DNA from: Candidatus Woesearchaeota archaeon
GTDB taxonomy: Archaea; Nanobdellota; Nanobdellia; Pacearchaeales; UBA284
Reading direction: 5' to 3'
Length of the DNA: 64,000 bases
NCBI GenBank assembly: GCA_964396475.1
Contig: CAYNFE010000001.1
Span: forward strand, 1,205 to 65,204
This document shows, one piece after another, positions 1 to 64,000 of the stretch; positions within the stretch are counted from its first letter, which is position 1, and each line of letters opens with the position of its first letter. A program made the translations under genes and the position numbers. The notes beneath the pieces were generated by a model, which had not been told where the DNA came from, did no database searches, and worked only from the letters and a program-made list of their open reading frames with translations.

Positions 1-1858
1 CAATAAAAGTGCCTGCCTTATCTTTTATCTTGAATTTTGAAATTTTATTCATAAAATCAATGATGTTTGTTGAATCCTCTCTTTTTGCTTTTTTTAATAA
101 TTCTTTTGAATCCTGTAAAAAGTTTTTTAGGTCTAAATTAAGATTGATTGCTAGAGATTTAGTTAATAAAGGCTCTAAAATTACATTTGCTGTGGTTATT
201 TTATGTTCTACCCCAAGTAGTTCCAATGCTCTTTTTGCTTTACTGAATTTTTCTTTTCTATGTGTCTCGTAAGGCAAACTTAATTTTCCTTCTATTATAT
301 TTGATTCAGAAAACCATTCTAATAAAGATAAAAACTGTTCAGAATTTATCTGGGACCAATAGAAAATAAAATTTGGATGTAGGGGTAATTCAAATAAATT
401 GCTTATTCTTATGGCATCATCAAAAGAAACTTTGTTTTTATCAATATTTTTTAAAATATTTTGTATTTGTTCTAATTCTTCTGAACTTTTTCCAGCTAAT
501 TTTTCTGGATCACTATATTTTACTGCAATCTCTTTTAATTCAGTTAACCACCATTCTGAATTATACCCACAAGGCAATAAAGGATGATTTCTATTTAAAA
601 AATCACCATAAGAAATAAGAATATCCCCAGCATATATTATTTCTTTTATTTTATTTTTTACTTCTTCTGCTTGTTCTAATGTTTTAATTTCAATGACAGA
701 ATCATCTTCTAATTTAATTATAGGCCCATCAATATCATCGCAAACAGTTATAGCTGCAGCTTTGCTTGGTTTCTCTAATTTTAATTGGGTTCCAATAGCA
801 ATAAAATCATCTAGAATCTTCATAGAAACTGGATTGATTGCTGCAGCACTATATCCGCTAAATCTACACCTACCATAACGCAATCTGAATGCGCCAGACC
901 ACGAAGGATGCCCAAAAATAGGCCTGCCAGCAACAGCATCTTGAATATATGTTGCTGTAGCCACTTTCTTTTTCTTCTCAATTTTTTCTTTCTGAAAATC
1001 GACAAATTTTTCTAAGAAATCCCAATCTTTTAGAGCATAACCTTGTTTTTTTAATTTATTGACTATTTTAAGTAACTTAGGTGCTTTTTGGGCCAATCCT
1101 TCTCCTAAAATTAAGCAAAATCCTCCACGAATTCTATTGGTCTCAACTCTCTCTAAATCTTTATAATTACTTACTTCCCTTTCTGCTGTAGGTAAGCCAT
1201 TTAACTGTACTGGAAGATTCTTGAATAAAAACTCTATCTCTTCTGGAGAGGGTAGATATTGTAAATTAGTTATTCTTTCATGATAATCATAAAGTTCTGT
1301 TACCGCTCTCTTAATTTCTAATTCTGAAGGATCATACTTAGCATATCCAAATTTATTCCTAAGATAATCTATTAATACAACAGAAAAAGAAGCAGCTGTT
1401 CTTCCAGCGCCACCTATTGGCCCAGAAAAATAAATAGAAAAATAATCTTTGCCTTCTTTTGTCTTTTTCAATTCAAAATGGGTGTATCCTTCTAAAGGAG
1501 CAGCCACAACACCTAATGTATAATAAGCAAAAGCCAATCTAAAACCAGCATCTATAGCTTCTTCCTTGCTTGTAAACTTACAATATTTTTCATTAGCAAT
1601 CTCTTCAGCAATTTTTATACAAACAACATGATCCAGAAAACCATATTCTTTCTCTAGTTCTTTAATTCTATTTTCAATTTTTTCACTATGAATTTGAGGA
1701 TATTTAGAAGCGATTAAACCAATTGCTCTTTGAGCAAGGTTCATAGCTATTTTTATTTCTACTATAGATTTAGGATCAAAACCCTTAGCTCGAGCCTCTT
1801 CAGCTATAGTATATACAACTCTTGCTTTGTTTTCTATTTCTTTAAAATATTTATGCAT
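1..1858 (-). CDS. polC: DNA polymerase D large subunit DP2, N-terminal ~619 aa (runs off the left edge; absent from ORF track)
   Basis: Manual translation from ATG at 1858: MHKYFKEIENKARVVYTIAEEARAKGFDP...; internal SGAFRLRYGRCRFSGYSAAAINP and IAIGTQLKLEKPSKAAA match DP2 signatures; start overlaps the stop of the upstream HAD gene. Confidence 0.95.
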   Translation of the reverse strand, partial: MHKYFKEIENKARVVYTIAEEARAKGFDPKSIVEIKIAMNLAQRAIGLIASKYPQIHSEKIENRIKELEKEYGFLDHVVCIKIAEEIANEKYCKFTSKEEAIDAGFRLAFAYYTLGVVAAPLEGYTHFELKKTKEGKDYFSIYFSGPIGGAGRTAASFSVVLIDYLRNKFGYAKYDPSELEIKRAVTELYDYHERITNLQYLPSPEEIEFLFKNLPVQLNGLPTAEREVSNYKDLERVETNRIRGGFCLILGEGLAQKAPKLLKIVNKLKKQGYALKDWDFLEKFVDFQKEKIEKKKKVATATYIQDAVAGRPIFGHPSWSGAFRLRYGRCRFSGYSAAAINPVSMKILDDFIAIGTQLKLEKPSKAAAITVCDDIDGPIIKLEDDSVIEIKTLEQAEEVKNKIKEIIYAGDILISYGDFLNRNHPLLPCGYNSEWWLTELKEIAVKYSDPEKLAGKSSEELEQIQNILKNIDKNKVSFDDAIRISNLFELPLHPNFIFYWSQINSEQFLSLLEWFSESNIIEGKLSLPYETHRKEKFSKAKRALELLGVEHKITTANVILEPLLTKSLAINLNLDLKNFLQDSKELLKKAKREDSTNIIDFMNKISKFKIKDKAGTFI

Positions 1859-2492
1859 TTTCTAAGATTATTTTTTCTAATTGTTTAAAATCGCTTATTA
1901 TACACATGGCTTTCATAGCAGTTTCTCTAGTTTTAGGATTGAAAGCTATTGGAAAACCAACAATTTCTAAAGGATCATTGTCATTATCCCCAACATAACA
2001 AGTTTCTTCTAAAGAAATACCATATTTCTTAGTTATCTTTTTCAATATTCTTGCTTTTTCCCATAATGGAACAGAATAATCTAGATTGCCAGTAAAAACA
2101 CCATTATCTCTATATAATCTATTGCACTCTACAAATTCTAGATTAAAATCTGAAGCTATTTTATCAGCAACTAAACCTAGACCTGTACTTAATATACCTC
2201 TTTTTAACTTTCCTTCACTTTTAAATAAAAAAAGTTCCGCACCAGGAGAATATGGAATAGGAAACAAGGTTCTGTAGGCATTTTCTACTGATTTTCCTTT
2301 CAGAAGAGATGCTTCCTCTCTAGCCCAAATACAATCTTTATCTTTTTGTCTATAATATGTTAATTCATTTTGTTCGACTATTTTTTCAAAACCATAACTT
2401 GATAAAAGAGCTCTCCAACTACTTTGAAAAGTATTTTTATATTGGATAAGTGTTCCATCCATATCCAAAACAATTAATTTTATTTTTCCCAT
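1851..2492 (-). CDS. HAD-superfamily hydrolase, phosphoserine-phosphatase-like
   Basis: Motif I DMDGT, motif II ILSTG, motif III/IV K...GDNDND. Confidence 0.85.
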   Translation of the reverse strand: MGKIKLIVLDMDGTLIQYKNTFQSSWRALLSSYGFEKIVEQNELTYYRQKDKDCIWAREEASLLKGKSVENAYRTLFPIPYSPGAELFLFKSEGKLKRGILSTGLGLVADKIASDFNLEFVECNRLYRDNGVFTGNLDYSVPLWEKARILKKITKKYGISLEETCYVGDNDNDPLEIVGFPIAFNPKTRETAMKAMCIISDFKQLEKIILENA

Positions 2493-2493
2493 T

Positions 2494-4056
2494 TTAACTA
2501 AAATCGAGCATATTTACTTTTCCTGTTTTTAAATTTAAGATTGGAACCTTACAAGGATCTGGTTCGTGACCAAATTTTTCTTGATATGCTGTCTTTTTTT
2601 GCCAGCATGAACATGAAATTGTCAGAATATTATTATACGTTGAAATGGCGCTCTTATGGATATGCCCAGAAACAAAAATGTCTGGGGTCTTTCTTATCAC
2701 AAGATAATCTTCTTTTCCAGGATAATAAGGTGTAGAAGTATGTGTTGGTGCTAAATGCCTCTTCTTTAATAAAAAATGGATTATCATATCTGGTCTTAAT
2801 TTAGCATTTTTTTGTCTTAGAGGATCAACTCTATCACCATAATAATCATAAGAATCCCCATGATACATCAATACATCAAAACCTGAAAAATTTTCCGACT
2901 GTGCTATTTTCACAATAGAAGGGTTTGTTGTTAGGATTAAATTATCAATCTCATAAAGCTTTGGAGCAATTTCTTTTGGTATCTTAGGTTGTGGTTCAAT
3001 AATTCTAACAGCATCATGTAATCCTCCAGGGCACATAATAATTGTTACATCTTTTCTTATTTTTCCCAAATGCTCTGCTAATCTAGAATATTGTTCTCTT
3101 ATATCTTTAATTTTCAATTCTTTTTCTTGCCCTGGATAAACACCAACACCATCTACAGTGTCTCCTACGATAAATAGATATTTTATTTTTGATGCTAATC
3201 CTCTCTGCTTTTCTGAGCCAATATTTCCATTTAACCACTCTATAAATTTCGTAAAATTTTTTTCAAGAAATTTATCAGAGCCTAGATGTATATCTGAAGT
3301 AAAGGCGGCATACTCTTCTTTATTTGATCTTTTTTTCTCCTTAGCAGCAATATCTGGGAAAATAATATCATTAACAAAAATTATTTCATTAGATCCTGCT
3401 CCTTTTATGGCAATAACTTCATCTAAAACAATGTCTTTTGCTTTTTCAAAAAGCTCTGTTTTATCATGATGAATAACTGCCTTAATTTCTCCAGTCAAAT
3501 CTTCTATCGTAAGTAAAAGATTTTTATTTTTGGTTATTCTTTTGGCACTAACAAGACCAATAACAGATAGCATATGTCTGTTAGAAGAAATCTTTCCTAT
3601 ACTAGTTAGATTATTAAGCTCTCTCTCCTGAATAAAATTTTTTATAGTTAGGAATCTATCTTTAAATCCCATCACAAAATCTTTTACTTCTATTTTTTTA
3701 ACGTTTGGTTCTATGATTTCTGTCACAAAAACTCGTTGTTTACTTATCTTTGCTTCTAATTTTTCTCTTTCTTCTTTTTTAATCTGTATTTTAGGATCTT
3801 TCTCAATAAAAGTTAGGAGATAATTATTTGCCTTTAATAAACTCTCTTCATCAAAATCAGAACCACTAATTTCATTAATTATTTTAGGGATACTTATTAA
3901 AAAAAAATTTTTAGAAATGAGTTTTGGTGGATTCAATTTCAAAATAAAATTAACAATAGGAACTGAAGAAAGATCCTCATTAGAAAGAATTTCTGTAAGA
4001 CCTGGTTCAACTAGATAACCTTCTTTCAATAGATTCTTAATGACATTCTCTTCCAT
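2494..4056 (-). CDS. polB: DNA polymerase D small subunit DP1 (proofreading exonuclease)
   Basis: OB-fold (TIEDLTGEI) then phosphoesterase motifs SDIHLGS, GDTVDGVGVYPGQ, HDA, YHG, GHIH. Confidence 0.95.
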   Translation of the reverse strand: MEENVIKNLLKEGYLVEPGLTEILSNEDLSSVPIVNFILKLNPPKLISKNFFLISIPKIINEISGSDFDEESLLKANNYLLTFIEKDPKIQIKKEEREKLEAKISKQRVFVTEIIEPNVKKIEVKDFVMGFKDRFLTIKNFIQERELNNLTSIGKISSNRHMLSVIGLVSAKRITKNKNLLLTIEDLTGEIKAVIHHDKTELFEKAKDIVLDEVIAIKGAGSNEIIFVNDIIFPDIAAKEKKRSNKEEYAAFTSDIHLGSDKFLEKNFTKFIEWLNGNIGSEKQRGLASKIKYLFIVGDTVDGVGVYPGQEKELKIKDIREQYSRLAEHLGKIRKDVTIIMCPGGLHDAVRIIEPQPKIPKEIAPKLYEIDNLILTTNPSIVKIAQSENFSGFDVLMYHGDSYDYYGDRVDPLRQKNAKLRPDMIIHFLLKKRHLAPTHTSTPYYPGKEDYLVIRKTPDIFVSGHIHKSAISTYNNILTISCSCWQKKTAYQEKFGHEPDPCKVPILNLKTGKVNMLDFS

Positions 4057-4058
4057 CT

Positions 4059-5300
4059 TTACAAATTTAATGAATTTAATAAGAGAGAGTTGAGTTTTTC
4101 TAGCAAATGTGAAGAATGATCTAATCTTATTTCTCTAGTTCTCCCATATCTTCCTTTGCTAATAACTCTAGCATTAATAACACCTAACATATCAAACTCT
4201 GCTATTATATCGGAAATACGTCTTTGTGTCAAACATTCTGTGCCTGATCTATGACAAAGTTCTCTATAAAAATTATAAATATCTCCTGTGAAAATAGGTT
4301 GATCTTTTATTTTTAATTTTTTAACTAATTTAATTATAGCAAGAAGAGTTAATTGGAATTGTTTAGGTTGTGATTCAACAGCAATCAAAATTTTATCAGC
4401 TTCTATTCTATCCTTAGCTTTGTCTATATAATCTAAAGTGATTTTTTTCTTGTTATCTCTTTCTACAAGTTCTCCGGCAATTCTTAATAAATCTAAAGCC
4501 CTTCTGGCATCTCCATGTTCACGCGCAGCATAAGCAGAACATTTTTCAATGACCCCCTCACCGACAATTTTTTGTTTGAATGCTTCCTTAGCTCTCCTTT
4601 TTAGAATATCTTGGAGTTGCAAGGCATTATAAGGAGGAAATAAAATTTCTTCTTCACTCAAGGAACTTTTAACTCTTGGATCTAATATTTCTATAAATTT
4701 TAAATCATTAGAGATTCCAATAATACTTATCTGTGATTTGTTTAATTCTGAATTAAGTCTTGTAAAATTATAAAGAAACTCATCACCTATTTTTTTTACA
4801 GCTCTATCAATTTCATCTAGAATAATAATAATTATTTGTTTTTTAGAATCAACAGCATCTATAAATTTACGATATAATTGATCTGTAGGAAGACCAGTCA
4901 TTGGAACTTTTTTACCTAATTTATTTAAAAGTTCAGCAAGAATTCTATATTCTGTATCAGCTACTTTCCTTAATTTACAATTGATATAAGGTATTAATAA
5001 AGGAACTTTTTGTTTAGACGCCCTTTTAATCAGTTCCTTTTTAATATAATTAATAACTAGTGTTTTGCCTGTCCCAGTTAAACCATAAACAAAAAGATTG
5101 CTTGGTTTTTCCATCCTTAAACTAGGAGCTATTATAGAAGCTACTTGTGTTATTTGTTTCTCTCTATGAGGTATAGTTTCAGGAGTATAATTAGTCTGTA
5201 AGATAAGTTTATTCTTAAAAATGGTTTGATTAATAAAAGAATCAAATATTTTATCTAATTTATTATTATTTTTATTGTTTTGTCCTCTTTTTTTATCCAT
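4059..5300 (-). CDS. cdc6: Orc1/Cdc6 replication initiator
   Basis: PHREKQI, Walker A GLTGTGKT, Walker B ILDEID, GDARRALDLLR, C-terminal wHTH SKGRYGRTR. Confidence 0.97.
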   Translation of the reverse strand: MDKKRGQNNKNNNKLDKIFDSFINQTIFKNKLILQTNYTPETIPHREKQITQVASIIAPSLRMEKPSNLFVYGLTGTGKTLVINYIKKELIKRASKQKVPLLIPYINCKLRKVADTEYRILAELLNKLGKKVPMTGLPTDQLYRKFIDAVDSKKQIIIIILDEIDRAVKKIGDEFLYNFTRLNSELNKSQISIIGISNDLKFIEILDPRVKSSLSEEEILFPPYNALQLQDILKRRAKEAFKQKIVGEGVIEKCSAYAAREHGDARRALDLLRIAGELVERDNKKKITLDYIDKAKDRIEADKILIAVESQPKQFQLTLLAIIKLVKKLKIKDQPIFTGDIYNFYRELCHRSGTECLTQRRISDIIAEFDMLGVINARVISKGRYGRTREIRLDHSSHLLEKLNSLLLNSLNL

Positions 5301-5382
5301 TTGTCCTCTTAACCCTTTTTAATAAAATCTATTTAACAAAAATACTTTTATAAATATTTTTGTCCTTAAACAACCACATAGA

Positions 5383-5601
5383 GACCTATGTTTCTTATGG
5401 AAATAATCTTATAAAAAAATTTTGAAAAAGCGTCGTCACGAAACAAAAGTAACCCCTTCATTTCCTGTGGAAACATATATTCTATAATATATATAATATA
5501 TAATAATATTATATAATATAAATATTTATAAACAACATTTAAAAAACAAAAAACAAAATCTTTTTTAAATCTTTTTATCATCTCCATAAGAAGAATAGGG
5601 G
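5383..5601. promoter_or_regulatory. Candidate replication origin (ORB boxes flanking an AT-rich unwinding element)
   Basis: ORB-like 20-mers TTCCATAAGAAACATAGGTC (-, 5383-5402), TTCCACAGGAAATGAAGGGG (-, 5453-5472), CTCCATAAGAAGAATAGGGG (+, 5582-5601) around a near-pure A/T tract ~5480-5580, immediately upstream of cdc6. Confidence 0.7.
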
Positions 5602-5683
5602 TTGGTGTCTAAAATACATCCATAAGTTTATAAGAGAAAAATTTATAAATAATATAACGTTTTTATTAGAGTTAATTAAAAAA

Positions 5684-5941
5684 ATGGCTGAAAGAAAACC
5701 CGCTGATGAGATTGTAGGCAAACTTGTTGTAACAAAAGAAGGTAAAAGACTTGGTGTTGTAAAAGATATAACATTTGAAACTAGAAGTGGAGAATTAATC
5801 CAGATTGTAATGACATCACCAACAGCTTATGCTGCTTCGTTAAATCTTGAAAAAGGAAAAAGTAAAGAATTTTTAGTACCTTATGCAGCAATCATAGCAA
5901 TAGGAGATTTTGTTGTTATTGGCGAAGAAGATATAAGATAA
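5684..5941 (+). CDS. PRC-barrel domain protein
   Basis: IVGKLVVTKEGKRLGVVKDI...LVPYAAIIAIGDFVVI is a typical archaeal PRC-barrel pattern. Confidence 0.85.
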   Translation: MAERKPADEIVGKLVVTKEGKRLGVVKDITFETRSGELIQIVMTSPTAYAASLNLEKGKSKEFLVPYAAIIAIGDFVVIGEEDIR

Positions 5942-6026
5942 GCAGATAGGAACAAAATTATTGTTTTCCTTCTTCATTTCATTTTCTTAACCAAAAATTT
6001 AAAAATACCTAATCCCAAACTCAACT

Positions 6027-6479
6027 ATGGCAATAATAGGTTTTAACATAAAAAAAATACTAGTAGAAAGAAAAAAGTTAGTAAGAGGAGAAGTCAAGGT
6101 AAATACACGAATGAATATCACTGATGTCAAAAAACAATCAGTAAAGATAACAAAAGGAAAAGATGTTCTTTCATTTAGCTTTGATTTTGCTATATTTTAC
6201 AAAGGCGTTGCAGATCATATAGGTAGTGTCGCAGATATTATATTTGAAGGAAATGTTCTCTTTTTAGCAGACCCAAAAGATACAACTAAAATATTGGATG
6301 CTTGGAAGAAAAAAGAAATTCCTGAAGATATCAAAATAAGAGTTCTTAACACAATCCTATCTAAATGCAATATAAAAGCTCTTGTTCTAGAGGAAGATAT
6401 GGGTCTTCCATCTCATATACCTTTACCAAAATTCCAACCAAAAAGTAAAAGTAAAGAAAAACCAGCAAAGAAAAAATAA
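6027..6479 (+). CDS. Conserved archaeal hypothetical protein
   Basis: 150-aa ORF, beta-rich N-terminus, coding-like composition; function not recognised. Confidence 0.7.
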   Translation: MAIIGFNIKKILVERKKLVRGEVKVNTRMNITDVKKQSVKITKGKDVLSFSFDFAIFYKGVADHIGSVADIIFEGNVLFLADPKDTTKILDAWKKKEIPEDIKIRVLNTILSKCNIKALVLEEDMGLPSHIPLPKFQPKSKSKEKPAKKK

Positions 6480-6481
6480 AG

Positions 6482-6790
6482 ATGTGGAAGTTTTTTAAAC
6501 CAAACACATTAAAGATTATAATTTTCATTGTTTTAATTATAATTTCTATAGCTATCTTATGGAATATTAAAATATTTCCTTGTAAAACTAAGGTTGTGGC
6601 TCCTGGAACAGAATTCAAAGAAGGAATATGTACTTCAGCAGCATTAACAGGAGAAATAATTCCTTTTTTTATGGTGATTGGAGTACAGACAGTATATTCT
6701 CCTATTTCTTATGTGATTTATTTTATTTTAGTGATTTTAATTCCTTATATCTTAGCTTGTATTATTTCAACTCTTTTTAAGAAACGCTAG
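6482..6790 (+). CDS. Small membrane protein
   Basis: Two to three hydrophobic segments; 2 nt after upstream stop. Confidence 0.65.
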   Translation: MWKFFKPNTLKIIIFIVLIIISIAILWNIKIFPCKTKVVAPGTEFKEGICTSAALTGEIIPFFMVIGVQTVYSPISYVIYFILVILIPYILACIISTLFKKR

Positions 6791-6866
6791 GGAGAGGATT
6801 CGAACCTCCATATCCAAAAGGACACACGCTTTCGAGGCGTGCGCATTACCATTCTGCCACCCTAGC
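6785..6866 (-). tRNA. tRNA-Ser(CGA)
   Basis: GCTAGGG/CCCTAGC acceptor, stem CACGC/GCGTG with loop CT-CGA-AA, long variable arm, GGTTCGAATCC T-loop. Confidence 0.95.
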
Positions 6867-6923
6867 ACAATAAATACTATAGATAAGGGAAAATTATTTA
6901 AATTTCTTCTCCTCAAAGATTTT

Positions 6924-7640
6924 ATGGTTGAGAAAAAACAAATTTTTAGTGTTTTGTTGATAGCAACAATTCTCATAACAGCCATATTTGTGATAGGTGC
7001 AGGATGTGAAGAAGAAACTACAACAAATGGACAAACACCTCCAAGTAATGGACAGCAACAACCACAAATAGAGATGCTTTTCTCAGATGATTTTTCAGAT
7101 GACAACAAAGGCTCATCACCAGATAAATGGAATTCAGTTATGGAAGACAATCTTCTAGCATCTATAGAAGGAAGCTCCCAAGAGAGTGGCAAATATGGAA
7201 ATGTAGTTAACATAAAAGGAAGAATCTTAACAACAGGAAGTCACTCTTGGAAAGACTACACAATAAATTTAGATTTCAGAGTAAATACAGCAGGTAAAGG
7301 AATAGGCCCAGAAATAGCATTCTATATTTCAGAAGATAACAAAGACTATTATATTGTTTCGTCAGAGATAGAACCAACAGCAATAGAATACACTCTTTAT
7401 AGAGTTAGTGATGGTACTAGGACACAGATAAAAAAAAGAGCAGACTATAATAAAGAAATAGATGATGATGAATGGCATTCTCTAAAGCTTAATGTCAAAG
7501 AAGGAAAGTTGGATATTGATGACCAAACAGCTTTTGAATTTGAACCTGTGACTAAGTTGACGAGCGGAGCAATAGGTTTAGCAACAGATCCTGACGGAAG
7601 CATTTATTATGACAACATCGCTGTTATTGGAATAAAATAA
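6924..7640 (+). CDS. Secreted/lipoprotein with concanavalin-like beta-sandwich (DUF1080-like) domain
   Basis: Signal peptide ending GAGC, low-complexity linker, LFSDDFSD...WHSLKL...SGAIGL...YYDNI. Confidence 0.65.
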   Translation: MVEKKQIFSVLLIATILITAIFVIGAGCEEETTTNGQTPPSNGQQQPQIEMLFSDDFSDDNKGSSPDKWNSVMEDNLLASIEGSSQESGKYGNVVNIKGRILTTGSHSWKDYTINLDFRVNTAGKGIGPEIAFYISEDNKDYYIVSSEIEPTAIEYTLYRVSDGTRTQIKKRADYNKEIDDDEWHSLKLNVKEGKLDIDDQTAFEFEPVTKLTSGAIGLATDPDGSIYYDNIAVIGIK

Positions 7641-7669
7641 TTTTTCTTTTTTCTTTTTTTATTTATTTA

Positions 7670-8416
7670 TTATTTTATATTTTTTAATTTGCCAAACCTA
7701 TATATTTTATCACCTAGAATAAAAACTTCAAAATCCTGAATCTTTTTTTCATTTAGATAAGGGCTTAGCAATTTTTCTTTTTTAATATCACTTCCTTCAA
7801 AAACACTAAAGAAAGAAGGCATCACAATCAAATCTTTCCTCTTCCACTTTCCCAATAAAAAACACTTATAAATCTCACTCTTAACCCCTTCATGAATACT
7901 TATAGCTGGATGTTCATGAGCAATAATAAGAATTTTACAATCATAAATCTCTTTGTTTAAAAAAATCTTGTGGCCATGCAAAACACAAATATCATCAAAA
8001 CAATAGAAGTTATTAATATCTAAATTTCTTTTCTTTGCAATAGGTTCAAGAATTGTATCATGATTTCCTTTAATCAAAACAACCTTACATTTTTTTAATA
8101 ATAAATCTAGAATAACTGAGGTTTCATGCCACTCTTGCTTAGAGATCTGCCCAAATTCATGTTTCAAATCACCATTAATAATAATCATTTTTGGTTTTAA
8201 CTTCAACAATTCTTGCAATTCCTTTTTAATTTCTTTAAATATTTGTCTAGGAACAAGAAAACCTCCTTCATTTAGGGTCTCTTCATAACCTAAATGCAAG
8301 TCAGCTATAATCAAAATCTTCTGCTTTGGCAACCATAATGCCTTTCTTTTCATCTCAATTCCTTTTAATAATTTCATTTTATCTTTATTCTCTAATCCAA
8401 CTAAATTTAAATACAT
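7670..8416 (-). CDS. Metallophosphoesterase (Lhr-associated MPE family)
   Basis: ADLHLG, NGDLKH, GNHD, HGH, HEHP motifs. Confidence 0.88.
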   Translation of the reverse strand: MYLNLVGLENKDKMKLLKGIEMKRKALWLPKQKILIIADLHLGYEETLNEGGFLVPRQIFKEIKKELQELLKLKPKMIIINGDLKHEFGQISKQEWHETSVILDLLLKKCKVVLIKGNHDTILEPIAKKRNLDINNFYCFDDICVLHGHKIFLNKEIYDCKILIIAHEHPAISIHEGVKSEIYKCFLLGKWKRKDLIVMPSFFSVFEGSDIKKEKLLSPYLNEKKIQDFEVFILGDKIYRFGKLKNIK

Positions 8417-8434
8417 TCTATTTCCTAATTTTTT

Positions 8435-8875
8435 ATGAAAAACTTACTTATTATTTGTGAAGCAGGACATTGGAGAAGCGGAAATCTTGCAAAGGAAATT
8501 TCTATTGAATTAAAAAAACAAAAAATAAAGACAAGAGTCATTAAAGCAGGTTACAGAAATAAGCAAAAAAATCCTTATCTTAATCCATTTAAATTTTTAG
8601 CATATATGTTCATGACGCGCTTAACAAAAAAAATGATTGATGAAAGCAGTCAGATCATCATAGCTGCTCCAGAAATATATTACAAATTAAGAAAAGAATT
8701 TAAGATACCAAATAAAAAAACAATGTGTTATGATATAAAAGATTACAAATATTTGTTTGAATTATTACCTTTTTTTAATCACAAATTCAAAAAAACAATA
8801 AAACAATATGCTAAGCTTTACATAAATAAATACAATCCAGCATCCAAAAAACCAATATATCAACCTACTTCTTAA
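8435..8875 (+). CDS. Hypothetical protein with CX5R(S) phosphate-binding loop (LMW-PTP/arsenate-reductase-like)
   Basis: N-terminal beta strand LLIICEAGHWRS. Confidence 0.5.
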   Translation: MKNLLIICEAGHWRSGNLAKEISIELKKQKIKTRVIKAGYRNKQKNPYLNPFKFLAYMFMTRLTKKMIDESSQIIIAAPEIYYKLRKEFKIPNKKTMCYDIKDYKYLFELLPFFNHKFKKTIKQYAKLYINKYNPASKKPIYQPTS

Positions 8876-11501
8876 TCTTTTTCAAAATCTTTTCATGCAT
8901 TCGTTTCAAGAATTCTATTTTATTTTCAATCTTCATTAAATCAAAATGTCCTTGTGTGATTAGATTAAATGAGAAAGGGCTAGGAATTTCAGTATGAATT
9001 GTCTCTACTTTTATTTTCTTATTTTTTATATTTTTCAAAATTTGTGTTGCATTCTGAACATCCATTAAATCTTCTAAAATTTCTCTTCTAGTCTCTTTCA
9101 AAACAGGAAAATTATGAGATATTTTTTTGACTGCTGCAAAAAGAAAATGAGACTTCAATTGTTGTTTACCAACACTTTTGCTTTGCCCTTTATATTTTCT
9201 AAGAATCATCAAAGATCTTGTTGCACAGTGTCTGAATCTTCTCTTAAAAACTTCTGTCCTTTCTACTGCCTCTTCTAAAATCTTTTCCAAGGCTTCAGGC
9301 TTCTCGCTCAAAAGTTTTACAGCTTTTTCAGCTTGCATAGGAAGATGACTTGAAACATAAAAACCATTGTCACTAATACCTATCTCAACATCTCTTCTTT
9401 TGTGCTTAGCAATAAGATAAGCTATTGCTCTGCTAAGCGCATCATTAACTCTTCTTCCATAAAGTGAATGAAAAATAACATATTGTTTTCCAGTTTCATC
9501 TCTCCACCTTTCTATTAAAAATCTGTTCTCGTGAGGAATTTTAGCATAATTATATTGCTCATAAAAATAACTATAGAGAGCATTGACAGCCTTTCTATTC
9601 AGATATAAATAAGAAGCAATAAAATTCTTAATTTCTTTCTTACTTTTTTTCTTTCTAAACATTTCATCCATTAATTTTCTAAAATGTTGTATAGAGCAAG
9701 CTAAGTCAAATGATAAAGGCAGCATCTCAGAAAACCAAGAAGGAATTGTCGGAGGCCTATAAACAGAAGCATTAACATAAGCATTCATTCCCCTAGTGTA
9801 TAAAAACTCATATTTATTACCACCTAAAACAAAAACATCACTCTTTTTCAGCCTCTCTAGGAAAGCCTCATCAATCTTTCCTATTTTCAGATCTTTTTTA
9901 TCTCTAGGAAATGCTATAACAACATTAACATAACTTTCTTCAGGAATTGTTCCAATATTAGTCATATAAATCATTCTAGCAAGCCTTCCTCTCTTTCCTA
10001 ATTCTCTTGTTTTCAAATCATACCAAATCTTTCCGTAAACATGCTGAGTCTCTAATCCACTATACTCCCCAGCAAGATAACTTAAAACAGAAAGAAAATC
10101 ATCTTTTGTCAAGTCATGATAGCAATAACTTTTTTTTATTAAATTAAAAAGCTCATCAACATCCCATCTTTTTTGTATAGCCATTCCATATATTTGTTGG
10201 CTAAGAACATCTAAACAATTCTTAGGGATTCGTATTTTATCAATTTTCTTCTCTAAAGCGTCCTTAAGCATGACAACACACTCAATAAGATCATCTCTAT
10301 TTAAAACTACAAGTCTTCCTTTACTTACGTTATGCATTCTATGTCCGGCTCTTCCTGTTCTTTGTAAAGCTTTTGCAATACTTTTCGGAGATCCAAGCAA
10401 AATAACAAGATCAACATAACCTATATCTATTCCAAGTTCCAGAGAAGTTGATGTAACAACAACCTTAAGTTTTCCCTCTCTTAATTGCTGTTCTATCTTA
10501 AATCTAGAAGCCTTGCTTAAAGATGAATGATGAGCACCAATTTTTTCTTCTATGGTTTGGTAGTTTTTAGGATACATTTCTTTAAGATGGTTAATAACTC
10601 TCTCAGTCGCACTCCTAGTATTTGTGAAAATTAAGGTTGTCTTGTGTTTTTGAATCAATTTATCTAAAAGAGAGTAAAGCCCCTCTCTCATTTCTTTGGC
10701 TGTAGTATCAATTAAATCTGAGACTGGACTCAAAACCTTTAAATTTATTTTCTTAATAAAATGAACATCAGCTATAATACAATCCTTCTCTTTCCATTTA
10801 CCATTTTCTTTATCATAACCAACTAAATAACTAGCAATTTCTTCAATAGGAGCAATAGTAGCGCTTAAACCAATACGAACAGGAACAATCTGAGATAATT
10901 CCTCAAGCCTTTCAACACTCAAATTCAAATGAACCCCTCTTTTATTACAAGCAAGAGCATGAATTTCATCAATAATTAGATATTCAACAACACTTAATTT
11001 TTCAATAAATTTTTTAGTAGTTAAGACAATAGCAAAACTTTCAGGAGTTGTGATCAAGATGTGTGGAGGCTTTTTCAACATCTTAGATTTTTCTTCAGTG
11101 GCTGTGTCTCCAGTTCTTACAGCAGCACGAATATTCTGCAACTTAACACCTTTTTTCTTAGCCAACTCCTTAATTTCACTTAAAGGTTTTTCAAGATTAA
11201 CATAAATATCATTATTCAGAGCTTTAAGGGGGCTTATATAGACACAATATACCTTATCCTCAAGTTCTTCTTTTCTAGCAAGCATAACAAGATAATTTAA
11301 AATAGATAAAAAAGCTGTAAGAGTTTTTGTTCCCCCAGTTGGAGCAGAAATCAAAATATTTTTCCTTTCATGAATAGGCATGACCCCATATAATTGAGGT
11401 AAGGAAAATTTTCCGAACTTAGAAAAAAACCATTCCTTAACTAATGGATCTAAAACTGAAATAATCTCCTTACTAGTCCTTAATCTTGCTTGGGTCCTCA
11501 T
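8865..11501 (-). CDS. lhr: Lhr-family ATP-dependent helicase
   Basis: SF2 motifs APTGGTKT, ITTPES, DEIH, GLSAT, SLELGID, QRTGRAGH; C-terminal SLYGRRVNDAL. Confidence 0.95.
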   Translation of the reverse strand: MRTQARLRTSKEIISVLDPLVKEWFFSKFGKFSLPQLYGVMPIHERKNILISAPTGGTKTLTAFLSILNYLVMLARKEELEDKVYCVYISPLKALNNDIYVNLEKPLSEIKELAKKKGVKLQNIRAAVRTGDTATEEKSKMLKKPPHILITTPESFAIVLTTKKFIEKLSVVEYLIIDEIHALACNKRGVHLNLSVERLEELSQIVPVRIGLSATIAPIEEIASYLVGYDKENGKWKEKDCIIADVHFIKKINLKVLSPVSDLIDTTAKEMREGLYSLLDKLIQKHKTTLIFTNTRSATERVINHLKEMYPKNYQTIEEKIGAHHSSLSKASRFKIEQQLREGKLKVVVTSTSLELGIDIGYVDLVILLGSPKSIAKALQRTGRAGHRMHNVSKGRLVVLNRDDLIECVVMLKDALEKKIDKIRIPKNCLDVLSQQIYGMAIQKRWDVDELFNLIKKSYCYHDLTKDDFLSVLSYLAGEYSGLETQHVYGKIWYDLKTRELGKRGRLARMIYMTNIGTIPEESYVNVVIAFPRDKKDLKIGKIDEAFLERLKKSDVFVLGGNKYEFLYTRGMNAYVNASVYRPPTIPSWFSEMLPLSFDLACSIQHFRKLMDEMFRKKKSKKEIKNFIASYLYLNRKAVNALYSYFYEQYNYAKIPHENRFLIERWRDETGKQYVIFHSLYGRRVNDALSRAIAYLIAKHKRRDVEIGISDNGFYVSSHLPMQAEKAVKLLSEKPEALEKILEEAVERTEVFKRRFRHCATRSLMILRKYKGQSKSVGKQQLKSHFLFAAVKKISHNFPVLKETRREILEDLMDVQNATQILKNIKNKKIKVETIHTEIPSPFSFNLITQGHFDLMKIENKIEFLKRMHEKILKKIKK

Positions 11502-11549
11502 ATTATAACGGAGAAGAATAAAACTTATAAGCTTTTTTAAATTTTATTA

Positions 11550-12893
11550 ATGATGAACTTTTTAAAGACAAAACAAACGCAAAAAGGCATTAAAATAAAG
11601 TTCAAAAATAAAAATTATGAGTTGAAATATCCGCAACAACTCTGGAAAAGTTATCCCAACAAAGAAATTTTAGTTAATAATTATATTCCTTTAGTAACTC
11701 TTTCTCTTCCTTTAATGGCAGACATAAAAAGCATAAAATATAATCTGCCAAAATCAATATTTCAGCAAAAATACAAAGAACTTTTTCTAAAAGATCTCCC
11801 ATCATCAACACAAGATAATAAACAAGATGCAATTAAACTAACAAAACAATTCAAAAAAATAAAATACACTTTTCAGAAGCATAAAAGATTAAAATTAAAA
11901 ACAAAGAATTCAAAAAATACAAACTATAAAGCCATCTTACCCCTATCATTTGGAAAAGATAGTCTTCTTACTTTGGCTGTTTCAAGAGAAATAGGTTTAA
12001 ATCCAGCCACTATTTATATAAATGATACAATTTCTCCAAAAGAAAATAAGCAAAAATTAAAATTCGGAAAAAAATTAAACAAAGAATTCAGGCAAAAACA
12101 TTACATCATTCAAAATAACATAGAAAAGTTAATTGATTTTGATACTTGGAATAAACCAGAAACTAATTTTAATTATACTCATATGATAACTGGCTTCTGT
12201 CTCATTGCTTTGCCTATCGCGCATCGTCATAATTCTGAATATATAATCATAGGAAATGAGCAAGATATGGATTTTTCTTTCAAAACTTGGCAAGGATTAG
12301 AAGCTTGGCCTGCTTATGACCAAACATCTGTATGGCAACAAGAACTAAACAAGATGATAAAACAATTAACAAATAAAAGAACAGAAGTGATTAGTATCAT
12401 CAGGCCATTGACAAACATAGCGATAATCAAGATTTTGCATAAAAGATATCCAGAAATAGCCAAATACCAATTCTCATGTGATTGTTTGAATACTAGCTAC
12501 AATAGAAGATGGTGCAATGAATGCAATAAATGTGCTAAGCTTTCTCTTTTTATGAAAGCTTTTGGGATAAACACAAAAAAATTAGGGCTTAAAAATCTAT
12601 TCAGCAAAAAGCATAAACACTTTTATAGTTTATTCAAAGGCAGAGAAGTTGATAGATATGAACAAAATATAGAGTCAAGAGAACAGCAACTTCTAGCTTT
12701 TCTTTTAGCAACAAGGCAAAAAGCTAAAGGATATCTCATTAATTATTTTAAAAAACATTATCTAAAAGAAGCCCTGACAAAAGAAAATGAGCTGAGAAAG
12801 AAATATTTTAGGATATGGCCTTCTAACATTCCAAAAGAAATCAAATCTGATGTTCTTAGTATTTATAGAGAAGAGTTTAGAGATCTCCAATAA
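11550..12893 (+). CDS. PP-loop ATP-pyrophosphatase, MurL/QueC-like
   Basis: LSFGKDS PP-loop, GNE, FSC...WCNECNKC cysteine cluster. Confidence 0.6.
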   Translation: MMNFLKTKQTQKGIKIKFKNKNYELKYPQQLWKSYPNKEILVNNYIPLVTLSLPLMADIKSIKYNLPKSIFQQKYKELFLKDLPSSTQDNKQDAIKLTKQFKKIKYTFQKHKRLKLKTKNSKNTNYKAILPLSFGKDSLLTLAVSREIGLNPATIYINDTISPKENKQKLKFGKKLNKEFRQKHYIIQNNIEKLIDFDTWNKPETNFNYTHMITGFCLIALPIAHRHNSEYIIIGNEQDMDFSFKTWQGLEAWPAYDQTSVWQQELNKMIKQLTNKRTEVISIIRPLTNIAIIKILHKRYPEIAKYQFSCDCLNTSYNRRWCNECNKCAKLSLFMKAFGINTKKLGLKNLFSKKHKHFYSLFKGREVDRYEQNIESREQQLLAFLLATRQKAKGYLINYFKKHYLKEALTKENELRKKYFRIWPSNIPKEIKSDVLSIYREEFRDLQ

Positions 12894-12923
12894 ATTTAAA
12901 AATATCTCAATCTAGTAAGCATT

Positions 12924-13298
12924 ATGGTAAAAACAATATATTTTGTTCTTTGTTTCGTTGTTTTATTAATATTAATATTAGTATCTAGCGCAGCATGCAT
13001 ATCAGAAGAACCAAAACCTAAAGAAGAATTTGTTATAGCAAAACTGATAAGTATAGGGCCACCTAATGGGGAATTCATTCAATCAGCAGGACTTTATGAA
13101 GGAGAGTTAGAACTTGAAAATATAGAAACTTCTGAAACCTATAGTTATTTTGTCTGCACATATGATTGGTCATGGGTTAAATTAGAATCTTGCTATAAGT
13201 TTGACCCAGTAGAAGTACAACAAAATATTGATGACCATAAATTTTCTGCAGAACTTAGTGGATGTTATGTAGGAACTTTTGAAGAAATAAGTTGTTAA
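12924..13298 (+). CDS. Small secreted hypothetical protein
   Basis: Hydrophobic N-terminal signal, acidic Cys-containing body. Confidence 0.65.
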   Translation: MVKTIYFVLCFVVLLILILVSSAACISEEPKPKEEFVIAKLISIGPPNGEFIQSAGLYEGELELENIETSETYSYFVCTYDWSWVKLESCYKFDPVEVQQNIDDHKFSAELSGCYVGTFEEISC

Positions 13299-13301
13299 TT
13301 T

Positions 13302-14267
13302 TTATTTTTCTTCACTCTCTTCCTCTGTCTGTGTCTTGATTCCATATTTTTTCATGAGCTCTTTGACAGGAAGAGGTGCAGCTATAGCCCCTTTACCACC
13401 CCCTATCCTCTTAAGAATTACAGGTTTTTTTAACACATAAAGATTCTTATAATCAACAACTTCAACAATAGCAGCATAACCTTTAATACTATCTTCTCCC
13501 CTCATAATTTCCAAATCTATAACTTTAGGTGCTCTAAGTCTACCTTCAAATAAAATATCATCAAGAAAACCATATCCATCATAATAAAACTCATTTTTCC
13601 ACACTCTATCACCTGTTATTCTGTTTCCTATGTCTGTGAATTGTTTATCTAGTTTGAATTGTTTAATATCTTTAGCCACATCTTTTATAAAAAATATTTT
13701 ATTAATGTCCTTTTTCTTAATCTTAGCCTTCTTTAATATGGTAAATACACCTCCTTTAACTTTTTCAATATAATAATCTCCTTCAATAACTCTCTGTTTA
13801 AGAGGTTCATAATTCACATAACCATAATGCTGGTCTATATTTAGTTCATATATTTTTGATGATATTTTTGTTTCTTTAGTGCTGAAAAAAACCAACCATG
13901 CACTATAGATTCCTCTTCTAAGAGATCTCCAAGACTCCCGATCTAAATAAACTAAGGTTCTAAGGCCCTTTCCATAACCTTTCTTTCCCTGGATACATTC
14001 AAACTGGATATTTATCTTACCACCACCATCTTTCATCTCAAATGGAAAACTATGTGTTGCTAAATGAGTTCCTCTGAATTTAGTAGCCATTTCCATTGTT
14101 TCATCTAATCTTTTAGATAGGTATTCTTTCTTCTTATCTGACATTTCTCCACTAACAATCTCTTCTAAGGTTTTCATAAATCCTTGATCATATCCAAATA
14201 AAGAACTAGCCAATAAAAGAGAAATAACTTCACTAGCAGAATATTTCAGAAACTCTCTCCTATTCAT
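13302..14267 (-). CDS. Hypothetical exported protein with twin-arginine-like signal (start revised to 14267)
   Basis: GAGGAGGTG RBS directly before ATG of MNRREFLKYS; avoids overlap with divergent gene at 14333. Confidence 0.65.
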   Translation of the reverse strand: MNRREFLKYSASEVISLLLASSLFGYDQGFMKTLEEIVSGEMSDKKKEYLSKRLDETMEMATKFRGTHLATHSFPFEMKDGGGKINIQFECIQGKKGYGKGLRTLVYLDRESWRSLRRGIYSAWLVFFSTKETKISSKIYELNIDQHYGYVNYEPLKQRVIEGDYYIEKVKGGVFTILKKAKIKKKDINKIFFIKDVAKDIKQFKLDKQFTDIGNRITGDRVWKNEFYYDGYGFLDDILFEGRLRAPKVIDLEIMRGEDSIKGYAAIVEVVDYKNLYVLKKPVILKRIGGGKGAIAAPLPVKELMKKYGIKTQTEEESEEK

Positions 14268-14332
14268 CACCTCCTCAAACATAAACCGAATAACATAACA
14301 ATATTTATAAATATTTTCTAACAAAGAATAAT

Positions 14333-14641
14333 ATGCCAAGAATATCAGCAAGAAAAGAGGAGAAAATAAAAGAGTCAATACTTCATTTCCTGTTCAGACA
14401 CTCTCCAAAAGCCTTATTCACGTGTCATATAGCGCAAGAACTGGCTAGAGATGAGGAATACATGAAAAGACTGCTTCTTGAGCTAGAGGGAAAGGGGTTT
14501 GTCATAGCAATAAAGAAAAATTCAAAAGGTATGAATTATTTAAGACGCATTAGATGGCGTTTAGATTCTAAGACCTATGATGCTTACAAAAAAATCAATG
14601 ACAGCAGTCAGAAATTTATAATTGATTCTAGGATTTTATAA
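14333..14641 (+). CDS. Winged helix-turn-helix protein
   Basis: FTCHIAQELARDEEYMKRLLLELEGKGFV HTH-wing pattern. Confidence 0.75.
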   Translation: MPRISARKEEKIKESILHFLFRHSPKALFTCHIAQELARDEEYMKRLLLELEGKGFVIAIKKNSKGMNYLRRIRWRLDSKTYDAYKKINDSSQKFIIDSRIL

Positions 14642-14680
14642 CACAAGAATTTATTTAAAATCTATACACATATCTGAAAA

Positions 14681-15328
14681 ATGATAGATGAAAATAACAT
14701 AAAAGAATCATTCTCAAAATTCAAAAATGATATACTGTTTCTAAAGCAGGAGATGACTATCTTAAGGCAAGAAATTCAGGAAATTAGAGAAATAATAGAA
14801 TCCAGCACACCTTCGACACAAGTTAGACATACGACACATTTTCCAGCACATAATCTAGAGAGTTACCCCTTAGAAAGCCAGAATTTCCAAAGTTCCATAG
14901 GAAATGATGGGGTTCCAGCAGACAGACAGCACACATACGACAGACAAATATCAGCATTAAACCGAACTTCTAAAACTATCCTTAAAAGACCAGAACATGC
15001 GCAAGAAAAAACATATTTCTCACACCTTCTTGACAGTTTAAGAAAAGATATAGGGGAAAAATTCAAAAAATTAACACAAAAAGAATTCTATATATTTTCA
15101 GTTCTTTATACTTTAGAGGAAGAAAAAGAACAAGTGACTTATTCAGATATAGCGCAAAGAACAGGACTTACAGAAAGCTCAATCAGAGATTACATTGTTA
15201 GACTTATCCACAAAGGAATTCCAATACTAAAGGAAAAAATCAATAATAAAATAGTCATACTAAAGATACCTCGAGAACTAAAAGATCTAGCTACACTTGA
15301 CAAGTTATCAAGATTAAAAGGATTCTAG
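14681..15328 (+). CDS. Coiled-coil + low-complexity linker + C-terminal wHTH protein
   Basis: N-terminal heptads; LTQKEFYIF...TYSDIAQRTGLTESSIRDYIVRLIHKG. Confidence 0.75.
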   Translation: MIDENNIKESFSKFKNDILFLKQEMTILRQEIQEIREIIESSTPSTQVRHTTHFPAHNLESYPLESQNFQSSIGNDGVPADRQHTYDRQISALNRTSKTILKRPEHAQEKTYFSHLLDSLRKDIGEKFKKLTQKEFYIFSVLYTLEEEKEQVTYSDIAQRTGLTESSIRDYIVRLIHKGIPILKEKINNKIVILKIPRELKDLATLDKLSRLKGF

Positions 15329-15523
15329 ACTTACTAAAGAGCTTATTTAGTTTTCATAGCATGCCAAAATCAATACTAAATAACATAATTCTCTTAGCCG
15401 AATAACTATAAGATAGCCTTATTTAACCTCTATTTTCACCAAATCTTGTGGCTTCCTTCCCTATGTTACGCCATATGTTGTATATCAAAATCCTCTCAAA
15501 ACTCTATGGCCCCAATTCTCACA

Positions 15524-15685
15524 CTCACTTTTACCTCTTCTAGATCATGTATTTTCCTAACTTTTCTTTGATAGTTCGTTTTAATTATTTCCATGAACTC
15601 TCACTTTTCCATCTTTTTAGTATGTTTTCTAAGAAATTTCACCTATAGAAGTTCGCTTTAACCAAATAGAAGCCTCTCTTTTACC
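15524..15685. repeat. Degenerate ~75-bp periodic motifs in a 418-bp intergenic gap
   Basis: CTC(A/T)CTTTT(A)CC at 15524, 15600, 15674; AGTTCG(T/C)TTTAA at 15573 and 15650. Confidence 0.55.
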
Positions 15686-15746
15686 TAATTTCTAATTCAG
15701 TATCAGTTTTATTTCACTACATCCCAACTAGCTTTTTTACTTTTTA

Positions 15747-16379
15747 TTATCTTTTTCTTCTACTAGTTCTATTCATATTTTTTGATCTTGTTTTGACTTT
15801 TTTAAATATCATACTTTTCATTTTTTCATCAACAAAATATCTTTTTTTGCCAGATCTTTCCAAAATTTCACTTATCAAACCCTCACCACTTTTCTGTTTG
15901 ATGCTGTTAATCTGGCCACGAATCGTTGAGATATTTTTTCCAAGCAGGACAGCAATATCTTCATAAGCTAATTTCATTTCTGTGTTAAGCAAAGTCCATA
16001 TGACTAACCTCTCATTTGCTGTTAAACCTCTCAAAATCGCTGTTTGAACAGCTGTTTGGACAGGTGTTTGGACAGCTTGGACAGATGTTTGTTTATGGAC
16101 AGCTGTTTGTTTTTGCTTGAAAATCCTGCTCGCTAGACGCGTATCAAAGAAAGAAACAAAACTTTTAATCCCGTCGATATCTTCCCTAAAAGCACCAATT
16201 TCCTCTCTCATAAGGCCAATTTCATTCTCTAGAACACTATCTTTTGTGTCCAAATGCTTGATCCAACGGCTTATTTTGGACATATCTTTCTTTACATTTT
16301 CAAAAGAAGACTTAACTTCATCTTTAATTTGATCAGGTTCGTCTCTTTTTTTCTTTTTTCCAAACCATAGAAAACCCAT
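15747..16379 (-). CDS. Coiled-coil + repeat linker + C-terminal wHTH protein (same architecture as 14681-15328)
   Basis: LTANERLVI...AYEDIAVLLGKNISTIRGQINSIK; QTAV repeats in linker. Confidence 0.75.
   Translation of the reverse strand: MGFLWFGKKKKRDEPDQIKDEVKSSFENVKKDMSKISRWIKHLDTKDSVLENEIGLMREEIGAFREDIDGIKSFVSFFDTRLASRIFKQKQTAVHKQTSVQAVQTPVQTAVQTAILRGLTANERLVIWTLLNTEMKLAYEDIAVLLGKNISTIRGQINSIKQKSGEGLISEILERSGKKRYFVDEKMKSMIFKKVKTRSKNMNRTSRRKR
16039..16112 (-). repeat. Intragenic 12-bp tandem repeat (CAAACAGCTGTC-like, QTAV)
   Basis: About 5-6 imperfect units, including ACAGCTGT palindromes. Confidence 0.75.
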
Positions 16380-16506
16380 AAAAAAATTAAAACTTTTCAG
16401 CTTTTAAATCTTTCTGAAAAAATCAAAAAATTTATAAAAATTTTTCAAAAAACTAAAATTTTTAAGCATTAGATTATAATATTTAAGCATGAAAAAAGAG
16501 TAAAAA

Positions 16507-16800
16507 ATGACAAAAAACAAACCAAAAAAATCAACAAAAACAAAAATTTTAGGTACAGTTAGAAACTTTGATAATCAATTTAAAAAATATCTAGTTACAG
16601 CAATAACAGCAGCGTTTGCTTTCCTTTTAGCTTTAGTTTGGAGAGATGCAATTCAAGAAGGGGTAAATACTTTTGTTGCTAAAGTTGGCATTCAAATCCA
16701 GCAAATTTTCCTCTATAAGATATATATGGCCCTAATAATAACAGTTATTTGTGTTACAGCTCTAATAATTGTCTCAAGATGGGGTGCTAAAAAAAATTAA
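16507..16800 (+). CDS. Small membrane protein, DUF5654-like
   Basis: AITAAFAFLLALVWRDAIQ pattern, two TM segments. Confidence 0.7.
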   Translation: MTKNKPKKSTKTKILGTVRNFDNQFKKYLVTAITAAFAFLLALVWRDAIQEGVNTFVAKVGIQIQQIFLYKIYMALIITVICVTALIIVSRWGAKKN

Positions 16801-16805
16801 AATTT

Positions 16806-17051
16806 TTAGCTTTTCTTATGCTTTTTAATTTCCCTTCTTATTTTCTCTCTTGATGCAGATATGATCAGGTTTACAAAACTAGCTAAAGCCATTACAACAA
16901 AAATAACACCAAAAAACTTAGCATAAACAAGGTATTCTTCTAAATTTCCAGTAATCCCCATAACAGATGCAAGTTCCATGGCACTAAATGAGAATCCTGC
17001 TAACAACACAAAGCTAATTCCTAATACCAACCACTCTGGCCATTCTACCAT
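16806..17051 (-). CDS. Small two-TM membrane protein
   Basis: Hydrophobic segments, basic C-terminus. Confidence 0.6.
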   Translation of the reverse strand: MVEWPEWLVLGISFVLLAGFSFSAMELASVMGITGNLEEYLVYAKFFGVIFVVMALASFVNLIISASREKIRREIKKHKKS

Positions 17052-17184
17052 TTATTCTAAAAGTCAAAGAAATATATAAATTTACCGTCTAAAATCAAAG
17101 CTAAAAGTTTTAAGCGTTGCTAGAAAATTACTGCATTAAGTTGTTTCTTGTCGAAATTTAGTAAAAATAAACAAAAAATTTATA

Positions 17185-17245
17185 TACTTAGGGAACCCTT
17201 AGTAAACAAAAGAGGAGAACATGAAAAAAACTGATACCCTAAGTA
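17185..17245. promoter_or_regulatory. Putative serine-recombinase binding/crossover site
   Basis: TACTTAGGG-AA-CCCTTAGTA near-palindrome (17185-17204) plus a third half-site CCCTAAGTA (17237-17245) inside the gene start. Confidence 0.45.
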
Positions 17246-18579
17246 CACAAAAATCAAGTTCTAATTCTTCTAATTTACCTAAAGCTGCCATATATGTAAG
17301 AGTCAGTACAGCAGAACAAGCAAAAGAAGGCTTCTCTTTAGCTGCTCAAGAAGACACACTTAAAAATTATGCTAAAACTCTTGGCTATAACCTTTACAAA
17401 ATCTATAAAGATGAGGGTAAATCAGCCAAGGACATAAAACATAGGCCAGCCCTTAAACAACTTCTAGAAGATGCAGAAAATAAAAAGTTTCAAGCAATAT
17501 TTGTTTACAAGCTTGACAGATTCAGCAGAAGTCTCAAAGATCTTATACTAACAATAGAAAAACTAAAAGAGCAAGAAATAGACTTTATCTCCTTACAAGA
17601 TAAAATAGAAACAGCAAGTGCATCAGGAAAACTAATGTTTCATATCATAAGCGCATTTGCAGAATTTGAACGAGATATAATAAGTGAGAGAACAAAGTTT
17701 GGAATGACAGAGAAAGCAAAAGAAGGAGGAATAGTATCAAAAGCTCCTTTAGGCTATGAAATACAAAACAATAAGCTAGAGCCAGACAATAACAAAGAAA
17801 AGGTCAAGGAAATCTTCAACACTTTCATAAACAAAGATATAAGTCTGACAAAACTAGCTAAACAATATAATTTGACAACAAGAGGTCTGACAAAACTGCT
17901 AAAAAACACAACTTATTTAGGAAAAATCAAGTTCAAAGGCTCTTATCAAGGAAATCATGAACCAATAATAACTCAAGAAATATTCAATAAAACTCAGGAA
18001 AAACTAAAACAAATTTCATTACAAAGAAAGCTCATAAAAAACTTCAATCTTCTCAACAAAGTTCTAGTTCAAGGAGATTCTAGATATTATGATCCTTATT
18101 TTATGAAAATTATTGCTTACTTTATAGCTAAGAAAGCAATAATAATAGAACAAAAACCAATAAAAGACATAAAAGAGCCAAAAGATAAAGAACTAGATAT
18201 CAAAAATCTCAGAGAACCTCAAAAATTAGCAAAATTCATCGCTTACAAACTATTAAAAGATCAAGAATATGAAGATAAAGATATATTTTTCGAAAGAACT
18301 TATAATGATGAAAGACCTGATGTTTCAGCAAAAGAAATATTCATAGAGTGTTTTTCATGCAGAGTTAATAAAGTAATTTCTTACCTAAACCAAGACAAAG
18401 AGCTATGGATCCTTACATCAGGCTCTTATCCATGGGAAAAAGAACCACTAGCAGAACCAATAAAACATTATATTCTTAAACAAGGCCCTGAATGGAATTC
18501 CCTATATCAAGAATACAAAGATAAATTAAATAAAGCACTAAAAGAATCAATAAACAACTCAGATCTTCTCAAATTCTAG
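17221..18579 (+). CDS. Serine recombinase (catalytic + recombinase domain) fused to a C-terminal PD-(D/E)XK-like domain
   Basis: YVRVST, YKLDRFSR, FAEFER, APLGY, HEPII; C-terminal FFERTYNDERPDVSAKEIFIEC. Confidence 0.85.
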   Translation: MKKTDTLSTQKSSSNSSNLPKAAIYVRVSTAEQAKEGFSLAAQEDTLKNYAKTLGYNLYKIYKDEGKSAKDIKHRPALKQLLEDAENKKFQAIFVYKLDRFSRSLKDLILTIEKLKEQEIDFISLQDKIETASASGKLMFHIISAFAEFERDIISERTKFGMTEKAKEGGIVSKAPLGYEIQNNKLEPDNNKEKVKEIFNTFINKDISLTKLAKQYNLTTRGLTKLLKNTTYLGKIKFKGSYQGNHEPIITQEIFNKTQEKLKQISLQRKLIKNFNLLNKVLVQGDSRYYDPYFMKIIAYFIAKKAIIIEQKPIKDIKEPKDKELDIKNLREPQKLAKFIAYKLLKDQEYEDKDIFFERTYNDERPDVSAKEIFIECFSCRVNKVISYLNQDKELWILTSGSYPWEKEPLAEPIKHYILKQGPEWNSLYQEYKDKLNKALKESINNSDLLKF

Positions 18580-18674
18580 CAAGATGTATTAAACGAATTA
18601 GAACATCTATGATATTTTGCAATAATTCTTAAAAACTTTGACAAATTCAGACACATAAAGGCCAAGAGGAAAGA

Positions 18675-19565
18675 ATGCATGACTTCAAAATGTTTACATA
18701 TGAAGATATTCCATGCTGGTATGAGATTTCTTTTGATAATAAAAATAAGAAATTACTATTTGGAATCCATAATGATTATCTAAAACATATCAAAGTGAGA
18801 GAAGATCATTTTTTGATTAAAGGGATTATTGAAAAGCAGAAGTTTGAAAGTTTTGCATCTGATCTTAACCAGGATTTTGGATTTGAAGCTTGTATGAAAA
18901 ATGAAGGTGAAAAAGACAATTTAAGAGTATTTTCAATAGAAATCCCACAAATCAAATACATAACAGATAAAAATTGTGATTGGTGCAAGGGTTCTGGAAA
19001 AGATGAATTTAGGGAGGATGAATGTTTATCATGCAGGGGAACAGGCAAGGAAATAGAGTATAGATGGAAAGAGATAACAAAAACAGCATGCACACTTGAT
19101 ATTTTAACTAGATGCCTGCATGGAGGTATAGAAATTAACAAATTAACTTCATCTAAGAAAAATCAATTATTATCATTATCAACCATATATCGTGAAGGAC
19201 CACACGGAGGATCATTAGATGGAGAAATCAGCCCTTGTTTCGCAAGCTGGATTGAAACTCTAGGAAATGAATACAGATTTGAACAAACAATCAATAACAT
19301 GAAATACGCTGAAAATAAAATGTTTGGACTAGATAAAGAAGGATTTAGAATGCACGAATTTGATGCTTTTGTCAGAGGGAAAAATAGATTATGTATTGGT
19401 GTTCCAGGAGACAGAACAAGCATCCATCCATCAGGTTGGTATTATGAAAAAGACAGAGGATATGAATTTTCCTGCCATAATGTTGATAATCCTGCCCAAC
19501 AACTAGAACTTATCATAGGATTAGCAAGCATCTGTGATAAGTACAGAGAAGAGAATAAAAGTTAG
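18675..19565 (+). CDS. Hypothetical protein with DnaJ-type zinc finger
   Basis: CDWCKGSG and CLSCRGTG (two CxxCxGxG) embedded mid-protein. Confidence 0.7.
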   Translation: MHDFKMFTYEDIPCWYEISFDNKNKKLLFGIHNDYLKHIKVREDHFLIKGIIEKQKFESFASDLNQDFGFEACMKNEGEKDNLRVFSIEIPQIKYITDKNCDWCKGSGKDEFREDECLSCRGTGKEIEYRWKEITKTACTLDILTRCLHGGIEINKLTSSKKNQLLSLSTIYREGPHGGSLDGEISPCFASWIETLGNEYRFEQTINNMKYAENKMFGLDKEGFRMHEFDAFVRGKNRLCIGVPGDRTSIHPSGWYYEKDRGYEFSCHNVDNPAQQLELIIGLASICDKYREENKS

Positions 19566-19586
19566 GGTGAGGGTTTTTTTAATTTA

Positions 19587-20216
19587 CTAAAAAAATAATC
19601 CAACATTATAACATTTATCTTCTTTACAAGCAACACCAATTCCAACTTTCTCAGGCCATTTGCATACTTCAGATTTATACCATTCTTGATAAAAAAACCA
19701 ATCCATAGTTTCATCTGTAAGCCAAAAATCTATAACTTCTGCTGCTATATCTTCTTCAAAATCAGATTCATTTATTAATTCAATTGAGGAAGAAGCATCC
19801 ACAACAAATAATTGCCAACCCATGCAGGCCCTCATCACAACCATATTTTTCTTTCTTATAATTGATCTTATCTCAGGTGTTTCTAAAAATTCATCTCTTA
19901 TTAACATCTCTTCAGCAATTTCTCTTGCCACTAAAGAATAATTTTCATCTAATAATAGGAGAGTTAATCCTTCTTTTGCTCTTGCTTCATTTATTTCTAA
20001 AAATATTAATTGTTCTATTTTTGTAATACTTAAGGGCCCCTCTCTTATTTTTTCTTTTTCTTCAGACTCCTCTATTTGTTCTTGCTCTTTTTCATATTTT
20101 GGTGATTGTAAAAAGATAAAGAATAAAATAATCAAAAATATTAATATAATAAAAGCAATAACTATAACTTTTTGATTATTTTTTAACCTCTTTTTCTTCA
20201 TCTTCCTAAAACACAC
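19587..20216 (-). CDS. Membrane-anchored CAP/SCP-like domain protein
   Basis: N-terminal TM; INEARAKEGL...VGIGVAC. Confidence 0.6.
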   Translation of the reverse strand: MCFRKMKKKRLKNNQKVIVIAFIILIFLIILFFIFLQSPKYEKEQEQIEESEEKEKIREGPLSITKIEQLIFLEINEARAKEGLTLLLLDENYSLVAREIAEEMLIRDEFLETPEIRSIIRKKNMVVMRACMGWQLFVVDASSSIELINESDFEEDIAAEVIDFWLTDETMDWFFYQEWYKSEVCKWPEKVGIGVACKEDKCYNVGLFF

Positions 20217-20233
20217 AAAAAATATTTAGATCT

Positions 20234-20551
20234 TTATTTTTTCTTCCTTAACATATCAATTCTCCAAGAAAGGATAAATAATATAATAAAAGTTACTATA
20301 AAAAATTCATATAAACTACGTTTAATTTTATATTCCTTATAAAAACAATAATCAATAAAAGCTAGGTGTTCAGCTGTATCTATTATTGACTCTTCGCTAG
20401 TATCACTTTTTAATCTTTGTACTTCTTTTTCTGCTTCTTCATATTCATCCCATTTTTCAGACATTTCAATATTATTTTGCCAAGCTAACAAGAATATTAG
20501 GCAAGTTAAAATTATTAAAATTATAGTCCAAGCACTTATTTTTAATTTCAT
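20234..20551 (-). CDS. Two-TM hypothetical protein
   Basis: Hydrophobic termini around an acidic coiled-coil. Confidence 0.6.
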   Translation of the reverse strand: MKLKISAWTIILIILTCLIFLLAWQNNIEMSEKWDEYEEAEKEVQRLKSDTSEESIIDTAEHLAFIDYCFYKEYKIKRSLYEFFIVTFIILFILSWRIDMLRKKK

Positions 20552-20598
20552 ATTTTTCTAAAGTCACAAGAAATATTTAAGCTTTGTGGCAAATAAAA

Positions 20599-21183
20599 TT
20601 AATAATGATAATAATATTCAATCTTTAATTCATTTGCTACCTTTTTAATAATTTCATTAGGAGATTCAATTATTAGCCCTCCCCATCTTTTATAATATTT
20701 ATTAATTTCCTTGATAAAAAGTTTAGCATAACCTTTATTTCTATTATTTTTTGGGAAAATCAATATAGCGGGTAGAACAAAACGATTGAATTTGGAATGG
20801 ATTCTTACAAAAGCAATACCTATCAATAAAATATTAAAATTAGGATTAAAGTATTGTAAAATCCAGTAATCATATTTTTCATTATAAGGAAAGCTCTTGA
20901 TTTCTCTTGTTTCTAATTCAACAAATTTATTAAATTTTTTTAGAAATGTTTTGAATATCTGGTCATTATAGATTTTAGAAATTATAATTTTTTCATTTTC
21001 AAAAAATTTTCTTCCCTCTAATTTAAAAGCACATTTACCAAAATGTTTACTTAGTTTTCGTTCATCATAAAAAACAAAGCAATTTGGGCAGAAAATTTTA
21101 ATTTTATATTGAATTTTAAAAGCATAATTTTTTAATAAATCAGAGGTATCTTCTCTAAATTCTAAAGATTTTTGCATTTCCAT
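20599..21183 (-). CDS. GNAT-like acetyltransferase with N-terminal Cys/His zinc-finger motif
   Basis: CPNC...H...C; acetyl-CoA loop RNKGYAKLFI. Confidence 0.55.
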   Translation of the reverse strand: MEMQKSLEFREDTSDLLKNYAFKIQYKIKIFCPNCFVFYDERKLSKHFGKCAFKLEGRKFFENEKIIISKIYNDQIFKTFLKKFNKFVELETREIKSFPYNEKYDYWILQYFNPNFNILLIGIAFVRIHSKFNRFVLPAILIFPKNNRNKGYAKLFIKEINKYYKRWGGLIIESPNEIIKKVANELKIEYYYHY

Positions 21184-21184
21184 T

Positions 21185-21610
21185 TTATTTTCCTTCTAAA
21201 GCTTCATTTACTAATTTATCTGTGTATTGAATAAAAAGATTTGTTCTCCTGACATGGTTATATATAACTTTTTCAAAAGCACCTTCTTTGTCCTTTAGGA
21301 TATAAAACAATCTTCTTAATTCCTCATTCTTTATTCTATATCTACCTGAAAGTTGTCTAACAACTAATTCACTATCAAGGAAACATCTTATTTCTTTTCT
21401 ACAATGTGCTGTAGCTAATTCAAGAGCTTTTATTAATGCCATATATTCTGCCCTATTGCTTGTAGTTTCCCCAATACATTCTTTGTATTCTTCAATTTTA
21501 TTTTTATTTTCATCAAAGAATATGACACCTATTGCCCCTGGACCTGGGTTGCCCCTACATCCTCCGTCTGTATAAACATATAATTTTAATATTTTTTTAT
21601 ATTTTTTCAT
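21185..21610 (-). CDS. rnhA: Ribonuclease HI
   Basis: YTDGGCRGNPGPGAIG, NRAEY, DSELVVRQL, D-x-L-x-N-x-A C-terminus. Confidence 0.92.
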   Translation of the reverse strand: MKKYKKILKLYVYTDGGCRGNPGPGAIGVIFFDENKNKIEEYKECIGETTSNRAEYMALIKALELATAHCRKEIRCFLDSELVVRQLSGRYRIKNEELRRLFYILKDKEGAFEKVIYNHVRRTNLFIQYTDKLVNEALEGK

Positions 21611-21665
21611 TTTTCCCTTAGCCTTTATTATAATCTCAACCAGAATTTTTAAAGATTATTGTTAT

Positions 21666-22025
21666 TTATTTTTGCCCAGCTTCTGCTCTTCTATAAGTTA
21701 AAGGCATGGCATATTTTTGTTCAACTTTTGCTTTTTCTATCTTTGCCTTTTCTTCTTCTTGATCTAATGCTGATGGTTTCTTAACATAAACTTTTAATTT
21801 TTGTGAATTTGTATCCTCAAGTTTTCCACCAGCATTAAATATATGAATTTTAATCCCCCCACCAGCTTCTTTTGTTTCAATAGCGCTTAGTTCCATTTCC
21901 GCATGGGCTTCATCTCTTTTACAAAAAACAAAACCCCGTTCTTCTATTCCTTTGTTAACTTGTTCTAAAAAAGAGCTTACGAAATCTTTAACAGGGCTAC
22001 CAATATTTAATATCTCATTTGCCAT
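21666..22025 (-). CDS. Trypco2-like domain protein (start revised to 22025)
   Basis: FVSSFLEQVNKGI...EMELSAI...GGGIKIHIFNAGG...QKLKVYV resembles trypsin-co-occurring domain 2. Confidence 0.5.
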   Translation of the reverse strand: MANEILNIGSPVKDFVSSFLEQVNKGIEERGFVFCKRDEAHAEMELSAIETKEAGGGIKIHIFNAGGKLEDTNSQKLKVYVKKPSALDQEEEKAKIEKAKVEQKYAMPLTYRRAEAGQK

Positions 22026-22029
22026 TTTT

Positions 22030-22185
22030 TCAACAAACCCCCAATACACCAATCAAAAATAGTAACGCTATAATTAAATAAAGCCATTTATTTGCCAAGA
22101 ATAATGCTCTAATTTGTGGTATGGCCAACATCCCAATTATAACAAAAAATCCCACAATTGCGCTTATTTGCGAGACACATATCAT
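22030..22185 (-). CDS. 51-aa two-TM protein (below ORF-track cutoff)
   Basis: MICVSQISAIVGFFVIIGMLAIPQIRALFLANKWLYLIIALLFLIGVLGVC; GGTGA RBS; 1-nt and 4-nt gaps to neighbours. Confidence 0.7.
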   Translation of the reverse strand: MICVSQISAIVGFFVIIGMLAIPQIRALFLANKWLYLIIALLFLIGVLGVC

Positions 22186-22186
22186 T

Positions 22187-22444
22187 TTATCTCACCCTTC
22201 TCCTTCTGTAAATTACCTCGCCAACGATTCTACCATAAGATCTTCCTTTTGGTCTTATTGTTACTGTTTTTCCTTCCAGCTTTTTAAGTTTGTTTTTAGC
22301 TTCCAAGTAACCAGATTGCCTTCTTTCCGGCGCATTAATGTTAGGCAATCTCACATATCGCGATCCATGAAGGCTTCGACTAAGTTGAAGAGTATCTCCG
22401 TCTACAACTGTCTGAATTTTTCTTCTATATGATTTTTTTTGCAT
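22187..22444 (-). CDS. Minimal SNase/thermonuclease-like nuclease, no signal peptide (start revised to 22444)
   Basis: VVDGDTL, VRLPNINAPE, SYGRIVGEV. Confidence 0.8.
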   Translation of the reverse strand: MQKKSYRRKIQTVVDGDTLQLSRSLHGSRYVRLPNINAPERRQSGYLEAKNKLKKLEGKTVTIRPKGRSYGRIVGEVIYRRRRVR

Positions 22445-22573
22445 TTTTATCACACTCTTTTGTAAAAAAAGAGATGTAAAATCTAATGCTATCAACTATA
22501 TAAATCTTTTGGGATTCCATTTTAAAATTGTAATTTCCGAGTAATTAGTAATATTTAAAAACTTAGTTTTATT

Positions 22574-23227
22574 ATGATTACTATGATAAAAGAGGTAAAA
22601 GGAAAACGAGTTATTATTTCAACTTTTTACGAGGGATATGCTATAAAGGCAGCAATAACAAAGTTATCACCTAATAAAATTATATTGTTGATAGATGAAC
22701 CAGTAGAAACTAAAAAAAAAGAGAATATGTATCAAAGACTAAAATCACTTAAAGATTTTTACAAAGGAACAAATACAAATATTTTAGATATTGAAACAAC
22801 GAAAATTGTATCTTATGATATTCCAAAAATAATAAAGGAAGTCTTAAAAAAAATAGATGAAGAATCAAAGCAAGGAAGCGAAGTAATTATCCATATAACA
22901 GAAGGAAGAAAAATAACCTCTCTCGCACTTTTATTTTCAGCATATATGAAAAAAGATAAAGTGATAGAAGCTTACTATATCACAGAAGAAAAACATGATC
23001 TTATTAAATTACCTTTACTAAATTTTCAGATTAATGAAACAAAAAAGGAACTATTAAAAGAAATAGCAAAAAACCATTTTAATTTTAAAAAACTAATGAA
23101 AAAAGCAGGTATAAAACAAAGTGCTTTGTATCAAAATATTAAGGAGCTTAAACAAGAAGGTTATATTCAAAACGGAAAAAATAAAAAATTAGAGCTTACT
23201 GAGCTCGGGAGGATTATAAATTCATGA
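22574..23227 (+). CDS. CARF + wHTH transcriptional regulator (Csa3-like)
   Basis: Rossmann-like N-terminus with IIHITEGRKITSLAL; C-terminal HTH QSALYQNIKELKQEGYI. Confidence 0.8.
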   Translation: MITMIKEVKGKRVIISTFYEGYAIKAAITKLSPNKIILLIDEPVETKKKENMYQRLKSLKDFYKGTNTNILDIETTKIVSYDIPKIIKEVLKKIDEESKQGSEVIIHITEGRKITSLALLFSAYMKKDKVIEAYYITEEKHDLIKLPLLNFQINETKKELLKEIAKNHFNFKKLMKKAGIKQSALYQNIKELKQEGYIQNGKNKKLELTELGRIINS

Positions 23228-24276
23228 AAAAAGTAGGCAAATTTAAAAATAAAATCTTCTATGAAGATGCTAGAACTATGAAAAATATTAAAGACAATTC
23301 TGTTGATTTAATGATTACTTCTCCACCCTATCCTATGATAAAAATGTGGGATGAAATGTTTGGAAAACAAAATCCAGAAATAACTAAGTCGTTAAAAGAG
23401 GAAGATGGAGAAAAAGTATTTGAATTAATGCATAAAGAGTTAGATAAGGTTTGGAAAGAAGTGCATAGGGTTTTGAAAGTTGGGGGAATTGCTTGTATAA
23501 ATATAGGAGATGCTACTAGAAGCTTAAATGGAAAATTCCAGATTTATACTAATCATTCAAGGATACTCAATTATTGCTTGAGCTTAGATTTTCACGCTTT
23601 GCCTTCTATTCTATGGATTAAAGAAACAAATAAACCAGATAAGTTTATGGGTTCTGGGATGTTGCCTGTTGGTGCTTATGTGACCTTAGAACATGAACAT
23701 ATTTTAATTTTAAGAAAAGGAAATAAAAGAAGGGAATTTAAGAAATCTGAGGAAAGATTAAATAGACAAAAAAGTGCTTTTTTTTGGGAAGAAAGAAATA
23801 AATGGTTTTCTGATAAATGGAAAGATGTTAATGGAGTTTTACAGAAACTTAATGATACAGAACTTAGAAAAAGAAGTGGGGCATATCCATTTGAATTAGT
23901 TTATAGATTGATTGCTATGTTCTCTGTTCAAGGAGATATTGTTTTAGACCCCTTTTTAGGAACAGGAACAACAACTCTTGGAGCTATTGCCCTCGCAAGG
24001 AATAGCATAGGAATAGAAATAGATAAAAATTTTAGTAAGATTATAGGGAAAAGAATTAAGGGCATGCTCAATATTGTTAATAGATATAATAAAAATAGAT
24101 TAGAGAAACATAAGGAATTTATTAAACAAAGAGAACAAGAAAAAGGAAAATCAAAATATTTTAATAAAAACTATAAATTTCCTGTTGTAACAAGACAAGA
24201 AATTAATCTATTAATTCCAAAATTAAAAGACATAAAAAAGATTAAAGAAAATATTTTTGAAACAGAATATATTTAA
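23224..24276 (+). CDS. Beta-class DNA methyltransferase, probably N4-cytosine
   Basis: Catalytic TSPPY precedes SAM-binding DPFLGTGTT. Confidence 0.92.
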   Translation: MKKVGKFKNKIFYEDARTMKNIKDNSVDLMITSPPYPMIKMWDEMFGKQNPEITKSLKEEDGEKVFELMHKELDKVWKEVHRVLKVGGIACINIGDATRSLNGKFQIYTNHSRILNYCLSLDFHALPSILWIKETNKPDKFMGSGMLPVGAYVTLEHEHILILRKGNKRREFKKSEERLNRQKSAFFWEERNKWFSDKWKDVNGVLQKLNDTELRKRSGAYPFELVYRLIAMFSVQGDIVLDPFLGTGTTTLGAIALARNSIGIEIDKNFSKIIGKRIKGMLNIVNRYNKNRLEKHKEFIKQREQEKGKSKYFNKNYKFPVVTRQEINLLIPKLKDIKKIKENIFETEYI

Positions 24277-24905
24277 GAAAGTCTTTTTATCTCTTGTTTT
24301 ATTTCATCTATTACTTCTTTATTAGCGATTATTTTCTTTTTTGTATTCTTATCTTTTACTGAAAATATATAAAAAACATTTCCACCATATTTTTTCTTGA
24401 ATTTTTTGTGTGTAACCTTTTGTTGTGTCCTTTCGTTTATTATTTGTGGCATATATTCATAACCTATTGGTTTAATTTGAAGTCCGATATACTTGTCTTT
24501 AATCTTAATAAAAAAATCTACATTGTAACCTCTATCCCATTCGTCTGGAGCAGGCTCTATTTTAACTTTAAGAATATCTTGAAGTTGTCCATATATTGTT
24601 TCTTTCTCAGAAACATAACCATCATAAGTTCTGTTTATAACAAGATTAATAACAAAATCTGTACAATCTTGTTCTGTAATCTCATCAATTTCAGCTCGAA
24701 TAACTTCACTTATTTTTATATATAATTTTTTTCCTAATTCTATAAGATGTGTTTTAGGTTTGACATTTTTGTAATAATAATTCTCCCAATCTTTTAACTT
24801 CTTAGGAGAGCATTTTCTTATTTCTTCAGCAACAGCTCCAACCTGTGTTTTCTTATTTAAACCCCAACGCATATTTGCACTATTCAAAACCCATTCTTTT
24901 GGCAT
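24273..24905 (-). CDS. Type II restriction endonuclease, MjaI family
   Basis: RWGLNKKTQVGAV...WENYY, WDRGYNVDF...GLQIKP; convergent with the MTase. Confidence 0.8.
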   Translation of the reverse strand: MPKEWVLNSANMRWGLNKKTQVGAVAEEIRKCSPKKLKDWENYYYKNVKPKTHLIELGKKLYIKISEVIRAEIDEITEQDCTDFVINLVINRTYDGYVSEKETIYGQLQDILKVKIEPAPDEWDRGYNVDFFIKIKDKYIGLQIKPIGYEYMPQIINERTQQKVTHKKFKKKYGGNVFYIFSVKDKNTKKKIIANKEVIDEIKQEIKRLS

Positions 24906-24965
24906 AGAAATATCAAGAAATCCTGCCTTTTAACCCCTCCTACTAACCTTTAACGTACCAGAGAA

Positions 24966-25649
24966 CTATATCTTCAACCCCGCCAATTCATTTATATCAT
25001 CAATCTCAAAATCCGCTCCGCTTTTTCCTCTTCTTACTGGCTTCATTTTTCCGTATTTTGCCCCATATCTTGCATAACATGTTCTGATACCAAGAGATTT
25101 TGCTGATTTTATGTCTCTTTCTATCCTATCTCCCACCATTAATGCCTCTTCTGGCTTGATCTTTAGCTGTCTTAGAGCAGCTCTGAAAGGTGCCTTATAT
25201 GTTTTCTTTCTTCTTACATCTGCTGAAGTTATCACAACATCAAAAAAAGCATCTATGTTCATTGCAACAAGCCTTAACCAAGCCCTTATCCTAGGAGCAT
25301 CGCTTATTATAGCTAGCTTATATCTCTTGCTTAATTTAATAAGAGTAGGAATGACATGAGGATAAGGTGAAAGATAACTTTCCTTTAAATTTCTATAAGC
25401 AACAATTCCATGAGCAGCAAGCTTATAGTCTATTTTTCCTGTAGCTTTCTTTAGGAACTTTTGGAAAATGTGTTTATGTTCAATTCCATATATATCATAG
25501 AGATCATGCAGTATTTTCAGGGCCTTTTTCTTCTTCATCTTTAGGCCAGCTCCAATCATCGCATCTATAGCAGCCTTACAGCAATGATTTTTCATGCTCA
25601 TAAAATCTATCAATGTATTGTCTAGATCAAAAAGAATAGCTTTTATCAT
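24966..25649 (-). CDS. HAD-superfamily hydrolase (subfamily IA)
   Basis: FDLDNTL, ISD, MVGDRIERDI. Confidence 0.9.
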   Translation of the reverse strand: MIKAILFDLDNTLIDFMSMKNHCCKAAIDAMIGAGLKMKKKKALKILHDLYDIYGIEHKHIFQKFLKKATGKIDYKLAAHGIVAYRNLKESYLSPYPHVIPTLIKLSKRYKLAIISDAPRIRAWLRLVAMNIDAFFDVVITSADVRRKKTYKAPFRAALRQLKIKPEEALMVGDRIERDIKSAKSLGIRTCYARYGAKYGKMKPVRRGKSGADFEIDDINELAGLKI

Positions 25650-25683
25650 TTTCCTCTTTTGTGAGTTAAAGAGTTAATGACTT

Positions 25684-25974
25684 TTAATTTTTACTATCTG
25701 ACAACACATTCTCAAGTTCTTTTTGTGTATCAAACTCTTCTCCATTTTCAATTCTATCTGCTATCTTTCTTACTAAGCCTTCTTCACTAATTCTATCCAC
25801 AACTTCTCCAGGGACATTAAATGCTTCAGCAACTATTTTTGTGTTTTTTGCATTTTTCTTAAAATCTTCATAGAATTTACTGTCTGCACCATAAAAAGGA
25901 TAACATCCCATCCCAAAATCTATAATTGCAATATACCAATCTGTCATTTTCTTTTTCCTTAACCTCTTGAGCAT
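25684..25974 (-). CDS. Hypothetical protein
   Basis: 96-aa ORF in operon orientation. Confidence 0.55.
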   Translation of the reverse strand: MLKRLRKKKMTDWYIAIIDFGMGCYPFYGADSKFYEDFKKNAKNTKIVAEAFNVPGEVVDRISEEGLVRKIADRIENGEEFDTQKELENVLSDSKN

Positions 25975-26045
25975 AAAAGAAACCCTTATTTTTAACCTTT
26001 TCTCTTATCATAGTCAGAAACATTTAAAAGATAACAATTCCTGAT

Positions 26046-26276
26046 TTGGGGATGGTTGAAGGAACTGTAAAGTTTTTCAATAGAACTAGAAACTACGGTT
26101 TTATCAATGGAGATGATGGAAAATCTTACTTTGTCCATGGAGACGGATTAAAGGAAGGTGTTGAGATTGATGAAGGCGATAGAGTTTCTTTTAAGGCTGT
26201 TGAGGGAGATAAAGGCCTTAAAGCAGAAGAAGTTGAAAAACTAGAAGGTAAAAAGGAAGAGAAGAAAGAAGAATAA
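26046..26276 (+). CDS. cspA: Cold-shock domain protein
   Basis: GTVKFFN, RNP1 YGFI, RNP2 YFVH, KGLKAEEV. Confidence 0.93.
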   Translation: MGMVEGTVKFFNRTRNYGFINGDDGKSYFVHGDGLKEGVEIDEGDRVSFKAVEGDKGLKAEEVEKLEGKKEEKKEE

Positions 26277-26419
26277 AGTAAATAGAAAAGTAAAATTTTT
26301 TTTAATTCTAATTTGATTTTATTTTGAGATTTTCTTAATTTGTAATCCAAAAATTTCTTTTCTTAAAATCCTTTTCATATCACACAAATTCTTAAAAGCC
26401 TCTTATTTTAGATATAATC

Positions 26420-28393
26420 ATGTGGAGTTTATGTGAAAATGATACTAGCTTGAAACCCTTGATTTTTTCTAATGGTAAGAGCCAGGAAGATATTGTTAAG
26501 GAGATTATCAAGGCAATTGATGAAGGCCATAAGGTAATTTTTATTAGAGGTGTTTGTGGAACAGGAAAATCAGCCATAGCCCTGAATTTGGCTAAAGAGA
26601 TTGGAAAAGCCTCTGTTATTGTTCCATCCAAAGCCCTGCAAAAGCAGTATGAAGATGATTATATGAGCAAGAAGTATCTATTAAAGCAAGATGGCCAGAA
26701 ATTAAAAATTAGAGTCATAACAGGAAGAGCCAATCATATATGCCCTTATTTACAAGATCAAGAAAATATGCAAAAACTAGTGCAGAAGGAAAAAGAGGAA
26801 AAGGATTCTAAATTAAGTGATTTTGGAGATGATTTTGGGAATAATGATGATAGTGAGCCAGATGAGAAATATAACATGGAAAATGATTATATTTTATGTG
26901 ATAATCCTTTTCTTCCCTGCAGAATTGAGATCAAAGAAAAAAATGCCAAGAAAATTAAAGAGTATTTAAAAAAGAATCCCAAAATAGACAGAACTTTTGT
27001 TTCTATAGCTGATGTAAAAAGAATGTCTATAGCTCCTGTGTGTCCTTACTGGAGTCCTATTGTTCCTTCTGAAATAAAACTTGGTTTAAAAGCCAATCGC
27101 AGGAATTATGTTGGTCTGATGGATAGAAACTATACAATTTACCAAAGAAAACAAGGATGTGGCTATTATGACCAGTTTAATGCTTATATTGATGCAGATG
27201 TAATAATTTTTAACAGCCAGAAATATAAATTAGAAACTTTGATGAATAGGAAGCCGGCAACTGAGATAGAAATTATAGATGAATGTGATGAATTCTTAGA
27301 TAGTTTTTCAAATACCAAAAAAATCAATCTTAATAGACTTAATTTAGCTTTAGGAGGATTATATACAGAAGACGACAAAACACAAAAAATAATCAATGAA
27401 TTAATAGCTTTATCAAATAAAATTTTAAAAGACAGAGATAAGCAAATTGAGAAATATATTTTAAATGAAGAGATTATTCACATAAAGAAGAGTGAAATTT
27501 TTGATTTATTAAGATATTTTCTAGATTCTGATCTTATGAATTGTGTTGAGTGTGATGAAGAAAATTATTGCTATCATATAGAAGAAGTAGCAAGGACTTT
27601 TGACAATTTTTTTGATGAGACCTATCTCTCTTTCTATAAAGAAAGAGCATACAAAGACAAAGGAAAAGATAGTATTGTTAGATTAGTGACAACAAATCTT
27701 GAAAAACGATTTAAAGAGCTCCTAGATAAAAATAAGATAATTGTGATGATGTCTGGCACGATACACTCTAAAGATGTTCTAAAAAATATTTTTGGATTAG
27801 AGAGTTTTAAGATTATTGAAGCAGAAACTAAAACTCCTGGAAAAATCGACTTTTTAAAAACAAAATTTGAAATTGATTGCAGGTATAAAAATTTTCAAAA
27901 AGGAAGGATAACAAGAAAACAATATCTTCTGGCGTTATCAAAAACCATAGAAAAGGCAAAAAAACCTGCTTTGGTTCATGTTAATTCTTTCAGAGATCTT
28001 CCAACTGAACAGGAAGCAAAAGAGTTTGGTCTGAATATTATGACCCAGAAAAAACTTAGATATCTACAGATACAAGATAGTAAAGGAGAGGCTGTTAAGA
28101 AATTTAAGCAAGGAAAAATAGACACTTTATTTTCCACAAAATGCAATAGAGGGGTGGATTTTCCAGGAGAAATATGTAATAGTATAATTCTGACTAAATA
28201 CCCTTATCCAAATGTCAATTCACTTTTTTGGAGAATTTTAAAGAGAACTAAACCACAATACTATAATATGTTTTATATAGATAAGGCAAGAAGAGAATTT
28301 TTACAAAGAATATATAGGGGATTAAGAAGCAAGGAAGATCATATTTTTCTTTTATCTCCTGATATAAGAGTTTTTAGAAATCAGAATTTTTAA
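26420..28393 (+). CDS. XPD/DinG-like SF2 helicase
   Basis: GVCGTGKS, IIDECDEF, MSGT, RGVDFPG, QRIYRGLRS. Confidence 0.8.
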   Translation: MWSLCENDTSLKPLIFSNGKSQEDIVKEIIKAIDEGHKVIFIRGVCGTGKSAIALNLAKEIGKASVIVPSKALQKQYEDDYMSKKYLLKQDGQKLKIRVITGRANHICPYLQDQENMQKLVQKEKEEKDSKLSDFGDDFGNNDDSEPDEKYNMENDYILCDNPFLPCRIEIKEKNAKKIKEYLKKNPKIDRTFVSIADVKRMSIAPVCPYWSPIVPSEIKLGLKANRRNYVGLMDRNYTIYQRKQGCGYYDQFNAYIDADVIIFNSQKYKLETLMNRKPATEIEIIDECDEFLDSFSNTKKINLNRLNLALGGLYTEDDKTQKIINELIALSNKILKDRDKQIEKYILNEEIIHIKKSEIFDLLRYFLDSDLMNCVECDEENYCYHIEEVARTFDNFFDETYLSFYKERAYKDKGKDSIVRLVTTNLEKRFKELLDKNKIIVMMSGTIHSKDVLKNIFGLESFKIIEAETKTPGKIDFLKTKFEIDCRYKNFQKGRITRKQYLLALSKTIEKAKKPALVHVNSFRDLPTEQEAKEFGLNIMTQKKLRYLQIQDSKGEAVKKFKQGKIDTLFSTKCNRGVDFPGEICNSIILTKYPYPNVNSLFWRILKRTKPQYYNMFYIDKARREFLQRIYRGLRSKEDHIFLLSPDIRVFRNQNF

Positions 28394-30046
28394 TCTCTTT
28401 CTTTTCTTTTTCAATTCAATCATCTTGATTATGATTTCAATTGTCACGAATACAGCAAAGATGATTAATAAAAGTGAGATTATTGTGAGCATGACATTCA
28501 TTTCCTTAAAAAAATAAGTATAAAGTCCATAGAATAAAGCAGCTAGAGTTGTTATTATCATGAATATTGATGGGATTAGAGTGTAAAATGAGGGTTTTTT
28601 ATGTTCTACAAGATAGGCTGAAATAGCTATGAGAACTACTCCTGCTATTAATTGATTAGAAGAGCCAAACATTCTCCATAAACTACTATAGGTGTTTGTT
28701 ATAGCTAGAATAAATGCAGGAATTAAGATTGCTAGAGTGAGAATGAACTTCTTGTTTAGTTTTGATTTCTTGCTTAATGCCTCACTTGAGATCATTCTTC
28801 CTACTCTTGTTGATGTGTCTAAGGAAGTGAGAATGAACATGTTGACTATTAGCGAGCCAAGAACTATTAATAAAGAGTATGAGATAAAGGGCAGTGCTGA
28901 TGAAACTACATTAGCAAAGCCTCTTCCAAAAGCAACAATCCATCCTACATTTAAAGCATCCTGGAAAAAATCTAAATTGCCAATAAGGTCTGTGTGCCAT
29001 CTTAATCCAGCTGCCACAAATATCAGGACTAGAGTAGCTACTAAACCCTCTACTAACATTGCTCCATAACCAATAACTCTGCCATGAGATTCTTTATCTA
29101 ATTGTTTTGAAGTTGTTCCTGAACCAACTAGAGCATGGAATCCTGAAACAGCTCCACAAGCAACTGTTATGAATAAGATAGGCCATAATGGAACCTGAGA
29201 TATTGAAAAAGGAATTATAGCAGGAGCACTAATCTCTGGTCTTGATATTATAACTGCTAATACTCCAATAAACAAGAAAGTGAATAAACCTATTGCAGAA
29301 ACATAATCTCTTGGCTGTAATACTATCCATACTGGAACTAAAGAGACTGTTAAAGCATATAAGAACAAGACAGAAACCCAGATTGTTTGAGAAGTTGCTT
29401 GTGTAAAAGGTAGAGTAACTGGAACCTGAATTCCCAACCATATGAAAAATATCATAAACAAGAAAGCCAATATGCTTGAAGTTATCTTATTATGATTATA
29501 TTTATAGACAGCTAATCCTAGAAATATAGCTGTCAAAGTTATTCCAAAAAAAGGAATAACTAACTGGGGAATTTCTACTAAAGACTGAGCTGAACTGACC
29601 GAGAAAACTGAGATTATTAACATCATTGTAAACCATAACAAGATTGAGAAAACATAGAAAGTCTTTTTTCCAATTACCTTTTCTGAAATTTTAGCAATGC
29701 CTTGTCCTTTATGTCTGACAGATAACATTAGAGTAATATAATCATGAACTCCCCCAATTAATACAGATCCTAGTGTAATCCATAAAATGACAAAAAACCA
29801 GCCAAAATAAGAAACAGCCAAGATAGGTCCAATAATCGGACCTGCTCCTGCTATTGAGGCAAAATGATGTCCAAATAAGAAAAGCTTTTTACTAGGCTTA
29901 AAATCTATCTTACCTTTGAAAACATTTGCAGGAGTCTTTTTCTTGTCATTTGGTTTGATTAGCTTTCCTTCTAAAAATCTTCCATAAATAAAATAACCTA
30001 GAATAAGCCATGCTAGAACTATCAAAAGCAAGATTAAAGCATTCAT
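28352..30046 (-). CDS. cstA: Carbon starvation protein A (peptide/pyruvate transporter family)
   Basis: GHHFASIAGAGPIIGP, ITVACGAVSGFHAL, IGYGAMLVEG, FGSSNQL. Confidence 0.93.
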   Translation of the reverse strand: MNALILLLIVLAWLILGYFIYGRFLEGKLIKPNDKKKTPANVFKGKIDFKPSKKLFLFGHHFASIAGAGPIIGPILAVSYFGWFFVILWITLGSVLIGGVHDYITLMLSVRHKGQGIAKISEKVIGKKTFYVFSILLWFTMMLIISVFSVSSAQSLVEIPQLVIPFFGITLTAIFLGLAVYKYNHNKITSSILAFLFMIFFIWLGIQVPVTLPFTQATSQTIWVSVLFLYALTVSLVPVWIVLQPRDYVSAIGLFTFLFIGVLAVIISRPEISAPAIIPFSISQVPLWPILFITVACGAVSGFHALVGSGTTSKQLDKESHGRVIGYGAMLVEGLVATLVLIFVAAGLRWHTDLIGNLDFFQDALNVGWIVAFGRGFANVVSSALPFISYSLLIVLGSLIVNMFILTSLDTSTRVGRMISSEALSKKSKLNKKFILTLAILIPAFILAITNTYSSLWRMFGSSNQLIAGVVLIAISAYLVEHKKPSFYTLIPSIFMIITTLAALFYGLYTYFFKEMNVMLTIISLLLIIFAVFVTIEIIIKMIELKKKRKRLKILISKNSYIRR

Positions 30047-30168
30047 TTTCCTCTTTTATCTACTAAATTAGAGAAAGCTTATAATTTTTACTGTTAGAAC
30101 TATAATATTAAAAAATTAATAAAAAATAAAAAATAAGAACTAGTTTTATTTATATCCAAAGCCTATTT

Positions 30169-30438
30169 TTATTCCTTACTCTCTTCTGCTGGTTTTTCAG
30201 TTTCTTCTTCTTTTCTAGGCTTTATTCCTTTCCTTTTCATAAAACATTCTCTGCAATAAACTGGTCTGTCTCCTGAAGGTTTGAAAGGAACTTCTGCTTC
30301 TTTCCCACATTCAGCGCATGTTATCTTATACATCTTTCTTGGACCACTAAATCTTCTAGGGCCACTAAATTTTCTCTGACCGCCGAATTTTCTAGGGCCG
30401 CTTTTTCTTCTTGGGCCTCCTCTTCCACTATATGGCAT
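30169..30438 (-). CDS. CxxC-x17-CxxC zinc-ribbon protein with Gly/Arg repeats (start revised to 30438)
   Basis: CAECGKEAEVPFKPSGDRPVYCREC; 18-bp coding repeats giving GPRKF/SGPRRF. Confidence 0.8.
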   Translation of the reverse strand: MPYSGRGGPRRKSGPRKFGGQRKFSGPRRFSGPRKMYKITCAECGKEAEVPFKPSGDRPVYCRECFMKRKGIKPRKEEETEKPAEESKE

Positions 30439-30490
30439 TTTTTTAATCCTCCTATTGCATATCAATTTAATTCTTATTTATAAACTTTCC

Positions 30491-30937
30491 TTAATATTTT
30501 CTTTTTCTAGCTATTATACTACCTATCACACCAATTATGAATGCTATTGGACAGGCAACAAGAGCTATGAGAAAGAAGGCTACATGTAATGCCTCTGTCA
30601 GAATTTTTAAGAAATTTGTGGTCGCGATTGTGTTTAGAGCATAGAGAAAATTATGCAAGATAACACCTATTAAAAAACTTGGTGCTGATAATCCTATTAG
30701 CATCAAAAAAAATCTTAATTTACCTTTTATCTTTAATTTGATTGTTAGAAATATCAGAGCTATACCTAACAAAAAGAAGATAGCTGCTAATATAAATAAG
30801 CCAGGAAAAAGTGTATGTCTAAGTTTGTCAGAAAATGGAATCAAAAAAAAACATAACATCAAAATAAAAACAATAATTAGTGTCCAGAATACTATTCCAA
30901 GATATTTTTTATACTTCTTCTTATATTTCTTTTTCAT
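30491..30937 (-). CDS. Four-TM membrane protein
   Basis: Four hydrophobic helices, ILHN and LH motifs. Confidence 0.7.
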   Translation of the reverse strand: MKKKYKKKYKKYLGIVFWTLIIVFILMLCFFLIPFSDKLRHTLFPGLFILAAIFFLLGIALIFLTIKLKIKGKLRFFLMLIGLSAPSFLIGVILHNFLYALNTIATTNFLKILTEALHVAFFLIALVACPIAFIIGVIGSIIARKRKY

Positions 30938-30961
30938 ATTTTTTTAAAGAAAACAGGATTT

Positions 30962-31258
30962 TTAATCTTTATGTGTTTTATAAGCTATTTCTTTTCCTAA
31001 TCCCATAAATATTGTTTCTGTGATATTTAAAAAATTATTTTCAAGTTTGTTTCTATCCATAAATTCACGGACATACTTAGAAGTGCCATATGCACGAATG
31101 TTTTTGTCAACACTAGCCTGATCTAACAATTTTTTCATCCCAAAGAAACTAAATGCATTTGTTGTCAGTAATATAAGTGCTAATCCTCCGACTGCACACT
31201 TTGGCAAATATTTTATTATAGGTACTTGTTCATATCTACGAGTCATTTTCTCTAGCAA
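30962..31258 (-). CDS. Hypothetical membrane-anchored protein
   Basis: 98-aa ORF divergent from xerA. Confidence 0.55.
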   Translation of the reverse strand: MLEKMTRRYEQVPIIKYLPKCAVGGLALILLTTNAFSFFGMKKLLDQASVDKNIRAYGTSKYVREFMDRNKLENNFLNITETIFMGLGKEIAYKTHKD

Positions 31259-31270
31259 TATTTATAAAGA

Positions 31271-31298
31271 AGTTCGCTTTAAAAGTATTATGTCAAAA
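31271..31298 (+). promoter_or_regulatory. dif-like 11-6-11 site overlapping the xerA start codon
   Basis: AGTTCGCTTTA-AAAGTA-TTATGTCAAAA versus E. coli dif GGTGCGCATAA-TGTATA-TTATGTTAAAT (7/11 and 9/11 arm matches). Confidence 0.5.
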
Positions 31299-32102
31299 GA
31301 GGATATAGATAAACTAAAAATTGAGCTAAAATTAAAAGGCTGTTCTGAATTAACTATTAGGAATTATACATGGTTTGTTGATAAATTTCTAGCTTTTAGT
31401 AAAAAAAATACAGAAGAGTTGAATGAGGAAGATGCAAAAAAATATTTGGCTGATTTGATAGAGACTAAATCAAGAAGCACTGTAAGTTTAGCTGCCTCTT
31501 CTTTGAGATATTTTTTCAGTGAAGTCTTGAAGAAACCAATAGAAGGAGTTAAGCTGCCTAAGAAAGAGAAAACACTTCCTGAAATTTTAAGTAAGGATGA
31601 GATTAAGAAGATGATTGAGCTGGCTGATACTTATAAATCCAAAATCATTCTGAAAATACTTTATTCTTCTGGAATGCGTGTAAGTGAGTTAGTTAATTTG
31701 AAAGTTAGTGATCTTAATTTAGATGAGAAGATTGGTTGGATTAGGAAAGGAAAGGGCAGGAAAGATAGGCTTTTTATGTTATCTGAGAAATTAATTCCAG
31801 AGTTAGAGAATTATTTTAAGAAAAGACAGGGCTATGTTTATGTGCTTTCTAAGGAAAAGCCTCTTACACCAAGAAATATTCAGAAAATTATCAAGAATTT
31901 AGCTTTCAAGATAGGGATTCAGAAAAAAGTTACCCCTCATACTATTAGACATAGCTATGCTACACATCTTCTAGAAGCAGGGGTTGATATAAGGAAGATC
32001 CAGGTATTGTTAGGACATGAAAACTTACAAACAACACAGATTTATACTCATCTTTCTGCAGAAGAATTGAAAAAAGTAAAGAATCCACTTGATGAACTTT
32101 AA
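31290..32102 (+). CDS. xerA: Tyrosine recombinase XerA/XerD-like
   Basis: SGMRVSE, GKGRKDR, HTIRHSYATH, LGH...TTQIY. Confidence 0.93.
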   Translation: MSKEDIDKLKIELKLKGCSELTIRNYTWFVDKFLAFSKKNTEELNEEDAKKYLADLIETKSRSTVSLAASSLRYFFSEVLKKPIEGVKLPKKEKTLPEILSKDEIKKMIELADTYKSKIILKILYSSGMRVSELVNLKVSDLNLDEKIGWIRKGKGRKDRLFMLSEKLIPELENYFKKRQGYVYVLSKEKPLTPRNIQKIIKNLAFKIGIQKKVTPHTIRHSYATHLLEAGVDIRKIQVLLGHENLQTTQIYTHLSAEELKKVKNPLDEL

Positions 32103-32309
32103 TTATTTAACAATATTTTTTCCAAAATTACACGTACCATCACGTTCATAACCACATTTATTCTTTTTGTAATATTTTAAATCTTGTTTTAGCTTTGCTG
32201 CTTCTACAACAAGACATTTTCCTTCATCATCTCTAAGTCTATTGCTGCTCTCAAGACATAAATCTACTAAACTTTTATATAATTCTTCTTTATCTTTATC
32301 TGGAATCAT
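32103..32309 (-). CDS. Small Cys-containing hypothetical protein
   Basis: 68-aa ORF abutting xerA stop. Confidence 0.5.
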   Translation of the reverse strand: MIPDKDKEELYKSLVDLCLESSNRLRDDEGKCLVVEAAKLKQDLKYYKKNKCGYERDGTCNFGKNIVK

Positions 32310-32317
32310 TTATAAAA

Positions 32318-32482
32318 CTATAAGTCAGAATTATGATTAGATTCATATGTAAAATCTACTTTATCTGTCTTTGGATCATATAAAATTCTATCTGTCTCTT
32401 TAGCTAAGATTTTCCATCCTGCATAATTCCCTATTTCCTCATAACCTTCTTGTGTTAATTCTACTAATTTTGAATCATCCAT
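32318..32482 (-). CDS. 54-aa hypothetical protein (below ORF-track cutoff)
   Basis: MDDSKLVELTQEGYEEIGNYAGWKILAKETDRILYDPKTDKVDFTYESNHNSDL; fills the gap in operon orientation. Confidence 0.55.
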   Translation of the reverse strand: MDDSKLVELTQEGYEEIGNYAGWKILAKETDRILYDPKTDKVDFTYESNHNSDL

Positions 32483-32527
32483 TTTATTTCCTTAGACTTT
32501 TTAATTTATTATTCTTTATTTATAAAT

Positions 32528-33403
32528 TTATGTATGTATTTCAACAACATCACTATCTTTTAGAATATATTTTAAACCAACTCTTTTGATGGTATTTTTT
32601 CTCCAGATCTTAGCAAATTTAAAATCTCTTATGAAATCTTTATGAACTTTCCTTGCAAGATTTTGGATTATAGAATTTTTTTTCAGTATGACAGGCCTTT
32701 TTTCTGGTTTTCTTCCTGGATGTTTAGTGTAAATTCTTATGATATTTAAAGAATCAAATATTTTTTTCTTTAGCTTACCAAGATTTTTTCCTGATAATGC
32801 GCTGATTTCTATTGCTCCTAAAAATTCTTTTTTGATTTTTCTAGGATCTATATTGTCAGCTTTGTTTATCACTATTAGAATATTTTTGTTTGTTAATTTA
32901 GATAGAGTTTTTTTAATTTCATCTATAGAACATCCGACAACAACAACAAGATCTGAATTATTCGCATATCCTAGAATTTCATTATCTTCATCACTGTCTT
33001 TAAGAGAAGGAAGATCTAGAACTTGTATTAAAGCTCCTAAGTTTAACATGCCTTGTTCTGGCTTAGTTGTTGTGTATGGAAACCTGCTCACTGTTGGTTT
33101 TGCATGTGTTATCTTGCTGAGAAGAAGAGATTTTCCTGAATTTGTATAGCCTAAAAATGTGATTTGAGCATCTCCCTCTTTTCTTAATCCAGCCTTATGC
33201 TTCTTAACTTTTCTTTGTCTTATTACCTCTTGTTTTAATTTTGCAAGCCTTGACTTTAGATTTGAGAGAAGATTCTCAGATCCTTTATGTTTTGGAGCTA
33301 GCATAATCATTATTTTCAATTTTTCTATTTTTTCTTCTAAAGTATTGGCTGCAAGAAACTCTGCTTGAGCTTTATTGAATTGGGGTATTGCATTAATTGG
33401 CAT
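32528..33403 (-). CDS. OBG/DRG-family GTPase with TGS domain
   Basis: GYTNSGKS, FPYTT, DLP, NKAD, ISA; C-terminal TGS (DSDVVEIH). Confidence 0.88.
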   Translation of the reverse strand: MPINAIPQFNKAQAEFLAANTLEEKIEKLKIMIMLAPKHKGSENLLSNLKSRLAKLKQEVIRQRKVKKHKAGLRKEGDAQITFLGYTNSGKSLLLSKITHAKPTVSRFPYTTTKPEQGMLNLGALIQVLDLPSLKDSDEDNEILGYANNSDLVVVVGCSIDEIKKTLSKLTNKNILIVINKADNIDPRKIKKEFLGAIEISALSGKNLGKLKKKIFDSLNIIRIYTKHPGRKPEKRPVILKKNSIIQNLARKVHKDFIRDFKFAKIWRKNTIKRVGLKYILKDSDVVEIHT

Positions 33404-33962
33404 TTTTTTCTTTAATAAAAAATCTCCATTTTAGATTTTGAGCTTTATTGATGCCTATTCTTTCTGAACAACTAATTTGAGAATTTTTTATTTTTATTCC
33501 TTCTAATATCTTTATTTTGTCATTTATATCTGTTCTGTTAAGTTTTTTTGTTATATTCATGGCTTGGCATAATTTTCCTGGGCCATCTGCTAAATTTATT
33601 TTCTTATTTCTTATTTTTCTTCTTTTTTTCATCATTTTAATCCCTTCTATTGGTTTTATTGCTCTGATTAATACTGCTCCTGGCTTGTTTTTTTCTGTTG
33701 TTATATTGAGACAGTGATGATTTCCATAAATAAAGTAGATATAAAATTTACCATATGTATTATACATTAACTCACTTCTTTTTGTTTTTTTGAATGCATG
33801 ACTTGCTTCATCTCCTGACTCTGGACCTTTGTAAGCTTCTGTCTCTGTTATTATTCCAGCTGTATTTTTGTATTTTATTTTTTTTCCAAGCAGGTCTTTT
33901 GCTACTTTAACAGAATCTCTATTGAAGAAAGATTTGTTCAAATATTTGGATTTTTGTTTCAT
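33393..33962 (-). CDS. mpg: 3-methyladenine DNA glycosylase (MPG/AAG family)
   Basis: IITETEAY, YIYFIYGNHHCLNI, AVLIRA, GPGKLCQA, RIGI. Confidence 0.93.
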   Translation of the reverse strand: MKQKSKYLNKSFFNRDSVKVAKDLLGKKIKYKNTAGIITETEAYKGPESGDEASHAFKKTKRSELMYNTYGKFYIYFIYGNHHCLNITTEKNKPGAVLIRAIKPIEGIKMMKKRRKIRNKKINLADGPGKLCQAMNITKKLNRTDINDKIKILEGIKIKNSQISCSERIGINKAQNLKWRFFIKEKNAN

Positions 33963-34039
33963 GTCTACTTAATTGTTTTTAAAGTTTTAAATATTTTTTA
34001 TGTATGATAGCAGTCAAGAAATAAAAGAAGAAAGAAAAT

Positions 34040-34708
34040 TTATTTTACTTTTGGAGTGTCTTTATGGCATCTGTCTTTATATTCACAATACTTGCACATC
34101 CACTTGATTCTTTCAAATTTTCTTGCTTCTGCTATTGGAAGCTTATTTTCTGTCAGCAGATCATGAAGAACCTTGAAACGTTTGATTATTTTTATAGCCT
34201 CATCTTTATCATAATCAATATGGAAAAGTTTTGTCTTTAAGTTGGATTTATCTATATAGACTAAAAGGCCGTTATGCACGCCTGTGAAATGCATGTAAAG
34301 CTGGAGTTGTTGAATATTATTAGGAGAAGCTTCTTTGACAAACTTAATTCCGGCTGTGCTCTTTATTTCTACTAGATAGATCTTTCCACTCATCTTTACT
34401 TTAATCAGATTATCTATTCTTCCTGATATGATGAAATCTTCAACCTGCTCTTTAAAAGGAAATTCTGATTTAAGGAGTTCAACTTGTGGTGTTTTTTCTG
34501 ATTTTAAGACCTGAACAATGAAGTCATGAATTATATTTCCCATCTCAAATATCTTCCTTAAGTCAGGATCTATTTCTGAAGGATATTTATAAGAATACCA
34601 AACTTTCCTCATACAAGATCCTGCTTCAGAAGGATAATATCTTCCTATTCCTTTTGGCCTGTACTCTCTTTTTATATGGCTATCTATAAGATTGTCAAAA
34701 TCAATCAT
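34040..34708 (-). CDS. Solo Cas4-like PD-(D/E)XK nuclease
   Basis: SEAGSCMRK, GNIIH, GRID, VEIKS, QLQLYM, CKYCEYKDRC. Confidence 0.85.
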   Translation of the reverse strand: MIDFDNLIDSHIKREYRPKGIGRYYPSEAGSCMRKVWYSYKYPSEIDPDLRKIFEMGNIIHDFIVQVLKSEKTPQVELLKSEFPFKEQVEDFIISGRIDNLIKVKMSGKIYLVEIKSTAGIKFVKEASPNNIQQLQLYMHFTGVHNGLLVYIDKSNLKTKLFHIDYDKDEAIKIIKRFKVLHDLLTENKLPIAEARKFERIKWMCKYCEYKDRCHKDTPKVK

Positions 34709-34756
34709 ATACCTGAGAAGAATAAAGCTTTTAAAATTCTTTTCTTTAATTTTATA

Positions 34757-35440
34757 ATGGGTATCTTAGATTTATTCAGGAAAAAGCAGAAAAAGATTGA
34801 ACCTATACAGCCATTTTCTGTGGCAAAGGCAGAGGATGGAAATTTTGATAGTTTTTTTGATAAACTGCTTAATTACAGCTTGATTATGTTAGTCACTGGA
34901 AAAAGAGGCAGTGGTAAGACTAGTCTAGGAATGACTATTCTCACTATATTAAATTCCTATAAAAAAAGATGTTATGCTATGGGTTTTTCTAGGGCTAAGC
35001 TACCTAGATGGTTGAAAAAAGCAGATTCCCTAGAGAAAATTCCTAATAATTCTGCTGTTCTTGTAGATGAAGGAGCTATAGTTTACTCTTCTCGTGATTC
35101 AATGAAAGATGCTAATAAGATGCTTGGAAAGTTAATGGCTATTGCTAGGCATAAGAATCTCAGTTTGATTTTAATTGCTCAAAACAGTGCTATGCTTGAC
35201 GTGAATGTTTTGAGATTAGCTGACATCTTACTGCTTAAAGAGCCCTCATTATTACAGACAGAATTTGAGAGAAAAGCTTTACAGAAAATGTATGGGAAAA
35301 TCAAACCTTTATTCAGGAATCAAGAACAGAGAGAAAAGTTCTTTTATGTATGGAGTGATGAATTTCAAGGCCTATTAAGTTATGAACTTCCTGGGTTCTG
35401 GAATTCTTCTATAAGTAAGGCCTTTAGAAATTTTAAGTAA
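34757..35440 (+). CDS. P-loop ATPase, Zot/packaging-ATPase-like (start revised to 34757)
   Basis: GKRGSGKT, VLVDEG, IARH...IAQ. Confidence 0.75.
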   Translation: MGILDLFRKKQKKIEPIQPFSVAKAEDGNFDSFFDKLLNYSLIMLVTGKRGSGKTSLGMTILTILNSYKKRCYAMGFSRAKLPRWLKKADSLEKIPNNSAVLVDEGAIVYSSRDSMKDANKMLGKLMAIARHKNLSLILIAQNSAMLDVNVLRLADILLLKEPSLLQTEFERKALQKMYGKIKPLFRNQEQREKFFYVWSDEFQGLLSYELPGFWNSSISKAFRNFK

Positions 35441-35503
35441 TTTCTGATTAATTATACATTATACAACCTAAAAGCTTAAAAAATTTCATTCCTTGTTTTT
35501 TAA

Positions 35504-36256
35504 ATGGCTAGCTTAAAAGGGGTGTTATTAGAGTTAAAAGACATTATTAATAATGTTTTATCCAGAAAAATTGATTTCTCTAGCAGGATTGTTAGTGATG
35601 ATTTTAATTTTAAGAAACGTGAAAGAGATTATTATTCTAAGGAGATAGAGAATGTTATAAAGAGGTTGGGAGCTGTTCTTAATGAAAGTTTTGTTGTCGC
35701 TCCGATTGAAAAAAGAGCCCTGACAGAGGCTTCAATGAAGATTAAGGAGCTAAAAAAGTTGATTAATTCCAGGAAATTCCTAGAGTCTGTTGTTGCTATT
35801 GAAGAAATATTTGATATTGTTCCTAATTTAAAAATAGCTGACAGTGATCTGCCTAAGGGGGAATTTTACTTGCCTTATGTTCCTAGAAATATTTTTTCTG
35901 AAATAAAAGCATCTTTTGATGAGCTTGTTAAATGTTTTGATCACAACTGTTATCGTAGTGCTTTGATTCTGTGTGGAAGGATTTTGGAAATAGCTTTGCA
36001 TAAAAAATATTTAGATGTTACAGATAAGGATCTATTAGAAAAGAGTCCAGATATAGGTTTAGGCAATCTTGTTTTAAAGTTTAAAGATAAAGGAATAAAT
36101 CTAGATCCTGGTTTGAGCAATCAGATACATCTTATCAATCACTTGAGAATAGCCTCTGTTCATAAGAAAAAAAGACCTTTTAATCCTACTAAATCCCAGA
36201 CAAAAGCCTCCATACTTTATACTTTAGATATTCTTAAGAAAATATTCCGTAGCTGA
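35504..36256 (+). CDS. DUF4145/HEPN-like domain protein
   Basis: SALILCGRILE helix and RIASVH (R-x4-H). Confidence 0.7.
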   Translation: MASLKGVLLELKDIINNVLSRKIDFSSRIVSDDFNFKKRERDYYSKEIENVIKRLGAVLNESFVVAPIEKRALTEASMKIKELKKLINSRKFLESVVAIEEIFDIVPNLKIADSDLPKGEFYLPYVPRNIFSEIKASFDELVKCFDHNCYRSALILCGRILEIALHKKYLDVTDKDLLEKSPDIGLGNLVLKFKDKGINLDPGLSNQIHLINHLRIASVHKKKRPFNPTKSQTKASILYTLDILKKIFRS

Positions 36257-36278
36257 TGAATTATAAATTTTTAAAAAC

Positions 36279-36887
36279 TTACTGAACATGCCTGCTGATT
36301 ATTGTATGCCAGGTTCCAAAATGTTTGTATGCTCTAGTCTTTATGTATGGGAAAAAATCCTTTGCTATGTTTCCTTTTGCTGGAAGCTTTTCTAAAACTG
36401 CTTTACTTAGAAAATAAACACCACAATTAACCCAAATATTTTCTAAAAGTGGCTTTTCTCTGAAACTAACTATATTGTGCCCGTCTGTTTCGATCTTTGC
36501 AAAATTTAATCTTGGGTTTGCAATACAAATAGTATCTGTACCAAAATCTACAAGGGATGTTATATCTATATCTGTCAAATCATCTACATTTACCACAATT
36601 ACATCATCTGTTTCTGCAGAATTTATAGCATGTTTTAATGACCCTGCAGTTCCTGGAAGTTCAGATGTTGTAGCAAAAATGACATCAATTCCTGGATGAT
36701 ATTTCCTAATTTGTTCAGCCTCCCTTTCTGTGCAAGCTATGATTATTCTTTTTACATAAGGTCTTAACCACTCCACCTGTCTCTGTAAAATAGTTTTCCC
36801 CTCAATTTCAATCAATGCTTTTGGATAAAAAGTCTCTCTACCTAAAGAACCGCCTGCGAGAATTATCGCATCAACTTTTCTTGCCAT
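36279..36887 (-). CDS. Sugar-phosphate nucleotidyltransferase-like protein
   Basis: IILAGG, PKALI, GTAG, FREKP, VNCGVY. Confidence 0.85.
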   Translation of the reverse strand: MARKVDAIILAGGSLGRETFYPKALIEIEGKTILQRQVEWLRPYVKRIIIACTEREAEQIRKYHPGIDVIFATTSELPGTAGSLKHAINSAETDDVIVVNVDDLTDIDITSLVDFGTDTICIANPRLNFAKIETDGHNIVSFREKPLLENIWVNCGVYFLSKAVLEKLPAKGNIAKDFFPYIKTRAYKHFGTWHTIISRHVQ

Positions 36888-37023
36888 TTTAATCTACTTA
36901 TTTCCCCCCTTAGCTAAAATATAATGTCTTGGAGGTATATAAGTTTTTTTATTTTACTGTTCTATCTATTTGTTCTAGTTATTCTTTAGAAAGGCTTTTA
37001 AAAGATTTTTTCTTTAAGAAAAT

Positions 37024-37431
37024 ATGCCAAGAAAACCAAAGGAAATTTCATTTATTGAAGGAAAAAATGTAAGCCTAGTAGGTTTTAATAAGTTTGATAA
37101 AGTAGAAAAAAAATCTGTAATAAATGTAATGAATGTATATATTAAAAAAATTGAAGAAAGGATAGATTATGACGAGCTAAAAATAAGGCTTAAGCAGCAT
37201 CAAAGAAACAAGATGTTTTTCCATGAGATGTCTGCAGAGCTTTTTATCAATCCAGGGAGTGTTTTAAGTGCAAAATTTACACATAAAAATCCTTATAAAG
37301 CACTATCACAAGTCATGGTCAAGCTGATTAATAGCATAGTACATCAACAAAAGAAAAGCCAGAGAGGAAAATCTAAAAAATTAACTGAAAAATTAAGTAA
37401 AAACTATAAAACTTTAAGAAGTAAAAAATGA
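37024..37431 (+). CDS. HPF/RaiA-like (ribosome hibernation factor fold) protein
   Basis: beta-alpha-beta-beta-beta-alpha pattern ending KNPYKALSQVMVKL; ATGA overlap with rpl21e. Confidence 0.55.
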   Translation: MPRKPKEISFIEGKNVSLVGFNKFDKVEKKSVINVMNVYIKKIEERIDYDELKIRLKQHQRNKMFFHEMSAELFINPGSVLSAKFTHKNPYKALSQVMVKLINSIVHQQKKSQRGKSKKLTEKLSKNYKTLRSKK

Positions 37432-37682
37432 AACATAGGAAAAGAATTCGTGAAAAAGGAAAAATAAAGTTAAGCAAAGTATTTCAAGAGTTCAAAAAAG
37501 GGGATAAAGTGGCTTTTGTGCATGAATTAGCTTATGGAAAAGCATTCCCAAAGCAGTTCCATGGCCTCTCTGGAGTAGTTGAAAGCAAGAGAGGAAGGGC
37601 CTATGTAGTGAGATTTAAAAATGGTAAAATCTATAAAGAATTAGTAGTCAGGCCAATTCATCTTAAAAGATTAAAAGGCTAA
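37428..37682 (+). CDS. rpl21e: 50S ribosomal protein L21e
   Basis: FKKGDKV, FHGLSGVV, RGRAYVV, PIHLK. Confidence 0.92.
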   Translation: MKHRKRIREKGKIKLSKVFQEFKKGDKVAFVHELAYGKAFPKQFHGLSGVVESKRGRAYVVRFKNGKIYKELVVRPIHLKRLKG

Positions 37683-37691
37683 GAGGAAAAA

Positions 37692-38006
37692 ATGATTAGA
37701 GAATCAAAGACAGTTACTCTTGTTGAAGCAAGAGAATTATTGAAAAAAGCAGAGACAGATAAAGCGAAAGCTGTATCAGATTTTATTAAAAGATTTACAA
37801 AACTTAGCGCATCAGATGTCCAAAAATTAAGAAAAGCTCTAGAAACTCTTGATATTATAAAATTAAGAGAAAAAGATATTGTGAAATTGATTGATTATAA
37901 GCCAGAAGATGCGGAAGATGTAAGAAAAATTTTCACTGGATCAGAATTCAGTTTAGATCACGATGAAATCACAAAAGTGCTTGAGGCGCTTAAACAAAAG
38001 AAATAA
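37692..38006 (+). CDS. rpoF: RNA polymerase subunit Rpo4/F
   Basis: KLIDYKPEDAEDVRKIF; canonical position after rpl21e. Confidence 0.9.
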   Translation: MIRESKTVTLVEARELLKKAETDKAKAVSDFIKRFTKLSASDVQKLRKALETLDIIKLREKDIVKLIDYKPEDAEDVRKIFTGSEFSLDHDEITKVLEALKQKK

Positions 38007-38011
38007 GCAAA

Positions 38012-38560
38012 ATGAATACAAGAGAAATGAAAGAAGAGAAAGCCATAATAGTAGATTTTTTACCTCATGGCTACCCTCTAGAAATGAAGAGGGTTCCAAT
38101 AGCGCAAGCCATAGGCATAACATATTACACACTTCTAGAACTGGTTCCTAGAAAAGGAACTAAGCTTGAACTTAAGGAAGAAGTTTATATCGGACCTTCA
38201 AGAAGAGATAAAATATATTTCATAAGTGGAAGACTAATAAAATCTAAACTTACAGAGACTGCTAAATTACAAATAAAGGATTTTGTTGAGAAAGTAATAA
38301 AAGAACAAGAGAAAAAATTTGTAGAGTTTTTCAATACCGCGCAGGCAGTAAATACCAGATTACATCAACTTGAACTTTTACCAGGTTTTGGAAAGAAATA
38401 TACTAAAATGATTCTAGAGGAAAGAGAGAAAAGACCATTTGCATCTTTCGAAGATATGAAAAAAAGACTTAAAAATCTTCCAGATCCTAAAAAAGTAGTT
38501 CAAAAAAGATTAATAGAAGAACTTACACAAGAACAAAGATATAAATTATTCGCAGCTTAA
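38012..38560 (+). CDS. DUF655 family HhH nucleic-acid-binding protein
   Basis: VDFLPHG, RLHQLELLPGFGKK, RPFASFED. Confidence 0.92.
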   Translation: MNTREMKEEKAIIVDFLPHGYPLEMKRVPIAQAIGITYYTLLELVPRKGTKLELKEEVYIGPSRRDKIYFISGRLIKSKLTETAKLQIKDFVEKVIKEQEKKFVEFFNTAQAVNTRLHQLELLPGFGKKYTKMILEEREKRPFASFEDMKKRLKNLPDPKKVVQKRLIEELTQEQRYKLFAA

Positions 38561-38561
38561 A

Positions 38562-39086
38562 ATGACAGAAGAGAATAATGAAGAAAAGAAAAAGAAAATT
38601 AAACCAGAAATTGAATCAGAATCTAAAGTAAATAAAAAAGAAATTTTTCTAGTAAGAATTGCTGGGACAGATATTTTTGGAAAAAGCACCATTTATGCAG
38701 GTCTAACTAAAATAAAAGGAATTTCTTGGACTTTATCTAATGCAATATGTAAGAGCCTTAATATTGATAAAAACAGAAAAATTCATACCCTTACAGAGAA
38801 AGAAATAAAAAGTATACTTGATTTTATAAAAAATCCTAAACTTCCTGAATGGCTTCTTAATAGGAGAAAGGATATAGATACTGGTGTGAATAAACATCTA
38901 ATAACAACTGATCTTGATTTAGCAAGAGAGTTTGATATAAGAAGGATGAAAAAAATAAAAAGCTATAAAGGGATAAGACATACAGCTGGTCTGCCTGTTA
39001 GAGGTCAGAGAACCAGAGCACACTTTAGGAAAGGTAAGGCTGTAGGTGTAAGTAGAGCTAAAGTCAAGCCAGGAAAGAAAAAATAA
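38562..39086 (+). CDS. rps13: 30S ribosomal protein S13
   Basis: VRIAGTD, WLLNRRKD, YKGIRH, GLPVRGQRTR. Confidence 0.97.
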   Translation: MTEENNEEKKKKIKPEIESESKVNKKEIFLVRIAGTDIFGKSTIYAGLTKIKGISWTLSNAICKSLNIDKNRKIHTLTEKEIKSILDFIKNPKLPEWLLNRRKDIDTGVNKHLITTDLDLAREFDIRRMKKIKSYKGIRHTAGLPVRGQRTRAHFRKGKAVGVSRAKVKPGKKK

Positions 39087-39115
39087 AAAAATAAGAATAT
39101 AAAAGTAAAGGAAAA

Positions 39116-39682
39116 ATGGGAGACCCAAAAAAACAACATAAAAAATATGCAAGACCAAGAACACCTTTTGATAAGTCCAGGATAGATGAAGAAAAATCTC
39201 TTATTAAAAAATATGGACTTAAGATCAAGAGAGAGATATGGCATGCAGAAAGCTATATTGATAGGATAAGAGCCCAGGCTAAAAAATTAATTGTGGAGCC
39301 TGAAAAGCAAAAAATATTCATTGATAGTCTAGTCAGGTTAGGCTTGATCAAAACAGATGCGACAATTGATGATGTTCTTGCCTTGACAAAAGAAAAACTG
39401 TTTGACAGAAGACTGCAGACAATTGTTTTTAAAAAAGGACTTGCTAAAACGATTAGAGGAGCAAGGCAATTCATAGTTCATAAAAGAATAAAGATAGGAA
39501 ATAGGATAGTGAGTGTTCCTAGTTATATTGTAAGAAAAGAAGAAGAAAATAAAATCTCAATTATTAAAAAATCAAAAAAAGAAAAAGCAACAGAACCGAT
39601 ACTACCAACAGAAAAAACAAAAGAAGAAGAGAAAGAAATAAAAGAAGAAAAAATAGAGGAAAAGAAAGAAAAAAATGGCTGA
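39116..39682 (+). CDS. rps4: 30S ribosomal protein S4
   Basis: MGDPKK, YGLK, RRLQTIV, ARQFIVH. Confidence 0.97.
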   Translation: MGDPKKQHKKYARPRTPFDKSRIDEEKSLIKKYGLKIKREIWHAESYIDRIRAQAKKLIVEPEKQKIFIDSLVRLGLIKTDATIDDVLALTKEKLFDRRLQTIVFKKGLAKTIRGARQFIVHKRIKIGNRIVSVPSYIVRKEEENKISIIKKSKKEKATEPILPTEKTKEEEKEIKEEKIEEKKEKNG

Positions 39683-40070
39683 AAAGAGACTTGAGGGAAC
39701 TGGAATGGCATATATCAAAGCCACTTATAATAATACTATTGTCCATATCACAGACATGGCTGGAAATACAATCTCTCTAATTTCAGGAGGTGAGGTCACA
39801 AAGCAAGACAGACTAAAGGCAAATCCTACTGTGGCTATGTTTGTTGCTAAAAGAGCAGCTGAAAAAGCAAAAGATCAAGGCATAAGCGCTATCTATGTTC
39901 GTATTTCAGGCAGAGGAGGCAAGCTTTCACCATTTCCAGGCCCAGGAGCAAATGCAGCTATTAAGAGTCTGGCAAGGCAAGGTTTAAAAATTTTAAATAT
40001 CATAGATGTTACACCAGTACCAAGAGGAGGACCAAAACCAAAAGGCGGAAAGAGAGGAAGGAGAGTATAA
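39675..40070 (+). CDS. rps11: 30S ribosomal protein S11
   Basis: TYNNTIVHITD, PGPGANAAI, DVTPVP. Confidence 0.97.
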   Translation: MAEKRLEGTGMAYIKATYNNTIVHITDMAGNTISLISGGEVTKQDRLKANPTVAMFVAKRAAEKAKDQGISAIYVRISGRGGKLSPFPGPGANAAIKSLARQGLKILNIIDVTPVPRGGPKPKGGKRGRRV

Positions 40071-40862
40071 ATGGCAAAAATAGAAAAAATATCCAAGGAT
40101 AAAGACAAGATTTGTTTTTTAGTTAAGGGAATAAATAATAGCATAGCAAACACAATCAGGAGAAGTGTTCTTGAAATTCCTGTCTTAGCTATAGATACTG
40201 TTGAGATTTATAAGAATGATTCAGCTCTTTATGATGAAATGGTAGCACATAGAATTGGATTAGTTCCATTAAAAGCATCAAAAACTTTCACACAAAGAGA
40301 AAAATGTAGTTGTAAAGGAAAAGGATGCGCGAAATGTACTGCTGGTTTTAAATTAAATGTAAAAGGCCCGGCAATGGTTTATTCTAAAGATTTAAAAGCA
40401 AGAAGCATAGATATTATTTATCCAGATATGCCTATTGTATTGCTAGAAAAAGATCAAGAACTAAAATTAAATGCTGAAGCTATATTAGGTACAGGAAAAG
40501 AGCATGCAAAATTCACTCCTGGATTAGTGTGGTTTAATTCTTATCCAATAATTAAGATAGATGGATGTACTGGATGTGAAGAATGTGTAAAAATTTGTCC
40601 AAGAAAAGCAATAAATATTAAAGATAAGAAGCTAATCATAGATCCTCTTAAGTGTGATATTTGTGAAGCATGTGTTGAATTCTCTAAAAATAAAGAAAAA
40701 TGTTCTATTAGCATAAAACCAAGCGAAGAAGATTTCATTTTTTATATAGAGAGCTTTGGCCAGCTTAAGCCAGAAGAGATATTTACAGATGCAATAAAAG
40801 CTATAGATGAAAATCTTAAAGAAATTGATAAAAAGATTAAAAAATTCAAAATAACCAAATAA
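40071..40862 (+). CDS. rpoD: RNA polymerase subunit Rpo3/D with Fe-S (ferredoxin-like) insert
   Basis: ANTIRR, NDSALYDEMVAHRIGLVP, EHAKF, CTGCEECVKICP. Confidence 0.96.
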   Translation: MAKIEKISKDKDKICFLVKGINNSIANTIRRSVLEIPVLAIDTVEIYKNDSALYDEMVAHRIGLVPLKASKTFTQREKCSCKGKGCAKCTAGFKLNVKGPAMVYSKDLKARSIDIIYPDMPIVLLEKDQELKLNAEAILGTGKEHAKFTPGLVWFNSYPIIKIDGCTGCEECVKICPRKAINIKDKKLIIDPLKCDICEACVEFSKNKEKCSISIKPSEEDFIFYIESFGQLKPEEIFTDAIKAIDENLKEIDKKIKKFKITK

Positions 40863-40869
40863 TAATAGC

Positions 40870-40953
40870 GCGGGAGTGCCGGAGTGGTCAAACGGGCATG
40901 GCTAAGGTCCATGTGGCTTAGTGCCTGCGCAGGTTCGAACCCTGTCTCCCGCA
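40870..40953 (+). tRNA. tRNA-Leu with AAG anticodon
   Basis: Stem CATGG/CCATG closes loop CT-AAG-GT; aligns gap-free with tRNA-Leu(CAA) at 43378. Confidence 0.92.
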
Positions 40954-40962
40954 TGATTTAAG

Positions 40963-41352
40963 ATGAAAACAAAGATAAGCAAAACAAAGATAAGGAAAAG
41001 AGAAAAGAAAAAGACAAATGTAGAATTAAAGGACTTAATCACTTATCTAAACAAGCAATCTAAACCATTGTGGCATGAAGTAGCTAAACATCTCTCCCGC
41101 CCCAAAAAAAAATCAATCACTATTAATATTGATGAGATAAATAAGACCACAAAATCTGAGGAAATCATAATAGTCCCGGGAAAAATATTAAGTATAGGTT
41201 CTTTAGATCATAAATTAACTATAGCAGCTTTCAAATTTTCTGAAAAAGCAAAAGAAAAGCTGGTTAAAAAAGCTGATTTACTGAGCATAAAAGAATTAAT
41301 TGAAAAAATATCACAATTTAAAGGGTTAAATGTAAGGATTATAACTAAATAA
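40963..41352 (+). CDS. rpl18e: 50S ribosomal protein L18e
   Basis: IIVPGKILSIG, AAFKFS. Confidence 0.95.
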   Translation: MKTKISKTKIRKREKKKTNVELKDLITYLNKQSKPLWHEVAKHLSRPKKKSITINIDEINKTTKSEEIIIVPGKILSIGSLDHKLTIAAFKFSEKAKEKLVKKADLLSIKELIEKISQFKGLNVRIITK

Positions 41353-41374
41353 TCAAATAGTTAATAAATAAGAA

Positions 41375-41794
41375 ATGCAAGAAAAAAAAGAAATTGTTAT
41401 TGATGCTAAAGGGGCAGTCGTAGGAAGACTGTCTAGTTTTGCTGCTAAGAAAGCTCTCCAGGGAAATTCAGTTATTGTTGTTAATAGTGAGAAGGCAATA
41501 ATGATAGGCAGGCCAAAAGATATTTTAGAAAAATATCTTAAAAGATACAGGCTTGGGCATGGAGTACAGAAAGGACCAATTTATTCAAGAAGGGCGGAGT
41601 TAATACTGAAAAGAGCCATAAGAGGGATGATAGGAAGAAAAAAATCAAAAGGAAGAGATGCTTTCAAAAGAATTAGATGTTATGTTGGTATTCCTGAAAA
41701 ATATGTTAAAGCTGAGAAAATAATTATCTTCAAAAAGAAAGCCCTAAATTTTATTACGCTAGGTAAATTAGACAAACTAGTCAGGCAAAAATAA
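41375..41794 (+). CDS. rpl13: 50S ribosomal protein L13
   Basis: IDAKGAVVGRLSS, KRAIRGMI, CYVGIP. Confidence 0.95.
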   Translation: MQEKKEIVIDAKGAVVGRLSSFAAKKALQGNSVIVVNSEKAIMIGRPKDILEKYLKRYRLGHGVQKGPIYSRRAELILKRAIRGMIGRKKSKGRDAFKRIRCYVGIPEKYVKAEKIIIFKKKALNFITLGKLDKLVRQK

Positions 41795-41818
41795 AAAGCA
41801 ATAAGTAAAAAATAGAAA

Positions 41819-42286
41819 ATGCCAAGAAAAAAGAAAGAATCAACAAAAACAAAGAAATCTAAGAATAAAGAGAAGAAAATCAAGTCAATAGTAGTCAGTG
41901 GCATGCGTAAGAGAAGCGTTGCTAGAGCAACAATTAAGATTGGAAATGGCAGAATCAGAATAAATCAAAAACCAATAGAACTTTTTCCTACATTTCAACG
42001 TCTGACATTGATTGAACCATTTATAATAGCAGAGCAAGTTTTGAAAGAAAAATTGAAAGAGATAGATATAGATATAATAGTCAAAGGTGGGGGTGTAGAA
42101 GGACAAATAGATGCCTCAAGATTAGCTATAGCAAGGGCTTTAGTTAATTTCACAAAAAATAAAGAGCTAAGAAGTGCTTTTTTAAGATATGATAGATCTT
42201 TGCTAGTTGCTGATACCCGCTATAAAGAAATGTGTAAACCTGGAGATAGTAAGGCTAGAAAAAAAAGACAAAAATCTTATAGATAA
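41819..42286 (+). CDS. rps9: 30S ribosomal protein S9
   Basis: GMRKRSVARA, GGGVEGQ, DRSLLVAD, QKSYR. Confidence 0.97.
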   Translation: MPRKKKESTKTKKSKNKEKKIKSIVVSGMRKRSVARATIKIGNGRIRINQKPIELFPTFQRLTLIEPFIIAEQVLKEKLKEIDIDIIVKGGGVEGQIDASRLAIARALVNFTKNKELRSAFLRYDRSLLVADTRYKEMCKPGDSKARKKRQKSYR

Positions 42287-42335
42287 AATTAAAAAGATAT
42301 AAAAATAAAAAATATAATACTAAGATAAAAATAAA

Positions 42336-42533
42336 ATGATAATTCCAATAAGATGTTTTTCATGCGGAAAACCTATTGCTCATTTATGGCAAAAGTTTAA
42401 AGAAAGAGTAGCTAAGGGAGAAGACCCAAAAAAAGTCTTAGATGATCTGGGCTTGGAAAGGTACTGCTGCAGAGCAGTTTTTTTAGGGCATGTTGATCTA
42501 ATTGAGTTAACAAGCAAATTCAAAAAATTCTAA
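42336..42533 (+). CDS. rpoN: RNA polymerase subunit Rpo10/N
   Basis: [15 protein letters not shown]. Confidence 0.97.
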
Positions 42534-42557
42534 TTCCCTAAATTCTAATTTTTTATT

Positions 42558-42704
42558 TTATATTATTGCTAAAATTCCTGATATTATAAAATAAAATCCT
42601 ACTAAGTATTTTAGAAACCTAGGGAATACTAAAATAAGGATACCAAAAATAATTGCAAGTATACCCATTATAAGTCCTGAAATACCTATCCCAAAAAAAG
42701 TCAT
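42558..42704 (-). CDS. 48-aa membrane protein, DUF3096-like (below ORF-track cutoff)
   Basis: MTFFGIGISGLIMGILAIIFGILILVFPRFLKYLVGFYFIISGILAII. Confidence 0.7.
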   Translation of the reverse strand: MTFFGIGISGLIMGILAIIFGILILVFPRFLKYLVGFYFIISGILAII

Positions 42705-42715
42705 CTTTTAATTTT

Positions 42716-43018
42716 CTACCTCCTTTCATTTTTTTTATAAATATAACGAGAATAAGCACCACATTTCAGGCACTTTATTGATATCTTTCCTTTAGATAGT
42801 CTGGCCTTATAATTTTTCCCAGGAACAAAATAAGTATTACATTTCCTGCAAAATTTTTTTCTATAATTTTTCAAAGAAATATTATTCCTCTTAGCTAATT
42901 TCCTTGCAAGAGATACGTATTTCCTTGCAAGTCTAGGTCTTTTTTTAGATTCTTTTTTAGCAAATATGAATAATTTCTGTATGTTGTCAAGAATCAACTT
43001 GTCTTGTTCTTTCCTCAT
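42716..43018 (-). CDS. rnp4: RNase P protein Rpp21
   Basis: LARKYVSLA, FCRKCN...PG, CLKCG. Confidence 0.9.
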   Translation of the reverse strand: MRKEQDKLILDNIQKLFIFAKKESKKRPRLARKYVSLARKLAKRNNISLKNYRKKFCRKCNTYFVPGKNYKARLSKGKISIKCLKCGAYSRYIYKKNERR

Positions 43019-43034
43019 TTTAGAAAATTTTAAA

Positions 43035-43146
<112 letters not shown>

Positions 43147-43232
43147 AATAAAAACAAATGAGATAAGACTTTTAAATTTTTCTAACGAGGATAATAGAAA
43201 CTTTTAAATAAATAAAAAATTTCTCTGAAAAG

Positions 43233-43325
43233 AGAGGGTGGGGATAATCTAGGATTTACAGTACGGTACTTCGGTGCCTACTAACGATCTTCTTCGGGAG
43301 GTCACCTAGATCCTTTCTACCTTCT
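43233..43325 (+). ncRNA. Unidentified structured ncRNA (three-way junction, two cUUCGg hairpins)
   Basis: Extensive pairing valid only on + strand (G-U pairs); TATA-like TTTAAATA at 43203-43210. Confidence 0.75.
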
Positions 43326-43377
43326 TATATAATCTGATTCTAAAATTTTATAAATAAATAATCCCTCTTTATAGAAT

Positions 43378-43461
43378 GCGGGGGTGCCGGAGTGGTCAAA
43401 CGGGACAGACTCAAGATCTGTTGGCTTAGTGCCTACGCAGGTTCGAATCCTGTCCCCCGCA
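43378..43461 (+). tRNA. tRNA-Leu(CAA)
   Basis: Stem ACAGA/TCTGT, loop CT-CAA-GA, long variable arm. Confidence 0.96.
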
Positions 43462-43464
43462 CTT

Positions 43465-43539
43465 GCTCCTGTAGCTCAGTCTGGATAGAGCACCTGCCTC
43501 CTAAGCAGGGGGTCGCAGGTTCAAATCCTGCCAGGGGCG
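43465..43539 (+). tRNA. tRNA-Arg(CCT)
   Basis: Stem CCTGC/GCAGG, loop CT-CCT-AA. Confidence 0.95.
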
Positions 43540-43619
43540 TTTTTTAGAATTAGAAAATTAGGAATAAATAAATAAAGAAAAATTCTAAGAAATTTATAAA
43601 ATTAAAATACAATCTATTT

Positions 43620-44267
43620 TTATGCGCTTGCTATAGTAAATGTCCAAGTGTCTGTCTTTACTTCAGCTGGGGCATCCTTGCTAATTTTTAAATAACATCC
43701 AGCATACATTTTAGTTGCTAATATGGTTGCAGTTAAATTTGCGCATATTGTTTTGTTTGTTGTATCCATATCTTCTCTTTTATTAAAATCTATCAGACCA
43801 CTTTGGCACCCATTATGAACATCATGTCCTTCAGACCATACTTTATATTCTGGACTTGATCCACCTATAAAGTTTGCCGCTGTCTTGCCTGAACTAACAT
43901 TAACTTTTACATTTGTATTTCCAACATTAATTATTTCCATACAATCAACATCATAAAAAGTGGTATTAGTCCAATTATCCCCAGTATCTGTGGTTTTAAT
44001 ATCACATGGGGTAGCACCAATTCCTGGATGTAATACAGCAAAATCAAAACCTTCTGTAACATAACCTGATCCAAAACCACAATAAGGTTGTGTAACATTA
44101 ATCTCTGTTCTACCACCTATTGTAACATTTACATAGCCAGCTGTTCCATAACCTGTCAAAGATGCTAGTTTATTTACTCTGTCAATACTATACCAAGTTC
44201 CAACAATACTTACAAGAATAACTATAACCAACAAAAACATAAGGAATTTGTTTGATATATCTGCCAT
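43620..44267 (-). CDS. Secreted/surface beta-rich protein
   Basis: N-terminal TM followed by LTGYG, multiple N-x-T sequons, paired Cys. Confidence 0.7.
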   Translation of the reverse strand: MADISNKFLMFLLVIVILVSIVGTWYSIDRVNKLASLTGYGTAGYVNVTIGGRTEINVTQPYCGFGSGYVTEGFDFAVLHPGIGATPCDIKTTDTGDNWTNTTFYDVDCMEIINVGNTNVKVNVSSGKTAANFIGGSSPEYKVWSEGHDVHNGCQSGLIDFNKREDMDTTNKTICANLTATILATKMYAGCYLKISKDAPAEVKTDTWTFTIASA

Positions 44268-44324
44268 TTTTTCTTTTTATCTCTTTTTATAGAAATTCAT
44301 AGATAATAAGTATTAAAAATCTTT

Positions 44325-45041
44325 CTAACTATATTTTTTTAGAATTCTAATATAATTTTTATTTAAACCACCTAATCTATAGATAATTACTTCCTTAACA
44401 TTATTCTTTTTCAAAATAGCTAGATCTTTATCAAGTTCTTCTGGACTTAATATAGGTTCATTTCCAGCCTCGCCTTTTGTAATAGTTCCCAAAGCAACTA
44501 TAAATCCTTTCTTAGATAAATTCTCAAGCATTTTGTCCTTAGTTTTTCTTGAAAAAGGAACCATAGAACTATAGAACATTTTAATAGTTTTTTCATTTTT
44601 AATATCATAAGAGAGACCAAAAAACCTGAGAAAGAATCTATTATGATAACTTTCACAACCAATAACTTCATGTTTTTTAATAAATTTTTTAATAAAGGAT
44701 TTACTTCTAAAAAAATTAAACATTTCACTAATCAAAAGCCTTTTTCTTGTGAAAGGGGGCTCCAAGTCAAGCATAACAATAATATTCTTATCTTGAACTT
44801 CATCAAAAATCCTTCTTAGAGCTTTGGTTTTAGAAAAAGGGCTTATCCAATAACCCTCTTCCCTACTCAAAACAGGCCAATAAATTATTTGCTTGACTTT
44901 TTTATTTTTTATTTTATTTTTTATACTATTAAATTTCCTTAGACTAGGAGCAGCTATGTAAAGTTTTGTCGGAAAATTAATCAATCTTAATTTTCTCAGA
45001 TTTTTTCTTGTCAGATATTCTTCAAAAAAAGAAATTTTCAT
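44325..45041 (-). CDS. Hypothetical protein, possibly TIM-barrel (start revised to 45041)
   Basis: ORF-track start lies inside tRNA-Gly; MKISFFEEY is the first ATG outside it. Confidence 0.6.
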   Translation of the reverse strand: MKISFFEEYLTRKNLRKLRLINFPTKLYIAAPSLRKFNSIKNKIKNKKVKQIIYWPVLSREEGYWISPFSKTKALRRIFDEVQDKNIIVMLDLEPPFTRKRLLISEMFNFFRSKSFIKKFIKKHEVIGCESYHNRFFLRFFGLSYDIKNEKTIKMFYSSMVPFSRKTKDKMLENLSKKGFIVALGTITKGEAGNEPILSPEELDKDLAILKKNNVKEVIIYRLGGLNKNYIRILKKYS

Positions 45042-45047
45042 TTTAAA

Positions 45048-45118
45048 TGCGCCAGCCGGGATTCGAACCCAGATCATTAGCTTGGAAGGCTAAGGTCCTA
45101 CCGTTAGACTACTGGCGC
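45048..45118 (-). tRNA. tRNA-Gly(TCC)
   Basis: GCGCCAG/CTGGCGC acceptor; stem TTAGC/GCTAA, loop CT-TCC-AA. Confidence 0.95.
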
Positions 45119-45170
45119 CTAAATAGAACAATAGAAGAAAGTTTTTAAATTAAACTACATAAATATTAAA

Positions 45171-46241
45171 ATGGAAGGCGAAGAAAAGAGAGACGAGATT
45201 AGAGAAGAAACTAAAAAAATAGAAGAAGAAATTACTGAAGAAAAAACAGTAGAAACAGAAACAGAGAAAAATGAAGAAAATACAGAAGAAAAAGCTAAGC
45301 CAGAAGAAGAGAAACCTAAAGAGAAAAAGAAAGAAAAGTACATAGAAATCAAAAAATCAAAATTTGATGGCTCTGCATGGTATGACAGAAATTATAAGAA
45401 ATTATTACTCATATCTATAATTGTTCTGATAGCTTGTTTTGCGTATATCACAGTCTTTTATGTCCAGACTGGTGATATAATGTATAAGGATGTCACACTA
45501 ACTGGTGGGACTATAGTCACTGTTTTTACTGAGCAAGAGATTAATATTCAAGAAATAGAAAATTTTCTTTCTGGAGAATTAGATGATGTTAGTGTTAGAA
45601 AGCTGGAGGATATAACAACAAGAAGGCAAATCGCTGTTATTGTTGAGACGAAATCTGACCCTAATACTGCTATCAATGCACTTGAAGATTTTTTTGGATA
45701 TACTCTTGATGAGACTAATTCAAGTGTTGAGATGAGTGGAGCCAGTTTAAGTGAAAGTTTTTACAACCAGATGCTTATTGCTTTGATCATAGCTTTTTTG
45801 ATAATGGCTGTAATTATCTTTATTATATTTAGAAAAATTGTCCCTTCATTAGCTGTAGTATTAGCTGCAGTCACTGATATTGTTGGAGCTTTAGTTATAG
45901 CAAACATTTTCGGTTTTCATATTTCAACAGCAGGCATTGCAGCTTTCTTAATGTTAGTTGGTTATAGTGTAGATACAGATGTTATGTTAACAACTAAAGT
46001 CATCAAAAGAAGAGGTGAAGGCCCTCTCAACAAAAGAATCCATTCAGCTGCAAGAACAGGCTTAACAATGACAATAACATCTTTAATTGCAGTTCTTATA
46101 GGTTTTTTTGTAGCTCAATCATCTATACTTAAACAGATATTTTTCATACTTTCAGCAGGTTTATTTATAGATCTGATATCAACTTGGTTTGGTAATGCTT
46201 CGATACTTAAATGGTGGTCTGTAAAGAGGAATATAAGCTAA
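45171..46241 (+). CDS. secF: Protein translocase subunit SecF
   Basis: DVTLTGGT, VGYSVDTDVMLTT; acidic N-terminal extension. Confidence 0.93.
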   Translation: MEGEEKRDEIREETKKIEEEITEEKTVETETEKNEENTEEKAKPEEEKPKEKKKEKYIEIKKSKFDGSAWYDRNYKKLLLISIIVLIACFAYITVFYVQTGDIMYKDVTLTGGTIVTVFTEQEINIQEIENFLSGELDDVSVRKLEDITTRRQIAVIVETKSDPNTAINALEDFFGYTLDETNSSVEMSGASLSESFYNQMLIALIIAFLIMAVIIFIIFRKIVPSLAVVLAAVTDIVGALVIANIFGFHISTAGIAAFLMLVGYSVDTDVMLTTKVIKRRGEGPLNKRIHSAARTGLTMTITSLIAVLIGFFVAQSSILKQIFFILSAGLFIDLISTWFGNASILKWWSVKRNIS

Positions 46242-46253
46242 AAAACAAAGAAA

Positions 46254-47843
46254 ATGGCAAAAATGACTTGGAGATTATGGTTATTGATCATATTACTTAT
46301 AGTAGGTGTTTTATTCATAATCAACTGGCAATCTTTTTCTGGAAAAGTAGAGATTAAAGAAATCAGACCAAATTCATCTGCAGCAGAAGCAGGAATAACA
46401 GTTGGAGAAATTATCAAAGAAATAAATGGCAAGTCTATAGAGAGCATAACAGATTATACAGAAGCTCTTATTTATCTTCCAGAACCTCCTGTTTATAAGC
46501 CTACCAATGAAAATAAAACTAATCAGACAGGCAATGAAACTAATGAGACAACAGAAGTAAATAAAGAAAAGATAACCATTCTTACAGATAAACAAGAATA
46601 TATTTTTTTAACAAATACTGATATAGGAATCACAGTTTTTGAAATACCTAAGACAAGGATAAAAACAGGTCTTGATTTACAAGGAGGAGCCAGAGCTTTA
46701 GTCCAGCCAGAAAAAACTTTGAATGCTCAGGAAATGGCCAGTCTTCTTGAAACTGTCCGCTATCGTTTGAATGTTTATGGTCTTACAGATATAAATGTCA
46801 AGGAAGTTTCTGACTTAAGCGGAAGTAGATATATGATGGTTGAGCTTGCAGGAGCCACACCACAAGAATTACAAGAATTACTAGAAAAACAAGGAAAATT
46901 TGAAGCTAAGATAGGTGAAGAGGTGGTGTTTGTAGGAGGCCAGAATGATATTACCTTTGTTTGTAGAAATGATGCTTCCTGTGCATACATAGAACAGTGT
47001 AGTGAAATAGAAGATGGTTATGCATGCAGATTCCATTTTGAAATTCATTTGTCAGAGCAGGCTGCAAAAAAACACGCTGAGGTAACATCTAATCTTGAAG
47101 AAAATGTATCTGATGGGAACCGCTATCTAAATGAGAGTCTTGATCTTTACTTAGATGATAGTTTAGTAGATTCTTTACTTATAGATGCTGATTTAAAAGG
47201 CCAAGAAGCAACAAGAATAGCAATAACAGGAAGTGGAACAGGAAACACAAAAGCTGAGGCTTATGATGCAGCTCAAGAATCTATGAAAAAATTACAGACA
47301 ATTCTTATCACAGGTTCGCTTCCATTTAAATTAGAAATTGTTAAGCTAGATTCTGTATCTCCATTATTAGGAAGAGAGTTCACAAAAAATGTCTTCTTAG
47401 TTGCTATAGCAGCATTCATAGCTGTCTGTCTTATTATTTATCTTCGTTATAGAAAAGTCATATTATTTGTTCCAGTAATAATAACTCTTGTCTCAGAAGT
47501 TGTCCTTGTTCTTGCAATAGCCTCAATAATAAACTGGAACCTTGACTTAGCATCTATAGCAGGAATCATAGCTGCTTTAGGTACAGGTGTAGATGATCAG
47601 ATTATTATGATAGATGAAACAAGAGTGTCAAAACAATACAGTGTCAAAGAGCGTATCAAGAGAGCATTCTTTATTATATTCGGAGCTTATGCAACTACTG
47701 CTCTTGCCTTATTACCTTTATGGTCAGCAGGTGCAGGTTTATTGCGAGGTTTTGTGGTTACAACAATACTAGGAATAACAGTAGGGGTTTTCATAACTCG
47801 CCCAGCTTTTGCAGATATTCTTAAAAAAATAACTAAAGAATAA
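46254..47843 (+). CDS. secD: Protein translocase subunit SecD (with PDZ-like insert)
   Basis: GLDLQGG, GTGVDDQI, LRGF. Confidence 0.93.
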   Translation: MAKMTWRLWLLIILLIVGVLFIINWQSFSGKVEIKEIRPNSSAAEAGITVGEIIKEINGKSIESITDYTEALIYLPEPPVYKPTNENKTNQTGNETNETTEVNKEKITILTDKQEYIFLTNTDIGITVFEIPKTRIKTGLDLQGGARALVQPEKTLNAQEMASLLETVRYRLNVYGLTDINVKEVSDLSGSRYMMVELAGATPQELQELLEKQGKFEAKIGEEVVFVGGQNDITFVCRNDASCAYIEQCSEIEDGYACRFHFEIHLSEQAAKKHAEVTSNLEENVSDGNRYLNESLDLYLDDSLVDSLLIDADLKGQEATRIAITGSGTGNTKAEAYDAAQESMKKLQTILITGSLPFKLEIVKLDSVSPLLGREFTKNVFLVAIAAFIAVCLIIYLRYRKVILFVPVIITLVSEVVLVLAIASIINWNLDLASIAGIIAALGTGVDDQIIMIDETRVSKQYSVKERIKRAFFIIFGAYATTALALLPLWSAGAGLLRGFVVTTILGITVGVFITRPAFADILKKITKE

Positions 47844-47863
47844 ACCAAATTAAAAATCTAAAA

Positions 47864-48283
47864 ATGCTTCCCAAATATCACATAATCTTTTCTATAATTG
47901 CTGCAACAATTCTCTTACTATTAAAAATAAATTATCTTTTTATCATATTATTTTTTCTAGCAGCTATTTTAATTGATATAGATCATTATTTTTTTTATAT
48001 AATCAAAAAGAAAAATTTCAATCTAAGTAAGGCATATAGATATTTTAGATATGAATTAAATAAAGCAAGAATCAAAAAAACACCCCAAACATTATTATTT
48101 ATATTTCATACAATTGAATTTTTCCTTCTTCTTTTAATCTTATCCTTATTTCTCAATTTTTTTTGGCCTATATTTTTTGGTTGTCTATTCCATGAAGCTA
48201 TAGATTTGATTTATGAACCATTCAAGAAACATAAAAAATATATAAAAGCTCCTTCTTTACTTCTTTATATATTTAGAAGATGA
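47864..48283 (+). CDS. Membrane metal-dependent hydrolase-like protein
   Basis: H...IDIDH...FHT...FH-x3-D. Confidence 0.7.
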   Translation: MLPKYHIIFSIIAATILLLLKINYLFIILFFLAAILIDIDHYFFYIIKKKNFNLSKAYRYFRYELNKARIKKTPQTLLFIFHTIEFFLLLLILSLFLNFFWPIFFGCLFHEAIDLIYEPFKKHKKYIKAPSLLLYIFRR

Positions 48284-49785
48284 AACCTAAACAAGATCTT
48301 ACTAAAAAAGTTATAAAAAATGCTCTTTATCAGGGCTTATCTGGAATAATTGCTAAACTTGGTGCTTTGATTTTTACTATTGTAGTGGCAAGAATGCTTT
48401 TTCCAGAGCTTTTTGGTCTCTATAGTCTTGCTTTGACAATCATTCTAACTATTATAACTATTAGTGATCTTGGTTTTAGCCAGACTATTATCAGATATAT
48501 AGCAGATAGTTTAGGTAAAAGAAAAAGAAAACAAGCAAGATCAAGATTTCTCTTCTTATTAAAATTCAAATTTTTTATTGCTTTAATTTTTGCTATTCTT
48601 TTGTTTTTGTTCTCTGGTTTACTTGCAAATTTATTTAGCAAACCAGGACTAGTCCTTCCTTTACAAGTTGGTAGTATCTATTTGTTCATTACTTCGATTT
48701 ATATGGCTTTCAACACATTATTTTTTGCTTTACAAAAAATAAAATATAACACCATAGCTGAATCAATCTTCCAGGTCTCAAGAATCGCTTTAATTTTTAT
48801 TTTCCTTTATTTTTATAAGGCAGTTACAAGTGTTTTTATTGCTTTGTCTATTTCATTATTTTTTGCTTTGATATTTTTATCTATAATAATAAACAAAAAA
48901 TACAATTTCTTAATCAGAGGAAAACAAGAGCCAGTAAAAAAAAGAAGACTTCTCATATTTTCAGCCTTCATAGCCCTTACTTCATTAAGTGCGATTATTT
49001 TTGCTGATATTGATAAATTAATGCTAGGTTATTTTCTTGAAGCAGAATTTATTGGCTATTATACTGCTATTTTTTCAGTGATCAGCGGTTTCTTAGGACT
49101 TCTTGGTTTGAGTATTGTTGTTTTTCCTGTATTTACACAAATTCACGGAAAAAGATTAAAGAGAGCATTCAAAAAAACATTTCATTATCTTGTTATAATA
49201 GCTTTTCCTATAACTCTTGGCTTAGCTTATCTTTTTGTTCCTGTATTACAGATTTTATATGGCCAGGCTTATGTTCCTTTTGAGTATAAGATAACATTAA
49301 CAGTCACCTCCATATTTTTAAGTTTTATAATTTTAGAAGGGATTATAACAGGATTATATGCTATTCTATTCAATGCAAAAGAAAAACCAAAATTACCAGC
49401 AGTAACAATGATAATAGTAGCTATTCTTAATATAATTTTAAACTTCATACTTATATCTTATTTCATCAAATTCAGACCAGAGTATGGTTTGATAGGGGCT
49501 TCTATGGCCACATTCATAAGCCGTTACATTTTCCTTGGAACATTAATTATTTTGGCAAAAACTAAATTAAAAATAAGTCCAAATAAATCATCAATAATCA
49601 AACCTCTAATAGCTAGCATAGTTATGCTAGCCTTTTTGTTCATTTTTGATTACTTTATCCCTCTTAATATATTTCTTGGGATAATAATGGTTATCTCTGC
49701 AGCTTTAGTATATATTCTGGTAATGTTCTTAATCAGAGGAATTAAAAAAGAAGATTTTAAATTGATAAGATTAATTAAAAGTTAA
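48280..49785 (+). CDS. Oligosaccharide flippase (Wzx/RfbX family)
   Basis: About 12-14 TM; DLGF, IDKLMLG, IGYY. Confidence 0.88.
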   Translation: MKPKQDLTKKVIKNALYQGLSGIIAKLGALIFTIVVARMLFPELFGLYSLALTIILTIITISDLGFSQTIIRYIADSLGKRKRKQARSRFLFLLKFKFFIALIFAILLFLFSGLLANLFSKPGLVLPLQVGSIYLFITSIYMAFNTLFFALQKIKYNTIAESIFQVSRIALIFIFLYFYKAVTSVFIALSISLFFALIFLSIIINKKYNFLIRGKQEPVKKRRLLIFSAFIALTSLSAIIFADIDKLMLGYFLEAEFIGYYTAIFSVISGFLGLLGLSIVVFPVFTQIHGKRLKRAFKKTFHYLVIIAFPITLGLAYLFVPVLQILYGQAYVPFEYKITLTVTSIFLSFIILEGIITGLYAILFNAKEKPKLPAVTMIIVAILNIILNFILISYFIKFRPEYGLIGASMATFISRYIFLGTLIILAKTKLKISPNKSSIIKPLIASIVMLAFLFIFDYFIPLNIFLGIIMVISAALVYILVMFLIRGIKKEDFKLIRLIKS

Positions 49786-49786
49786 A

Positions 49787-50464
49787 ATGAAAATTAATGA
49801 TTATTATAATAAAAAATATAGAGAACAAATAGAAGAGGATGAAAAAATAGGAAAGATTTATAGCAAAGATATCGTAAAAATTATTGGAAAGATTAAAAAT
49901 AAAAAGATACTTGATGTCGGGTGTGGAAGTGGAGTTATCACTTCTTTTTTAACAAGAGACAATGAGGTTTGGGGAATGGATATATCAAAAAAGGCACTAG
50001 AAAAAGCGAAACATTATGGGCTAAAAACAATTCAGTACGATATCGAAAAAAAATTCCCCTTTAGAAAAAAGCAATTCGATATTATTATTTGTAGAGAGGT
50101 ATTTGAACATTTAATCAATCCTATATTTACTCTTCAAGAGATCGAAAGAGTTTTAAATGATAATGGAATATTGATAACCTCTGTACCTAATCAATTTAAT
50201 TGGAAGAAAAGAATTAAACTTTTGTTAGGGGATAATTTAAGTTCAGATTATTTTAAAGGATTTAATGAATGGAATTATCCACATATTCGATTTTTTACTT
50301 TTAAAGGATTTAAAAAATTTTTATCTTCTGGTGGTTTTAAAATAAATAAAAATTTTTCTTTTTTTTACAAAACATCTAAATTTTTACCTAATAGTATAGT
50401 TAAAAAATTTCCTTCTCTTTTTAGTTGCAATTTTCTTATAGAAGCTGTGAAAATTAAAAAATGA
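49787..50464 (+). CDS. Class I SAM-dependent methyltransferase
   Basis: ILDVGCGSG, GMDIS, EVFEHL. Confidence 0.9.
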   Translation: MKINDYYNKKYREQIEEDEKIGKIYSKDIVKIIGKIKNKKILDVGCGSGVITSFLTRDNEVWGMDISKKALEKAKHYGLKTIQYDIEKKFPFRKKQFDIIICREVFEHLINPIFTLQEIERVLNDNGILITSVPNQFNWKKRIKLLLGDNLSSDYFKGFNEWNYPHIRFFTFKGFKKFLSSGGFKINKNFSFFYKTSKFLPNSIVKKFPSLFSCNFLIEAVKIKK

Positions 50465-51675
50465 AAGTCCTATTTGCTGGTATTATAATGGATTCGCAAT
50501 GGAGAGGTGGAGAACCAAAAATAGCTAGGGCTATAATATCTGAACTTAAAAAAAGAAATGTCAAGATTTTTTGTGATAGTTTTAAAAGAAATAAAATAGC
50601 TATGTACTTTTCTCGTTTATTTAACCCTACAGATGTGTATCCACCAGCTTATATTCATTATCTTAAATTGCTTCAGAAACTTAAACCTGATTTAGTAGTT
50701 GGATGGTTTGATTATGATATCTCTTTATATGCTGCATCGCTAAAATTAAAAATACCTATAATAGCTGCAGTACATATATACTGGCCAATCTGTCCTCTGC
50801 TTACTCTTTGGTTAAATAACAAAATGTGTCCTGGACCAAACCATGCTAATTGTTTCAAACATTGTGTGGCACGAAAAAGTAATCTCCTTTCTAAATTCTG
50901 TTTTTCATTTTTAAATATAAGTATTCGATTGGCTCTAAAAAAAAGAAAAAATATCCTAAATAAAGTTAGTGCGATTATAGTTCTTAGTGACTATGTTAAA
51001 CAAAAAATGATTAACTATGGTTATAATCAGAATAAAATAAAAGTAATACCAAATGGAATAAACTTAACAAGTTTTAGACCACAAATTTTAAAACAGAGAA
51101 AAGGCAACTCTAATATAATTTTGTATTTTGCTGCTAGAGCTTCTGAATCCAAAGGTTTTTATGATTTTTTAAAAATTGTAGAAATTCTTAAAAAAAAGCA
51201 TCCTGAATTAAAGTTTATGGCTACTGGAAATAAACCTGAAAATGTTAAGGACAAAGAAATAGAGTTTACAGGATATCTCCCAGAGAAGAAAATTATAAAT
51301 TTATTAGAAGAAGTATTCATTGTTATTATTCCATCAAAATGGGGAGAGCCATTTGGTTTAGTTAATATTGAAGCAATGGCAATGAAAAAACCAGTTGTTG
51401 CTTATGCAAATGGGGCTATTCCAGAAATTATAAAAAGTGATTTTAATGGTTTTCTTGTTAAAAATGCTAATATTAAAGGTATGGTTAAAAAAATAGAATT
51501 GTTAATAAAAAATAATAGATTGGCTGAAGAAATAGGCAAAAATGCAAGAAAAACTGTTGAGAAAAAATTTGACATTAAAAAAATTTCAGCAAAATATTAT
51601 GATGTTATTAAACAAATATTAAAAAATAATAAAATTAGCAAAAAAGAAATAAAATTCAAGCCAAAAATTTTCTGA
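50461..51675 (+). CDS. Glycosyltransferase family 4
   Basis: EPFGLVNIEAMA; internal Cys cluster. Confidence 0.9.
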   Translation: MKVLFAGIIMDSQWRGGEPKIARAIISELKKRNVKIFCDSFKRNKIAMYFSRLFNPTDVYPPAYIHYLKLLQKLKPDLVVGWFDYDISLYAASLKLKIPIIAAVHIYWPICPLLTLWLNNKMCPGPNHANCFKHCVARKSNLLSKFCFSFLNISIRLALKKRKNILNKVSAIIVLSDYVKQKMINYGYNQNKIKVIPNGINLTSFRPQILKQRKGNSNIILYFAARASESKGFYDFLKIVEILKKKHPELKFMATGNKPENVKDKEIEFTGYLPEKKIINLLEEVFIVIIPSKWGEPFGLVNIEAMAMKKPVVAYANGAIPEIIKSDFNGFLVKNANIKGMVKKIELLIKNNRLAEEIGKNARKTVEKKFDIKKISAKYYDVIKQILKNNKISKKEIKFKPKIF

Positions 51676-51803
51676 TAAATAAATTCATATTTTACATTAT
51701 AATTTTTATTTTATATCTAACAATAGGAAAACCAAACCATTATCTGTAAGAATGTTTTTTATAAAATAAAAATGCCGAAGAGTCTGCCGAAGGGTTCTTT
51801 ACA

Positions 51804-52679
51804 TTATTTTTTCTCGCACAGAAGATTTGTGTGATTTTTTTTATTAATAGTATATTCTTTTAATAATAAACTAAAAGTATCAATTGGGATAATTTTATTT
51901 TTTGCTTTGTTTATATCATTAATTTTGAATCCATGTTGAAGAAGTAATTTTAAAAATTCAATAGGTTCTACGCCTGATTTTTTAAGTCCAATAGGCCAAA
52001 ACTCAGAAAGTATTTTTACATTTTCATTTTCATTTAATAGCACTCGCATTCCTTTAACTGCCCTATATTCCGCTCCTTGAATATCCATTTTAATAAAATT
52101 AATTTTGTTATTTTGATTTTTAAAGTAATCATCTAATCGTATGCTTTCTATTTCAATAAATTTTCTATCATCTTTTGAATCATATATTCTATGATCTCCT
52201 TTGTTATCTTCACATAAAAATAATTTAAGTTTTCCTGTTTTATTTGAGACTGCTTTGTTTATCAACACAATATTTTTATAATCATTAATTTTAACATTCT
52301 TTTTGAGAAGAGCAAAATTTGTTGGGTCTGGTTCAAAAGCAAAAACTTTCCCATTTTCACCTACAAGTTTGGCAAATATTAAAGTATAGTATCCAATGTT
52401 TGCTCCAAGATCCAAAACAATATCATCTTGTTTAATTTCATTCTTAATAAGTTTAGTTTCAAATTTTTCATAGATTCCATTAATAGATAAGTACAATGAA
52501 TCTTTTGAATCTAAAAACATTTTATGCCCTTGGACGATAGCAAAATTTGATTTTACTTTTCTAATTATAAATTCATTGGCAACTCTTATTGGATAAAATC
52601 TTGCAATTCCATATCCTCCCAAAACAAATTCAATACCTTTATAAATCGCTAATAATAATTTTTTCATAATCATAAGCAA
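51804..52679 (-). CDS. FkbM-family methyltransferase
   Basis: LDLGANIGYY, AFEPDP, IKMDIQGAE. Confidence 0.92.
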   Translation of the reverse strand: MLMIMKKLLLAIYKGIEFVLGGYGIARFYPIRVANEFIIRKVKSNFAIVQGHKMFLDSKDSLYLSINGIYEKFETKLIKNEIKQDDIVLDLGANIGYYTLIFAKLVGENGKVFAFEPDPTNFALLKKNVKINDYKNIVLINKAVSNKTGKLKLFLCEDNKGDHRIYDSKDDRKFIEIESIRLDDYFKNQNNKINFIKMDIQGAEYRAVKGMRVLLNENENVKILSEFWPIGLKKSGVEPIEFLKLLLQHGFKINDINKAKNKIIPIDTFSLLLKEYTINKKNHTNLLCEKK

Positions 52680-52729
52680 TATAATTTTTAATTAATTAAT
52701 AAACTTATCGTTTAACGACCCAGACTATC

Positions 52730-53416
52730 CTAATCTTTTCTTCTATATTTCTGTTTTTTAGTAAAAAAAGCTATCAGAAATTCCTTGCCATAAGAAAAAG
52801 GATATAAAAAGCACATAATAATTGCTTTCAACCAAAATGGGTTTTTGATACCCCATTTTCTAAATAAACAACCATTAATACTGCCATTTTGTCTTTTTTT
52901 CTCAAGAGTTATATTCCCGAAATAATTAGGATGTATATGTTCAACAAGAGTATTAACATTTCTTGCCTTTCCAAATTTCTTCATTTTTAAATAAATATCA
53001 ACATCTTCTCCACCTGTAAGAAAGGTTTTATAATCAAAAGAACCAATTTTTTTTAGAATGGATTTACGATAAGCTGTGGCCTTTCCATCTGGAGGATATG
53101 GAAAATATTCTTTTTTTGTATCATAATCTTTTATTTTTGCAGTAGTAATGACTATATTTTCTTCTTCAAAAGGTTTTATCAATTTTTTTATAAAATTTCT
53201 TTCTTTAGGAATGCAATCTTGATGTAGGGTTATAATTATATCCCCTTTTGATTTTTTTATTCCATAATTATATGTTTTAGCAAGACCTTTTTTGCCATCA
53301 ATAAATAATTTTTGAAAAGATATTCCTTTCAAATTCTGTTTGTTTAATTTATTTTTTAAACTGTTCAATAATTTTTTGTTTGATTTATATAATGGACAGA
53401 TTAGAGTTACTTTCAT
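52730..53416 (-). CDS. Glycosyltransferase family 2
   Basis: ICPLY, LHQD, GGEDVD. Confidence 0.8.
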   Translation of the reverse strand: MKVTLICPLYKSNKKLLNSLKNKLNKQNLKGISFQKLFIDGKKGLAKTYNYGIKKSKGDIIITLHQDCIPKERNFIKKLIKPFEEENIVITTAKIKDYDTKKEYFPYPPDGKATAYRKSILKKIGSFDYKTFLTGGEDVDIYLKMKKFGKARNVNTLVEHIHPNYFGNITLEKKRQNGSINGCLFRKWGIKNPFWLKAIIMCFLYPFSYGKEFLIAFFTKKQKYRRKD

Positions 53417-54513
53417 TTTAGAGCTTCTTCATAAATTCTTTTTAATTTTTTATTTCTTTCTTTTATTGAGAATTTTCCTTTGCTGACTTGTTTAAATCCT
53501 TCTTTTCCCATTTTTTCTCTTAATTTTTTATCTTCAATTAATACAGACATTTTTTTAACTAAATCCTTAATTATTTTTTCTTCCTTTTTTCCAATTTTAT
53601 AATAATCAACATTTCCAGAAACATCAATTGTAAATCCTGTTTTATTATTCTGTATTATTTCTTTCCTGCTTTTTGTATATTTAGTATTAACTGCCACAAC
53701 TGGTAGAGCAAAAGACATAGATTCAAGTAAAGCAAAACCAAAAGTGTCTACTAAAGATGGATAAAAAAAGATATCAGATTTAGGAAAATAATCATTAATT
53801 AGTTTTTTATGAGATACCAATCCTGTAATGTTTATGTTCTTGTATTTCTCTCTTAAATCTTTTGGAACGTCAGATATAAAAAATTCTTCAATATTATATT
53901 TCTTTTTAAGTCTGCTAAAAACCTTTAGTGCTATTAATCCTCCTTTAATCCAGAAATATCTTGATGCATAAATTAAAGTCACTTTTTTATGTTTCTTTCT
54001 TTTTATTTTAGGTAAGGGAACAGCAGGATAAATTATTTCTAATTTCTTTCTAATTTCTTTTTCAGGAAATAATTTTAAGATATCATTTTTTGTGGTATTA
54101 GTCCATGGTAGAATTTTTTTACAATTTTCATCTAAAAGTATATTCTTCACTCTTTTTTTCCCTAATTTTGTCGGTTTTCCAGAAATCCACATTTGCCAGA
54201 AACCTTCAAAATCTGCTATCCATGGTTTTTTATTTGAACTTAAACAATGAGTACAATGAATTAAATTATATTTATGTTTTGATCTTGTAAAATGAGCATT
54301 TGGAATTGGTAAGCTTAACATATAAAGAATCTTTCTTATCATCTTTTTTATAAAATTAGATAAAAGAAATTTCCTTTTTGATATTACTCCTAAACTTTTC
54401 TTTTTTATATTAACATAATCTATATTTTTTGGAGGTTTTTCAACAAGATATTTATAATATGAACTATCAGGAAATTTCCAAGGGAATTGTAGATAAACTT
54501 TAATTTTTTTCAT
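53413..54513 (-). CDS. Glycosyltransferase family 4
   Basis: DTFGFALLESMS. Confidence 0.85.
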   Translation of the reverse strand: MKKIKVYLQFPWKFPDSSYYKYLVEKPPKNIDYVNIKKKSLGVISKRKFLLSNFIKKMIRKILYMLSLPIPNAHFTRSKHKYNLIHCTHCLSSNKKPWIADFEGFWQMWISGKPTKLGKKRVKNILLDENCKKILPWTNTTKNDILKLFPEKEIRKKLEIIYPAVPLPKIKRKKHKKVTLIYASRYFWIKGGLIALKVFSRLKKKYNIEEFFISDVPKDLREKYKNINITGLVSHKKLINDYFPKSDIFFYPSLVDTFGFALLESMSFALPVVAVNTKYTKSRKEIIQNNKTGFTIDVSGNVDYYKIGKKEEKIIKDLVKKMSVLIEDKKLREKMGKEGFKQVSKGKFSIKERNKKLKRIYEEALK

Positions 54514-55141
54514 TTTTTAACACAAAAACCAAATTTGTTCCTAATGGTAATTTTAAACTTCTTATGATTTTATTTATATAATTTTTATTTTCAACAAATC
54601 TTGGGAATTCTGTATGATTTTTTATTATATTGAAATTATATTTTAAAAATAATCTTCTCCAATAAGGATTATTGTGTTTATTTATATGTGTTTTATCTTT
54701 GTCTCCAATTAAATTCCTAATTGGTTTATTTGGAGTTTGTATAAAAATATATCCTCCTTTCTTAATACATCTTTTAGCCTCTTTGATTGCATACTCAGGA
54801 TTTCTTAGATGTTCTATTATATCCCACATAGTTATAATATCAAAAAAATTATTCTTAAGACTCCATTTTTTATCAGCAGAAGCCACATATAATTTGGCTT
54901 TTGTATTTTTTTTTGCTTTTTTAATAGCATATTTCGAAACATCAAACCCATAACACTTAAAGTTTTTATCAACATCTTCTATAAAGAAACCATATGCACA
55001 ACCAACATCTAATAATGTACCTTTTTTCTTGTATTTTAGAACAAGCTTTGCTCTTTCTTTCGTAAGAGCAGTTGCTTTGTTATATCCTCCTTTATATGCT
55101 GAAACTTTTCCAGAAAAATACTCTTTTTCAAACTCTTTCAT
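54500..55141 (-). CDS. Class I SAM-dependent methyltransferase
   Basis: LLDVGCAYG, DIIEHL, HIN. Confidence 0.88.
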   Translation of the reverse strand: MKEFEKEYFSGKVSAYKGGYNKATALTKERAKLVLKYKKKGTLLDVGCAYGFFIEDVDKNFKCYGFDVSKYAIKKAKKNTKAKLYVASADKKWSLKNNFFDIITMWDIIEHLRNPEYAIKEAKRCIKKGGYIFIQTPNKPIRNLIGDKDKTHINKHNNPYWRRLFLKYNFNIIKNHTEFPRFVENKNYINKIIRSLKLPLGTNLVFVLKNEKN

Positions 55142-55142
55142 C

Positions 55143-56246
55143 TTATTTTAAAAAATCAACAATTTTTTTACTTACCCCTAATTCTCCATAAGGATTTTTG
55201 AAACTTTTTATTTTAATCTTGTTGTTTTCAATTTGTTTTATTAACTCTATTGTATTATTAACATTAAGTTTAGTTAAAAAGTTTATTCCTGTTTTAAGTC
55301 CTTCCTGTCTTTCTGTCCTCTCTCTTAGCAATATGCATGGTTTTTTGAAAACAAGACTTTCTTCCTGTATAGAGCCGCCGTCTGTGATGAGATATTTACA
55401 ATTAGCTAACATATTGATAAATTCAAAATAATTTACAAGAGGCATAATTTTTAGATTCTTGTTCTTCTTGACTTTGTTGAAAAGATTATATTTTTTTAGA
55501 TAGTATTCAGTATTGTCATGAAGAGGCCATATTGCTTTAGTGTTTACTGCTGAAAGGATACTAACCATTTTTGTCAATCTTTCTCTAGATTGTAAATTCT
55601 CATGCCTATGGAAATTTATTAATGCAAAGTTTTTCTCTCTTATTTTATATTTCTTTTTTGCTATGTTATAAGATATAATAGCAGAATCTATAATTGTATT
55701 TCCTATCTTTATTATCTTACCTCTTTGTCTTTCTTTTTTTAAATTGTTTTTTGATCTTTCTGAGACAGCAAGTAAGATATCAGAAAATTTATCACATATT
55801 CTTCTAGAGATTTCTTCTGGAAATGGCTCTCTTAATTTTTCTGATCTTAATCCAGCTTCAAGATGAACATTTTTCCATTTCTTTCTTAAATTTAGGATTT
55901 TTGAAGAAGCTATAGCTGCCATAGCACTGCTCATAGTGTCTCCATGATATATTACATATTTTGGTTTTAATTTTTTGATCAATTTTCTTATCTTGAAAAT
56001 CATACTAAAAGACCAGAATAAAGAGGTTTTGTTAACTTTAGACCAGAATTTTGTGCTTATCTTAGGCTCTTTGCTTAGAATGAAATCAGGCTTCTTAACC
56101 TCAAATTCCTTGCATGCCTTTCCAAGAGGATGTTGTCCTGTGTGTATGAACCAATAATCTCTCTTTCTTTTTTGAAGCTCTAACATAATAGGAATGCACT
56201 TGATTAATTCAGCCTTTGTTCCGATGATTATTGCTATCATTTTCAA
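55143..56246 (-). CDS. wecB: UDP-N-acetylglucosamine 2-epimerase-like
   Basis: GTKAE, TGQH, HGDT, HLEAGLRS, PFPEE, TDGGSIQEE, TERQEG. Confidence 0.88.
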   Translation of the reverse strand: MKMIAIIIGTKAELIKCIPIMLELQKRKRDYWFIHTGQHPLGKACKEFEVKKPDFILSKEPKISTKFWSKVNKTSLFWSFSMIFKIRKLIKKLKPKYVIYHGDTMSSAMAAIASSKILNLRKKWKNVHLEAGLRSEKLREPFPEEISRRICDKFSDILLAVSERSKNNLKKERQRGKIIKIGNTIIDSAIISYNIAKKKYKIREKNFALINFHRHENLQSRERLTKMVSILSAVNTKAIWPLHDNTEYYLKKYNLFNKVKKNKNLKIMPLVNYFEFINMLANCKYLITDGGSIQEESLVFKKPCILLRERTERQEGLKTGINFLTKLNVNNTIELIKQIENNKIKIKSFKNPYGELGVSKKIVDFLK

Positions 56247-56299
56247 TTAAAAGAACCTGAGAATATTTATAAATGTTACTACTCTTGGTTAATAAATTA

Positions 56300-57307
56300 T
56301 TATAAGATAAAGACATAGATGAGGACGAGAATAGCTAAGATAATTTCTGCTAAAATGAGATTATTGGTTATATCTCTCTCATAGACTTTTCCTTTTGTTC
56401 TTTTTAAAAATTTAAGCATACAGTGTGTCAAGCTATAAGTTTTCTTGTATGGTGGTTCTAAGCTGTTATCCTTATTTGGCTTTCCGAAATTATCAGCTTT
56501 GAATTTTGATCTTACCTTGAGGAAGCCTTCTATTATAAATGGAATGAAAAGCAAGAAAGCAGCTCTTTCCATGTTTCCTAGAATTGCAAAAACAGCTATT
56601 AAGGCTCCTAAACTATAAGTGAGACTATTGCCTGGAAATATTTTTGCTGGATACTGATTAAAAATTAAAAATGCGAGCAGAGATATTACAATTATTCCTG
56701 CTATAAGAGCAAGCCATACTTGTCCACTTAAAAAAGCTATAATACCTAAGGTTGAAAAAATAACCATCCCTAGTCCTGTCTCTAATCCATTATATCCAGC
56801 AAGCAAGTTATAGCCATTAGTAGCTCCAACAATTCCAAAAAGAACTATTACTAAAGGATAGATTATACCAAATTCAACAGGACCAATAAAAGGGACAGAC
56901 ATTATTGAATGTCCTGCATTAATAACCATAAGCGGAATTGCTATTGGTATTGTCATCAAAATTTTGTGCCACCCTTTTAGTGATTTTCTCCATCCAAAAA
57001 TATCATCAATAAAACCAATAAAACAAGCCAGGAGAACCGTGACAATCAAGACAAAAATCTCAATTAAATGGGTTGTTGTCTCTAAGATAAATGTTTTGAA
57101 GAAAATATAAAGCAAAACTGTCAAAATAATTGCCATGACAAATGCTATCCCTCCTGTTTTTGGTATAAGAGGTTTTTTGTACTTATTCATATCTGGAACA
57201 AGCATCTGTTTATTTTTCTTAGATAGATTTATCCACCATTTTGTTAAGAACAAGGTAATTATAAATGCAAAAATTAAATGTAAAATGGCAATTAAAATTT
57301 CATTCAT
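56300..57307 (-). CDS. UDP-GlcNAc:polyprenol-phosphate GlcNAc-1-P transferase (MraY/AglH family)
   Basis: GFIDD, NGYNLLAGYNGLE, FNQYPAKIFPGN. Confidence 0.9.
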   Translation of the reverse strand: MNEILIAILHLIFAFIITLFLTKWWINLSKKNKQMLVPDMNKYKKPLIPKTGGIAFVMAIILTVLLYIFFKTFILETTTHLIEIFVLIVTVLLACFIGFIDDIFGWRKSLKGWHKILMTIPIAIPLMVINAGHSIMSVPFIGPVEFGIIYPLVIVLFGIVGATNGYNLLAGYNGLETGLGMVIFSTLGIIAFLSGQVWLALIAGIIVISLLAFLIFNQYPAKIFPGNSLTYSLGALIAVFAILGNMERAAFLLFIPFIIEGFLKVRSKFKADNFGKPNKDNSLEPPYKKTYSLTHCMLKFLKRTKGKVYERDITNNLILAEIILAILVLIYVFIL

Positions 57308-57324
57308 TTTATTTTTTATATTTT

Positions 57325-60126
57325 TTAAGTTCCAAAATGATCAAGAGCAGCTATTTTGTTCTGTTCCCAGTCAAGCCCTAATTCTTTATATTCTTCATAT
57401 GTTTTTATATCTTCAGGATAATTGATTTTCCATATTTTTATTGGTCCAAGAAGACCACCAGCAATAATAATATCACTTGTAGTTACATTATTCTGTTTTA
57501 GTTGCTCTACAAACAGAGCATCTTGACTATGAACAAGCTCAAAATTCTCATTCTCAGTTTCATCAAACAAATATAATCTAACCCACTGCGCATTTAGGGC
57601 TTTTTCACTTAGATAGAGGCCAGCCCCTATGCTGTTGATGCCTTGTTGTGTAACACTTGGTATGAGATATAGGGCGCCATTCATTAATTCTTCTTCTTTT
57701 TCTTCAAATTCCTTGAGCTCATTATTAATATATACATATCTTATCGGAACTCTATACTCTTTTTCATTATAATACACAACTGCTCTGACTTCATTGATCG
57801 CTCCAGTATTTTTATCTATACTAAGAATAAATCCAACAATCACTGCCTTGGTTCTTGGAAAAATTTCTCCTTTCCATTCAATATCTTTGTCAAAAAGAGT
57901 TCCTCCAACATAAACATAAGCTGTCTCATTTCTTGTTTCCTGTGATTGTTTTTCATCAAGGACAAAACTACTTACCCAGCTTAATCTATCATGACCTGTT
58001 TCATCTGAACCTATACTACTGTAAGCAGAGTACTTACCTATATCGGTAGAATCGATTAAAAGATAATCTACATCATAGCTCTTACATAATTGAAGAGCTG
58101 TTTTTTCTTCCTGAGCTGTTAGAAGATATCGGCCTATCAAATGATCCCAGTAATTAGTATAGTGACCACCATCAGTTACAGTAGCTCTCTGGCCTATTGA
58201 TTGAACCCAATAACCATAGTCCCACCAGTGTATGAATAAAGCATCCTCAGCTGTATTTTCCCTAGTCCATGCCATGGCATTTTGCCACTGCTGATAATAA
58301 GGCCCTGGTATTGTTCCTTTTGCACTGGCAGAAGTGGCTCTTTCATAATTTATAAAAGTGATGACAATCATACAAGCAACAACAATCACAATAGCCCACA
58401 AGACAATTTTCTTTAATAGATCCTTACTTTTCATACCATACTCAAAAAACTTGACTGGCAAGAAGGCTGCAGCAATAATAAATGCTGTTCCAGAAATAAA
58501 GAAAAGCCTGATAGCTCCTCTTGATGCAAGTATCATCCAAAAGATGAAAGTTAGTATAAAAATATAAGAAGATGAAATTTCTTTAAAATTCTCTAGGATA
58601 GATTCATCTTTTTTTATATGAGCCTTGATATAAAAAAAGAATATCATAAAAATAAATAAAATAAGACCCCCGAAATAAAAAATTTGACTTATAAGATTCT
58701 CACCATTGAGCATGCTTTGAGGAGAATATCTTGAAAAAATAAATGTAGCAATGAAAAGTATAAAGAAAAAATTAATCCATATCTTATTCTTCCTGCTGAA
58801 ATGTTTTATTGCTTCATAAAACATAAAGATAGTTCCTATAAAGAAAAGCCAGAAAAAGAAAGGGGTGAATTCATTAAACCAGTCAAGGAAATAAGGCTGT
58901 CTGTTTTCTGCAACTGTTAAACCCACTCTGCCCCTACCAAAAGGATATAAGAGAGATTCTTTGATTGAAAATGCTTTAGATGAAATAAAATCAAAACCAA
59001 AAAAAGCTGAAGCAAGAATTATTCCAATAATCAATACAATTAAAGCGCTTACTATACTATGTGGTAATTTTATTCTCTCTAATTTTAATTTTTCTTTTAT
59101 TTTTGTATTATATAGAATATGATCACCAATCAATAAAACAAAGATACCAAAAGCAAATAAAGTGTCAATTCCTGTAAAAAAATTCTTAATTCCCCCAAAA
59201 CCAAATACTAATAGAATTGTTAATAGTGATAGAATCAACCATAGAGAATAAACCCATTTTTGTCTTTTGTTTATTTTGTCAAAAAAGAACATGAGAAATG
59301 CAAAAAGACTAAGAGTCATGAATATGAATCTTACACCTCCCCAGACCCAAGTCATTAATCCTGTAGAGATTCCAGCTAGTGTTGCGAATATGAGACTTTT
59401 CTTTCTATTAGATTGCCATGCGCTAAGAAAACAATAAAATGAAAACCAGAAGAAAAACATTCCAGGAGCCTCTTTTTCTGGAATACCTGCTACTGTTCTA
59501 TGCAAATAGCTAGGAAATACAGCTAACAAAGCTGTAGCTATTAGAGCAATTACTATGGAATAAATCAATCTTTCCTTATTCTCTTTATCTTTGAAAATAT
59601 AAGAAAAAAGTTTTTGAATGAATAAGAAAAAGAATAATAAGCCAAGAGCAAAACAAAAAACAGGATATATTATAGCAGCATATTCTATGGTAGCTTCTGC
59701 AGAAAAAAAAGCAATAAATTTATACAGATAGAAGATAGTATAAGGAATAAATTTTACTCCTTGTGTTGGTGTTCCTCCAACAGGAGTATAACGCATCACA
59801 TCCATTTCAGGCAGACTTCCTTGTTGCTCAATTGTCTGTGCATATCTTAAAAAAAGATAAGGATCTAAATCTGGTCCTAAAGTATATTCTCCTGTTGTTA
59901 TATCTTTAAGCTGAGAAATATTTTGGGTTCTGATCCATACACCTAAATAGATTATAAGAGCTAAAATTACTATAGAAATAAGAATTATCCAGAATTTCTT
60001 GTTTGGTTTGAATTTTATTCCTGTAAATTTCTTTTCAGGTTTTATTTCTTTAGTCTCTATTTCTGGTTCTTCTATTGGTTGTTCTTGTATTTCCTGGATT
60101 TCCTTAGCCTCTTCTTCCATTTTCAT
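57325..60126 (-). CDS. aglB: Oligosaccharyltransferase AglB (STT3)
   Basis: DLDPY, EKE, TVAE, WWDYG, DIGK. Confidence 0.96.
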   Translation of the reverse strand: MKMEEEAKEIQEIQEQPIEEPEIETKEIKPEKKFTGIKFKPNKKFWIILISIVILALIIYLGVWIRTQNISQLKDITTGEYTLGPDLDPYLFLRYAQTIEQQGSLPEMDVMRYTPVGGTPTQGVKFIPYTIFYLYKFIAFFSAEATIEYAAIIYPVFCFALGLLFFFLFIQKLFSYIFKDKENKERLIYSIVIALIATALLAVFPSYLHRTVAGIPEKEAPGMFFFWFSFYCFLSAWQSNRKKSLIFATLAGISTGLMTWVWGGVRFIFMTLSLFAFLMFFFDKINKRQKWVYSLWLILSLLTILLVFGFGGIKNFFTGIDTLFAFGIFVLLIGDHILYNTKIKEKLKLERIKLPHSIVSALIVLIIGIILASAFFGFDFISSKAFSIKESLLYPFGRGRVGLTVAENRQPYFLDWFNEFTPFFFWLFFIGTIFMFYEAIKHFSRKNKIWINFFFILFIATFIFSRYSPQSMLNGENLISQIFYFGGLILFIFMIFFFYIKAHIKKDESILENFKEISSSYIFILTFIFWMILASRGAIRLFFISGTAFIIAAAFLPVKFFEYGMKSKDLLKKIVLWAIVIVVACMIVITFINYERATSASAKGTIPGPYYQQWQNAMAWTRENTAEDALFIHWWDYGYWVQSIGQRATVTDGGHYTNYWDHLIGRYLLTAQEEKTALQLCKSYDVDYLLIDSTDIGKYSAYSSIGSDETGHDRLSWVSSFVLDEKQSQETRNETAYVYVGGTLFDKDIEWKGEIFPRTKAVIVGFILSIDKNTGAINEVRAVVYYNEKEYRVPIRYVYINNELKEFEEKEEELMNGALYLIPSVTQQGINSIGAGLYLSEKALNAQWVRLYLFDETENENFELVHSQDALFVEQLKQNNVTTSDIIIAGGLLGPIKIWKINYPEDIKTYEEYKELGLDWEQNKIAALDHFGT

Positions 60127-60156
60127 ATAAGAAAAATATGACTTTTATATTTTTTG

Positions 60157-61404
60157 TTAACGTTTTAGTGTTATTAAAAGAGCTATAAAAAGTACAATAT
60201 TTACTCCTAAAATTACCTTAATAAACTGCTCTAAATTTGAGTGGAACAACAACAAGAAAGCCAATTGCAAGAAAAGGGCACTTCCAAGAATTTTTGCTGT
60301 CAATTTTTTATGCCAGTCAATAGAAAGATTATAGAAAACTATCAATGCAGAGAAAGAAAGAAAAGCCATTGCCAATGTTATATATTTTAATACAGGTGCA
60401 GCTGCTATGTATTTATTTCCCACAACAATATTTATGACTAATTCAGGGAAAATAAAAGCAATGAATAGAAAAATACCAATTAGTACAGCTAAAAATATCA
60501 TAGCCTTATATAATACTTTTTTACTCTTCTGTCTGCTCTTTTTTGTTTTCTTCTTCTTTCCATATTTTTCTACAATTTCAGAAAACATCACCCTCGTTAT
60601 TGCTGTTGACGCGAAAATAAGAACTTTTCCAATCACAGACACTGCGCTATATAAGCCTGCATAAAGAGGAGTGAAAAAATATCTTGCTATAATTATATCC
60701 ACAGAATACAAAGCAACAAAAAATATGAAAATTATAAGAGCCGACATAGAATAACGAAGAACATGTTTTTCTAATTTGAATGGCTCTTTCTTTGCTTTTA
60801 CAATATCTTTAAGCGGAATAAAACCAACAAAAAAAACAGCTGCCATTGAAAGAGGAATAGCAATAAGAGCACCACCAATTCCAAAACCTAATGCGACAAG
60901 AACAATCGCTATGGTTAATTTAATAATCATTTCAACAGAATGATTTATCCCAAGATTCCCAAAACGATTAGTTCCTTGTAAAATACCCCAGACTACAGGA
61001 AGTATAAATGCCACAAGCATAGTCAATCCGATAATAATTAAAGGCCAAGCACTAGTATGCCAAATTTTCATCCATAAAGGTAAGAACAATAAAAAGATTA
61101 TAAAAATAATGATAGAAATTAAGAATAGATATTTTATAGTTCTAAACATCAAACTCTTAATCTTACCTTTCTGTTTTTTTATCCAAAGATGCATAGTATA
61201 TTTTGACATCACTGTTCTTATGGTTTCATGAGGTATTGTGAATAAATATGTTAAAGCAATAAGAGAATATAATAGACCATAGTCCTCAACACTTAACATT
61301 CTAGCCATAATAAAATAAAAAAGATAGCTGCCAACAGCAGCCAGAATGAGACCAGCCCATAAAAGAAAAGTGCGTTTTGTTAAATTTGTATTATATAATT
61401 TCAT
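60157..61404 (-). CDS. Oligosaccharide flippase family protein
   Basis: About 12 TM; YGLLYSL, AGLYSA. Confidence 0.8.
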   Translation of the reverse strand: MKLYNTNLTKRTFLLWAGLILAAVGSYLFYFIMARMLSVEDYGLLYSLIALTYLFTIPHETIRTVMSKYTMHLWIKKQKGKIKSLMFRTIKYLFLISIIIFIIFLLFLPLWMKIWHTSAWPLIIIGLTMLVAFILPVVWGILQGTNRFGNLGINHSVEMIIKLTIAIVLVALGFGIGGALIAIPLSMAAVFFVGFIPLKDIVKAKKEPFKLEKHVLRYSMSALIIFIFFVALYSVDIIIARYFFTPLYAGLYSAVSVIGKVLIFASTAITRVMFSEIVEKYGKKKKTKKSRQKSKKVLYKAMIFLAVLIGIFLFIAFIFPELVINIVVGNKYIAAAPVLKYITLAMAFLSFSALIVFYNLSIDWHKKLTAKILGSALFLQLAFLLLFHSNLEQFIKVILGVNIVLFIALLITLKR

Positions 61405-61421
61405 TTTTTATATTATATTAT

Positions 61422-62300
61422 TTAGAAAAAAATAGGGGTTATAAAAACTTCTATAAAAGCTGATATGATTAAAACGAGAAGCGCTATGATTATAAGATCA
61501 AGGGAATCTTGTAAAACATGCCAGAACTTCTCATGACCAAATTCATGTTTTATAATGGCTGTTCCTATGATTCCACCAGCTAAAGCCACTATGAAATAAG
61601 ATCCTATCTCTGGCAAACCATGAATAAGATAACGTAAAAGTCCAAGAGGTAACTTAACTAGGCTGCCTTTGGCAAATATTCCTATGGCTGCTGCAATTAC
61701 ACTGCCATTCCATACAAGAATAAAGATTGCTCCAGCCCCAAACAAGAAAGAGAATAAGAGAGCAAAAAGCAGGACATAAAAATTATTAGATAGTATCATA
61801 GAAACCCTGGACATTCCCTCTTTAATAGCAGGAACTTTAACATTTGATTCTGTGGCACTTCCTGTTAGATGTTCCTCAACACATTGTTCAAAATTATATC
61901 TGGCATTGACAATACAATAAGTCTCTACCTGGGCTTTAAAATTAGCTTCTGTAGTATCTCCTGGCATAACCATAAATAAAACTGAAAAAGCAATGATATA
62001 ACCTAAAAACAGGAAAATTAATGCATTGATGGCTTTTCCATGCTCTTTGATTAATTTTTTTTCACTTTTAATTTTAGTATCTTTCTCTTCTTCCTGCTTT
62101 ATGATATAATAGAAAAACGGTATTGAGAAGAGAACAGTAAAGCATACGATTAAAATACTAATATGCTTTTCAAATACAGGATTCCTCAAAAAAAGGAAAT
62201 CTGCCACAAGAACTGATAAAGCAGCGTATAATGCCCCTATAGCTATCATCTCCCAAGGTCGACGCTGAGCTCTCCTAGGGTTTATTAAATCTTCGAGCAT
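61422..62300 (-). CDS. SpoIIM-like (DUF95) membrane protein
   Basis: ILSNN, WNGSV, HGLPEI, AFIEVFITP. Confidence 0.82.
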   Translation of the reverse strand: MLEDLINPRRAQRRPWEMIAIGALYAALSVLVADFLFLRNPVFEKHISILIVCFTVLFSIPFFYYIIKQEEEKDTKIKSEKKLIKEHGKAINALIFLFLGYIIAFSVLFMVMPGDTTEANFKAQVETYCIVNARYNFEQCVEEHLTGSATESNVKVPAIKEGMSRVSMILSNNFYVLLFALLFSFLFGAGAIFILVWNGSVIAAAIGIFAKGSLVKLPLGLLRYLIHGLPEIGSYFIVALAGGIIGTAIIKHEFGHEKFWHVLQDSLDLIIIALLVLIISAFIEVFITPIFF

Positions 62301-62404
62301 TTTTTCTTTATTATTTTCCCCTTTTTATATTCTTAATTAGTTTATTTATTTTAAAAAGGTTTCCAAATAAAAAGGTTTTTTAATCCATTTCTCTTATTTT
62401 TTTA

Positions 62405-63241
62405 ATGGATAGTTTTGATAAGATATGCAAGGATATAAAAGAGGTAAAGATTCAGGGAGCAAGAAATGTTGCAATAGCAGCAGCAAAGTCCTTGCTGATA
62501 AAATCTGATAAAAAAGCAGTTAAAAGACTTATAGGTTTGAGACCAACTGAACCTACCTTAAGAAATACAATCAAATTTGTTCTCTCTCAGCCAGACTTAA
62601 GAAAAGGGGTAAAAAAGGCTGTTGATCATTTCCAGCAGAGTCAGAAAAAAATATCAAAATATGGAAGCAGATTTATCAAGAATGGAATGATAGTATTCAC
62701 ACACTGCCATTCTTCCTCTGTCATTAATATTCTTTTAGAAGCTAAGAGACAGGGCAAGAAGTTTGAGGTTTATTGCACTGAAACTCGTCCTTTATATCAG
62801 GGCCGTATTACTGCTACACAACTTGCTAAAGCAAAAATTCCAGTAACTCTATTTGTAGATTCTGCTGCAAGGATAGCTCTCAAAAAAGCTGATATAGCTT
62901 TTTATGGCTGTGATGCTATTACCCCTACAAAAATTTATAATAAGATAGGAAGCGAGCTTTTTGCATTAATTATGAAAAAATATGATGTTCCTCTCTATAT
63001 AGCTACAGATTCCTGGAAATTTGATCCAGAAACAATCTATGGAATAGAAGAAGAAATTGAAAAGAGACATATAAAAGAGGTCTGGCCTAAACCCCCTAAA
63101 GGTGTTAAAATTTCTAATATGGCTTTTGAAAAAATAGACCCGAATCTTGCTACAGCAATAATATCAGAAATAGGGGTATTTATGAAAAAATCTTTTATTG
63201 CAGAAGTGAGAAGATATTATCCTTTCATATTTAAAGTCTGA
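62405..63241 (+). CDS. Ribose-1,5-bisphosphate isomerase (eIF2B-like family)
   Basis: IQGARNVA, RPTEP, THCHSS, TETRP, NKIGS. Confidence 0.85.
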   Translation: MDSFDKICKDIKEVKIQGARNVAIAAAKSLLIKSDKKAVKRLIGLRPTEPTLRNTIKFVLSQPDLRKGVKKAVDHFQQSQKKISKYGSRFIKNGMIVFTHCHSSSVINILLEAKRQGKKFEVYCTETRPLYQGRITATQLAKAKIPVTLFVDSAARIALKKADIAFYGCDAITPTKIYNKIGSELFALIMKKYDVPLYIATDSWKFDPETIYGIEEEIEKRHIKEVWPKPPKGVKISNMAFEKIDPNLATAIISEIGVFMKKSFIAEVRRYYPFIFKV

Positions 63242-63639
63242 TTTTTCCTTATTTCCTCATTTAGTACATTAATATTTTGAACTAAAAGATTTATTTCTGC
63301 TACGAGTCTTTCATGAATATCAACACTCTGATCTAATTTTTTTTGAATTATTTCTTTTGTTTCATCTATATTTTTCTTGCATAGCACCTTTGCTCCAACA
63401 TCAACCATTAATTTAGAACCATCTATCAGTTTAGTCTTAGCAAAGATTCCAGGAATTATTGGAGAGAGCATTTCTGTATCCTTCTTGATTTTTTTCAATT
63501 CTTCCAGAGAAACCTGACAAGTTTGTAATTCAACAATTTGTTTTTCTATCAATCCAAGATTCTGATCTAATTCTTGTATCTTAGAATCGAGCATATTTAA
63601 CTCAAGAATCTTTTTCTCAAGTTCATGATTTCTTTCCAT
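63217..63639 (-). CDS. pfdA: Prefoldin alpha subunit
   Basis: Coiled-coil - SPIIPGIFAK...VDVGAKVLCKK hairpin - coiled-coil. Confidence 0.88.
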   Translation of the reverse strand: MERNHELEKKILELNMLDSKIQELDQNLGLIEKQIVELQTCQVSLEELKKIKKDTEMLSPIIPGIFAKTKLIDGSKLMVDVGAKVLCKKNIDETKEIIQKKLDQSVDIHERLVAEINLLVQNINVLNEEIRKNQTLNMKG

Positions 63640-63641
63640 AA

Positions 63642-64000
63642 TCAAATTTTGAATAATTTACGTAAGATTAGACTAAATACAAAACTGAAAAAGATATAAC
63701 AAAGAAGCCAACCAGCACCATCCCCAACTATCCAAATACTTTTACCCCATGAAATAATATTTCCTATTTTTGCTGCATCCATGTATAATACTCTTAGACC
63801 ATAAAAAATAAGGATTAAAGGGATAAAGGTTATTAGCATTGGTTTGAATGTCATCTTCATACTTTTCATGCTTGCTTCCATCATTTCTTTTTGAATCTCT
63901 GACATCTTTTCCGGATTGTCTTTATTCTCCTTCATTTTTTCTCTCAATTCTTTCTGTTTTGCCTTCAATTCATCCATCTTTACTTTTGGAATCAATTTTT
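63642..64000 (-). CDS. DUF106/EMC3-TMCO1 (Oxa1 superfamily) membrane protein, C-terminal part (start beyond window)
   Basis: Coiled coil with MMEASMKSMKMTFKPMLITFIP; terminal WLLCYIFFSFVFSLILRK. Confidence 0.85.
   Translation of the reverse strand, partial: KLIPKVKMDELKAKQKELREKMKENKDNPEKMSEIQKEMMEASMKSMKMTFKPMLITFIPLILIFYGLRVLYMDAAKIGNIISWGKSIWIVGDGAGWLLCYIFFSFVFSLILRKLFKI

Follow-up and report, generated by a model that had tools for sequence, protein, structure and literature searches.

A Csa3-like CARF-wHTH regulator joined to a restriction-modification methyltransferase gene in a Woesearchaeota genome, and a candidate portable control module around it

We found that the gene for a Csa3-like CARF-wHTH protein, located in a stretch of 64,000 nt (hereafter the window) from a Candidatus Woesearchaeota archaeon, a DPANN member with a tiny genome, is joined to the methyltransferase gene of a predicted type II restriction-modification (R-M) system, and that in closely related loci the regulator gene and its two-way promoter region are conserved as one block of DNA amid exchanged cargo genes. 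As far as can be judged from these comparisons, the regulator module resembles a portable switch that serves genes of DNA modification and restriction. The reading that we favour, and that we regard as reasonably probable, is that the protein is a local, ligand-gated factor of the Csa3 family built into a portable control module for swappable R-M and nuclease cargo.

The Csa3-like CARF-wHTH identity, which the initial annotation had recognised from the letters alone, was borne out by family models and by fold. The regulator is a protein of 217 aa and 24 kDa with a CARF domain and a wHTH. It passed the cut-offs of Pfam HFX_2341_N (36.1 bits; cut-off 30), the Pfam model that its CARF domain matches best, of Pfam Cas_APE2256 (31.6 bits; cut-off 24.8) and of the NCBIfam Csa3 model TIGR01884 (66.1 bits; cut-off 60.2), and the PADLOC model CARF3 matched it across the model's full length (1.2e-50). 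When the AlphaFold model of the regulator (pLDDT 87) was searched by Foldseek, the best matches were the Csa3 structures 2wte, 6wxq and 6w11, at an identity of only about 15%. Csa3 was reached by this fold search alone; a profile search of the PDB sequences with the regulator family did not reach it and matched the wHTH regulators PH1932 and HlyU. Several Pfam wHTH models aligned with residues 154-215, all of them under their own cut-offs, and the corresponding C-terminal part of the structure model has three helices and, after them, a beta-hairpin wing. A search of PHROGs gave no match for the regulator.

The features of the locus are summarized in Table 1. The ORF list and direct reading of the sequence agreed with the initial annotation on the coordinates of the genes, on the ATGA overlap between the regulator stop and the methyltransferase start, and on the gap of 129 bp (22445-22573) that separates the regulator gene from a divergent, staphylococcal nuclease (SNase)-like gene. 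The regulator probably starts at the ATG at 22583 (M4) rather than at 22574, because this choice puts the TATA box 29 nt ahead of the start, in agreement with the TATA-to-ATG distance of 29-30 nt that most homologous loci show. On the other side of the gap, the mini-SNase gene is followed by ORFs for a 51-aa predicted membrane protein (22030-22185, minus strand) and a 128-aa protein (21666-22052, minus strand) without a PADLOC match; the sole domain match for the pair was a weak one to Pfam Trypco2. These two are probable distal genes of the divergent operon, and small ORFs likewise stand behind the SNase-like gene in other related loci. Of 39 related loci, 11 have the mini-SNase gene as the divergent neighbour of the regulator, and an 83-aa homologue of the mini-SNase matched PHROG 452, 'endonuclease', at 2e-7.

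Table 1. Features of the regulator locus in the window (dot, no strand assigned)
Feature	Position	Strand	Evidence
Two small ORFs 3' of the mini-SNase gene	21666..22185	-	ORF list
Mini staphylococcal-nuclease-like gene, 85 aa from ATG 22444	22187..22444	-	Weak Pfam SNase match; divergent from regulator gene
Putative TATA box of divergent nuclease promoter, BRE-like AAAAG adjoining on minus strand	22499..22506	-	Sequence reading
Candidate operator dyad 1, GGGATTCC	22511..22518	.	Alignment of 45 upstream regions, enrichment and shuffle tests, genome-wide paired-site scan
Candidate operator dyad 2, GTAATTTCC, with its first nucleotide 19 nt after that of dyad 1	22530..22538	.	Same alignment, scans and shuffle tests
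TATA box TTTAAAA of regulator/methyltransferase operon	22554..22560	+	29 nt before ATG 22583
Csa3-family (CARF3) CARF-wHTH regulator gene	22574..23227	+	Family scans, family alignment, structure model, fold search, CARF motif alignment
Type II N6_N4-class DNA methyltransferase, SPPY motif	23224..24276	+	Pfam, PADLOC, direct reading
MjaI-family type II restriction endonuclease	24273..24905	-	Pfam RE_MjaI, PADLOC REase_II

The methyltransferase matched Pfam N6_N4_Mtase (2.9e-39) and PADLOC MTase_II (1.4e-147), and its SPPY motif fits an N4-cytosine methyltransferase. Convergent with it, and overlapping its 3' end tail-to-tail by 4 nt, lies a gene absent from the initial annotation, the product of which matched Pfam RE_MjaI (6.2e-45) and PADLOC REase_II (7.6e-29). 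Since an MjaI-family endonuclease stands beside the methyltransferase, the predicted pair, an RE_MjaI endonuclease and a beta-class N6_N4 methyltransferase, makes the locus a complete MjaI-type type II R-M system. The sequence TTAAAAG, which is TATA-like, was found 28 nt upstream of the endonuclease ATG; an operator-like word, AGGATTTCT, between this box and the ATG was too degenerate to support a claim. CTAG, the site at which an MjaI-type system would be expected to act, with m4C methylation, is not avoided in the genome, its observed/expected ratio being 0.99.

The initial annotation had linked the regulator to R-M on the adjacency of the two genes, and had held that a one-off adjacency would speak against the link. 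The adjacency is not a one-off. Of 37 non-redundant related loci, 31 have a DNA methyltransferase among the same-strand genes that run on from the regulator, and in 27 of the 37 it is the very next gene; among 193 other ORFs, taken as background, there are 2 (Fisher p about 1e-24, with the reservation that loci with a shared phylogeny do not give independent counts). Five methyltransferase families, unrelated to one another, are represented: N6_N4, Eco57I/gamma, Dam D12, C5 and HsdM. Of 14 loci checked, the window not counted, 12 have a convergent gene that meets the last methyltransferase tail-to-tail at a distance of -26 to +4 nt, and the convergent genes identified as endonucleases were of the MjaI, MvaI/BcnI, MutH-like and REase_II kinds. 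Six of the 37 loci are without a methyltransferase behind the regulator, and more distant members of the family stand in front of different genes, among them Bro-N, NurA-HerA and a KaiC-like ATPase; the link is therefore one with defence and DNA-processing cargo generally and not strictly with R-M. On a tree of the regulator with 39 tips, the cargo type switches at least 16 times. The family is patchily distributed, being found in 20 of 401 genomes; in the GTDB genome scan a single-protein query found nothing, and the family alignment was used instead. No member of the family was found on IMG/VR viral contigs, thus a viral anti-restriction module received no support.

Such an arrangement could also arise by position only, if the regulator were a global or unrelated factor, similar to HFX_2341, whose gene sits by chance next to an integration hotspot where R-M and defence genes gather. 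The namesake of the best Pfam match is indeed a global repressor (PMC11434293), both flanks are highly variable in cargo, and a serine recombinase gene is located 4 kb upstream of the regulator within the window. The junctions and the extent of the conserved DNA argue otherwise. In most of the 24 junctions read, the cargo ATG stands 1-4 nt past the regulator stop codon or overlaps it, in the form ATGA or TAAaATG and whatever the cargo; this tightness implies that the genes are transcribed together and coupled in translation, and are not just close to each other. (A conserved GGGAGG near the 3' end of the regulator gene was rejected as a Shine-Dalgarno sequence: its distance to the cargo ATG is 11-16 nt, and it encodes a conserved Gly-Arg.) Furthermore, seven comparisons of closely related loci each gave a single long DNA match with 76-86% identity, which extends from about 40-105 nt upstream through the regulator gene to about 12-18 nt beyond it and includes both divergent promoters; in the flanks outside this block only short isolated matches were found.

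The promoter region itself points in the same direction. Closely related loci have in common a control region of about 100 nt, in which two GGAA(T)TTCC dyads with a spacing of 19-20 bp stand between divergent BRE/TATA boxes. In the alignment of upstream regions the position of the candidate operator is fixed relative to the TATA boxes, and the counterpart of the TATA element of the divergent promoter (TTTAAATCTTTC on the plus strand) is kept as well. Dyad sites number 5.9 per kb within the 160 nt upstream of the regulator, as against 0.34 per kb across all loci, and a stringent site pair was found in 19 of 45 upstream regions, compared with 0 in 200 shuffles. The significance of the operator comes from this cross-locus comparison only, because a count restricted to the window gave 30 matches to the operator words where 27 are expected by chance. 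The 610-kb genome contains three paired sites in all; two of them are inside genes and were treated as chance, and the only promoter-located one is at the regulator locus, which fits a local and not a global regulator. On this ground too, we consider a merely positional association with a hotspot to be improbable. The operator variants track the variants of the recognition helix (YQN with GGAA/TTCC, YQH with GTAA/TTAC and YKY with a different second site), a covariation to be read as coming from related and not independent loci. A bacterial promoter and terminator scan and an inverted-repeat finder, applied to the archaeal promoter, gave nothing informative.

To describe the CARF pocket, 32 homologues were aligned. 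The residues S16, T17, H107, T109, E110, G111, R112 and K113 are invariant or nearly so, and the pocket motifs in these 32 sequences are S16-T17-h-[YF]-E-x4-[KR] after strand 1 and I108-x2-G111-R-K113 after strand 4. The pocket-signature residues are unchanged among homologues that share 46-62% identity with the window protein. The segment HITEGRK of the regulator aligns with the CARF signatures NITGGTK of the cA4-binding Card1 and NATPGLK of SSO1393, and is the counterpart of the motif L-x2-G-h-R that PMC8699464 gives for Csa3. Because the pocket motifs are conserved, a ligand of some kind is likely for the CARF pocket, and the regulator is probably gated by it.

The CARF domain might alternatively be a dimerisation scaffold without a ligand, in which case the protein would simply regulate its own gene, buffering the dosage of the methyltransferase and aiding the establishment of a mobile R-M cassette in a new host, a help that C proteins and HTH-bearing methyltransferases give to R-M cassettes. 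With two dyads in front of its own gene, the regulator has an arrangement reminiscent of C-boxes, and the patchy distribution and the cargo swapping fit mobile cassettes in need of establishment control. In addition, no cyclase or other signal-producing gene was found in this genome or in 11 other carriers of the family, and none of the conserved neighbour genes in the related loci could make a ligand. However, a domain that serves only as a scaffold is not expected to keep S16/T17 and H107-x-T109-E-G-R-K113 invariant over such divergence and alignable with the motif through which CARF proteins that bind cA4 contact their ligand. We therefore regard a ligand-free scaffold as rather unlikely.

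Nearly everything that is understood of CARF sensors concerns the reception of cyclic oligoadenylates made by Cas10, and second-messenger control of the R-M and nuclease genes was what the initial annotation had proposed. One part of that proposal stands: a functional link between the regulator and these genes is supported by the methyltransferase association, the tight junctions, the conserved paired dyads and the recurrent SNase neighbour. The part that concerns cyclic oligoadenylates found no support. The observation that no CRISPR lies near the regulator holds for the whole genome (89.6% complete), in which neither Cas1, nor Cas10 (Csm1 or Cmr2 models), nor a CRISPR array was found, and the same is true of CD-NTase. 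Cas10 scored above cut-off in none of the 11 other genomes carrying the regulator family. A look for other cyclases, also suggested by the initial annotation, returned SMODS matches in 9 of the 12 carrier genomes; the one in this genome is the archaeal CCA-adding enzyme (tRNA_NucTransf2 and CAA_C domains), and those of the remaining carriers are open frames of the same size as this enzyme, about 430 aa, thus all were rejected as cyclases.

Classical Csa3 biology would require that cyclic oligoadenylates come from a type III CRISPR-Cas system in the missing part of the genome, about 10%, or from outside the cell. The incompleteness of the genome leaves room for such a system, the pocket motifs are conserved, and the closest structural relatives (6wxq and 6w11) bind cA4 (PMC8844856, PMC8699464). 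Against it stand the lack of Cas10, Cas1 and a CRISPR array in the sequenced part, the result for Cas10 in the 11 further carriers, and the reported under-representation of CRISPR-Cas in DPANN archaea (PMC12988326), and we consider it very improbable.

According to the mechanism that we favour, that of a local, ligand-gated module, the unit would comprise the bidirectional archaeal promoter region with its two dyads and the regulator gene. Regulator dimers would bind both dyads between the divergent BRE/TATA boxes and so set the transcription of two units, the regulator's own operon and the divergent nuclease operon. The former is apparently leaderless, and its cargo, in this genome the methyltransferase of the MjaI-like type II R-M system, would be coupled to it translationally via the ATGA or TAAaATG junction. 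Because the endonuclease gene is convergent and tail-to-tail, the output of the regulator-methyltransferase operon would set methylase dosage, and its transcription would probably also run antisense into the endonuclease gene, where it may interfere with expression. A small nucleotide-like ligand in the conserved CARF pocket may alter DNA binding; it would not be a cyclic oligoadenylate that the cell itself makes by Cas10. Binding at the dyads may act positively or negatively, and the characterised relatives differ in sign: Csa3a activates, and HFX_2341 represses, globally (PMC11434293). The DNA binding of Csa3a in vitro was nonspecific and insensitive to cA4 (PMC8699464).

The regulator had been placed by the initial annotation in the position of a C protein. 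It is indeed joined to an R-M gene, but classical C proteins precede the endonuclease, so the comparison is an analogy only. C proteins, for example C.PvuII and C.Esp1396I, are of the Xre-type HTH class, about 80-100 aa in size and without a sensor domain; the C protein gene overlaps and is co-transcribed with an R-M gene, and two dyads lie upstream of it. The window regulator, in contrast, is not a small Xre-type protein in size or architecture, and it precedes the methyltransferase, with the endonuclease convergent. Two upstream dyads are present in both cases as an analogy of layout only, the dyad sequence being unrelated to C-boxes. A plausible common role is the control of dosage and timing of a mobile R-M cassette.

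With the Csa3, Csa3a and Csa3b proteins of Sulfolobales (2wte, 6wxq, 6w11; TIGR01884; PADLOC CARF3) the window protein shares the two-domain architecture, the fold and the pocket motifs. The CAPPa site of Csa3a is TCCC-N8-GGGA, located 12 bp upstream of BRE (PMC8699464); both systems thus have palindromic sites just upstream of BRE/TATA, and here the inner dyad halves read TTCC-N10-11-GGAA. Unlike the Sulfolobales proteins, the window regulator heads R-M and methyltransferase cargo and not cas genes, in a genome in which no CRISPR-Cas system was found for it to be encoded with or to regulate; the 11 other carriers were found to be without Cas10. HFX_2341 of Haloferax mediterranei, the namesake of Pfam PF19810, is of the same CARF-wHTH type; it is a global repressor of transport and cas genes, and its homologues occur in CRISPR-less species as well (PMC11434293). 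The window family differs from it in having a single promoter-located paired operator and in being physically coupled to its cargo. BrxR-type WYL-wHTH regulators (PMC9122589) embody the same concept, a ligand sensor with an HTH at the head of varied defence cassettes, but their sensor is WYL and they are bacterial, whereas the window regulator is an archaeal CARF protein of the Csa3 type. The concept is also shared by the RtcR-like CARF-AAA+-HTH proteins near R-M systems, which are bacterial sigma-54 activators with AAA+ (PMC4012209). The window regulator differs from both in forming, together with a two-way archaeal promoter, a module of 0.7 kb. The initial annotation had not recognised the link as described, and no published description was found in the searchable literature; however, PADLOC CARF3 already models the subfamily, and a paper of 2014 proposed that CARF domains sense infection-derived nucleotides and regulate DNA restriction, in a different architecture (PMC4012209).

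The retention of a Csa3-type regulator, pocket included, in lineages without CRISPR-Cas, wired to R-M and DNA-modification genes, suggests either a new ligand and signal source or a second, ligand-independent role of CARF-wHTH proteins. R-M systems are usually treated as constitutive or as timed by C proteins, and an archaeal control module coupled to a sensor would be a new regulatory class for them. The conservation of the 0.7-kb module in DNA amid unrelated flanks also suggests how tiny symbiont genomes exchange and express defence genes. A more far-reaching reading, which we put forward as doubtful, is that the 0.7-kb unit is a portable ligand-gated expression platform, so that cargo recombining onto either side (a methyltransferase, an R-M system, a nuclease or a transglycosylase) becomes inducible by a non-Cas10 nucleotide signal in CRISPR-less DPANN archaea. 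The signal might then be an infection-derived or methylation-related metabolite, or a cyclic oligoadenylate from the host cell of the episymbiont. If this were true, CARF signalling would extend beyond type III CRISPR, and R-M would be an inducible and not a constitutive immune arm.

In other loci, a protein of about 295 aa was found as the divergent partner. At the sequence level it stays below threshold, with 23.1 bits for Pfam TGT (cut-off 26.3) in 4 of 11 members, 5e-5 for PADLOC TGT and no match in PHROGs. Its structure model (pLDDT 84) was searched by Foldseek, and the top 50 matches were all TGT (TM about 0.68, E about 1e-10). By this model, the partner is predicted to have the TIM-barrel fold of TGT, which is the fold that marks the DpdA/tRNA-guanine transglycosylase superfamily.

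The regulator was assigned to the Csa3 family of CARF-wHTH proteins, since it scored 36.1 bits against Pfam HFX_2341_N (cut-off 30), 31.6 against Cas_APE2256 (cut-off 24.8) and 66.1 against NCBIfam Csa3 TIGR01884 (cut-off 60.2), and matched the PADLOC CARF3 model over its full length (1.2e-50). The best Foldseek matches of its AlphaFold model (pLDDT 87) were the Csa3 structures 2wte, 6wxq and 6w11. The product of the co-oriented, stop/start-coupled next gene was identified as an N6_N4 methyltransferase (Pfam, 2.9e-39; PADLOC MTase_II, 1.4e-147), and that of the convergent gene as an MjaI-family endonuclease (Pfam, 6.2e-45; PADLOC REase_II, 7.6e-29). Given these domain identities and the ORF layout, in which the regulator stop and the methyltransferase start overlap, the initial annotation was right that a CARF-wHTH gene is joined to a restriction-modification (R-M) methyltransferase, and the locus amounts to a complete type II R-M system with this gene at its head.

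Features of the window and of homologous loci (L numbers) collected from other assemblies
Feature	Coordinates	Strand	Remarks
Serine recombinase gene	17221-18579	+	large; 4 kb upstream of the cassette
Divergent operon	21666-22444	-	mini-SNase, then 51-aa membrane microprotein, then 128-aa protein
Mini-SNase ORF	ATG at 22444	-	85 aa; staphylococcal-nuclease-like; upstream of and divergent from regulator gene; DGDT, APE and YGR motifs
Leftward TATA	22499-22506	-	
Dyad 1	22511-22518		GGGATTCC
Dyad 2	22530-22538		GTAATTTCC
Rightward TATA	start 22554	+	
Regulator ORF	22574-23227	+	217 aa; CARF-wHTH, Csa3 family
Methyltransferase ORF	23224-24276	+	350 aa; N6_N4, SPPY motif; ATGA overlap with regulator gene
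Endonuclease ORF	24273-24905	-	210 aa; MjaI-family; 4-nt tail-to-tail overlap with methyltransferase gene
Region before endonuclease ATG	24906-24940		weak TATA-like TTAAAAG, the sole box there, 28 nt before the ATG
About 295-aa family	L016:6963-7844	-	
About 295-aa family	L010:6991-7869	-	
Methyltransferase fusion	L010:8686-11622	+	
Methyltransferase fusion	L005:7524-10007	+	
YhaM-like protein	L002:6626-7603	+	325 aa
YhaM-like protein	L007:8608-9582	+	325 aa
Type I R-M system	L016:8607-13744	+	YKY-helix clade
Type I R-M system	L051:8606-14743	+	YKY-helix clade

The window lies within contig 1 of a 610-kb genome (about 90% complete, 31% G+C). The serine recombinase gene and the patchy distribution of the regulator family suggest that the R-M region is within an accessory island. 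The MjaI recognition site, CTAG, shows no avoidance in this genome (1640 sites, observed/expected 0.99; the most avoided 4-bp palindrome is GATC, 0.62), so the MjaI-like system may have arrived recently or have another specificity. Between the TATA-like box and the ATG of the endonuclease gene there is a degenerate operator-like word, AGGATTTCT, which is too weak to call.

A protein search yielded 64 regulator homologues (46-62% identity), and 14 genome and 53 metagenome loci, from Woesearchaeota, Pacearchaeota and Nanoarchaeota assemblies, were fetched by scans seeded with the homologue alignment. These sources mark the window's organism as a DPANN-type archaeon. ORFs were called in every locus and classified by iterated profiles and Pfam. 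Of the 37 non-redundant core-family loci that extend at least 500 nt downstream, 31 encode a DNA methyltransferase in the run of same-strand genes after the regulator, 27 of them as the immediate next gene. As background, the other ORFs in these loci that reach 150 aa, 193 in all, include 2 methyltransferases (Fisher p about 1e-24, a value that ignores relatedness among loci). The adjacency is thus no one-off. These methyltransferases fall into five unrelated families: N6_N4, Eco57I/gamma N6, Dam D12, C5 cytosine and type I HsdM with HsdS. Of 14 further loci checked, 12 share with the window a convergent gene set tail-to-tail (-26 to +4 nt) against the last methyltransferase gene, and where identifiable it encodes a restriction endonuclease, which is of MjaI type in the window and L024, MvaI/BcnI type in L039, MutH/Sau3AI-like beside a C5 methyltransferase in L023, and a PADLOC REase_II in L022.

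Some cargoes are unusual. Giant multi-methyltransferase fusions were found, one of 978 aa with four N6_N4 stretches and another of 827 aa that has three such stretches and a MarR-type wHTH at its N terminus. Two loci have, between the regulator gene and those for the methyltransferases, a gene for a YhaM-like protein with an OB-fold and an HD domain; this protein might be a nuclease, or else a phosphodiesterase acting on a nucleotide ligand. In the clade with the recognition helix YKY, the cargo headed by the regulator is a type I R-M system with a Cas4-like PD-(D/E)XK nuclease in front of it; in L016 the system additionally includes NucS/DUF4268 and Shedu SduA_C proteins.

On a maximum-likelihood tree of the regulator with 39 tips, cargo type changed at least 16 times and C5 methyltransferases were gained at least 5 times. 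When closely related loci with different cargo were compared by blastn, all seven comparisons gave one long match (76-86% identity), which runs from about 40-105 nt upstream through about 12-18 nt past the regulator gene; beyond it only short isolated matches of 44-183 nt were shared. At most of the 24 junctions read, the gap between the regulator stop and the cargo ATG is 1-4 nt (TAAaATG), whatever the cargo. We concluded that the unit conserved among the loci is a module of 0.7 kb, comprising the control region and the regulator gene, around which the cargo is swapped.

Alignment of 45 non-redundant upstream regions revealed a fixed order of elements: a leftward BRE/TATA (TTTAAATCTTTC on the plus strand), dyad 1 (tGGAATTTCCa), an A/T spacer of roughly 10 nt, dyad 2 (which starts 19-20 nt after dyad 1), a rightward BRE/TATA (aaGG TTTATAAA) and, 29 nt beyond it, the ATG. 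This spacing implies leaderless or near-leaderless transcripts, which would give a reason for coupling translation of the cargo gene to that of the regulator. As the rightward TATA of the window sits 29 nt before ATG 22583, the true start of the regulator is probably M4. The density of dyad sites is 5.9/kb in the 160-nt upstream regions versus 0.34/kb over all loci; at least one site occurs in 32 of the 45 regions (2.2 expected), and a stringent pair in 19, versus 0 in 200 shuffles. The operator varies with the recognition helix, being GGAA/TTCC for YQN, GTAA/TTAC for YQH and GGAA/TTAC for YKN, with a different second site for YKY; this covariation, which is confounded by phylogeny, fits direct recognition of the dyads by the regulator. 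Within the window alone the dyad words occur at chance frequency. Genome-wide there are three paired sites versus none in shuffles, and since the two besides this control region are inside genes, the regulator looks local rather than global.

In the CARF domain, residues S16, T17, H107, T109, E110, G111, R112 and K113 are invariant or nearly so among 32 homologues. They correspond to both Csa3 motifs that line the cA4 pocket, T-h-G-F-[ND]-E-x4-R and L-x2-G-h-R (PMC8699464), and in a CARF-only profile HITEGRK is aligned both with NITGGTK of Card1, which is a cA4 receptor, and with NATPGLK of SSO1393. Because the signature is conserved and matches these motifs, a nucleotide-type ligand is likely. 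Neither Cas10 (Csm1 and Cmr2 models), Cas1 nor a CRISPR array was found in the window's genome, nor Cas10 above the cut-off in 11 other carrier genomes. The SMODS match in the window's genome was rejected as a cyclase, being the archaeal CCA-adding enzyme, as were those in eight other carriers, whose open frames are of the same size as that enzyme. As no known cyclase, and hence no known ligand source, was found in the carriers, the cyclic-oligoadenylate part of the second-messenger control proposed initially is unsupported; its regulatory link to R-M and nuclease genes holds, given the recurrent adjacency and the conserved control region.

With a two-dyad bidirectional control region and a modular regulator unit amid swapped cargo established, we propose that the output of the two promoters is set by regulator dimers bound at the dyads. 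For the regulator operon, binding would fix methyltransferase dosage, and transcription would probably run antisense into the endonuclease gene, which is convergent and overlapping; in the divergent direction, binding would control the small nuclease operon. A nucleotide-like ligand from a source other than Cas10 would modulate DNA binding. Archaeal sites upstream of the BRE are usually activating; dyad 1, however, lies directly against the BRE of the nuclease promoter, an arrangement suggestive of repression at that promoter. The characterised relatives are opposite in sign, Csa3a being an activator and HFX_2341 a repressor (PMC11434293).

By fold, curated threshold and pocket motifs the regulator is a member of the Csa3/CARF3 family, but it is not CRISPR-associated. 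It resembles R-M controller (C) proteins in its predicted autoregulation, two dyads and coupling to an R-M gene; however, it has a different fold and an added sensor domain, and precedes the methyltransferase gene, whereas C proteins precede the endonuclease gene. Conceptually, its closest precedents are the WYL regulators of BrxR type that accompany diverse defence systems (PMC9122589) and the RtcR-like CARF-AAA+-HTH proteins adjoining R-M systems, which were suggested in 2014 to sense, possibly, phage-derived nucleotides (PMC4012209). In the literature searched, which did not include the 2020 CARF census, no account was found of R-M cassettes with a Csa3/CARF3 regulator at their head.

The divergent side likewise carries variable cargo. 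Of the 39 loci with enough upstream sequence, 11 have a mini-SNase gene as in the window, 13 a gene for a protein of about 295 aa, 12 something else and 3 nothing callable. The mini-SNase (about 83 aa in the 11 related loci) is usually followed by small ORFs of 60-80 aa. The family of about 295 aa (two members in the table and 9 further loci in the alignment) models as a TGT TIM barrel (pLDDT 84), the top 50 Foldseek matches all being tRNA-guanine transglycosylases (TM about 0.68); sequence matches to the Pfam and PADLOC TGT models were below threshold. The gene is present in 5 of the 6 loci without a downstream methyltransferase, which may hint at a DpdA-like DNA-modifying transglycosylase as partner.

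The regulator family is patchy: 20 of 401 genomes of the class carry it, as do 19 of 234 genera. It was absent from the one same-genus and five same-family relatives sampled, and the viral contigs of IMG/VR yielded no member. The cargo differs behind more divergent members and includes PD-(D/E)XK and NucS nucleases, HsdM-type methyltransferases, NurA-HerA, an MBL-fold nuclease, DUF2779 and Bro-N proteins. The association of the wider family is therefore with defence and DNA-processing cargo at large, and that of the window's clade mostly with methyltransferases and R-M systems. In a distant clade (L017, L064, L065 and L103; about 40% identical to the window protein), a Bro-N protein comes next, with no methyltransferase there, which hints at mobile-element or virus-derived contexts. 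Three family-bearing contigs (L015, L019 and L020) are binned as 'bacterium', Saccharibacteria and Bacillota; since L019 has the same MjaI-type cassette as the window, mis-binned DPANN contigs seem likelier than transfer to bacteria.

Follow-up and report, generated by a model that had tools for sequence, protein, structure and literature searches.

A tRNA-Leu(AAG) gene, encoding A34 in the DNA and kept by selection, between rpoD and the L18e gene in Pacearchaeota and related DPANN archaea

Archaea are described in reviews as having neither ANN tRNAs nor A34 deaminases, and the absence of ANN anticodons and wobble inosine from this domain is used in arguments on the evolution of the genetic code and of eukaryotic decoding. 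GtRNAdb holds 3 ANN tRNAs among 10,517 archaeal tRNAs, and in 167 surveyed archaeal genomes ANN genes are isolated and species-specific (PMC6000648). The tRNA-Leu(AAG) gene of Ferroplasma acidarmanus fer1 is an archaeal precedent: it is explained by mutation of G34 to A in a genome from which Leu(GAG) is absent, is species-specific and presumably a recent gain, and its relatives keep GAG (PMC6000648). The first-pass annotation of the locus described here had started from the premise that archaea normally decode CUU and CUC with GAG and have no known A34 deaminase; this premise agrees with the reviews, but has to be qualified by the Ferroplasma gene. The DPANN genes described here share the apparent absence of GAG with Ferroplasma. 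Unlike the Ferroplasma gene, they are fixed and syntenic over many Nanoarchaeota genera or families, and they may have arisen from Leu(UAG) or be exchanging sequence with it.

The nearest parallel in function comes from Lactobacillales (Streptococcus, Lactococcus, Lactobacillus and Oenococcus/Leuconostoc), where Leu(AAG) replaces GAG clade-wide, in AT-rich genomes with a preference for U-ending codons and in a four-fold box, and in all these respects the DPANN genes are similar. These bacteria, however, possess TadA anyway, for the modification of tRNA-Arg(ACG), and in the species tested (Oenococcus and Streptococcus) it converts A34 of Leu(AAG) to I34. The DPANN genes have an archaeal tRNA body, some of them with 37/38 introns, and an A34 deaminase is not known for them, nor was one found in the DNA sampled. 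Eukaryotic tRNA-Leu(IAG), the product of ADAT2/ADAT3, is also comparable in that A34 is encoded, G34 is absent and tRNA-Leu(UAG) is present alongside. However, eukaryotes have A34 in seven or eight tRNA families, together with a heterodimeric deaminase dedicated to them, whereas in DPANN A34 is seen in Leu only, plus one Thr(AGT), and no deaminase is known. Mycoplasma capricolum tRNA-Thr(AGU) and yeast mitochondrial tRNA-Arg(ACG) are decoders with unmodified A34. Reduced AT-rich genomes, a four-fold box and a U34 partner are common to these systems and DPANN, and the Mycoplasma and mitochondrial tRNAs need no dedicated deaminase; unlike the DPANN tRNA, they belong to another domain and carry other amino acids, and for DPANN we infer the unmodified state.

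In the literature covered, which is incomplete, no paper was found on a clade-wide Leu(AAG) of DPANN, on DPANN tRNA sets or on DPANN TadA. The novelty lies in scale and setting: an A34 Leu tRNA that selection keeps at a syntenic site across a DPANN clade, within a domain without a known A34 deaminase. The gene is one of five tRNA genes found by ARAGORN in the window, which is the whole stretch of 64,000 nucleotides that was analysed. The features on which the comparison depends are as follows.

40071 to 40862, + strand: rpoD (RNA polymerase subunit D), an ORF with homologues so named and PF01000/PF01193
40870 to 40953, + strand: tRNA-Leu(AAG), class II, 84 nt, with A73 and CCA not encoded (ARAGORN, Rfam RF00005, covariation)
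40897 to 40913, + strand: anticodon stem-loop, CATGG / CUAAGGU / CCATG (direct read; changes on both sides in 5 of 5 pairs)
40904 to 40906, + strand: anticodon A34-A35-G36, with A34 at 40904 (direct read, register alignment, invariance in 15 copies)
40963 to 41352, + strand: ribosomal protein L18e gene (ORF; Pfam on orthologues; synteny by tblastn)
43378 to 43462, + strand: tRNA-Leu(CAA), with the same body as Leu(AAG) (ARAGORN), used as the register reference and defining the lineage Leu backbone

The stretch from 40870 to 40953 is a real gene for tRNA-Leu; selection maintains it, and its A34 is specified by the DNA. Rfam RF00005 matches it over its full length with 51.4 bits and, searched over the whole window, E = 4e-8 (gathering score 29), and ARAGORN, Rfam and direct reading agree on an archaeal tRNA-Leu with A34 encoded in the DNA, as had been proposed from the letters of the window. 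The acceptor stem has 7 bp (GCGGGAG/CUCCCGC) and is followed by A73; the anticodon-stem halves (CATGG, 40897–40901; CCATG, 40909–40913) enclose a 7-nt loop (40902–40908) with C32, U33, A34, A35, G36, G37 and U38; and the variable region has 15 nt with a 3-bp stem. The cloverleaf with its 5-bp anticodon and T stems, U33, the long variable arm and A73 place the gene among archaeal class II tRNA-Leu genes. Because the alignment to Leu(CAA) has no internal gaps, the anticodon register is fixed; the 21-nt D-arm and the variable arm are identical in the two genes. The first-pass annotation had described the same CT-AAG-GT loop, perfect CATGG/CCATG stem and G37, and had set the register by the same gap-free alignment, all of which is reproduced by direct reading; the region it gave for inspection of the anticodon, 40905–40907, needs correction, as A34 lies one base to the left, at 40904.

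The tRNA gene resides within the cluster S13-S4-S11-rpoD-[tRNA]-L18e-L13-S9-rpoN, 7 nt downstream of the rpoD stop codon and with 9 nt between its 3' end and the L18e start. As the gene is embedded in the rpoD–L18e operon, an unexpressed copy is unlikely. The source of the window is a low-GC DPANN archaeon of the Pacearchaeota: the GC content is ~30%, the closest homologues of the window RpoD are in MAGs named Candidatus Pacearchaeota, and the ORFs include Cdc6/Orc1, a DNA_pol_E_B (DNA-polymerase small subunit B) homologue, an STT3/AglB-type oligosaccharyltransferase and prefoldin. The genes for L21e, L18e, Rpb4, S13, S4, S11, L13, S9, RpoN and Rpr2 of the window were assigned via Pfam on the orthologues of relatives. 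The exact window RpoD sequence is found on a single 1.6-kb Logan contig only.

Comparison with relatives points to an old gene. Leu(AAG) is present between rpoD and the L18e gene in all eight RpoD lineages sampled, the window included, with RpoD identities of 100, 82, 79, 67, 62, 61, 55 and 51%. Two complete genomes of relatives, CP061211.1 (711 kb) and CP070794.1 (648 kb), carry the gene at this site, and the complete genomes of relatives are 0.65–0.71 Mb in size. At least 15 further Woese-, Pace- or Nanoarchaeota MAGs have Leu(AAG), and in most of them the gene adjoins rpoD, L18e-L13-S9 or both; their RpoD proteins are as little as ~30–40% identical to that of the window. In total, Leu(AAG) is found in about 23 independently assembled genomes, the window included. 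A survey of related MAGs had been proposed in the first-pass annotation, and its outcome bears out the A34 reading. In loci L132 and L135, the Leu(AAG) copies have a canonical 37/38 intron, which was read by eye, both copies having been missed by plain ARAGORN. In L135 the 3' half of Leu(AAG) (GGTTCGAATCCTGTTCCCCGCA) is also repeated at about 5040–5079, ~100 nt downstream of the gene that has the intron, and this repeat looks like a small duplication or integration scar.

The 15 intron-less Leu(AAG) copies were used for covariation analysis. All 345 of 345 pair cells are standard across these copies, and 16 of the 23 stem pairs show compensatory changes on both sides, all five anticodon-stem pairs being among them, whereas C32, U33, A34, A35 and G36 are invariant in 15 of 15 copies. 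Neither any of 500 shuffles nor any slid-register control matched the values for pairing, compensated pairs or covariation. Judged by this pattern of substitution, Leu(AAG) is evidently a functional tRNA with an anticodon under selection, and the genes are best described as a family spread through Pace-, Woese- and Nanoarchaeota. The AAG loci have a GC content of 0.27–0.355, which is below that of the other loci (Mann-Whitney p = 0.011); many loci equally AT-rich show UAG only.

Two other origins were considered and rejected. Acquisition of Leu(AAG) from bacteria is inconsistent with D-arm and variable arm sequences identical to those of Leu(CAA) and Leu(UAG) in the same genome and with the archaeal-type introns of some copies. 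For viral origin or carriage, the AAG/GAG pattern gave 0 matches in IMG/VR. Separately, DPANN-type tRNA-Leu genes occur in several GTDB-representative MAGs, namely L051, L081, L120, L126 and several 'Methanosarcinales' loci, the titles being 'bacterium', 'Bacillota bacterium', 'Parcubacteria group bacterium', 'Heimdallarchaeota' and 'uncultured Methanosarcinales'. L081 additionally carries an archaeal L18e-L13-S9 cluster. These MAGs are probably mislabelled or contaminated bins.

The other readers of CUN codons were surveyed by a GTDB scan, with one genome per species, for the invariant 21-nt Leu D-arm followed by CTNAG at the anticodon. At least 120 loci were listed, nearly all from Woese-, Pace- or Nanoarchaeota MAGs. 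Among the matches listed, the 122 NAG Leu genes with the lineage D-arm comprise 107 TAG, 14 AAG and 1 CAG, and no Leu(GAG), the scan being blind to divergent D-arms. A fifteenth AAG gene, in L022, has a one-base D-loop variant and lies 7 kb from a TAG gene. Among the ARAGORN calls in ~1 Mb of DPANN DNA, Leu(GAG) is likewise absent. In 241 M JGI metagenome records, the lineage Leu D-arm with GAG occurs in only 2 copies; both have another acceptor stem and belong to a tightly packed tRNA array, outside a DPANN chromosomal context. The first-pass annotation had named a separate Leu(GAG), with the AAG copy unexpressed, as an outcome that would overturn its reading; the absence of GAG among the listed matches disfavours the first part, and the embedding in the operon the second.

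The JGI array itself (L130, 20–266; L131, 163–713) has the order Leu-CAA, Leu-TAA, Leu-TAG, Glu-TTC, Leu-GAG, Cys-GCA and then Met. As to the D-arm used for the scan, the D-stem of every Leu tRNA of the lineage (40879–40895 in the window) consists of C10–G25, C11–G24 and G12–C23 in the Rfam alignment; the usual start of the D-stem, G10–C25, is absent, and the AAG, CAA and UAG isoacceptors all share one 21-nt D-arm sequence.

Leu(UAG) accompanies Leu(AAG) in all four genomes that could be evaluated (L022; L008 with L029; L054 with L067; L059 with L057), and was not seen within the 64-kb window. At the rpoD–L18e site itself, UAG is found in L011, L039, L067 and L080. In the genome JAPDKA01 (archaeon S5B12_HD70), the rpoD–L18e site carries UAG (L067) and the AAG gene is located elsewhere (L054), and these two genes differ only at position 34 and at one compensated anticodon-stem pair. 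This near-identity suggests that anticodon switching between paralogues, or gene conversion, is recent or ongoing in the lineage. Leu(AAG) may have originated from GAG, by a transition, or from a duplicated UAG, by a transversion. A second A34 family occurs in a DPANN-type genome: L103 (CABMEV010000003.1, 'uncultured archaeon LFW-252_1') has at 4628–4699 (+) a tRNA-Thr(AGT) with A34 and U73, which adjoins tRNA-Pro(CGG) and lies 1.3 kb from tRNA-Leu(TAG).

Codon usage in the window is strongly biased to CTT, as had been noticed at first sight: in 75 ORFs, CTT occurs 471 times, CTC 87, CTA 245 and CTG 85 times. In 19 AAG loci, C-ending and U-ending codons were compared between the cluster of ribosomal-protein and RNA polymerase genes and other genes. 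The CUC fraction is 0.136 in the former versus 0.160 in the latter, and an expression-linked shift is seen in none of the boxes. The CUC fraction of 0.14–0.16 is similar to those of the C-ending codons of Val, Ala and Thr, the boxes of which are read by G34, with no depletion of CUC. As CUC is not depleted relative to these G34-read boxes, it is evidently decoded well enough.

The reading that we prefer, and to which we give about an even chance, is that A34 of Leu(AAG) stays unmodified and that this tRNA replaces the G34 isoacceptor as the reader of CUY codons. LeuRS does not use the anticodon as an identity element. Leu(AAG) would be co-transcribed with its rpoD–L18e neighbours, excised by RNase P and a 3' processing enzyme, and charged by LeuRS, which would recognise the long variable arm and A73 and not the anticodon. 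The tRNA would then take the role that a G34 isoacceptor usually has in archaea, the unmodified A34 forming a Watson-Crick A–U pair with the dominant CUU and reading the rarer CUC weakly, while tRNA-Leu(UAG) would take CUA and CUG and back up CUC. A switch to A34 would be possible because LeuRS ignores the anticodon, because CUN is a four-fold box in which no mistranslation results, and because AT-rich reduced genomes use CUU 5–6 times more than CUC. Several features expected of an unmodified-A34 decoder are found here, namely an AT-rich reduced genome, a dominant U-ending codon and, in relatives, a co-resident U34 isoacceptor.

Several further considerations favour unmodified A34. An archaeal A34 deaminase is not known, nor was one found in the window or the sampled loci, the genomes are small and a single base change is enough, and the A–U pair suits the codon that is commoner by 5–6 times. 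Authentic A34 prefers U over C, which it reads modestly. In E. coli, tRNA-ANN of four-fold boxes proved either neutral or advantageous, and a TadA homologue is missing from 12% of bacteria with a non-ACG tRNA-ANN, so that such tRNAs are tolerated and in some bacteria occur without TadA. In Oenococcus, 2 of 4 A34 tRNAs are inosine-modified, and the other two thus provide examples of A34 without inosine.

Modification of A34 to inosine by a horizontally acquired TadA-like enzyme or an unrecognised archaeal deaminase is the principal alternative, a serious one although the less likely; the resulting IAG anticodon would read CUU, CUC and CUA, as it does in eukaryotes and Lactobacillales. Every Leu(AAG) tested that stands in place of GAG has I34 (Oenococcus, Streptococcus and eukaryotes). 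The normal usage of CUC fits such a decoder, and the age of the gene, which keeps the same site down to RpoD identities of ~30–40%, together with its invariant loop, suggests a tRNA that works well. Archaea also possess a tRNA adenosine deaminase activity, which converts m1A57 to m1I57 and the enzyme of which is unidentified. Against these points, an A34 deaminase is known from no archaeon, DPANN genomes are reduced, and a single G-to-A or U-to-A change requires no new enzyme. tRNA-Arg(ACG), the universal TadA substrate, is absent from the ~150 tRNAs in the sampled loci. The search for TadA/ADAT-like deaminases that the first-pass annotation had called for gave none: neither a regular expression ([HC][AV]E...PCxxC) nor tblastn with E. 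coli TadA had matches in the window and ~1 Mb of related loci, although the power of this search is low, as about one match would be expected even if every genome had a deaminase. Likewise, no gene with a cytidine/adenosine-deaminase fold is present among the 75 window ORFs (Pfam, with the rpoD-cluster genes examined via orthologue tables). We regard it as rather unlikely that Pace- and Woesearchaeota make tRNA-Leu with I34 by an unrecognised deaminase, be it a relative of TadA gained by lateral transfer and redirected to Leu or a novel archaeal enzyme. The choice posed at first annotation, between decoding by unmodified A34 and an unrecognised inosine-34 pathway, stays the right framing, for a real and conserved A34 gene.

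Another modification of A34, or a mainly non-decoding role of the gene, such as an operon processing signal, with Leu(UAG) alone reading CUN, is improbable. UAG accounts for 107 of the 122 listed Leu(NAG) genes on the backbone, and its presence at the rpoD–L18e site in the four loci named above suggests that a lone UAG may suffice in many relatives; a processing signal, however, would need no invariant AAG, full cloverleaf, Leu identity elements or spliceable introns across so deep a divergence. Given the rarity of archaeal A34 in GtRNAdb, a misassembled or missequenced GAG, or a non-functional copy beside a working Leu(GAG), might be suspected. This is very hard to credit, as about 23 assemblies, made independently by various projects with various assemblers, have the same A34, pairing is complete with compensatory changes and an invariant anticodon, the gene is 7 and 9 nt from essential neighbours, and GAG on the lineage backbone was not found among the matches listed. 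In particular, assembly error or a private mutation of a true GAG is excluded by the recurrence of A34 in these assemblies and by the compensatory evolution of the stems.

A whole archaeal radiation keeps Leu(AAG) within an operon that is among the most conserved of the genome, with strong purifying selection acting on the gene, and the tRNA rules established on cultured archaea (the 220 genomes of GtRNAdb) do not carry over to DPANN. If A34 is unmodified, these genes would represent a large, old and natural cytosolic case of a bare wobble adenosine as a stable solution, which bears on why ANN anticodons are otherwise avoided. If inosine is formed, an archaeal A34 deaminase awaits discovery, with its gene within these genomes; wobble inosine would then be known from Archaea for the first time and would occur in all three domains.

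Elsewhere in the window, a lone 5S rRNA gene at 43034–43146 (-) adjoins the gene for Rpr2, the RNase P protein, at 42716–43018 (-). tRNA-Leu(CAA) and tRNA-Arg(CCT) form a tandem at 43378–43540 (+) with one base between the genes, and the arrangement of 5S rRNA/Rpr2 and this tandem is kept in close relatives. The ORFs between about 11550 and 25000 are mostly without annotation; this region includes a serine recombinase (17221–18576), an RNase H-like gene (21185–21607) and a MjaI-type restriction enzyme with its DNA methylase (23224–24902), and a tyrosine integrase/Xer-like gene is located at 31290–32099. The region of about 11550–25000 together with 31290–32099 may represent an integrated element or a defence island.

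What the first reader, a model, noticed from the sequence alone, without database searches (positions are those of the whole stretch)
43233..43325. Unidentified ~93-nt structured RNA gene between 5S rRNA and tRNA-Leu
Seen: GC-rich island with its own TATA-like box (43203-43210); the downstream tRNAs have a separate one (~43347). Fold: long closing stem; P1 UCUAGG/CCUAGA; P2 AGUA(C)GGUAC-UUCG-GUGCCUACU; P3 GAUCUUC-UUCG-GGAGGUC; a three-way junction with AUUUAC/AAC/A linkers. Many G-U pairs fix the + strand and two cUUCGg tetraloops indicate selection for a stable RNA. It lacks tRNA, SRP helix-8, RNase P, C/D, H/ACA and hammerhead signatures. Inference: a novel stable RNA, possibly a minimal ribosome-, SRP- or RNase P-associated component in a reduced archaeon (Rpp21 and 5S are neighbours).
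Basis: partly seen in the sequence, partly recalled or inferred. Interest (0 to 1): 0.8.

Follow-up and report, generated by a model that had tools for sequence, protein, structure and literature searches.

The report
New small structured RNA in Pacearchaeota
This is a real, independently transcribed 93-nt Y-shaped RNA gene of unknown function, almost as conserved as the neighbouring 5S rRNA across a group of tiny DPANN archaea (Pacearchaeota), and it matches no described RNA family.

Summary

I found 18 distinct homologues in Pacearchaeota/Woesearchaeota-labelled MAGs and metagenomes, including one complete 0.71-Mb genome. On these, 96.5% of cells are paired and 17 of 35 pairs show compensatory double changes. 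None of 500 shuffles reached the observed values on four of the five measures.

Each copy has its own BRE/TATA box 20-26 nt upstream of the first stem base. Each is followed by tRNA-Leu(CAA), which has a separate promoter. 5S rRNA usually lies divergently upstream.

The outer stem and the two UUCG-capped arms covary freely. The inner helix (YCUAGR on both strands), a 2x2 loop, a tandem G·U and the junction strands are almost invariant. Mean pairwise identity is 79%, against 84% for 5S and 86% for tRNA-Leu in the same genomes.

No Rfam 15 family matches at E <= 10, and tRNA, SRP, RNase P, C/D, H/ACA, K-turn and hammerhead signatures are absent.

Best reading: a new lineage-restricted stable RNA that scaffolds a housekeeping RNP through its invariant core. 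That function is inferred, not shown. The suggested link to SRP, RNase P or the ribosome has no support beyond gene neighbourhood.

The parts
43195..43210 (+). Promoter of X: BRE-like purine-rich element (window TAGAAAC, homologues CCGAAAA/G) followed by the TATA box TTTAAATA (43203-43210)
   Evidence: Sequence. A BRE/TATA of this form lies 20-26 nt (mostly 21-22) upstream of the first stem base in 18 of 19 homologues (alignments). It is kept even in L027, where X lies directly behind 5S on the same strand.
43233..43325 (+). RNA X, whole gene (93 nt). The transcription start is inferred at 43233/43234, so the transcript begins at the first pair of the closing stem.
   Evidence: Fold; model hit of 107.4 bits, E = 2.4e-27, single copy in the window; covariation.
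43233..43244 (+). Outer closing stem, 5' strand (purine-rich). It pairs with 43314-43325. The nine outermost pairs covary freely. The three innermost (G10·U, G11·U, A12-U) are invariant or nearly so.
   Evidence: pairs 1-9 have up to 9 of 18 sequences with double changes. G10·U and G11·U hold in 17/18 and A12-U in 18/18.
43245..43246 (+). 5' half (UA) of the 2x2 internal loop; the 3' half is CC at 43312-43313
   Evidence: UA/CC in all sequences of A3. The only variants are AU/CC in L026 and UA/UC in L027.
43247..43253 (+). P1, 5' strand AUCUAGG. It pairs with CCUAGAU at 43305-43311. The core reads YCUAGR on both strands (quasi-palindromic).
   Evidence: Pairs 16-80, 17-79, 18-78 and 20-76 are invariant in 18/18. 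Pairs 15 and 19 change only A-U to G-U. The top pair G21-C is weak, with GA or GU in 7 of 18.
43254..43259 (+). Junction strand J1/2, AUUUAC
   Evidence: U23, U24, U25 and C27 are invariant in A3. Variants are GUUUAC, AUUUGC, UUUAC, UUUUC and GUUUC.
43260..43282 (+). Arm P2: 3-4 bp, one bulged nucleotide, 5 bp, and a cUUCGg tetraloop (43270-43273)
   Evidence: Four of 9 pairs have compensatory changes. The loop is UUCG in 17 of 19 copies and UUAG or CUCG in the other two.
43283..43285 (+). Junction strand J2/3, AAC (the middle A is invariant in A3)
43286..43303 (+). Arm P3: 7 bp and a cUUCGg tetraloop (43293-43296)
   Evidence: Four of 7 pairs have compensatory changes and 99.2% of cells are paired. 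The loop is UUCG in 17 of 19 copies, UUAU in L006 and UUU in L005.
43304..43304 (+). Junction nucleotide J3/1 (A; G only in L023)
43305..43325 (+). 3' strands of P1 (43305-43311), the loop CC (43312-43313) and the pyrimidine-rich outer stem (43314-43325). CUAGAUCCUUU is invariant in A3.
43338..43354 (+). Separate BRE/TATA promoter of tRNA-Leu(CAA) (TTCTAAAATTTTATAAA). The TATA 8-mer ends exactly 23 nt before G+1 of the tRNA.
   Evidence: The same element and the same 23-nt spacing appear in L001, L004, L006, L018 and L027.
43378..43462 (+). tRNA-Leu(CAA), the invariable downstream neighbour of X
   Evidence: L005 has an intron-containing copy seen by eye.
43464..43540 (+). tRNA-Arg(CCT). It follows tRNA-Leu directly here; in other genomes a PIN gene or other genes lie between them.
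43034..43146 (-). 5S rRNA, divergently transcribed upstream neighbour (context only, not part of X)
   Evidence: Rfam RF00001, 78 bits, full length.
42716..43018 (-). Rpp21 (RNase P protein subunit, Pfam Rpr2). Context only; used as the anchor to find syntenic loci.

Best explanation
X is a genuine non-coding RNA gene and the founding member of a new family. The family is restricted to a subclade of Pacearchaeota (DPANN archaea). X is transcribed from its own strong BRE/TATA promoter, starting at the first base of its closing stem. It folds into a rigid Y shape: a 19-bp basal helix interrupted by a 2x2 loop, a three-way junction, and two short arms capped by ultra-stable UUCG tetraloops. All of that is shown.

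The function is inferred. X most likely works as the RNA scaffold of a housekeeping ribonucleoprotein. A protein, possibly a dimer given the YCUAGR quasi-palindrome of P1, would read the sequence-invariant core: tandem G·U, the A-U pair, the UA/CC loop, P1 and the junction strands. The freely covarying outer stem and the two arms would serve only as structural struts of fixed length and as protection against exonucleases.

Its conservation level and its position among 5S and tRNA genes suggest a constitutive role related to translation or RNA processing rather than a regulatory sRNA.
For: - Fold and strandedness.
- Homologues: 18 distinct homologues were found by synteny, by DNA pattern and by covariance model.
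- Covariation: 96.5% of cells are paired, against 37-54% when partners are slid. Seventeen of 35 pairs have double changes, and 0/500 shuffles reach the observed value on four of the five measures (6/500 for further pair types). The MAFFT alignment, which is not fitted to the model, gives 96.3% paired and 14/35.
- Promoter: a conserved BRE/TATA lies 20-26 nt upstream in 18 of 19 copies.
- Split conservation pattern: the invariant core is G10·U and G11·U (17/18), A12-U (18/18) and four invariant P1 pairs, with the loop and junction letters nearly fixed. The outer stem and arms covary, and each UUCG loop is replaced in 2 of 19 copies.
- Constraint comparable with core RNAs: mean pairwise identity is 78.7% for X, 83.6% for 5S and 86.0% for tRNA-Leu in the same 12 genomes. 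The adjacent Rpp21 protein falls to 44-56% identity.
- Copy number and location: single copy per locus and not on viral contigs.
- Pairing with neighbours: no significant intermolecular pairing with tRNA-Leu or 5S. This favours recognition by protein over antisense action.
Against: - No partner protein is identified.
- No expression data exist for any of these uncultivated organisms.
- The RNP inference rests only on the pattern of conservation.
- An invariant helix can also reflect RNA-RNA tertiary contacts, ligand binding or catalysis.
- The family is narrow: 8 of 185,579 species genomes match the strict pattern. It is absent near 5S in a more distant Pacearchaeote, so it is not universally essential.
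- The strict adjacency to tRNA-Leu(CAA) is not explained by this model.
Confidence: 0.5

Rival explanations
1. X is functionally coupled to tRNA-Leu(CAA). It would act as a dedicated factor for that tRNA, in cis (tandem promoters, read-through precursor) or in trans (folding, modification or splicing helper, or tRNA-specific decoy).
For: tRNA-Leu(CAA) follows X at 50-110 nt on the same strand in every locus where downstream sequence is available. Every other adjacency in the cluster has been broken at least once. 5S is separated by inserted DNA in L004 and L023 and inverted in L027. The tRNA-Arg and PIN genes come and go. In the window, L001, L018 and L011 there is no oligo-T between X and the tRNA promoter, so read-through is possible.
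Against: The tRNA has its own conserved BRE/TATA at a fixed 23 nt from G+1. There is no conserved complementarity: RNAduplex z is mostly within +/-1.5. The 8-nt match to the variable arm and the 6-nt match to the anticodon arm occur only in the window and do not co-vary. A 50-110 nt spacer is a small target for rearrangement, so the linkage may simply be inherited.
Confidence: 0.15
2. X is a drastically reduced or divergent form, or a trans-encoded piece, of a known RNP RNA: SRP RNA S domain, RNase P RNA, or a 5S-like extra ribosomal RNA.
For: X sits in a stable-RNA cluster next to 5S and near Rpp21. Its three-way-junction topology resembles the 5S loop A and the SRP helix 5/6/8 junction (own knowledge). 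The host genome is reduced (0.71 Mb complete genome CP061211.1).
Against: No Rfam family hits X at E <= 10 in the window or in six divergent homologues; these include Archaea_SRP, RNaseP_arch, RNaseP-T, 5S and the LSU/SSU models. Both loops are UUCG rather than GNAR/GNRA, and each is replaced in 2 of 19 copies. There are no helix-8 loops, no P4 pseudoknot partners, and no CR-I or CR-V motifs; the GGAAAGUC-like string in L001 lies in the covarying P3 stem. A full-length 5S is present (78 bits). Rpp21 is retained, which implies a conventional RNase P RNA elsewhere.
Confidence: 0.07
3. X is a Y-RNA-like or tRNA-minihelix-like decoy or adaptor for an RNA-processing or quality-control enzyme. In Y RNA, the terminal stem carries a conserved protein-binding site and the distal module recruits a second factor.
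For: The 5' and 3' ends form a long stem that holds an invariant internal-loop module. The size is ~90 nt. P1 plus P3 could stack into a ~14-bp rod similar to an acceptor/T minihelix (inference). A conserved stand-alone PIN-domain gene follows X and tRNA-Leu in the deeper-branching genomes.
Against: No Y_RNA or YrlA match in Rfam. There is no T-loop or D-loop. No Ro/TROVE gene was seen in the loci listed. The PIN gene is absent from this position in the window and its closest relatives.
Confidence: 0.1
4. X is a small catalytic or ligand-binding RNA whose invariant junction is an active site or pocket.
For: The junction strand lengths 6/3/1 in the order P1-P2-P3 are close to the 7/3/1 of the hammerhead core (own knowledge). 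The junction letters are nearly invariant.
Against: The hammerhead core letters (CUGANGA, GAAA, NUH) are absent. No ribozyme or riboswitch model hits. No gene is placed to be regulated in cis, because the downstream tRNA has its own promoter. The arms lack the loop-loop contacts typical of natural three-way-junction ribozymes and aptamers, since UUCG caps cannot pair.
Confidence: 0.04

Closest known systems
5S rRNA (Rfam RF00001)
   Same: A small, stable three-way-junction RNA closed by pairing of its 5' and 3' ends. It has its own promoter, is a G+C island in an A+T-rich genome, is the immediate genomic neighbour, and shows a similar level of conservation.
   Different: No sequence or profile similarity. 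The arms are plain helices with UUCG caps, not loops B, C, D and E. The basal helix is 19 bp rather than ~10 bp. A complete 5S gene is present as well.
Y RNA / bacterial YrlA
   Same: About 90-110 nt. A long terminal stem is formed by both ends and carries a sequence-conserved internal-loop module that could be a protein site, while the more distal part is variable (own knowledge for Y RNA; for X).
   Different: No Rfam match. The Ro-binding bulged-C helix, the tRNA-like T/D loops and an adjacent Ro gene are all absent. Y RNAs are not known in archaea (own knowledge).
SRP RNA S domain (helix 5/6/8 junction)
   Same: A long basal helix leads to a junction with two hairpins (own knowledge).
   Different: No helix-8 symmetric or asymmetric loops and no GNAR/GNRA tetraloops. 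Each loop is replaced in 2 of 19 copies. No match to Archaea_SRP.
Hammerhead ribozyme
   Same: A three-way junction with junction strands of similar lengths in the same order: 6/3/1 against 7/3/1.
   Different: None of the conserved catalytic nucleotides is present and no Rfam hammerhead hit was found.
S15-binding three-way junction of 16S rRNA and its mRNA mimics
   Same: A three-way junction plus a G·U-containing motif about one helical turn away, beyond a small internal loop. This is the kind of bipartite site a single protein reads (recalled from memory; a lead only).
   Different: The junction strand lengths and sequences differ. X is a free-standing gene, not part of rRNA or an r-protein leader. 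This was not testable here.
Orphan G+C-island RNAs of A+T-rich archaea (HgcC, HgcE, HgcF, HgcG, SscA; Klein et al. 2002, own knowledge)
   Same: They were discovered in the same way, as G+C-rich structured islands in an A+T-rich archaeal genome, and their function is unknown.
   Different: No Rfam match to any of them. The lineage is different (DPANN).

Membership tests
tRNA | Cloverleaf with a 7-nt anticodon loop and T/D loops; detected by ARAGORN or Rfam RF00005 | tested here: not met
   ARAGORN and Rfam find the five tRNAs of the window but not X. Both hairpin loops are 4 nt.
Archaeal SRP RNA | Helix 8 with conserved symmetric and asymmetric loops and a GNRA loop; helix 6 with a GNAR loop; match to RF01857 | tested here: not met
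   No hit at E <= 10. The loops are UUCG, and each is replaced in 2 of 19 copies. P2 has only a one-nucleotide bulge.
RNase P RNA (types A, M, T) | P4 pseudoknot formed by CR-I and CR-V, at least ~190 nt, match to RF00373 or RF02357 | tested here: not met
   X is 93 nt and fully nested with no unpaired partner segments. No Rfam hit. The CR-I-like string occurs in only one homologue and lies in a covarying stem.
5S rRNA | Match to RF00001; loops C, E and D | tested here: not met
   The 5S model hits the neighbouring gene (78 bits) but not X, even at E <= 10.
Box C/D and H/ACA guide sRNAs | C (RUGAUGA) and D (CUGA) boxes with a K-turn; or a pseudouridylation pocket, a K-turn/K-loop and a 3' ACA | tested here: not met
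   The sequence has no UGAUGA or CUGA and no 3' ACA. Placing a tandem sheared G·A would break pairs that covary. No Rfam hit.
Hammerhead and other small self-cleaving ribozymes | Conserved catalytic core letters around the junction; match to Rfam models | tested here: not met
   The junction strands are AUUUAC, AAC and A. No ribozyme model hits at E <= 10. Cleavage itself is not testable here.
Y RNA / YrlA | Ro-binding helix with a bulged C; a Ro/TROVE protein encoded in the genome; Rfam match | tested here: inconclusive
   No Rfam match and no TROVE gene in the fetched loci. Whole genomes could not be searched.
Riboswitch / cis-regulatory leader | Located in the 5' UTR of the regulated gene, with an expression platform | tested here: not met
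   X has its own promoter, and the next gene is a tRNA with a separate promoter.
Conserved structured ncRNA gene (generic) | Homologues in several species, compensatory base changes in the helices, strand-specific fold, own transcription signals | tested here: met
Conserved structured ncRNA gene (generic) | Detected as a discrete transcript | not testable with these tools

The most novel reading that the evidence does not exclude
X is the RNA subunit of a previously unknown, lineage-specific housekeeping RNP in Pacearchaeota. It could be an extra ribosome-bound RNA, or a dedicated tRNA-Leu(CAA)/RNA-processing particle that compensates for proteins or RNA elements lost during DPANN genome reduction. 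That would make it a new functional class of cellular RNA, not merely a new family.
Probability: 0.15. Interest if true: 0.85.

Novelty: categorically new. Interest (0 to 1): 0.62.

Why it matters
DPANN archaea have minimal genomes. An RNA gene kept almost as well as 5S rRNA and tRNA across genomes whose proteins have diverged to ~45% identity is therefore unlikely to be dispensable. New stable cellular RNAs with strong covariation support are rare, and every earlier one (SRP, RNase P, 6S, Y, tmRNA) turned out to mark a distinct cellular machine.

The structure is small, rigid and well defined, which suits biochemical pull-downs and structure determination. It also gives a specific marker for a Pacearchaeota subclade.

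'Categorically new' refers to the RNA family, which is a member or variant of no known family. Whether its mechanism is new cannot yet be said.

Tried and rejected
1. Rfam 15 at gathering thresholds on the window and on 19 loci, and at E <= 10 on the X region and on six divergent loci. Only 5S and tRNAs hit. The sole overlaps with X are chance hits of a human lncRNA sequence model (window: antisense, E = 4.4; L021: E = 2.7).
2. Mimicry of the tRNA-Leu variable arm. The shared GUGCCUAC occurs only in the window; the X P2 arm and the tRNA variable arm vary independently.
3. Guide-like pairing to the tRNA-Leu anticodon arm. GAUCUU/AAGAUC is not conserved in L001 and others.
4. RNAduplex of X against tRNA-Leu and 5S in 11 genomes. 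No consistent site, and z is mostly within +/-1.5.
5. K-turn/L7Ae site. It is incompatible with the covarying pairs (inspection).
6. A second copy or paralogue in the window. None: the next best model hit is 12 bits.
7. Other unannotated G+C-island RNAs in the window that might be the 'missing' SRP or RNase P RNA. All other islands are coding.
8. Viral contigs: 0 matches.
9. Literature: no paper on Pacearchaeota/DPANN structured RNAs and no paper holding the core sequence as an RNA.

Full report
**1. Observation**

Window 43233-43325 reads AGAGGGUGGGGAUAAUCUAGGAUUUACAGUACGGUACUUCGGUGCCUACUAACGAUCUUCUUCGGGAGGUCACCUAGAUCCUUUCUACCUUCU.
- a 12-bp outer stem with four G·U pairs;
- a 2x2 internal loop (UA/CC);
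- a 7-bp P1;
- a three-way junction with strands AUUUAC, AAC and A;
- two arms, P2 (9 bp, one bulge) and P3 (7 bp), each closed by cUUCGg.

The energy is -40.8 kcal/mol. The MFE takes 56% of the ensemble, z = -4.84, and no shuffle out of 200 does as well. The complementary strand is unremarkable at -18.1 kcal/mol and z = -0.07. The region is a G+C island (0.46) in a 0.30 G+C window.

**2. Surroundings**

The window carries the archaeal cluster S13-S4-S11-RpoD-tRNA-Leu(AAG)-L18e-L13-S9-RpoN on the + strand. Rpp21 (42716-43018) and a full-length 5S rRNA (43034-43146) follow on the - strand. Then come X, tRNA-Leu(CAA) (43378-43462) and tRNA-Arg(CCT) on the + strand, with SecF/SecD further on.

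**3. Homologues**

I used Rpp21 as the anchor and fetched syntenic contigs. X was found in them by BLAST and nhmmer.
- A degenerate DNA pattern built from the conserved blocks hit 8 of 185,579 species-representative genomes. All are MAGs labelled Pacearchaeota, Woesearchaeota or 'archaeon'. One is the complete 710,724-bp genome CP061211.1.
- The same kind of pattern hit only three JGI metagenome contigs and no viral contig.
- A covariance model (R1) finds one copy per locus at 75-112 bits. This includes genomes whose Rpp21 is only 44-56% identical to the window's (L025, L026, L027).
- It finds none within 6 kb of 5S in a Pacearchaeote with 35% Rpp21 identity (L028/L029).
- The window holds a single copy; the next best hit is 12 bits.

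The family is therefore real but narrow: a subclade of Pacearchaeota.

**4. Covariation**

On the MAFFT alignment of 14 sequences, which is not fitted to any structure:
- RNAalifold returns essentially the same fold, leaving only the weakest P2 pair (31-47) unpaired.
- 96.3% of cells pair and 14 of 35 pairs show changes on both sides.
- 0 of 500 column shuffles reach the observed values on four of the five measures (further pair types do not differ from shuffles).
- Sliding the 3' partners by 1-3 columns drops pairing to 37-54%.

On the 19-sequence model-based alignment (18 distinct sequences), 96.5% of cells pair and 17 of 35 pairs show double changes. Double changes occur in all three helices: 9/19, 4/9 and 4/7.

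**5. Anatomy of conservation**

The nine outermost pairs of the closing stem and most pairs of P2 and P3 covary freely. The two tetraloops are UUCG in 17 of 19 copies each. The exceptions are UUAG and CUCG in P2, and UUAU and UUU in P3. They are therefore stability caps, not recognition sites.

In contrast, a contiguous core is almost frozen:
- G10·U and G11·U in 17/18;
- A12-U in 18/18;
- the UA/CC loop, with two single-nucleotide variants;
- P1 pairs 16-80, 17-79, 18-78 and 20-76 in 18/18, with pairs 15 and 19 changing only between A-U and G-U;
- J1/2 (A/G)UUU(A/G)C;
- the central A of J2/3;
- the J3/1 A.

P1 reads YCUAGR on both strands, which is a quasi-twofold symmetric helix.

Across 12 genomes that have all three genes, mean pairwise identity is 78.7% for X, 83.6% for 5S and 86.0% for tRNA-Leu(CAA). 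X is thus under constraint comparable to core translation RNAs.

**6. Transcription signals**

- Eighteen of 19 copies have a BRE/TATA element of the form (C)CGAAA(A/G)-TTTA(A/T)ATA. It ends 20-26 nt, mostly 21-22 nt, before the first stem base. The primary transcript therefore probably starts at 43233/43234 without a leader. This is inferred from archaeal promoter geometry (established knowledge), not measured.
- The promoter is retained in L027, where 5S, X and tRNA-Leu lie on one strand.
- Most copies are followed by an oligo-T run within about 25 nt.
- The window, L001, L018 and L011 have none before the TTTT of the next TATA box, so some read-through is possible there.
- The downstream tRNA-Leu(CAA) has its own BRE/TATA, whose 8-mer ends exactly 23 nt before G+1 in six genomes.

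**7. Synteny**

tRNA-Leu(CAA) follows X in every locus with downstream sequence. L005 is included: there the tRNA has a non-canonical intron that both tRNA finders missed. Other links are looser:
- 5S is separated from X by two genes in L004 and by about 1 kb in L023, and is inverted in L027.
- tRNA-Arg is displaced by other genes in several genomes.
- A conserved stand-alone PIN-domain gene follows tRNA-Leu in eight deeper-branching genomes but not in the window's subclade.

**8. What it is not**

No Rfam 15 family (4,227 models) reaches E <= 10 on X, either in the window or in six divergent homologues. The only overlaps with X are nonsense hits of a structure-less human lncRNA model (antisense in the window). 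Specific families fail as follows:
- tRNA: no 7-nt loops and no ARAGORN or RF00005 hit.
- SRP RNA: no helix-8 loops and no GNAR/GNRA tetraloops.
- RNase P RNA: too small, fully nested, no P4 partners.
- 5S rRNA: the model hits only the neighbouring gene.
- C/D and H/ACA: no boxes and no K-turn compatible with the covarying pairs.
- Hammerhead: similar junction lengths (6/3/1 against 7/3/1) but none of the core letters.
- Riboswitch or leader: X has its own promoter and nothing is placed to be regulated in cis.

I tested similarities to the tRNA-Leu variable arm and anticodon arm seen in the window. They do not hold in other species. RNAduplex against tRNA-Leu and 5S gives no consistent or significant site.

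**9. Mechanism**

What is shown: X is a real, strand-specific, independently promoted, single-copy structured RNA gene with strong purifying selection.

What is inferred: the split between a sequence-frozen helical and junction core and freely covarying, length-conserved arms and outer stem is the signature of an RNA read by a protein (or another macromolecule) at the core. The rest would provide a rigid, nuclease-resistant frame. The quasi-palindromic P1 hints at a dimeric reader.

The level of conservation, the strong promoter and the residence among 5S and tRNA genes point to a constitutive role in translation or RNA processing. I put this RNP-scaffold reading at about 0.5. Rivals are:
- functional coupling to tRNA-Leu(CAA), 0.15, supported only by the unbroken adjacency;
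- a Y-RNA-like or minihelix-like adaptor for a processing enzyme, 0.1;
- a reduced SRP, RNase P or ribosomal component, 0.07;
- a ribozyme or aptamer, 0.04.

**10. Novelty and verdict**

X is not a member or recognisable variant of any described RNA family. I found no paper describing it. At the level of RNA family it is new. Whether the machine it belongs to is new cannot be decided without expression, partner and whole-genome data.

The 'novel stable RNA' inference is supported. The SRP, RNase P or ribosome association is not.

Noticed in passing
L005 2941-3534(-), L013 472-1023(-), L025 4043-4501(-), L027 3425-3874(-); also L016, L020, L021, L022: A conserved stand-alone PIN-domain protein (149-197 aa, lysine/arginine-rich tails) sits directly after tRNA-Leu(CAA) on the same strand in eight deeper-branching genomes. 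Its best NCBIfam match is the N-terminal PIN of the PRK13764 PIN-ATPase-KH proteins. The ancestral cluster therefore looks like X - tRNA-Leu(CAA) - PIN. The gene is absent from this position in the window and its closest relatives.
   Followed up: partly
L005 3480-3600(-); L026 ~4440-4630(-); L021 640-754(-): tRNA-Leu(CAA) carries introns in some genomes. In L005 a ~30-nt insert lies at a non-canonical position in the anticodon-stem region, and both ARAGORN and Rfam missed the gene. L026 has a long intron after the anticodon. In L021 the gene is 115 nt long.
   Followed up: partly
window 43347-43378 and the same region in L001, L004, L006, L018, L027: The TATA 8-mer upstream of tRNA-Leu(CAA) ends exactly 23 nt before G+1 of the tRNA in six genomes. 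This suggests a leaderless or near-leaderless tRNA transcript, as described for Nanoarchaeum. Rpp21 is nevertheless retained, and tRNA-Arg starts only 3 nt after tRNA-Leu.
   Followed up: no
L027 4660-4913(-): The 5S rRNA gene is inverted relative to all other loci, so 5S, X and tRNA-Leu lie head-to-tail on one strand. X still has its own BRE/TATA in the 45-nt spacer.
   Followed up: yes
L002 1-2300: This contig encodes the same Rpp21 protein as L001 and has an equally scoring 5S. Upstream of 5S it ends in an IS element (DDE_Tnp_IS240 transposase) and small ORFs instead of X. X is not within 2.3 kb, which suggests an IS insertion or an assembly break at this hotspot.
   Followed up: partly
window 30169-30465(-): A G+C-rich island encodes a 98-aa arginine/glycine-rich protein with a CxxC...CxxC zinc ribbon. 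It is probably a small nucleic-acid-binding protein. It is not an RNA gene.
   Followed up: no
window 1-~1000(-): A DNA polymerase II large subunit (PolD DP2)-like ORF runs off the start of the window. Its G+C-rich stretch at 835-970 first looked like a possible RNA island.
   Followed up: yes
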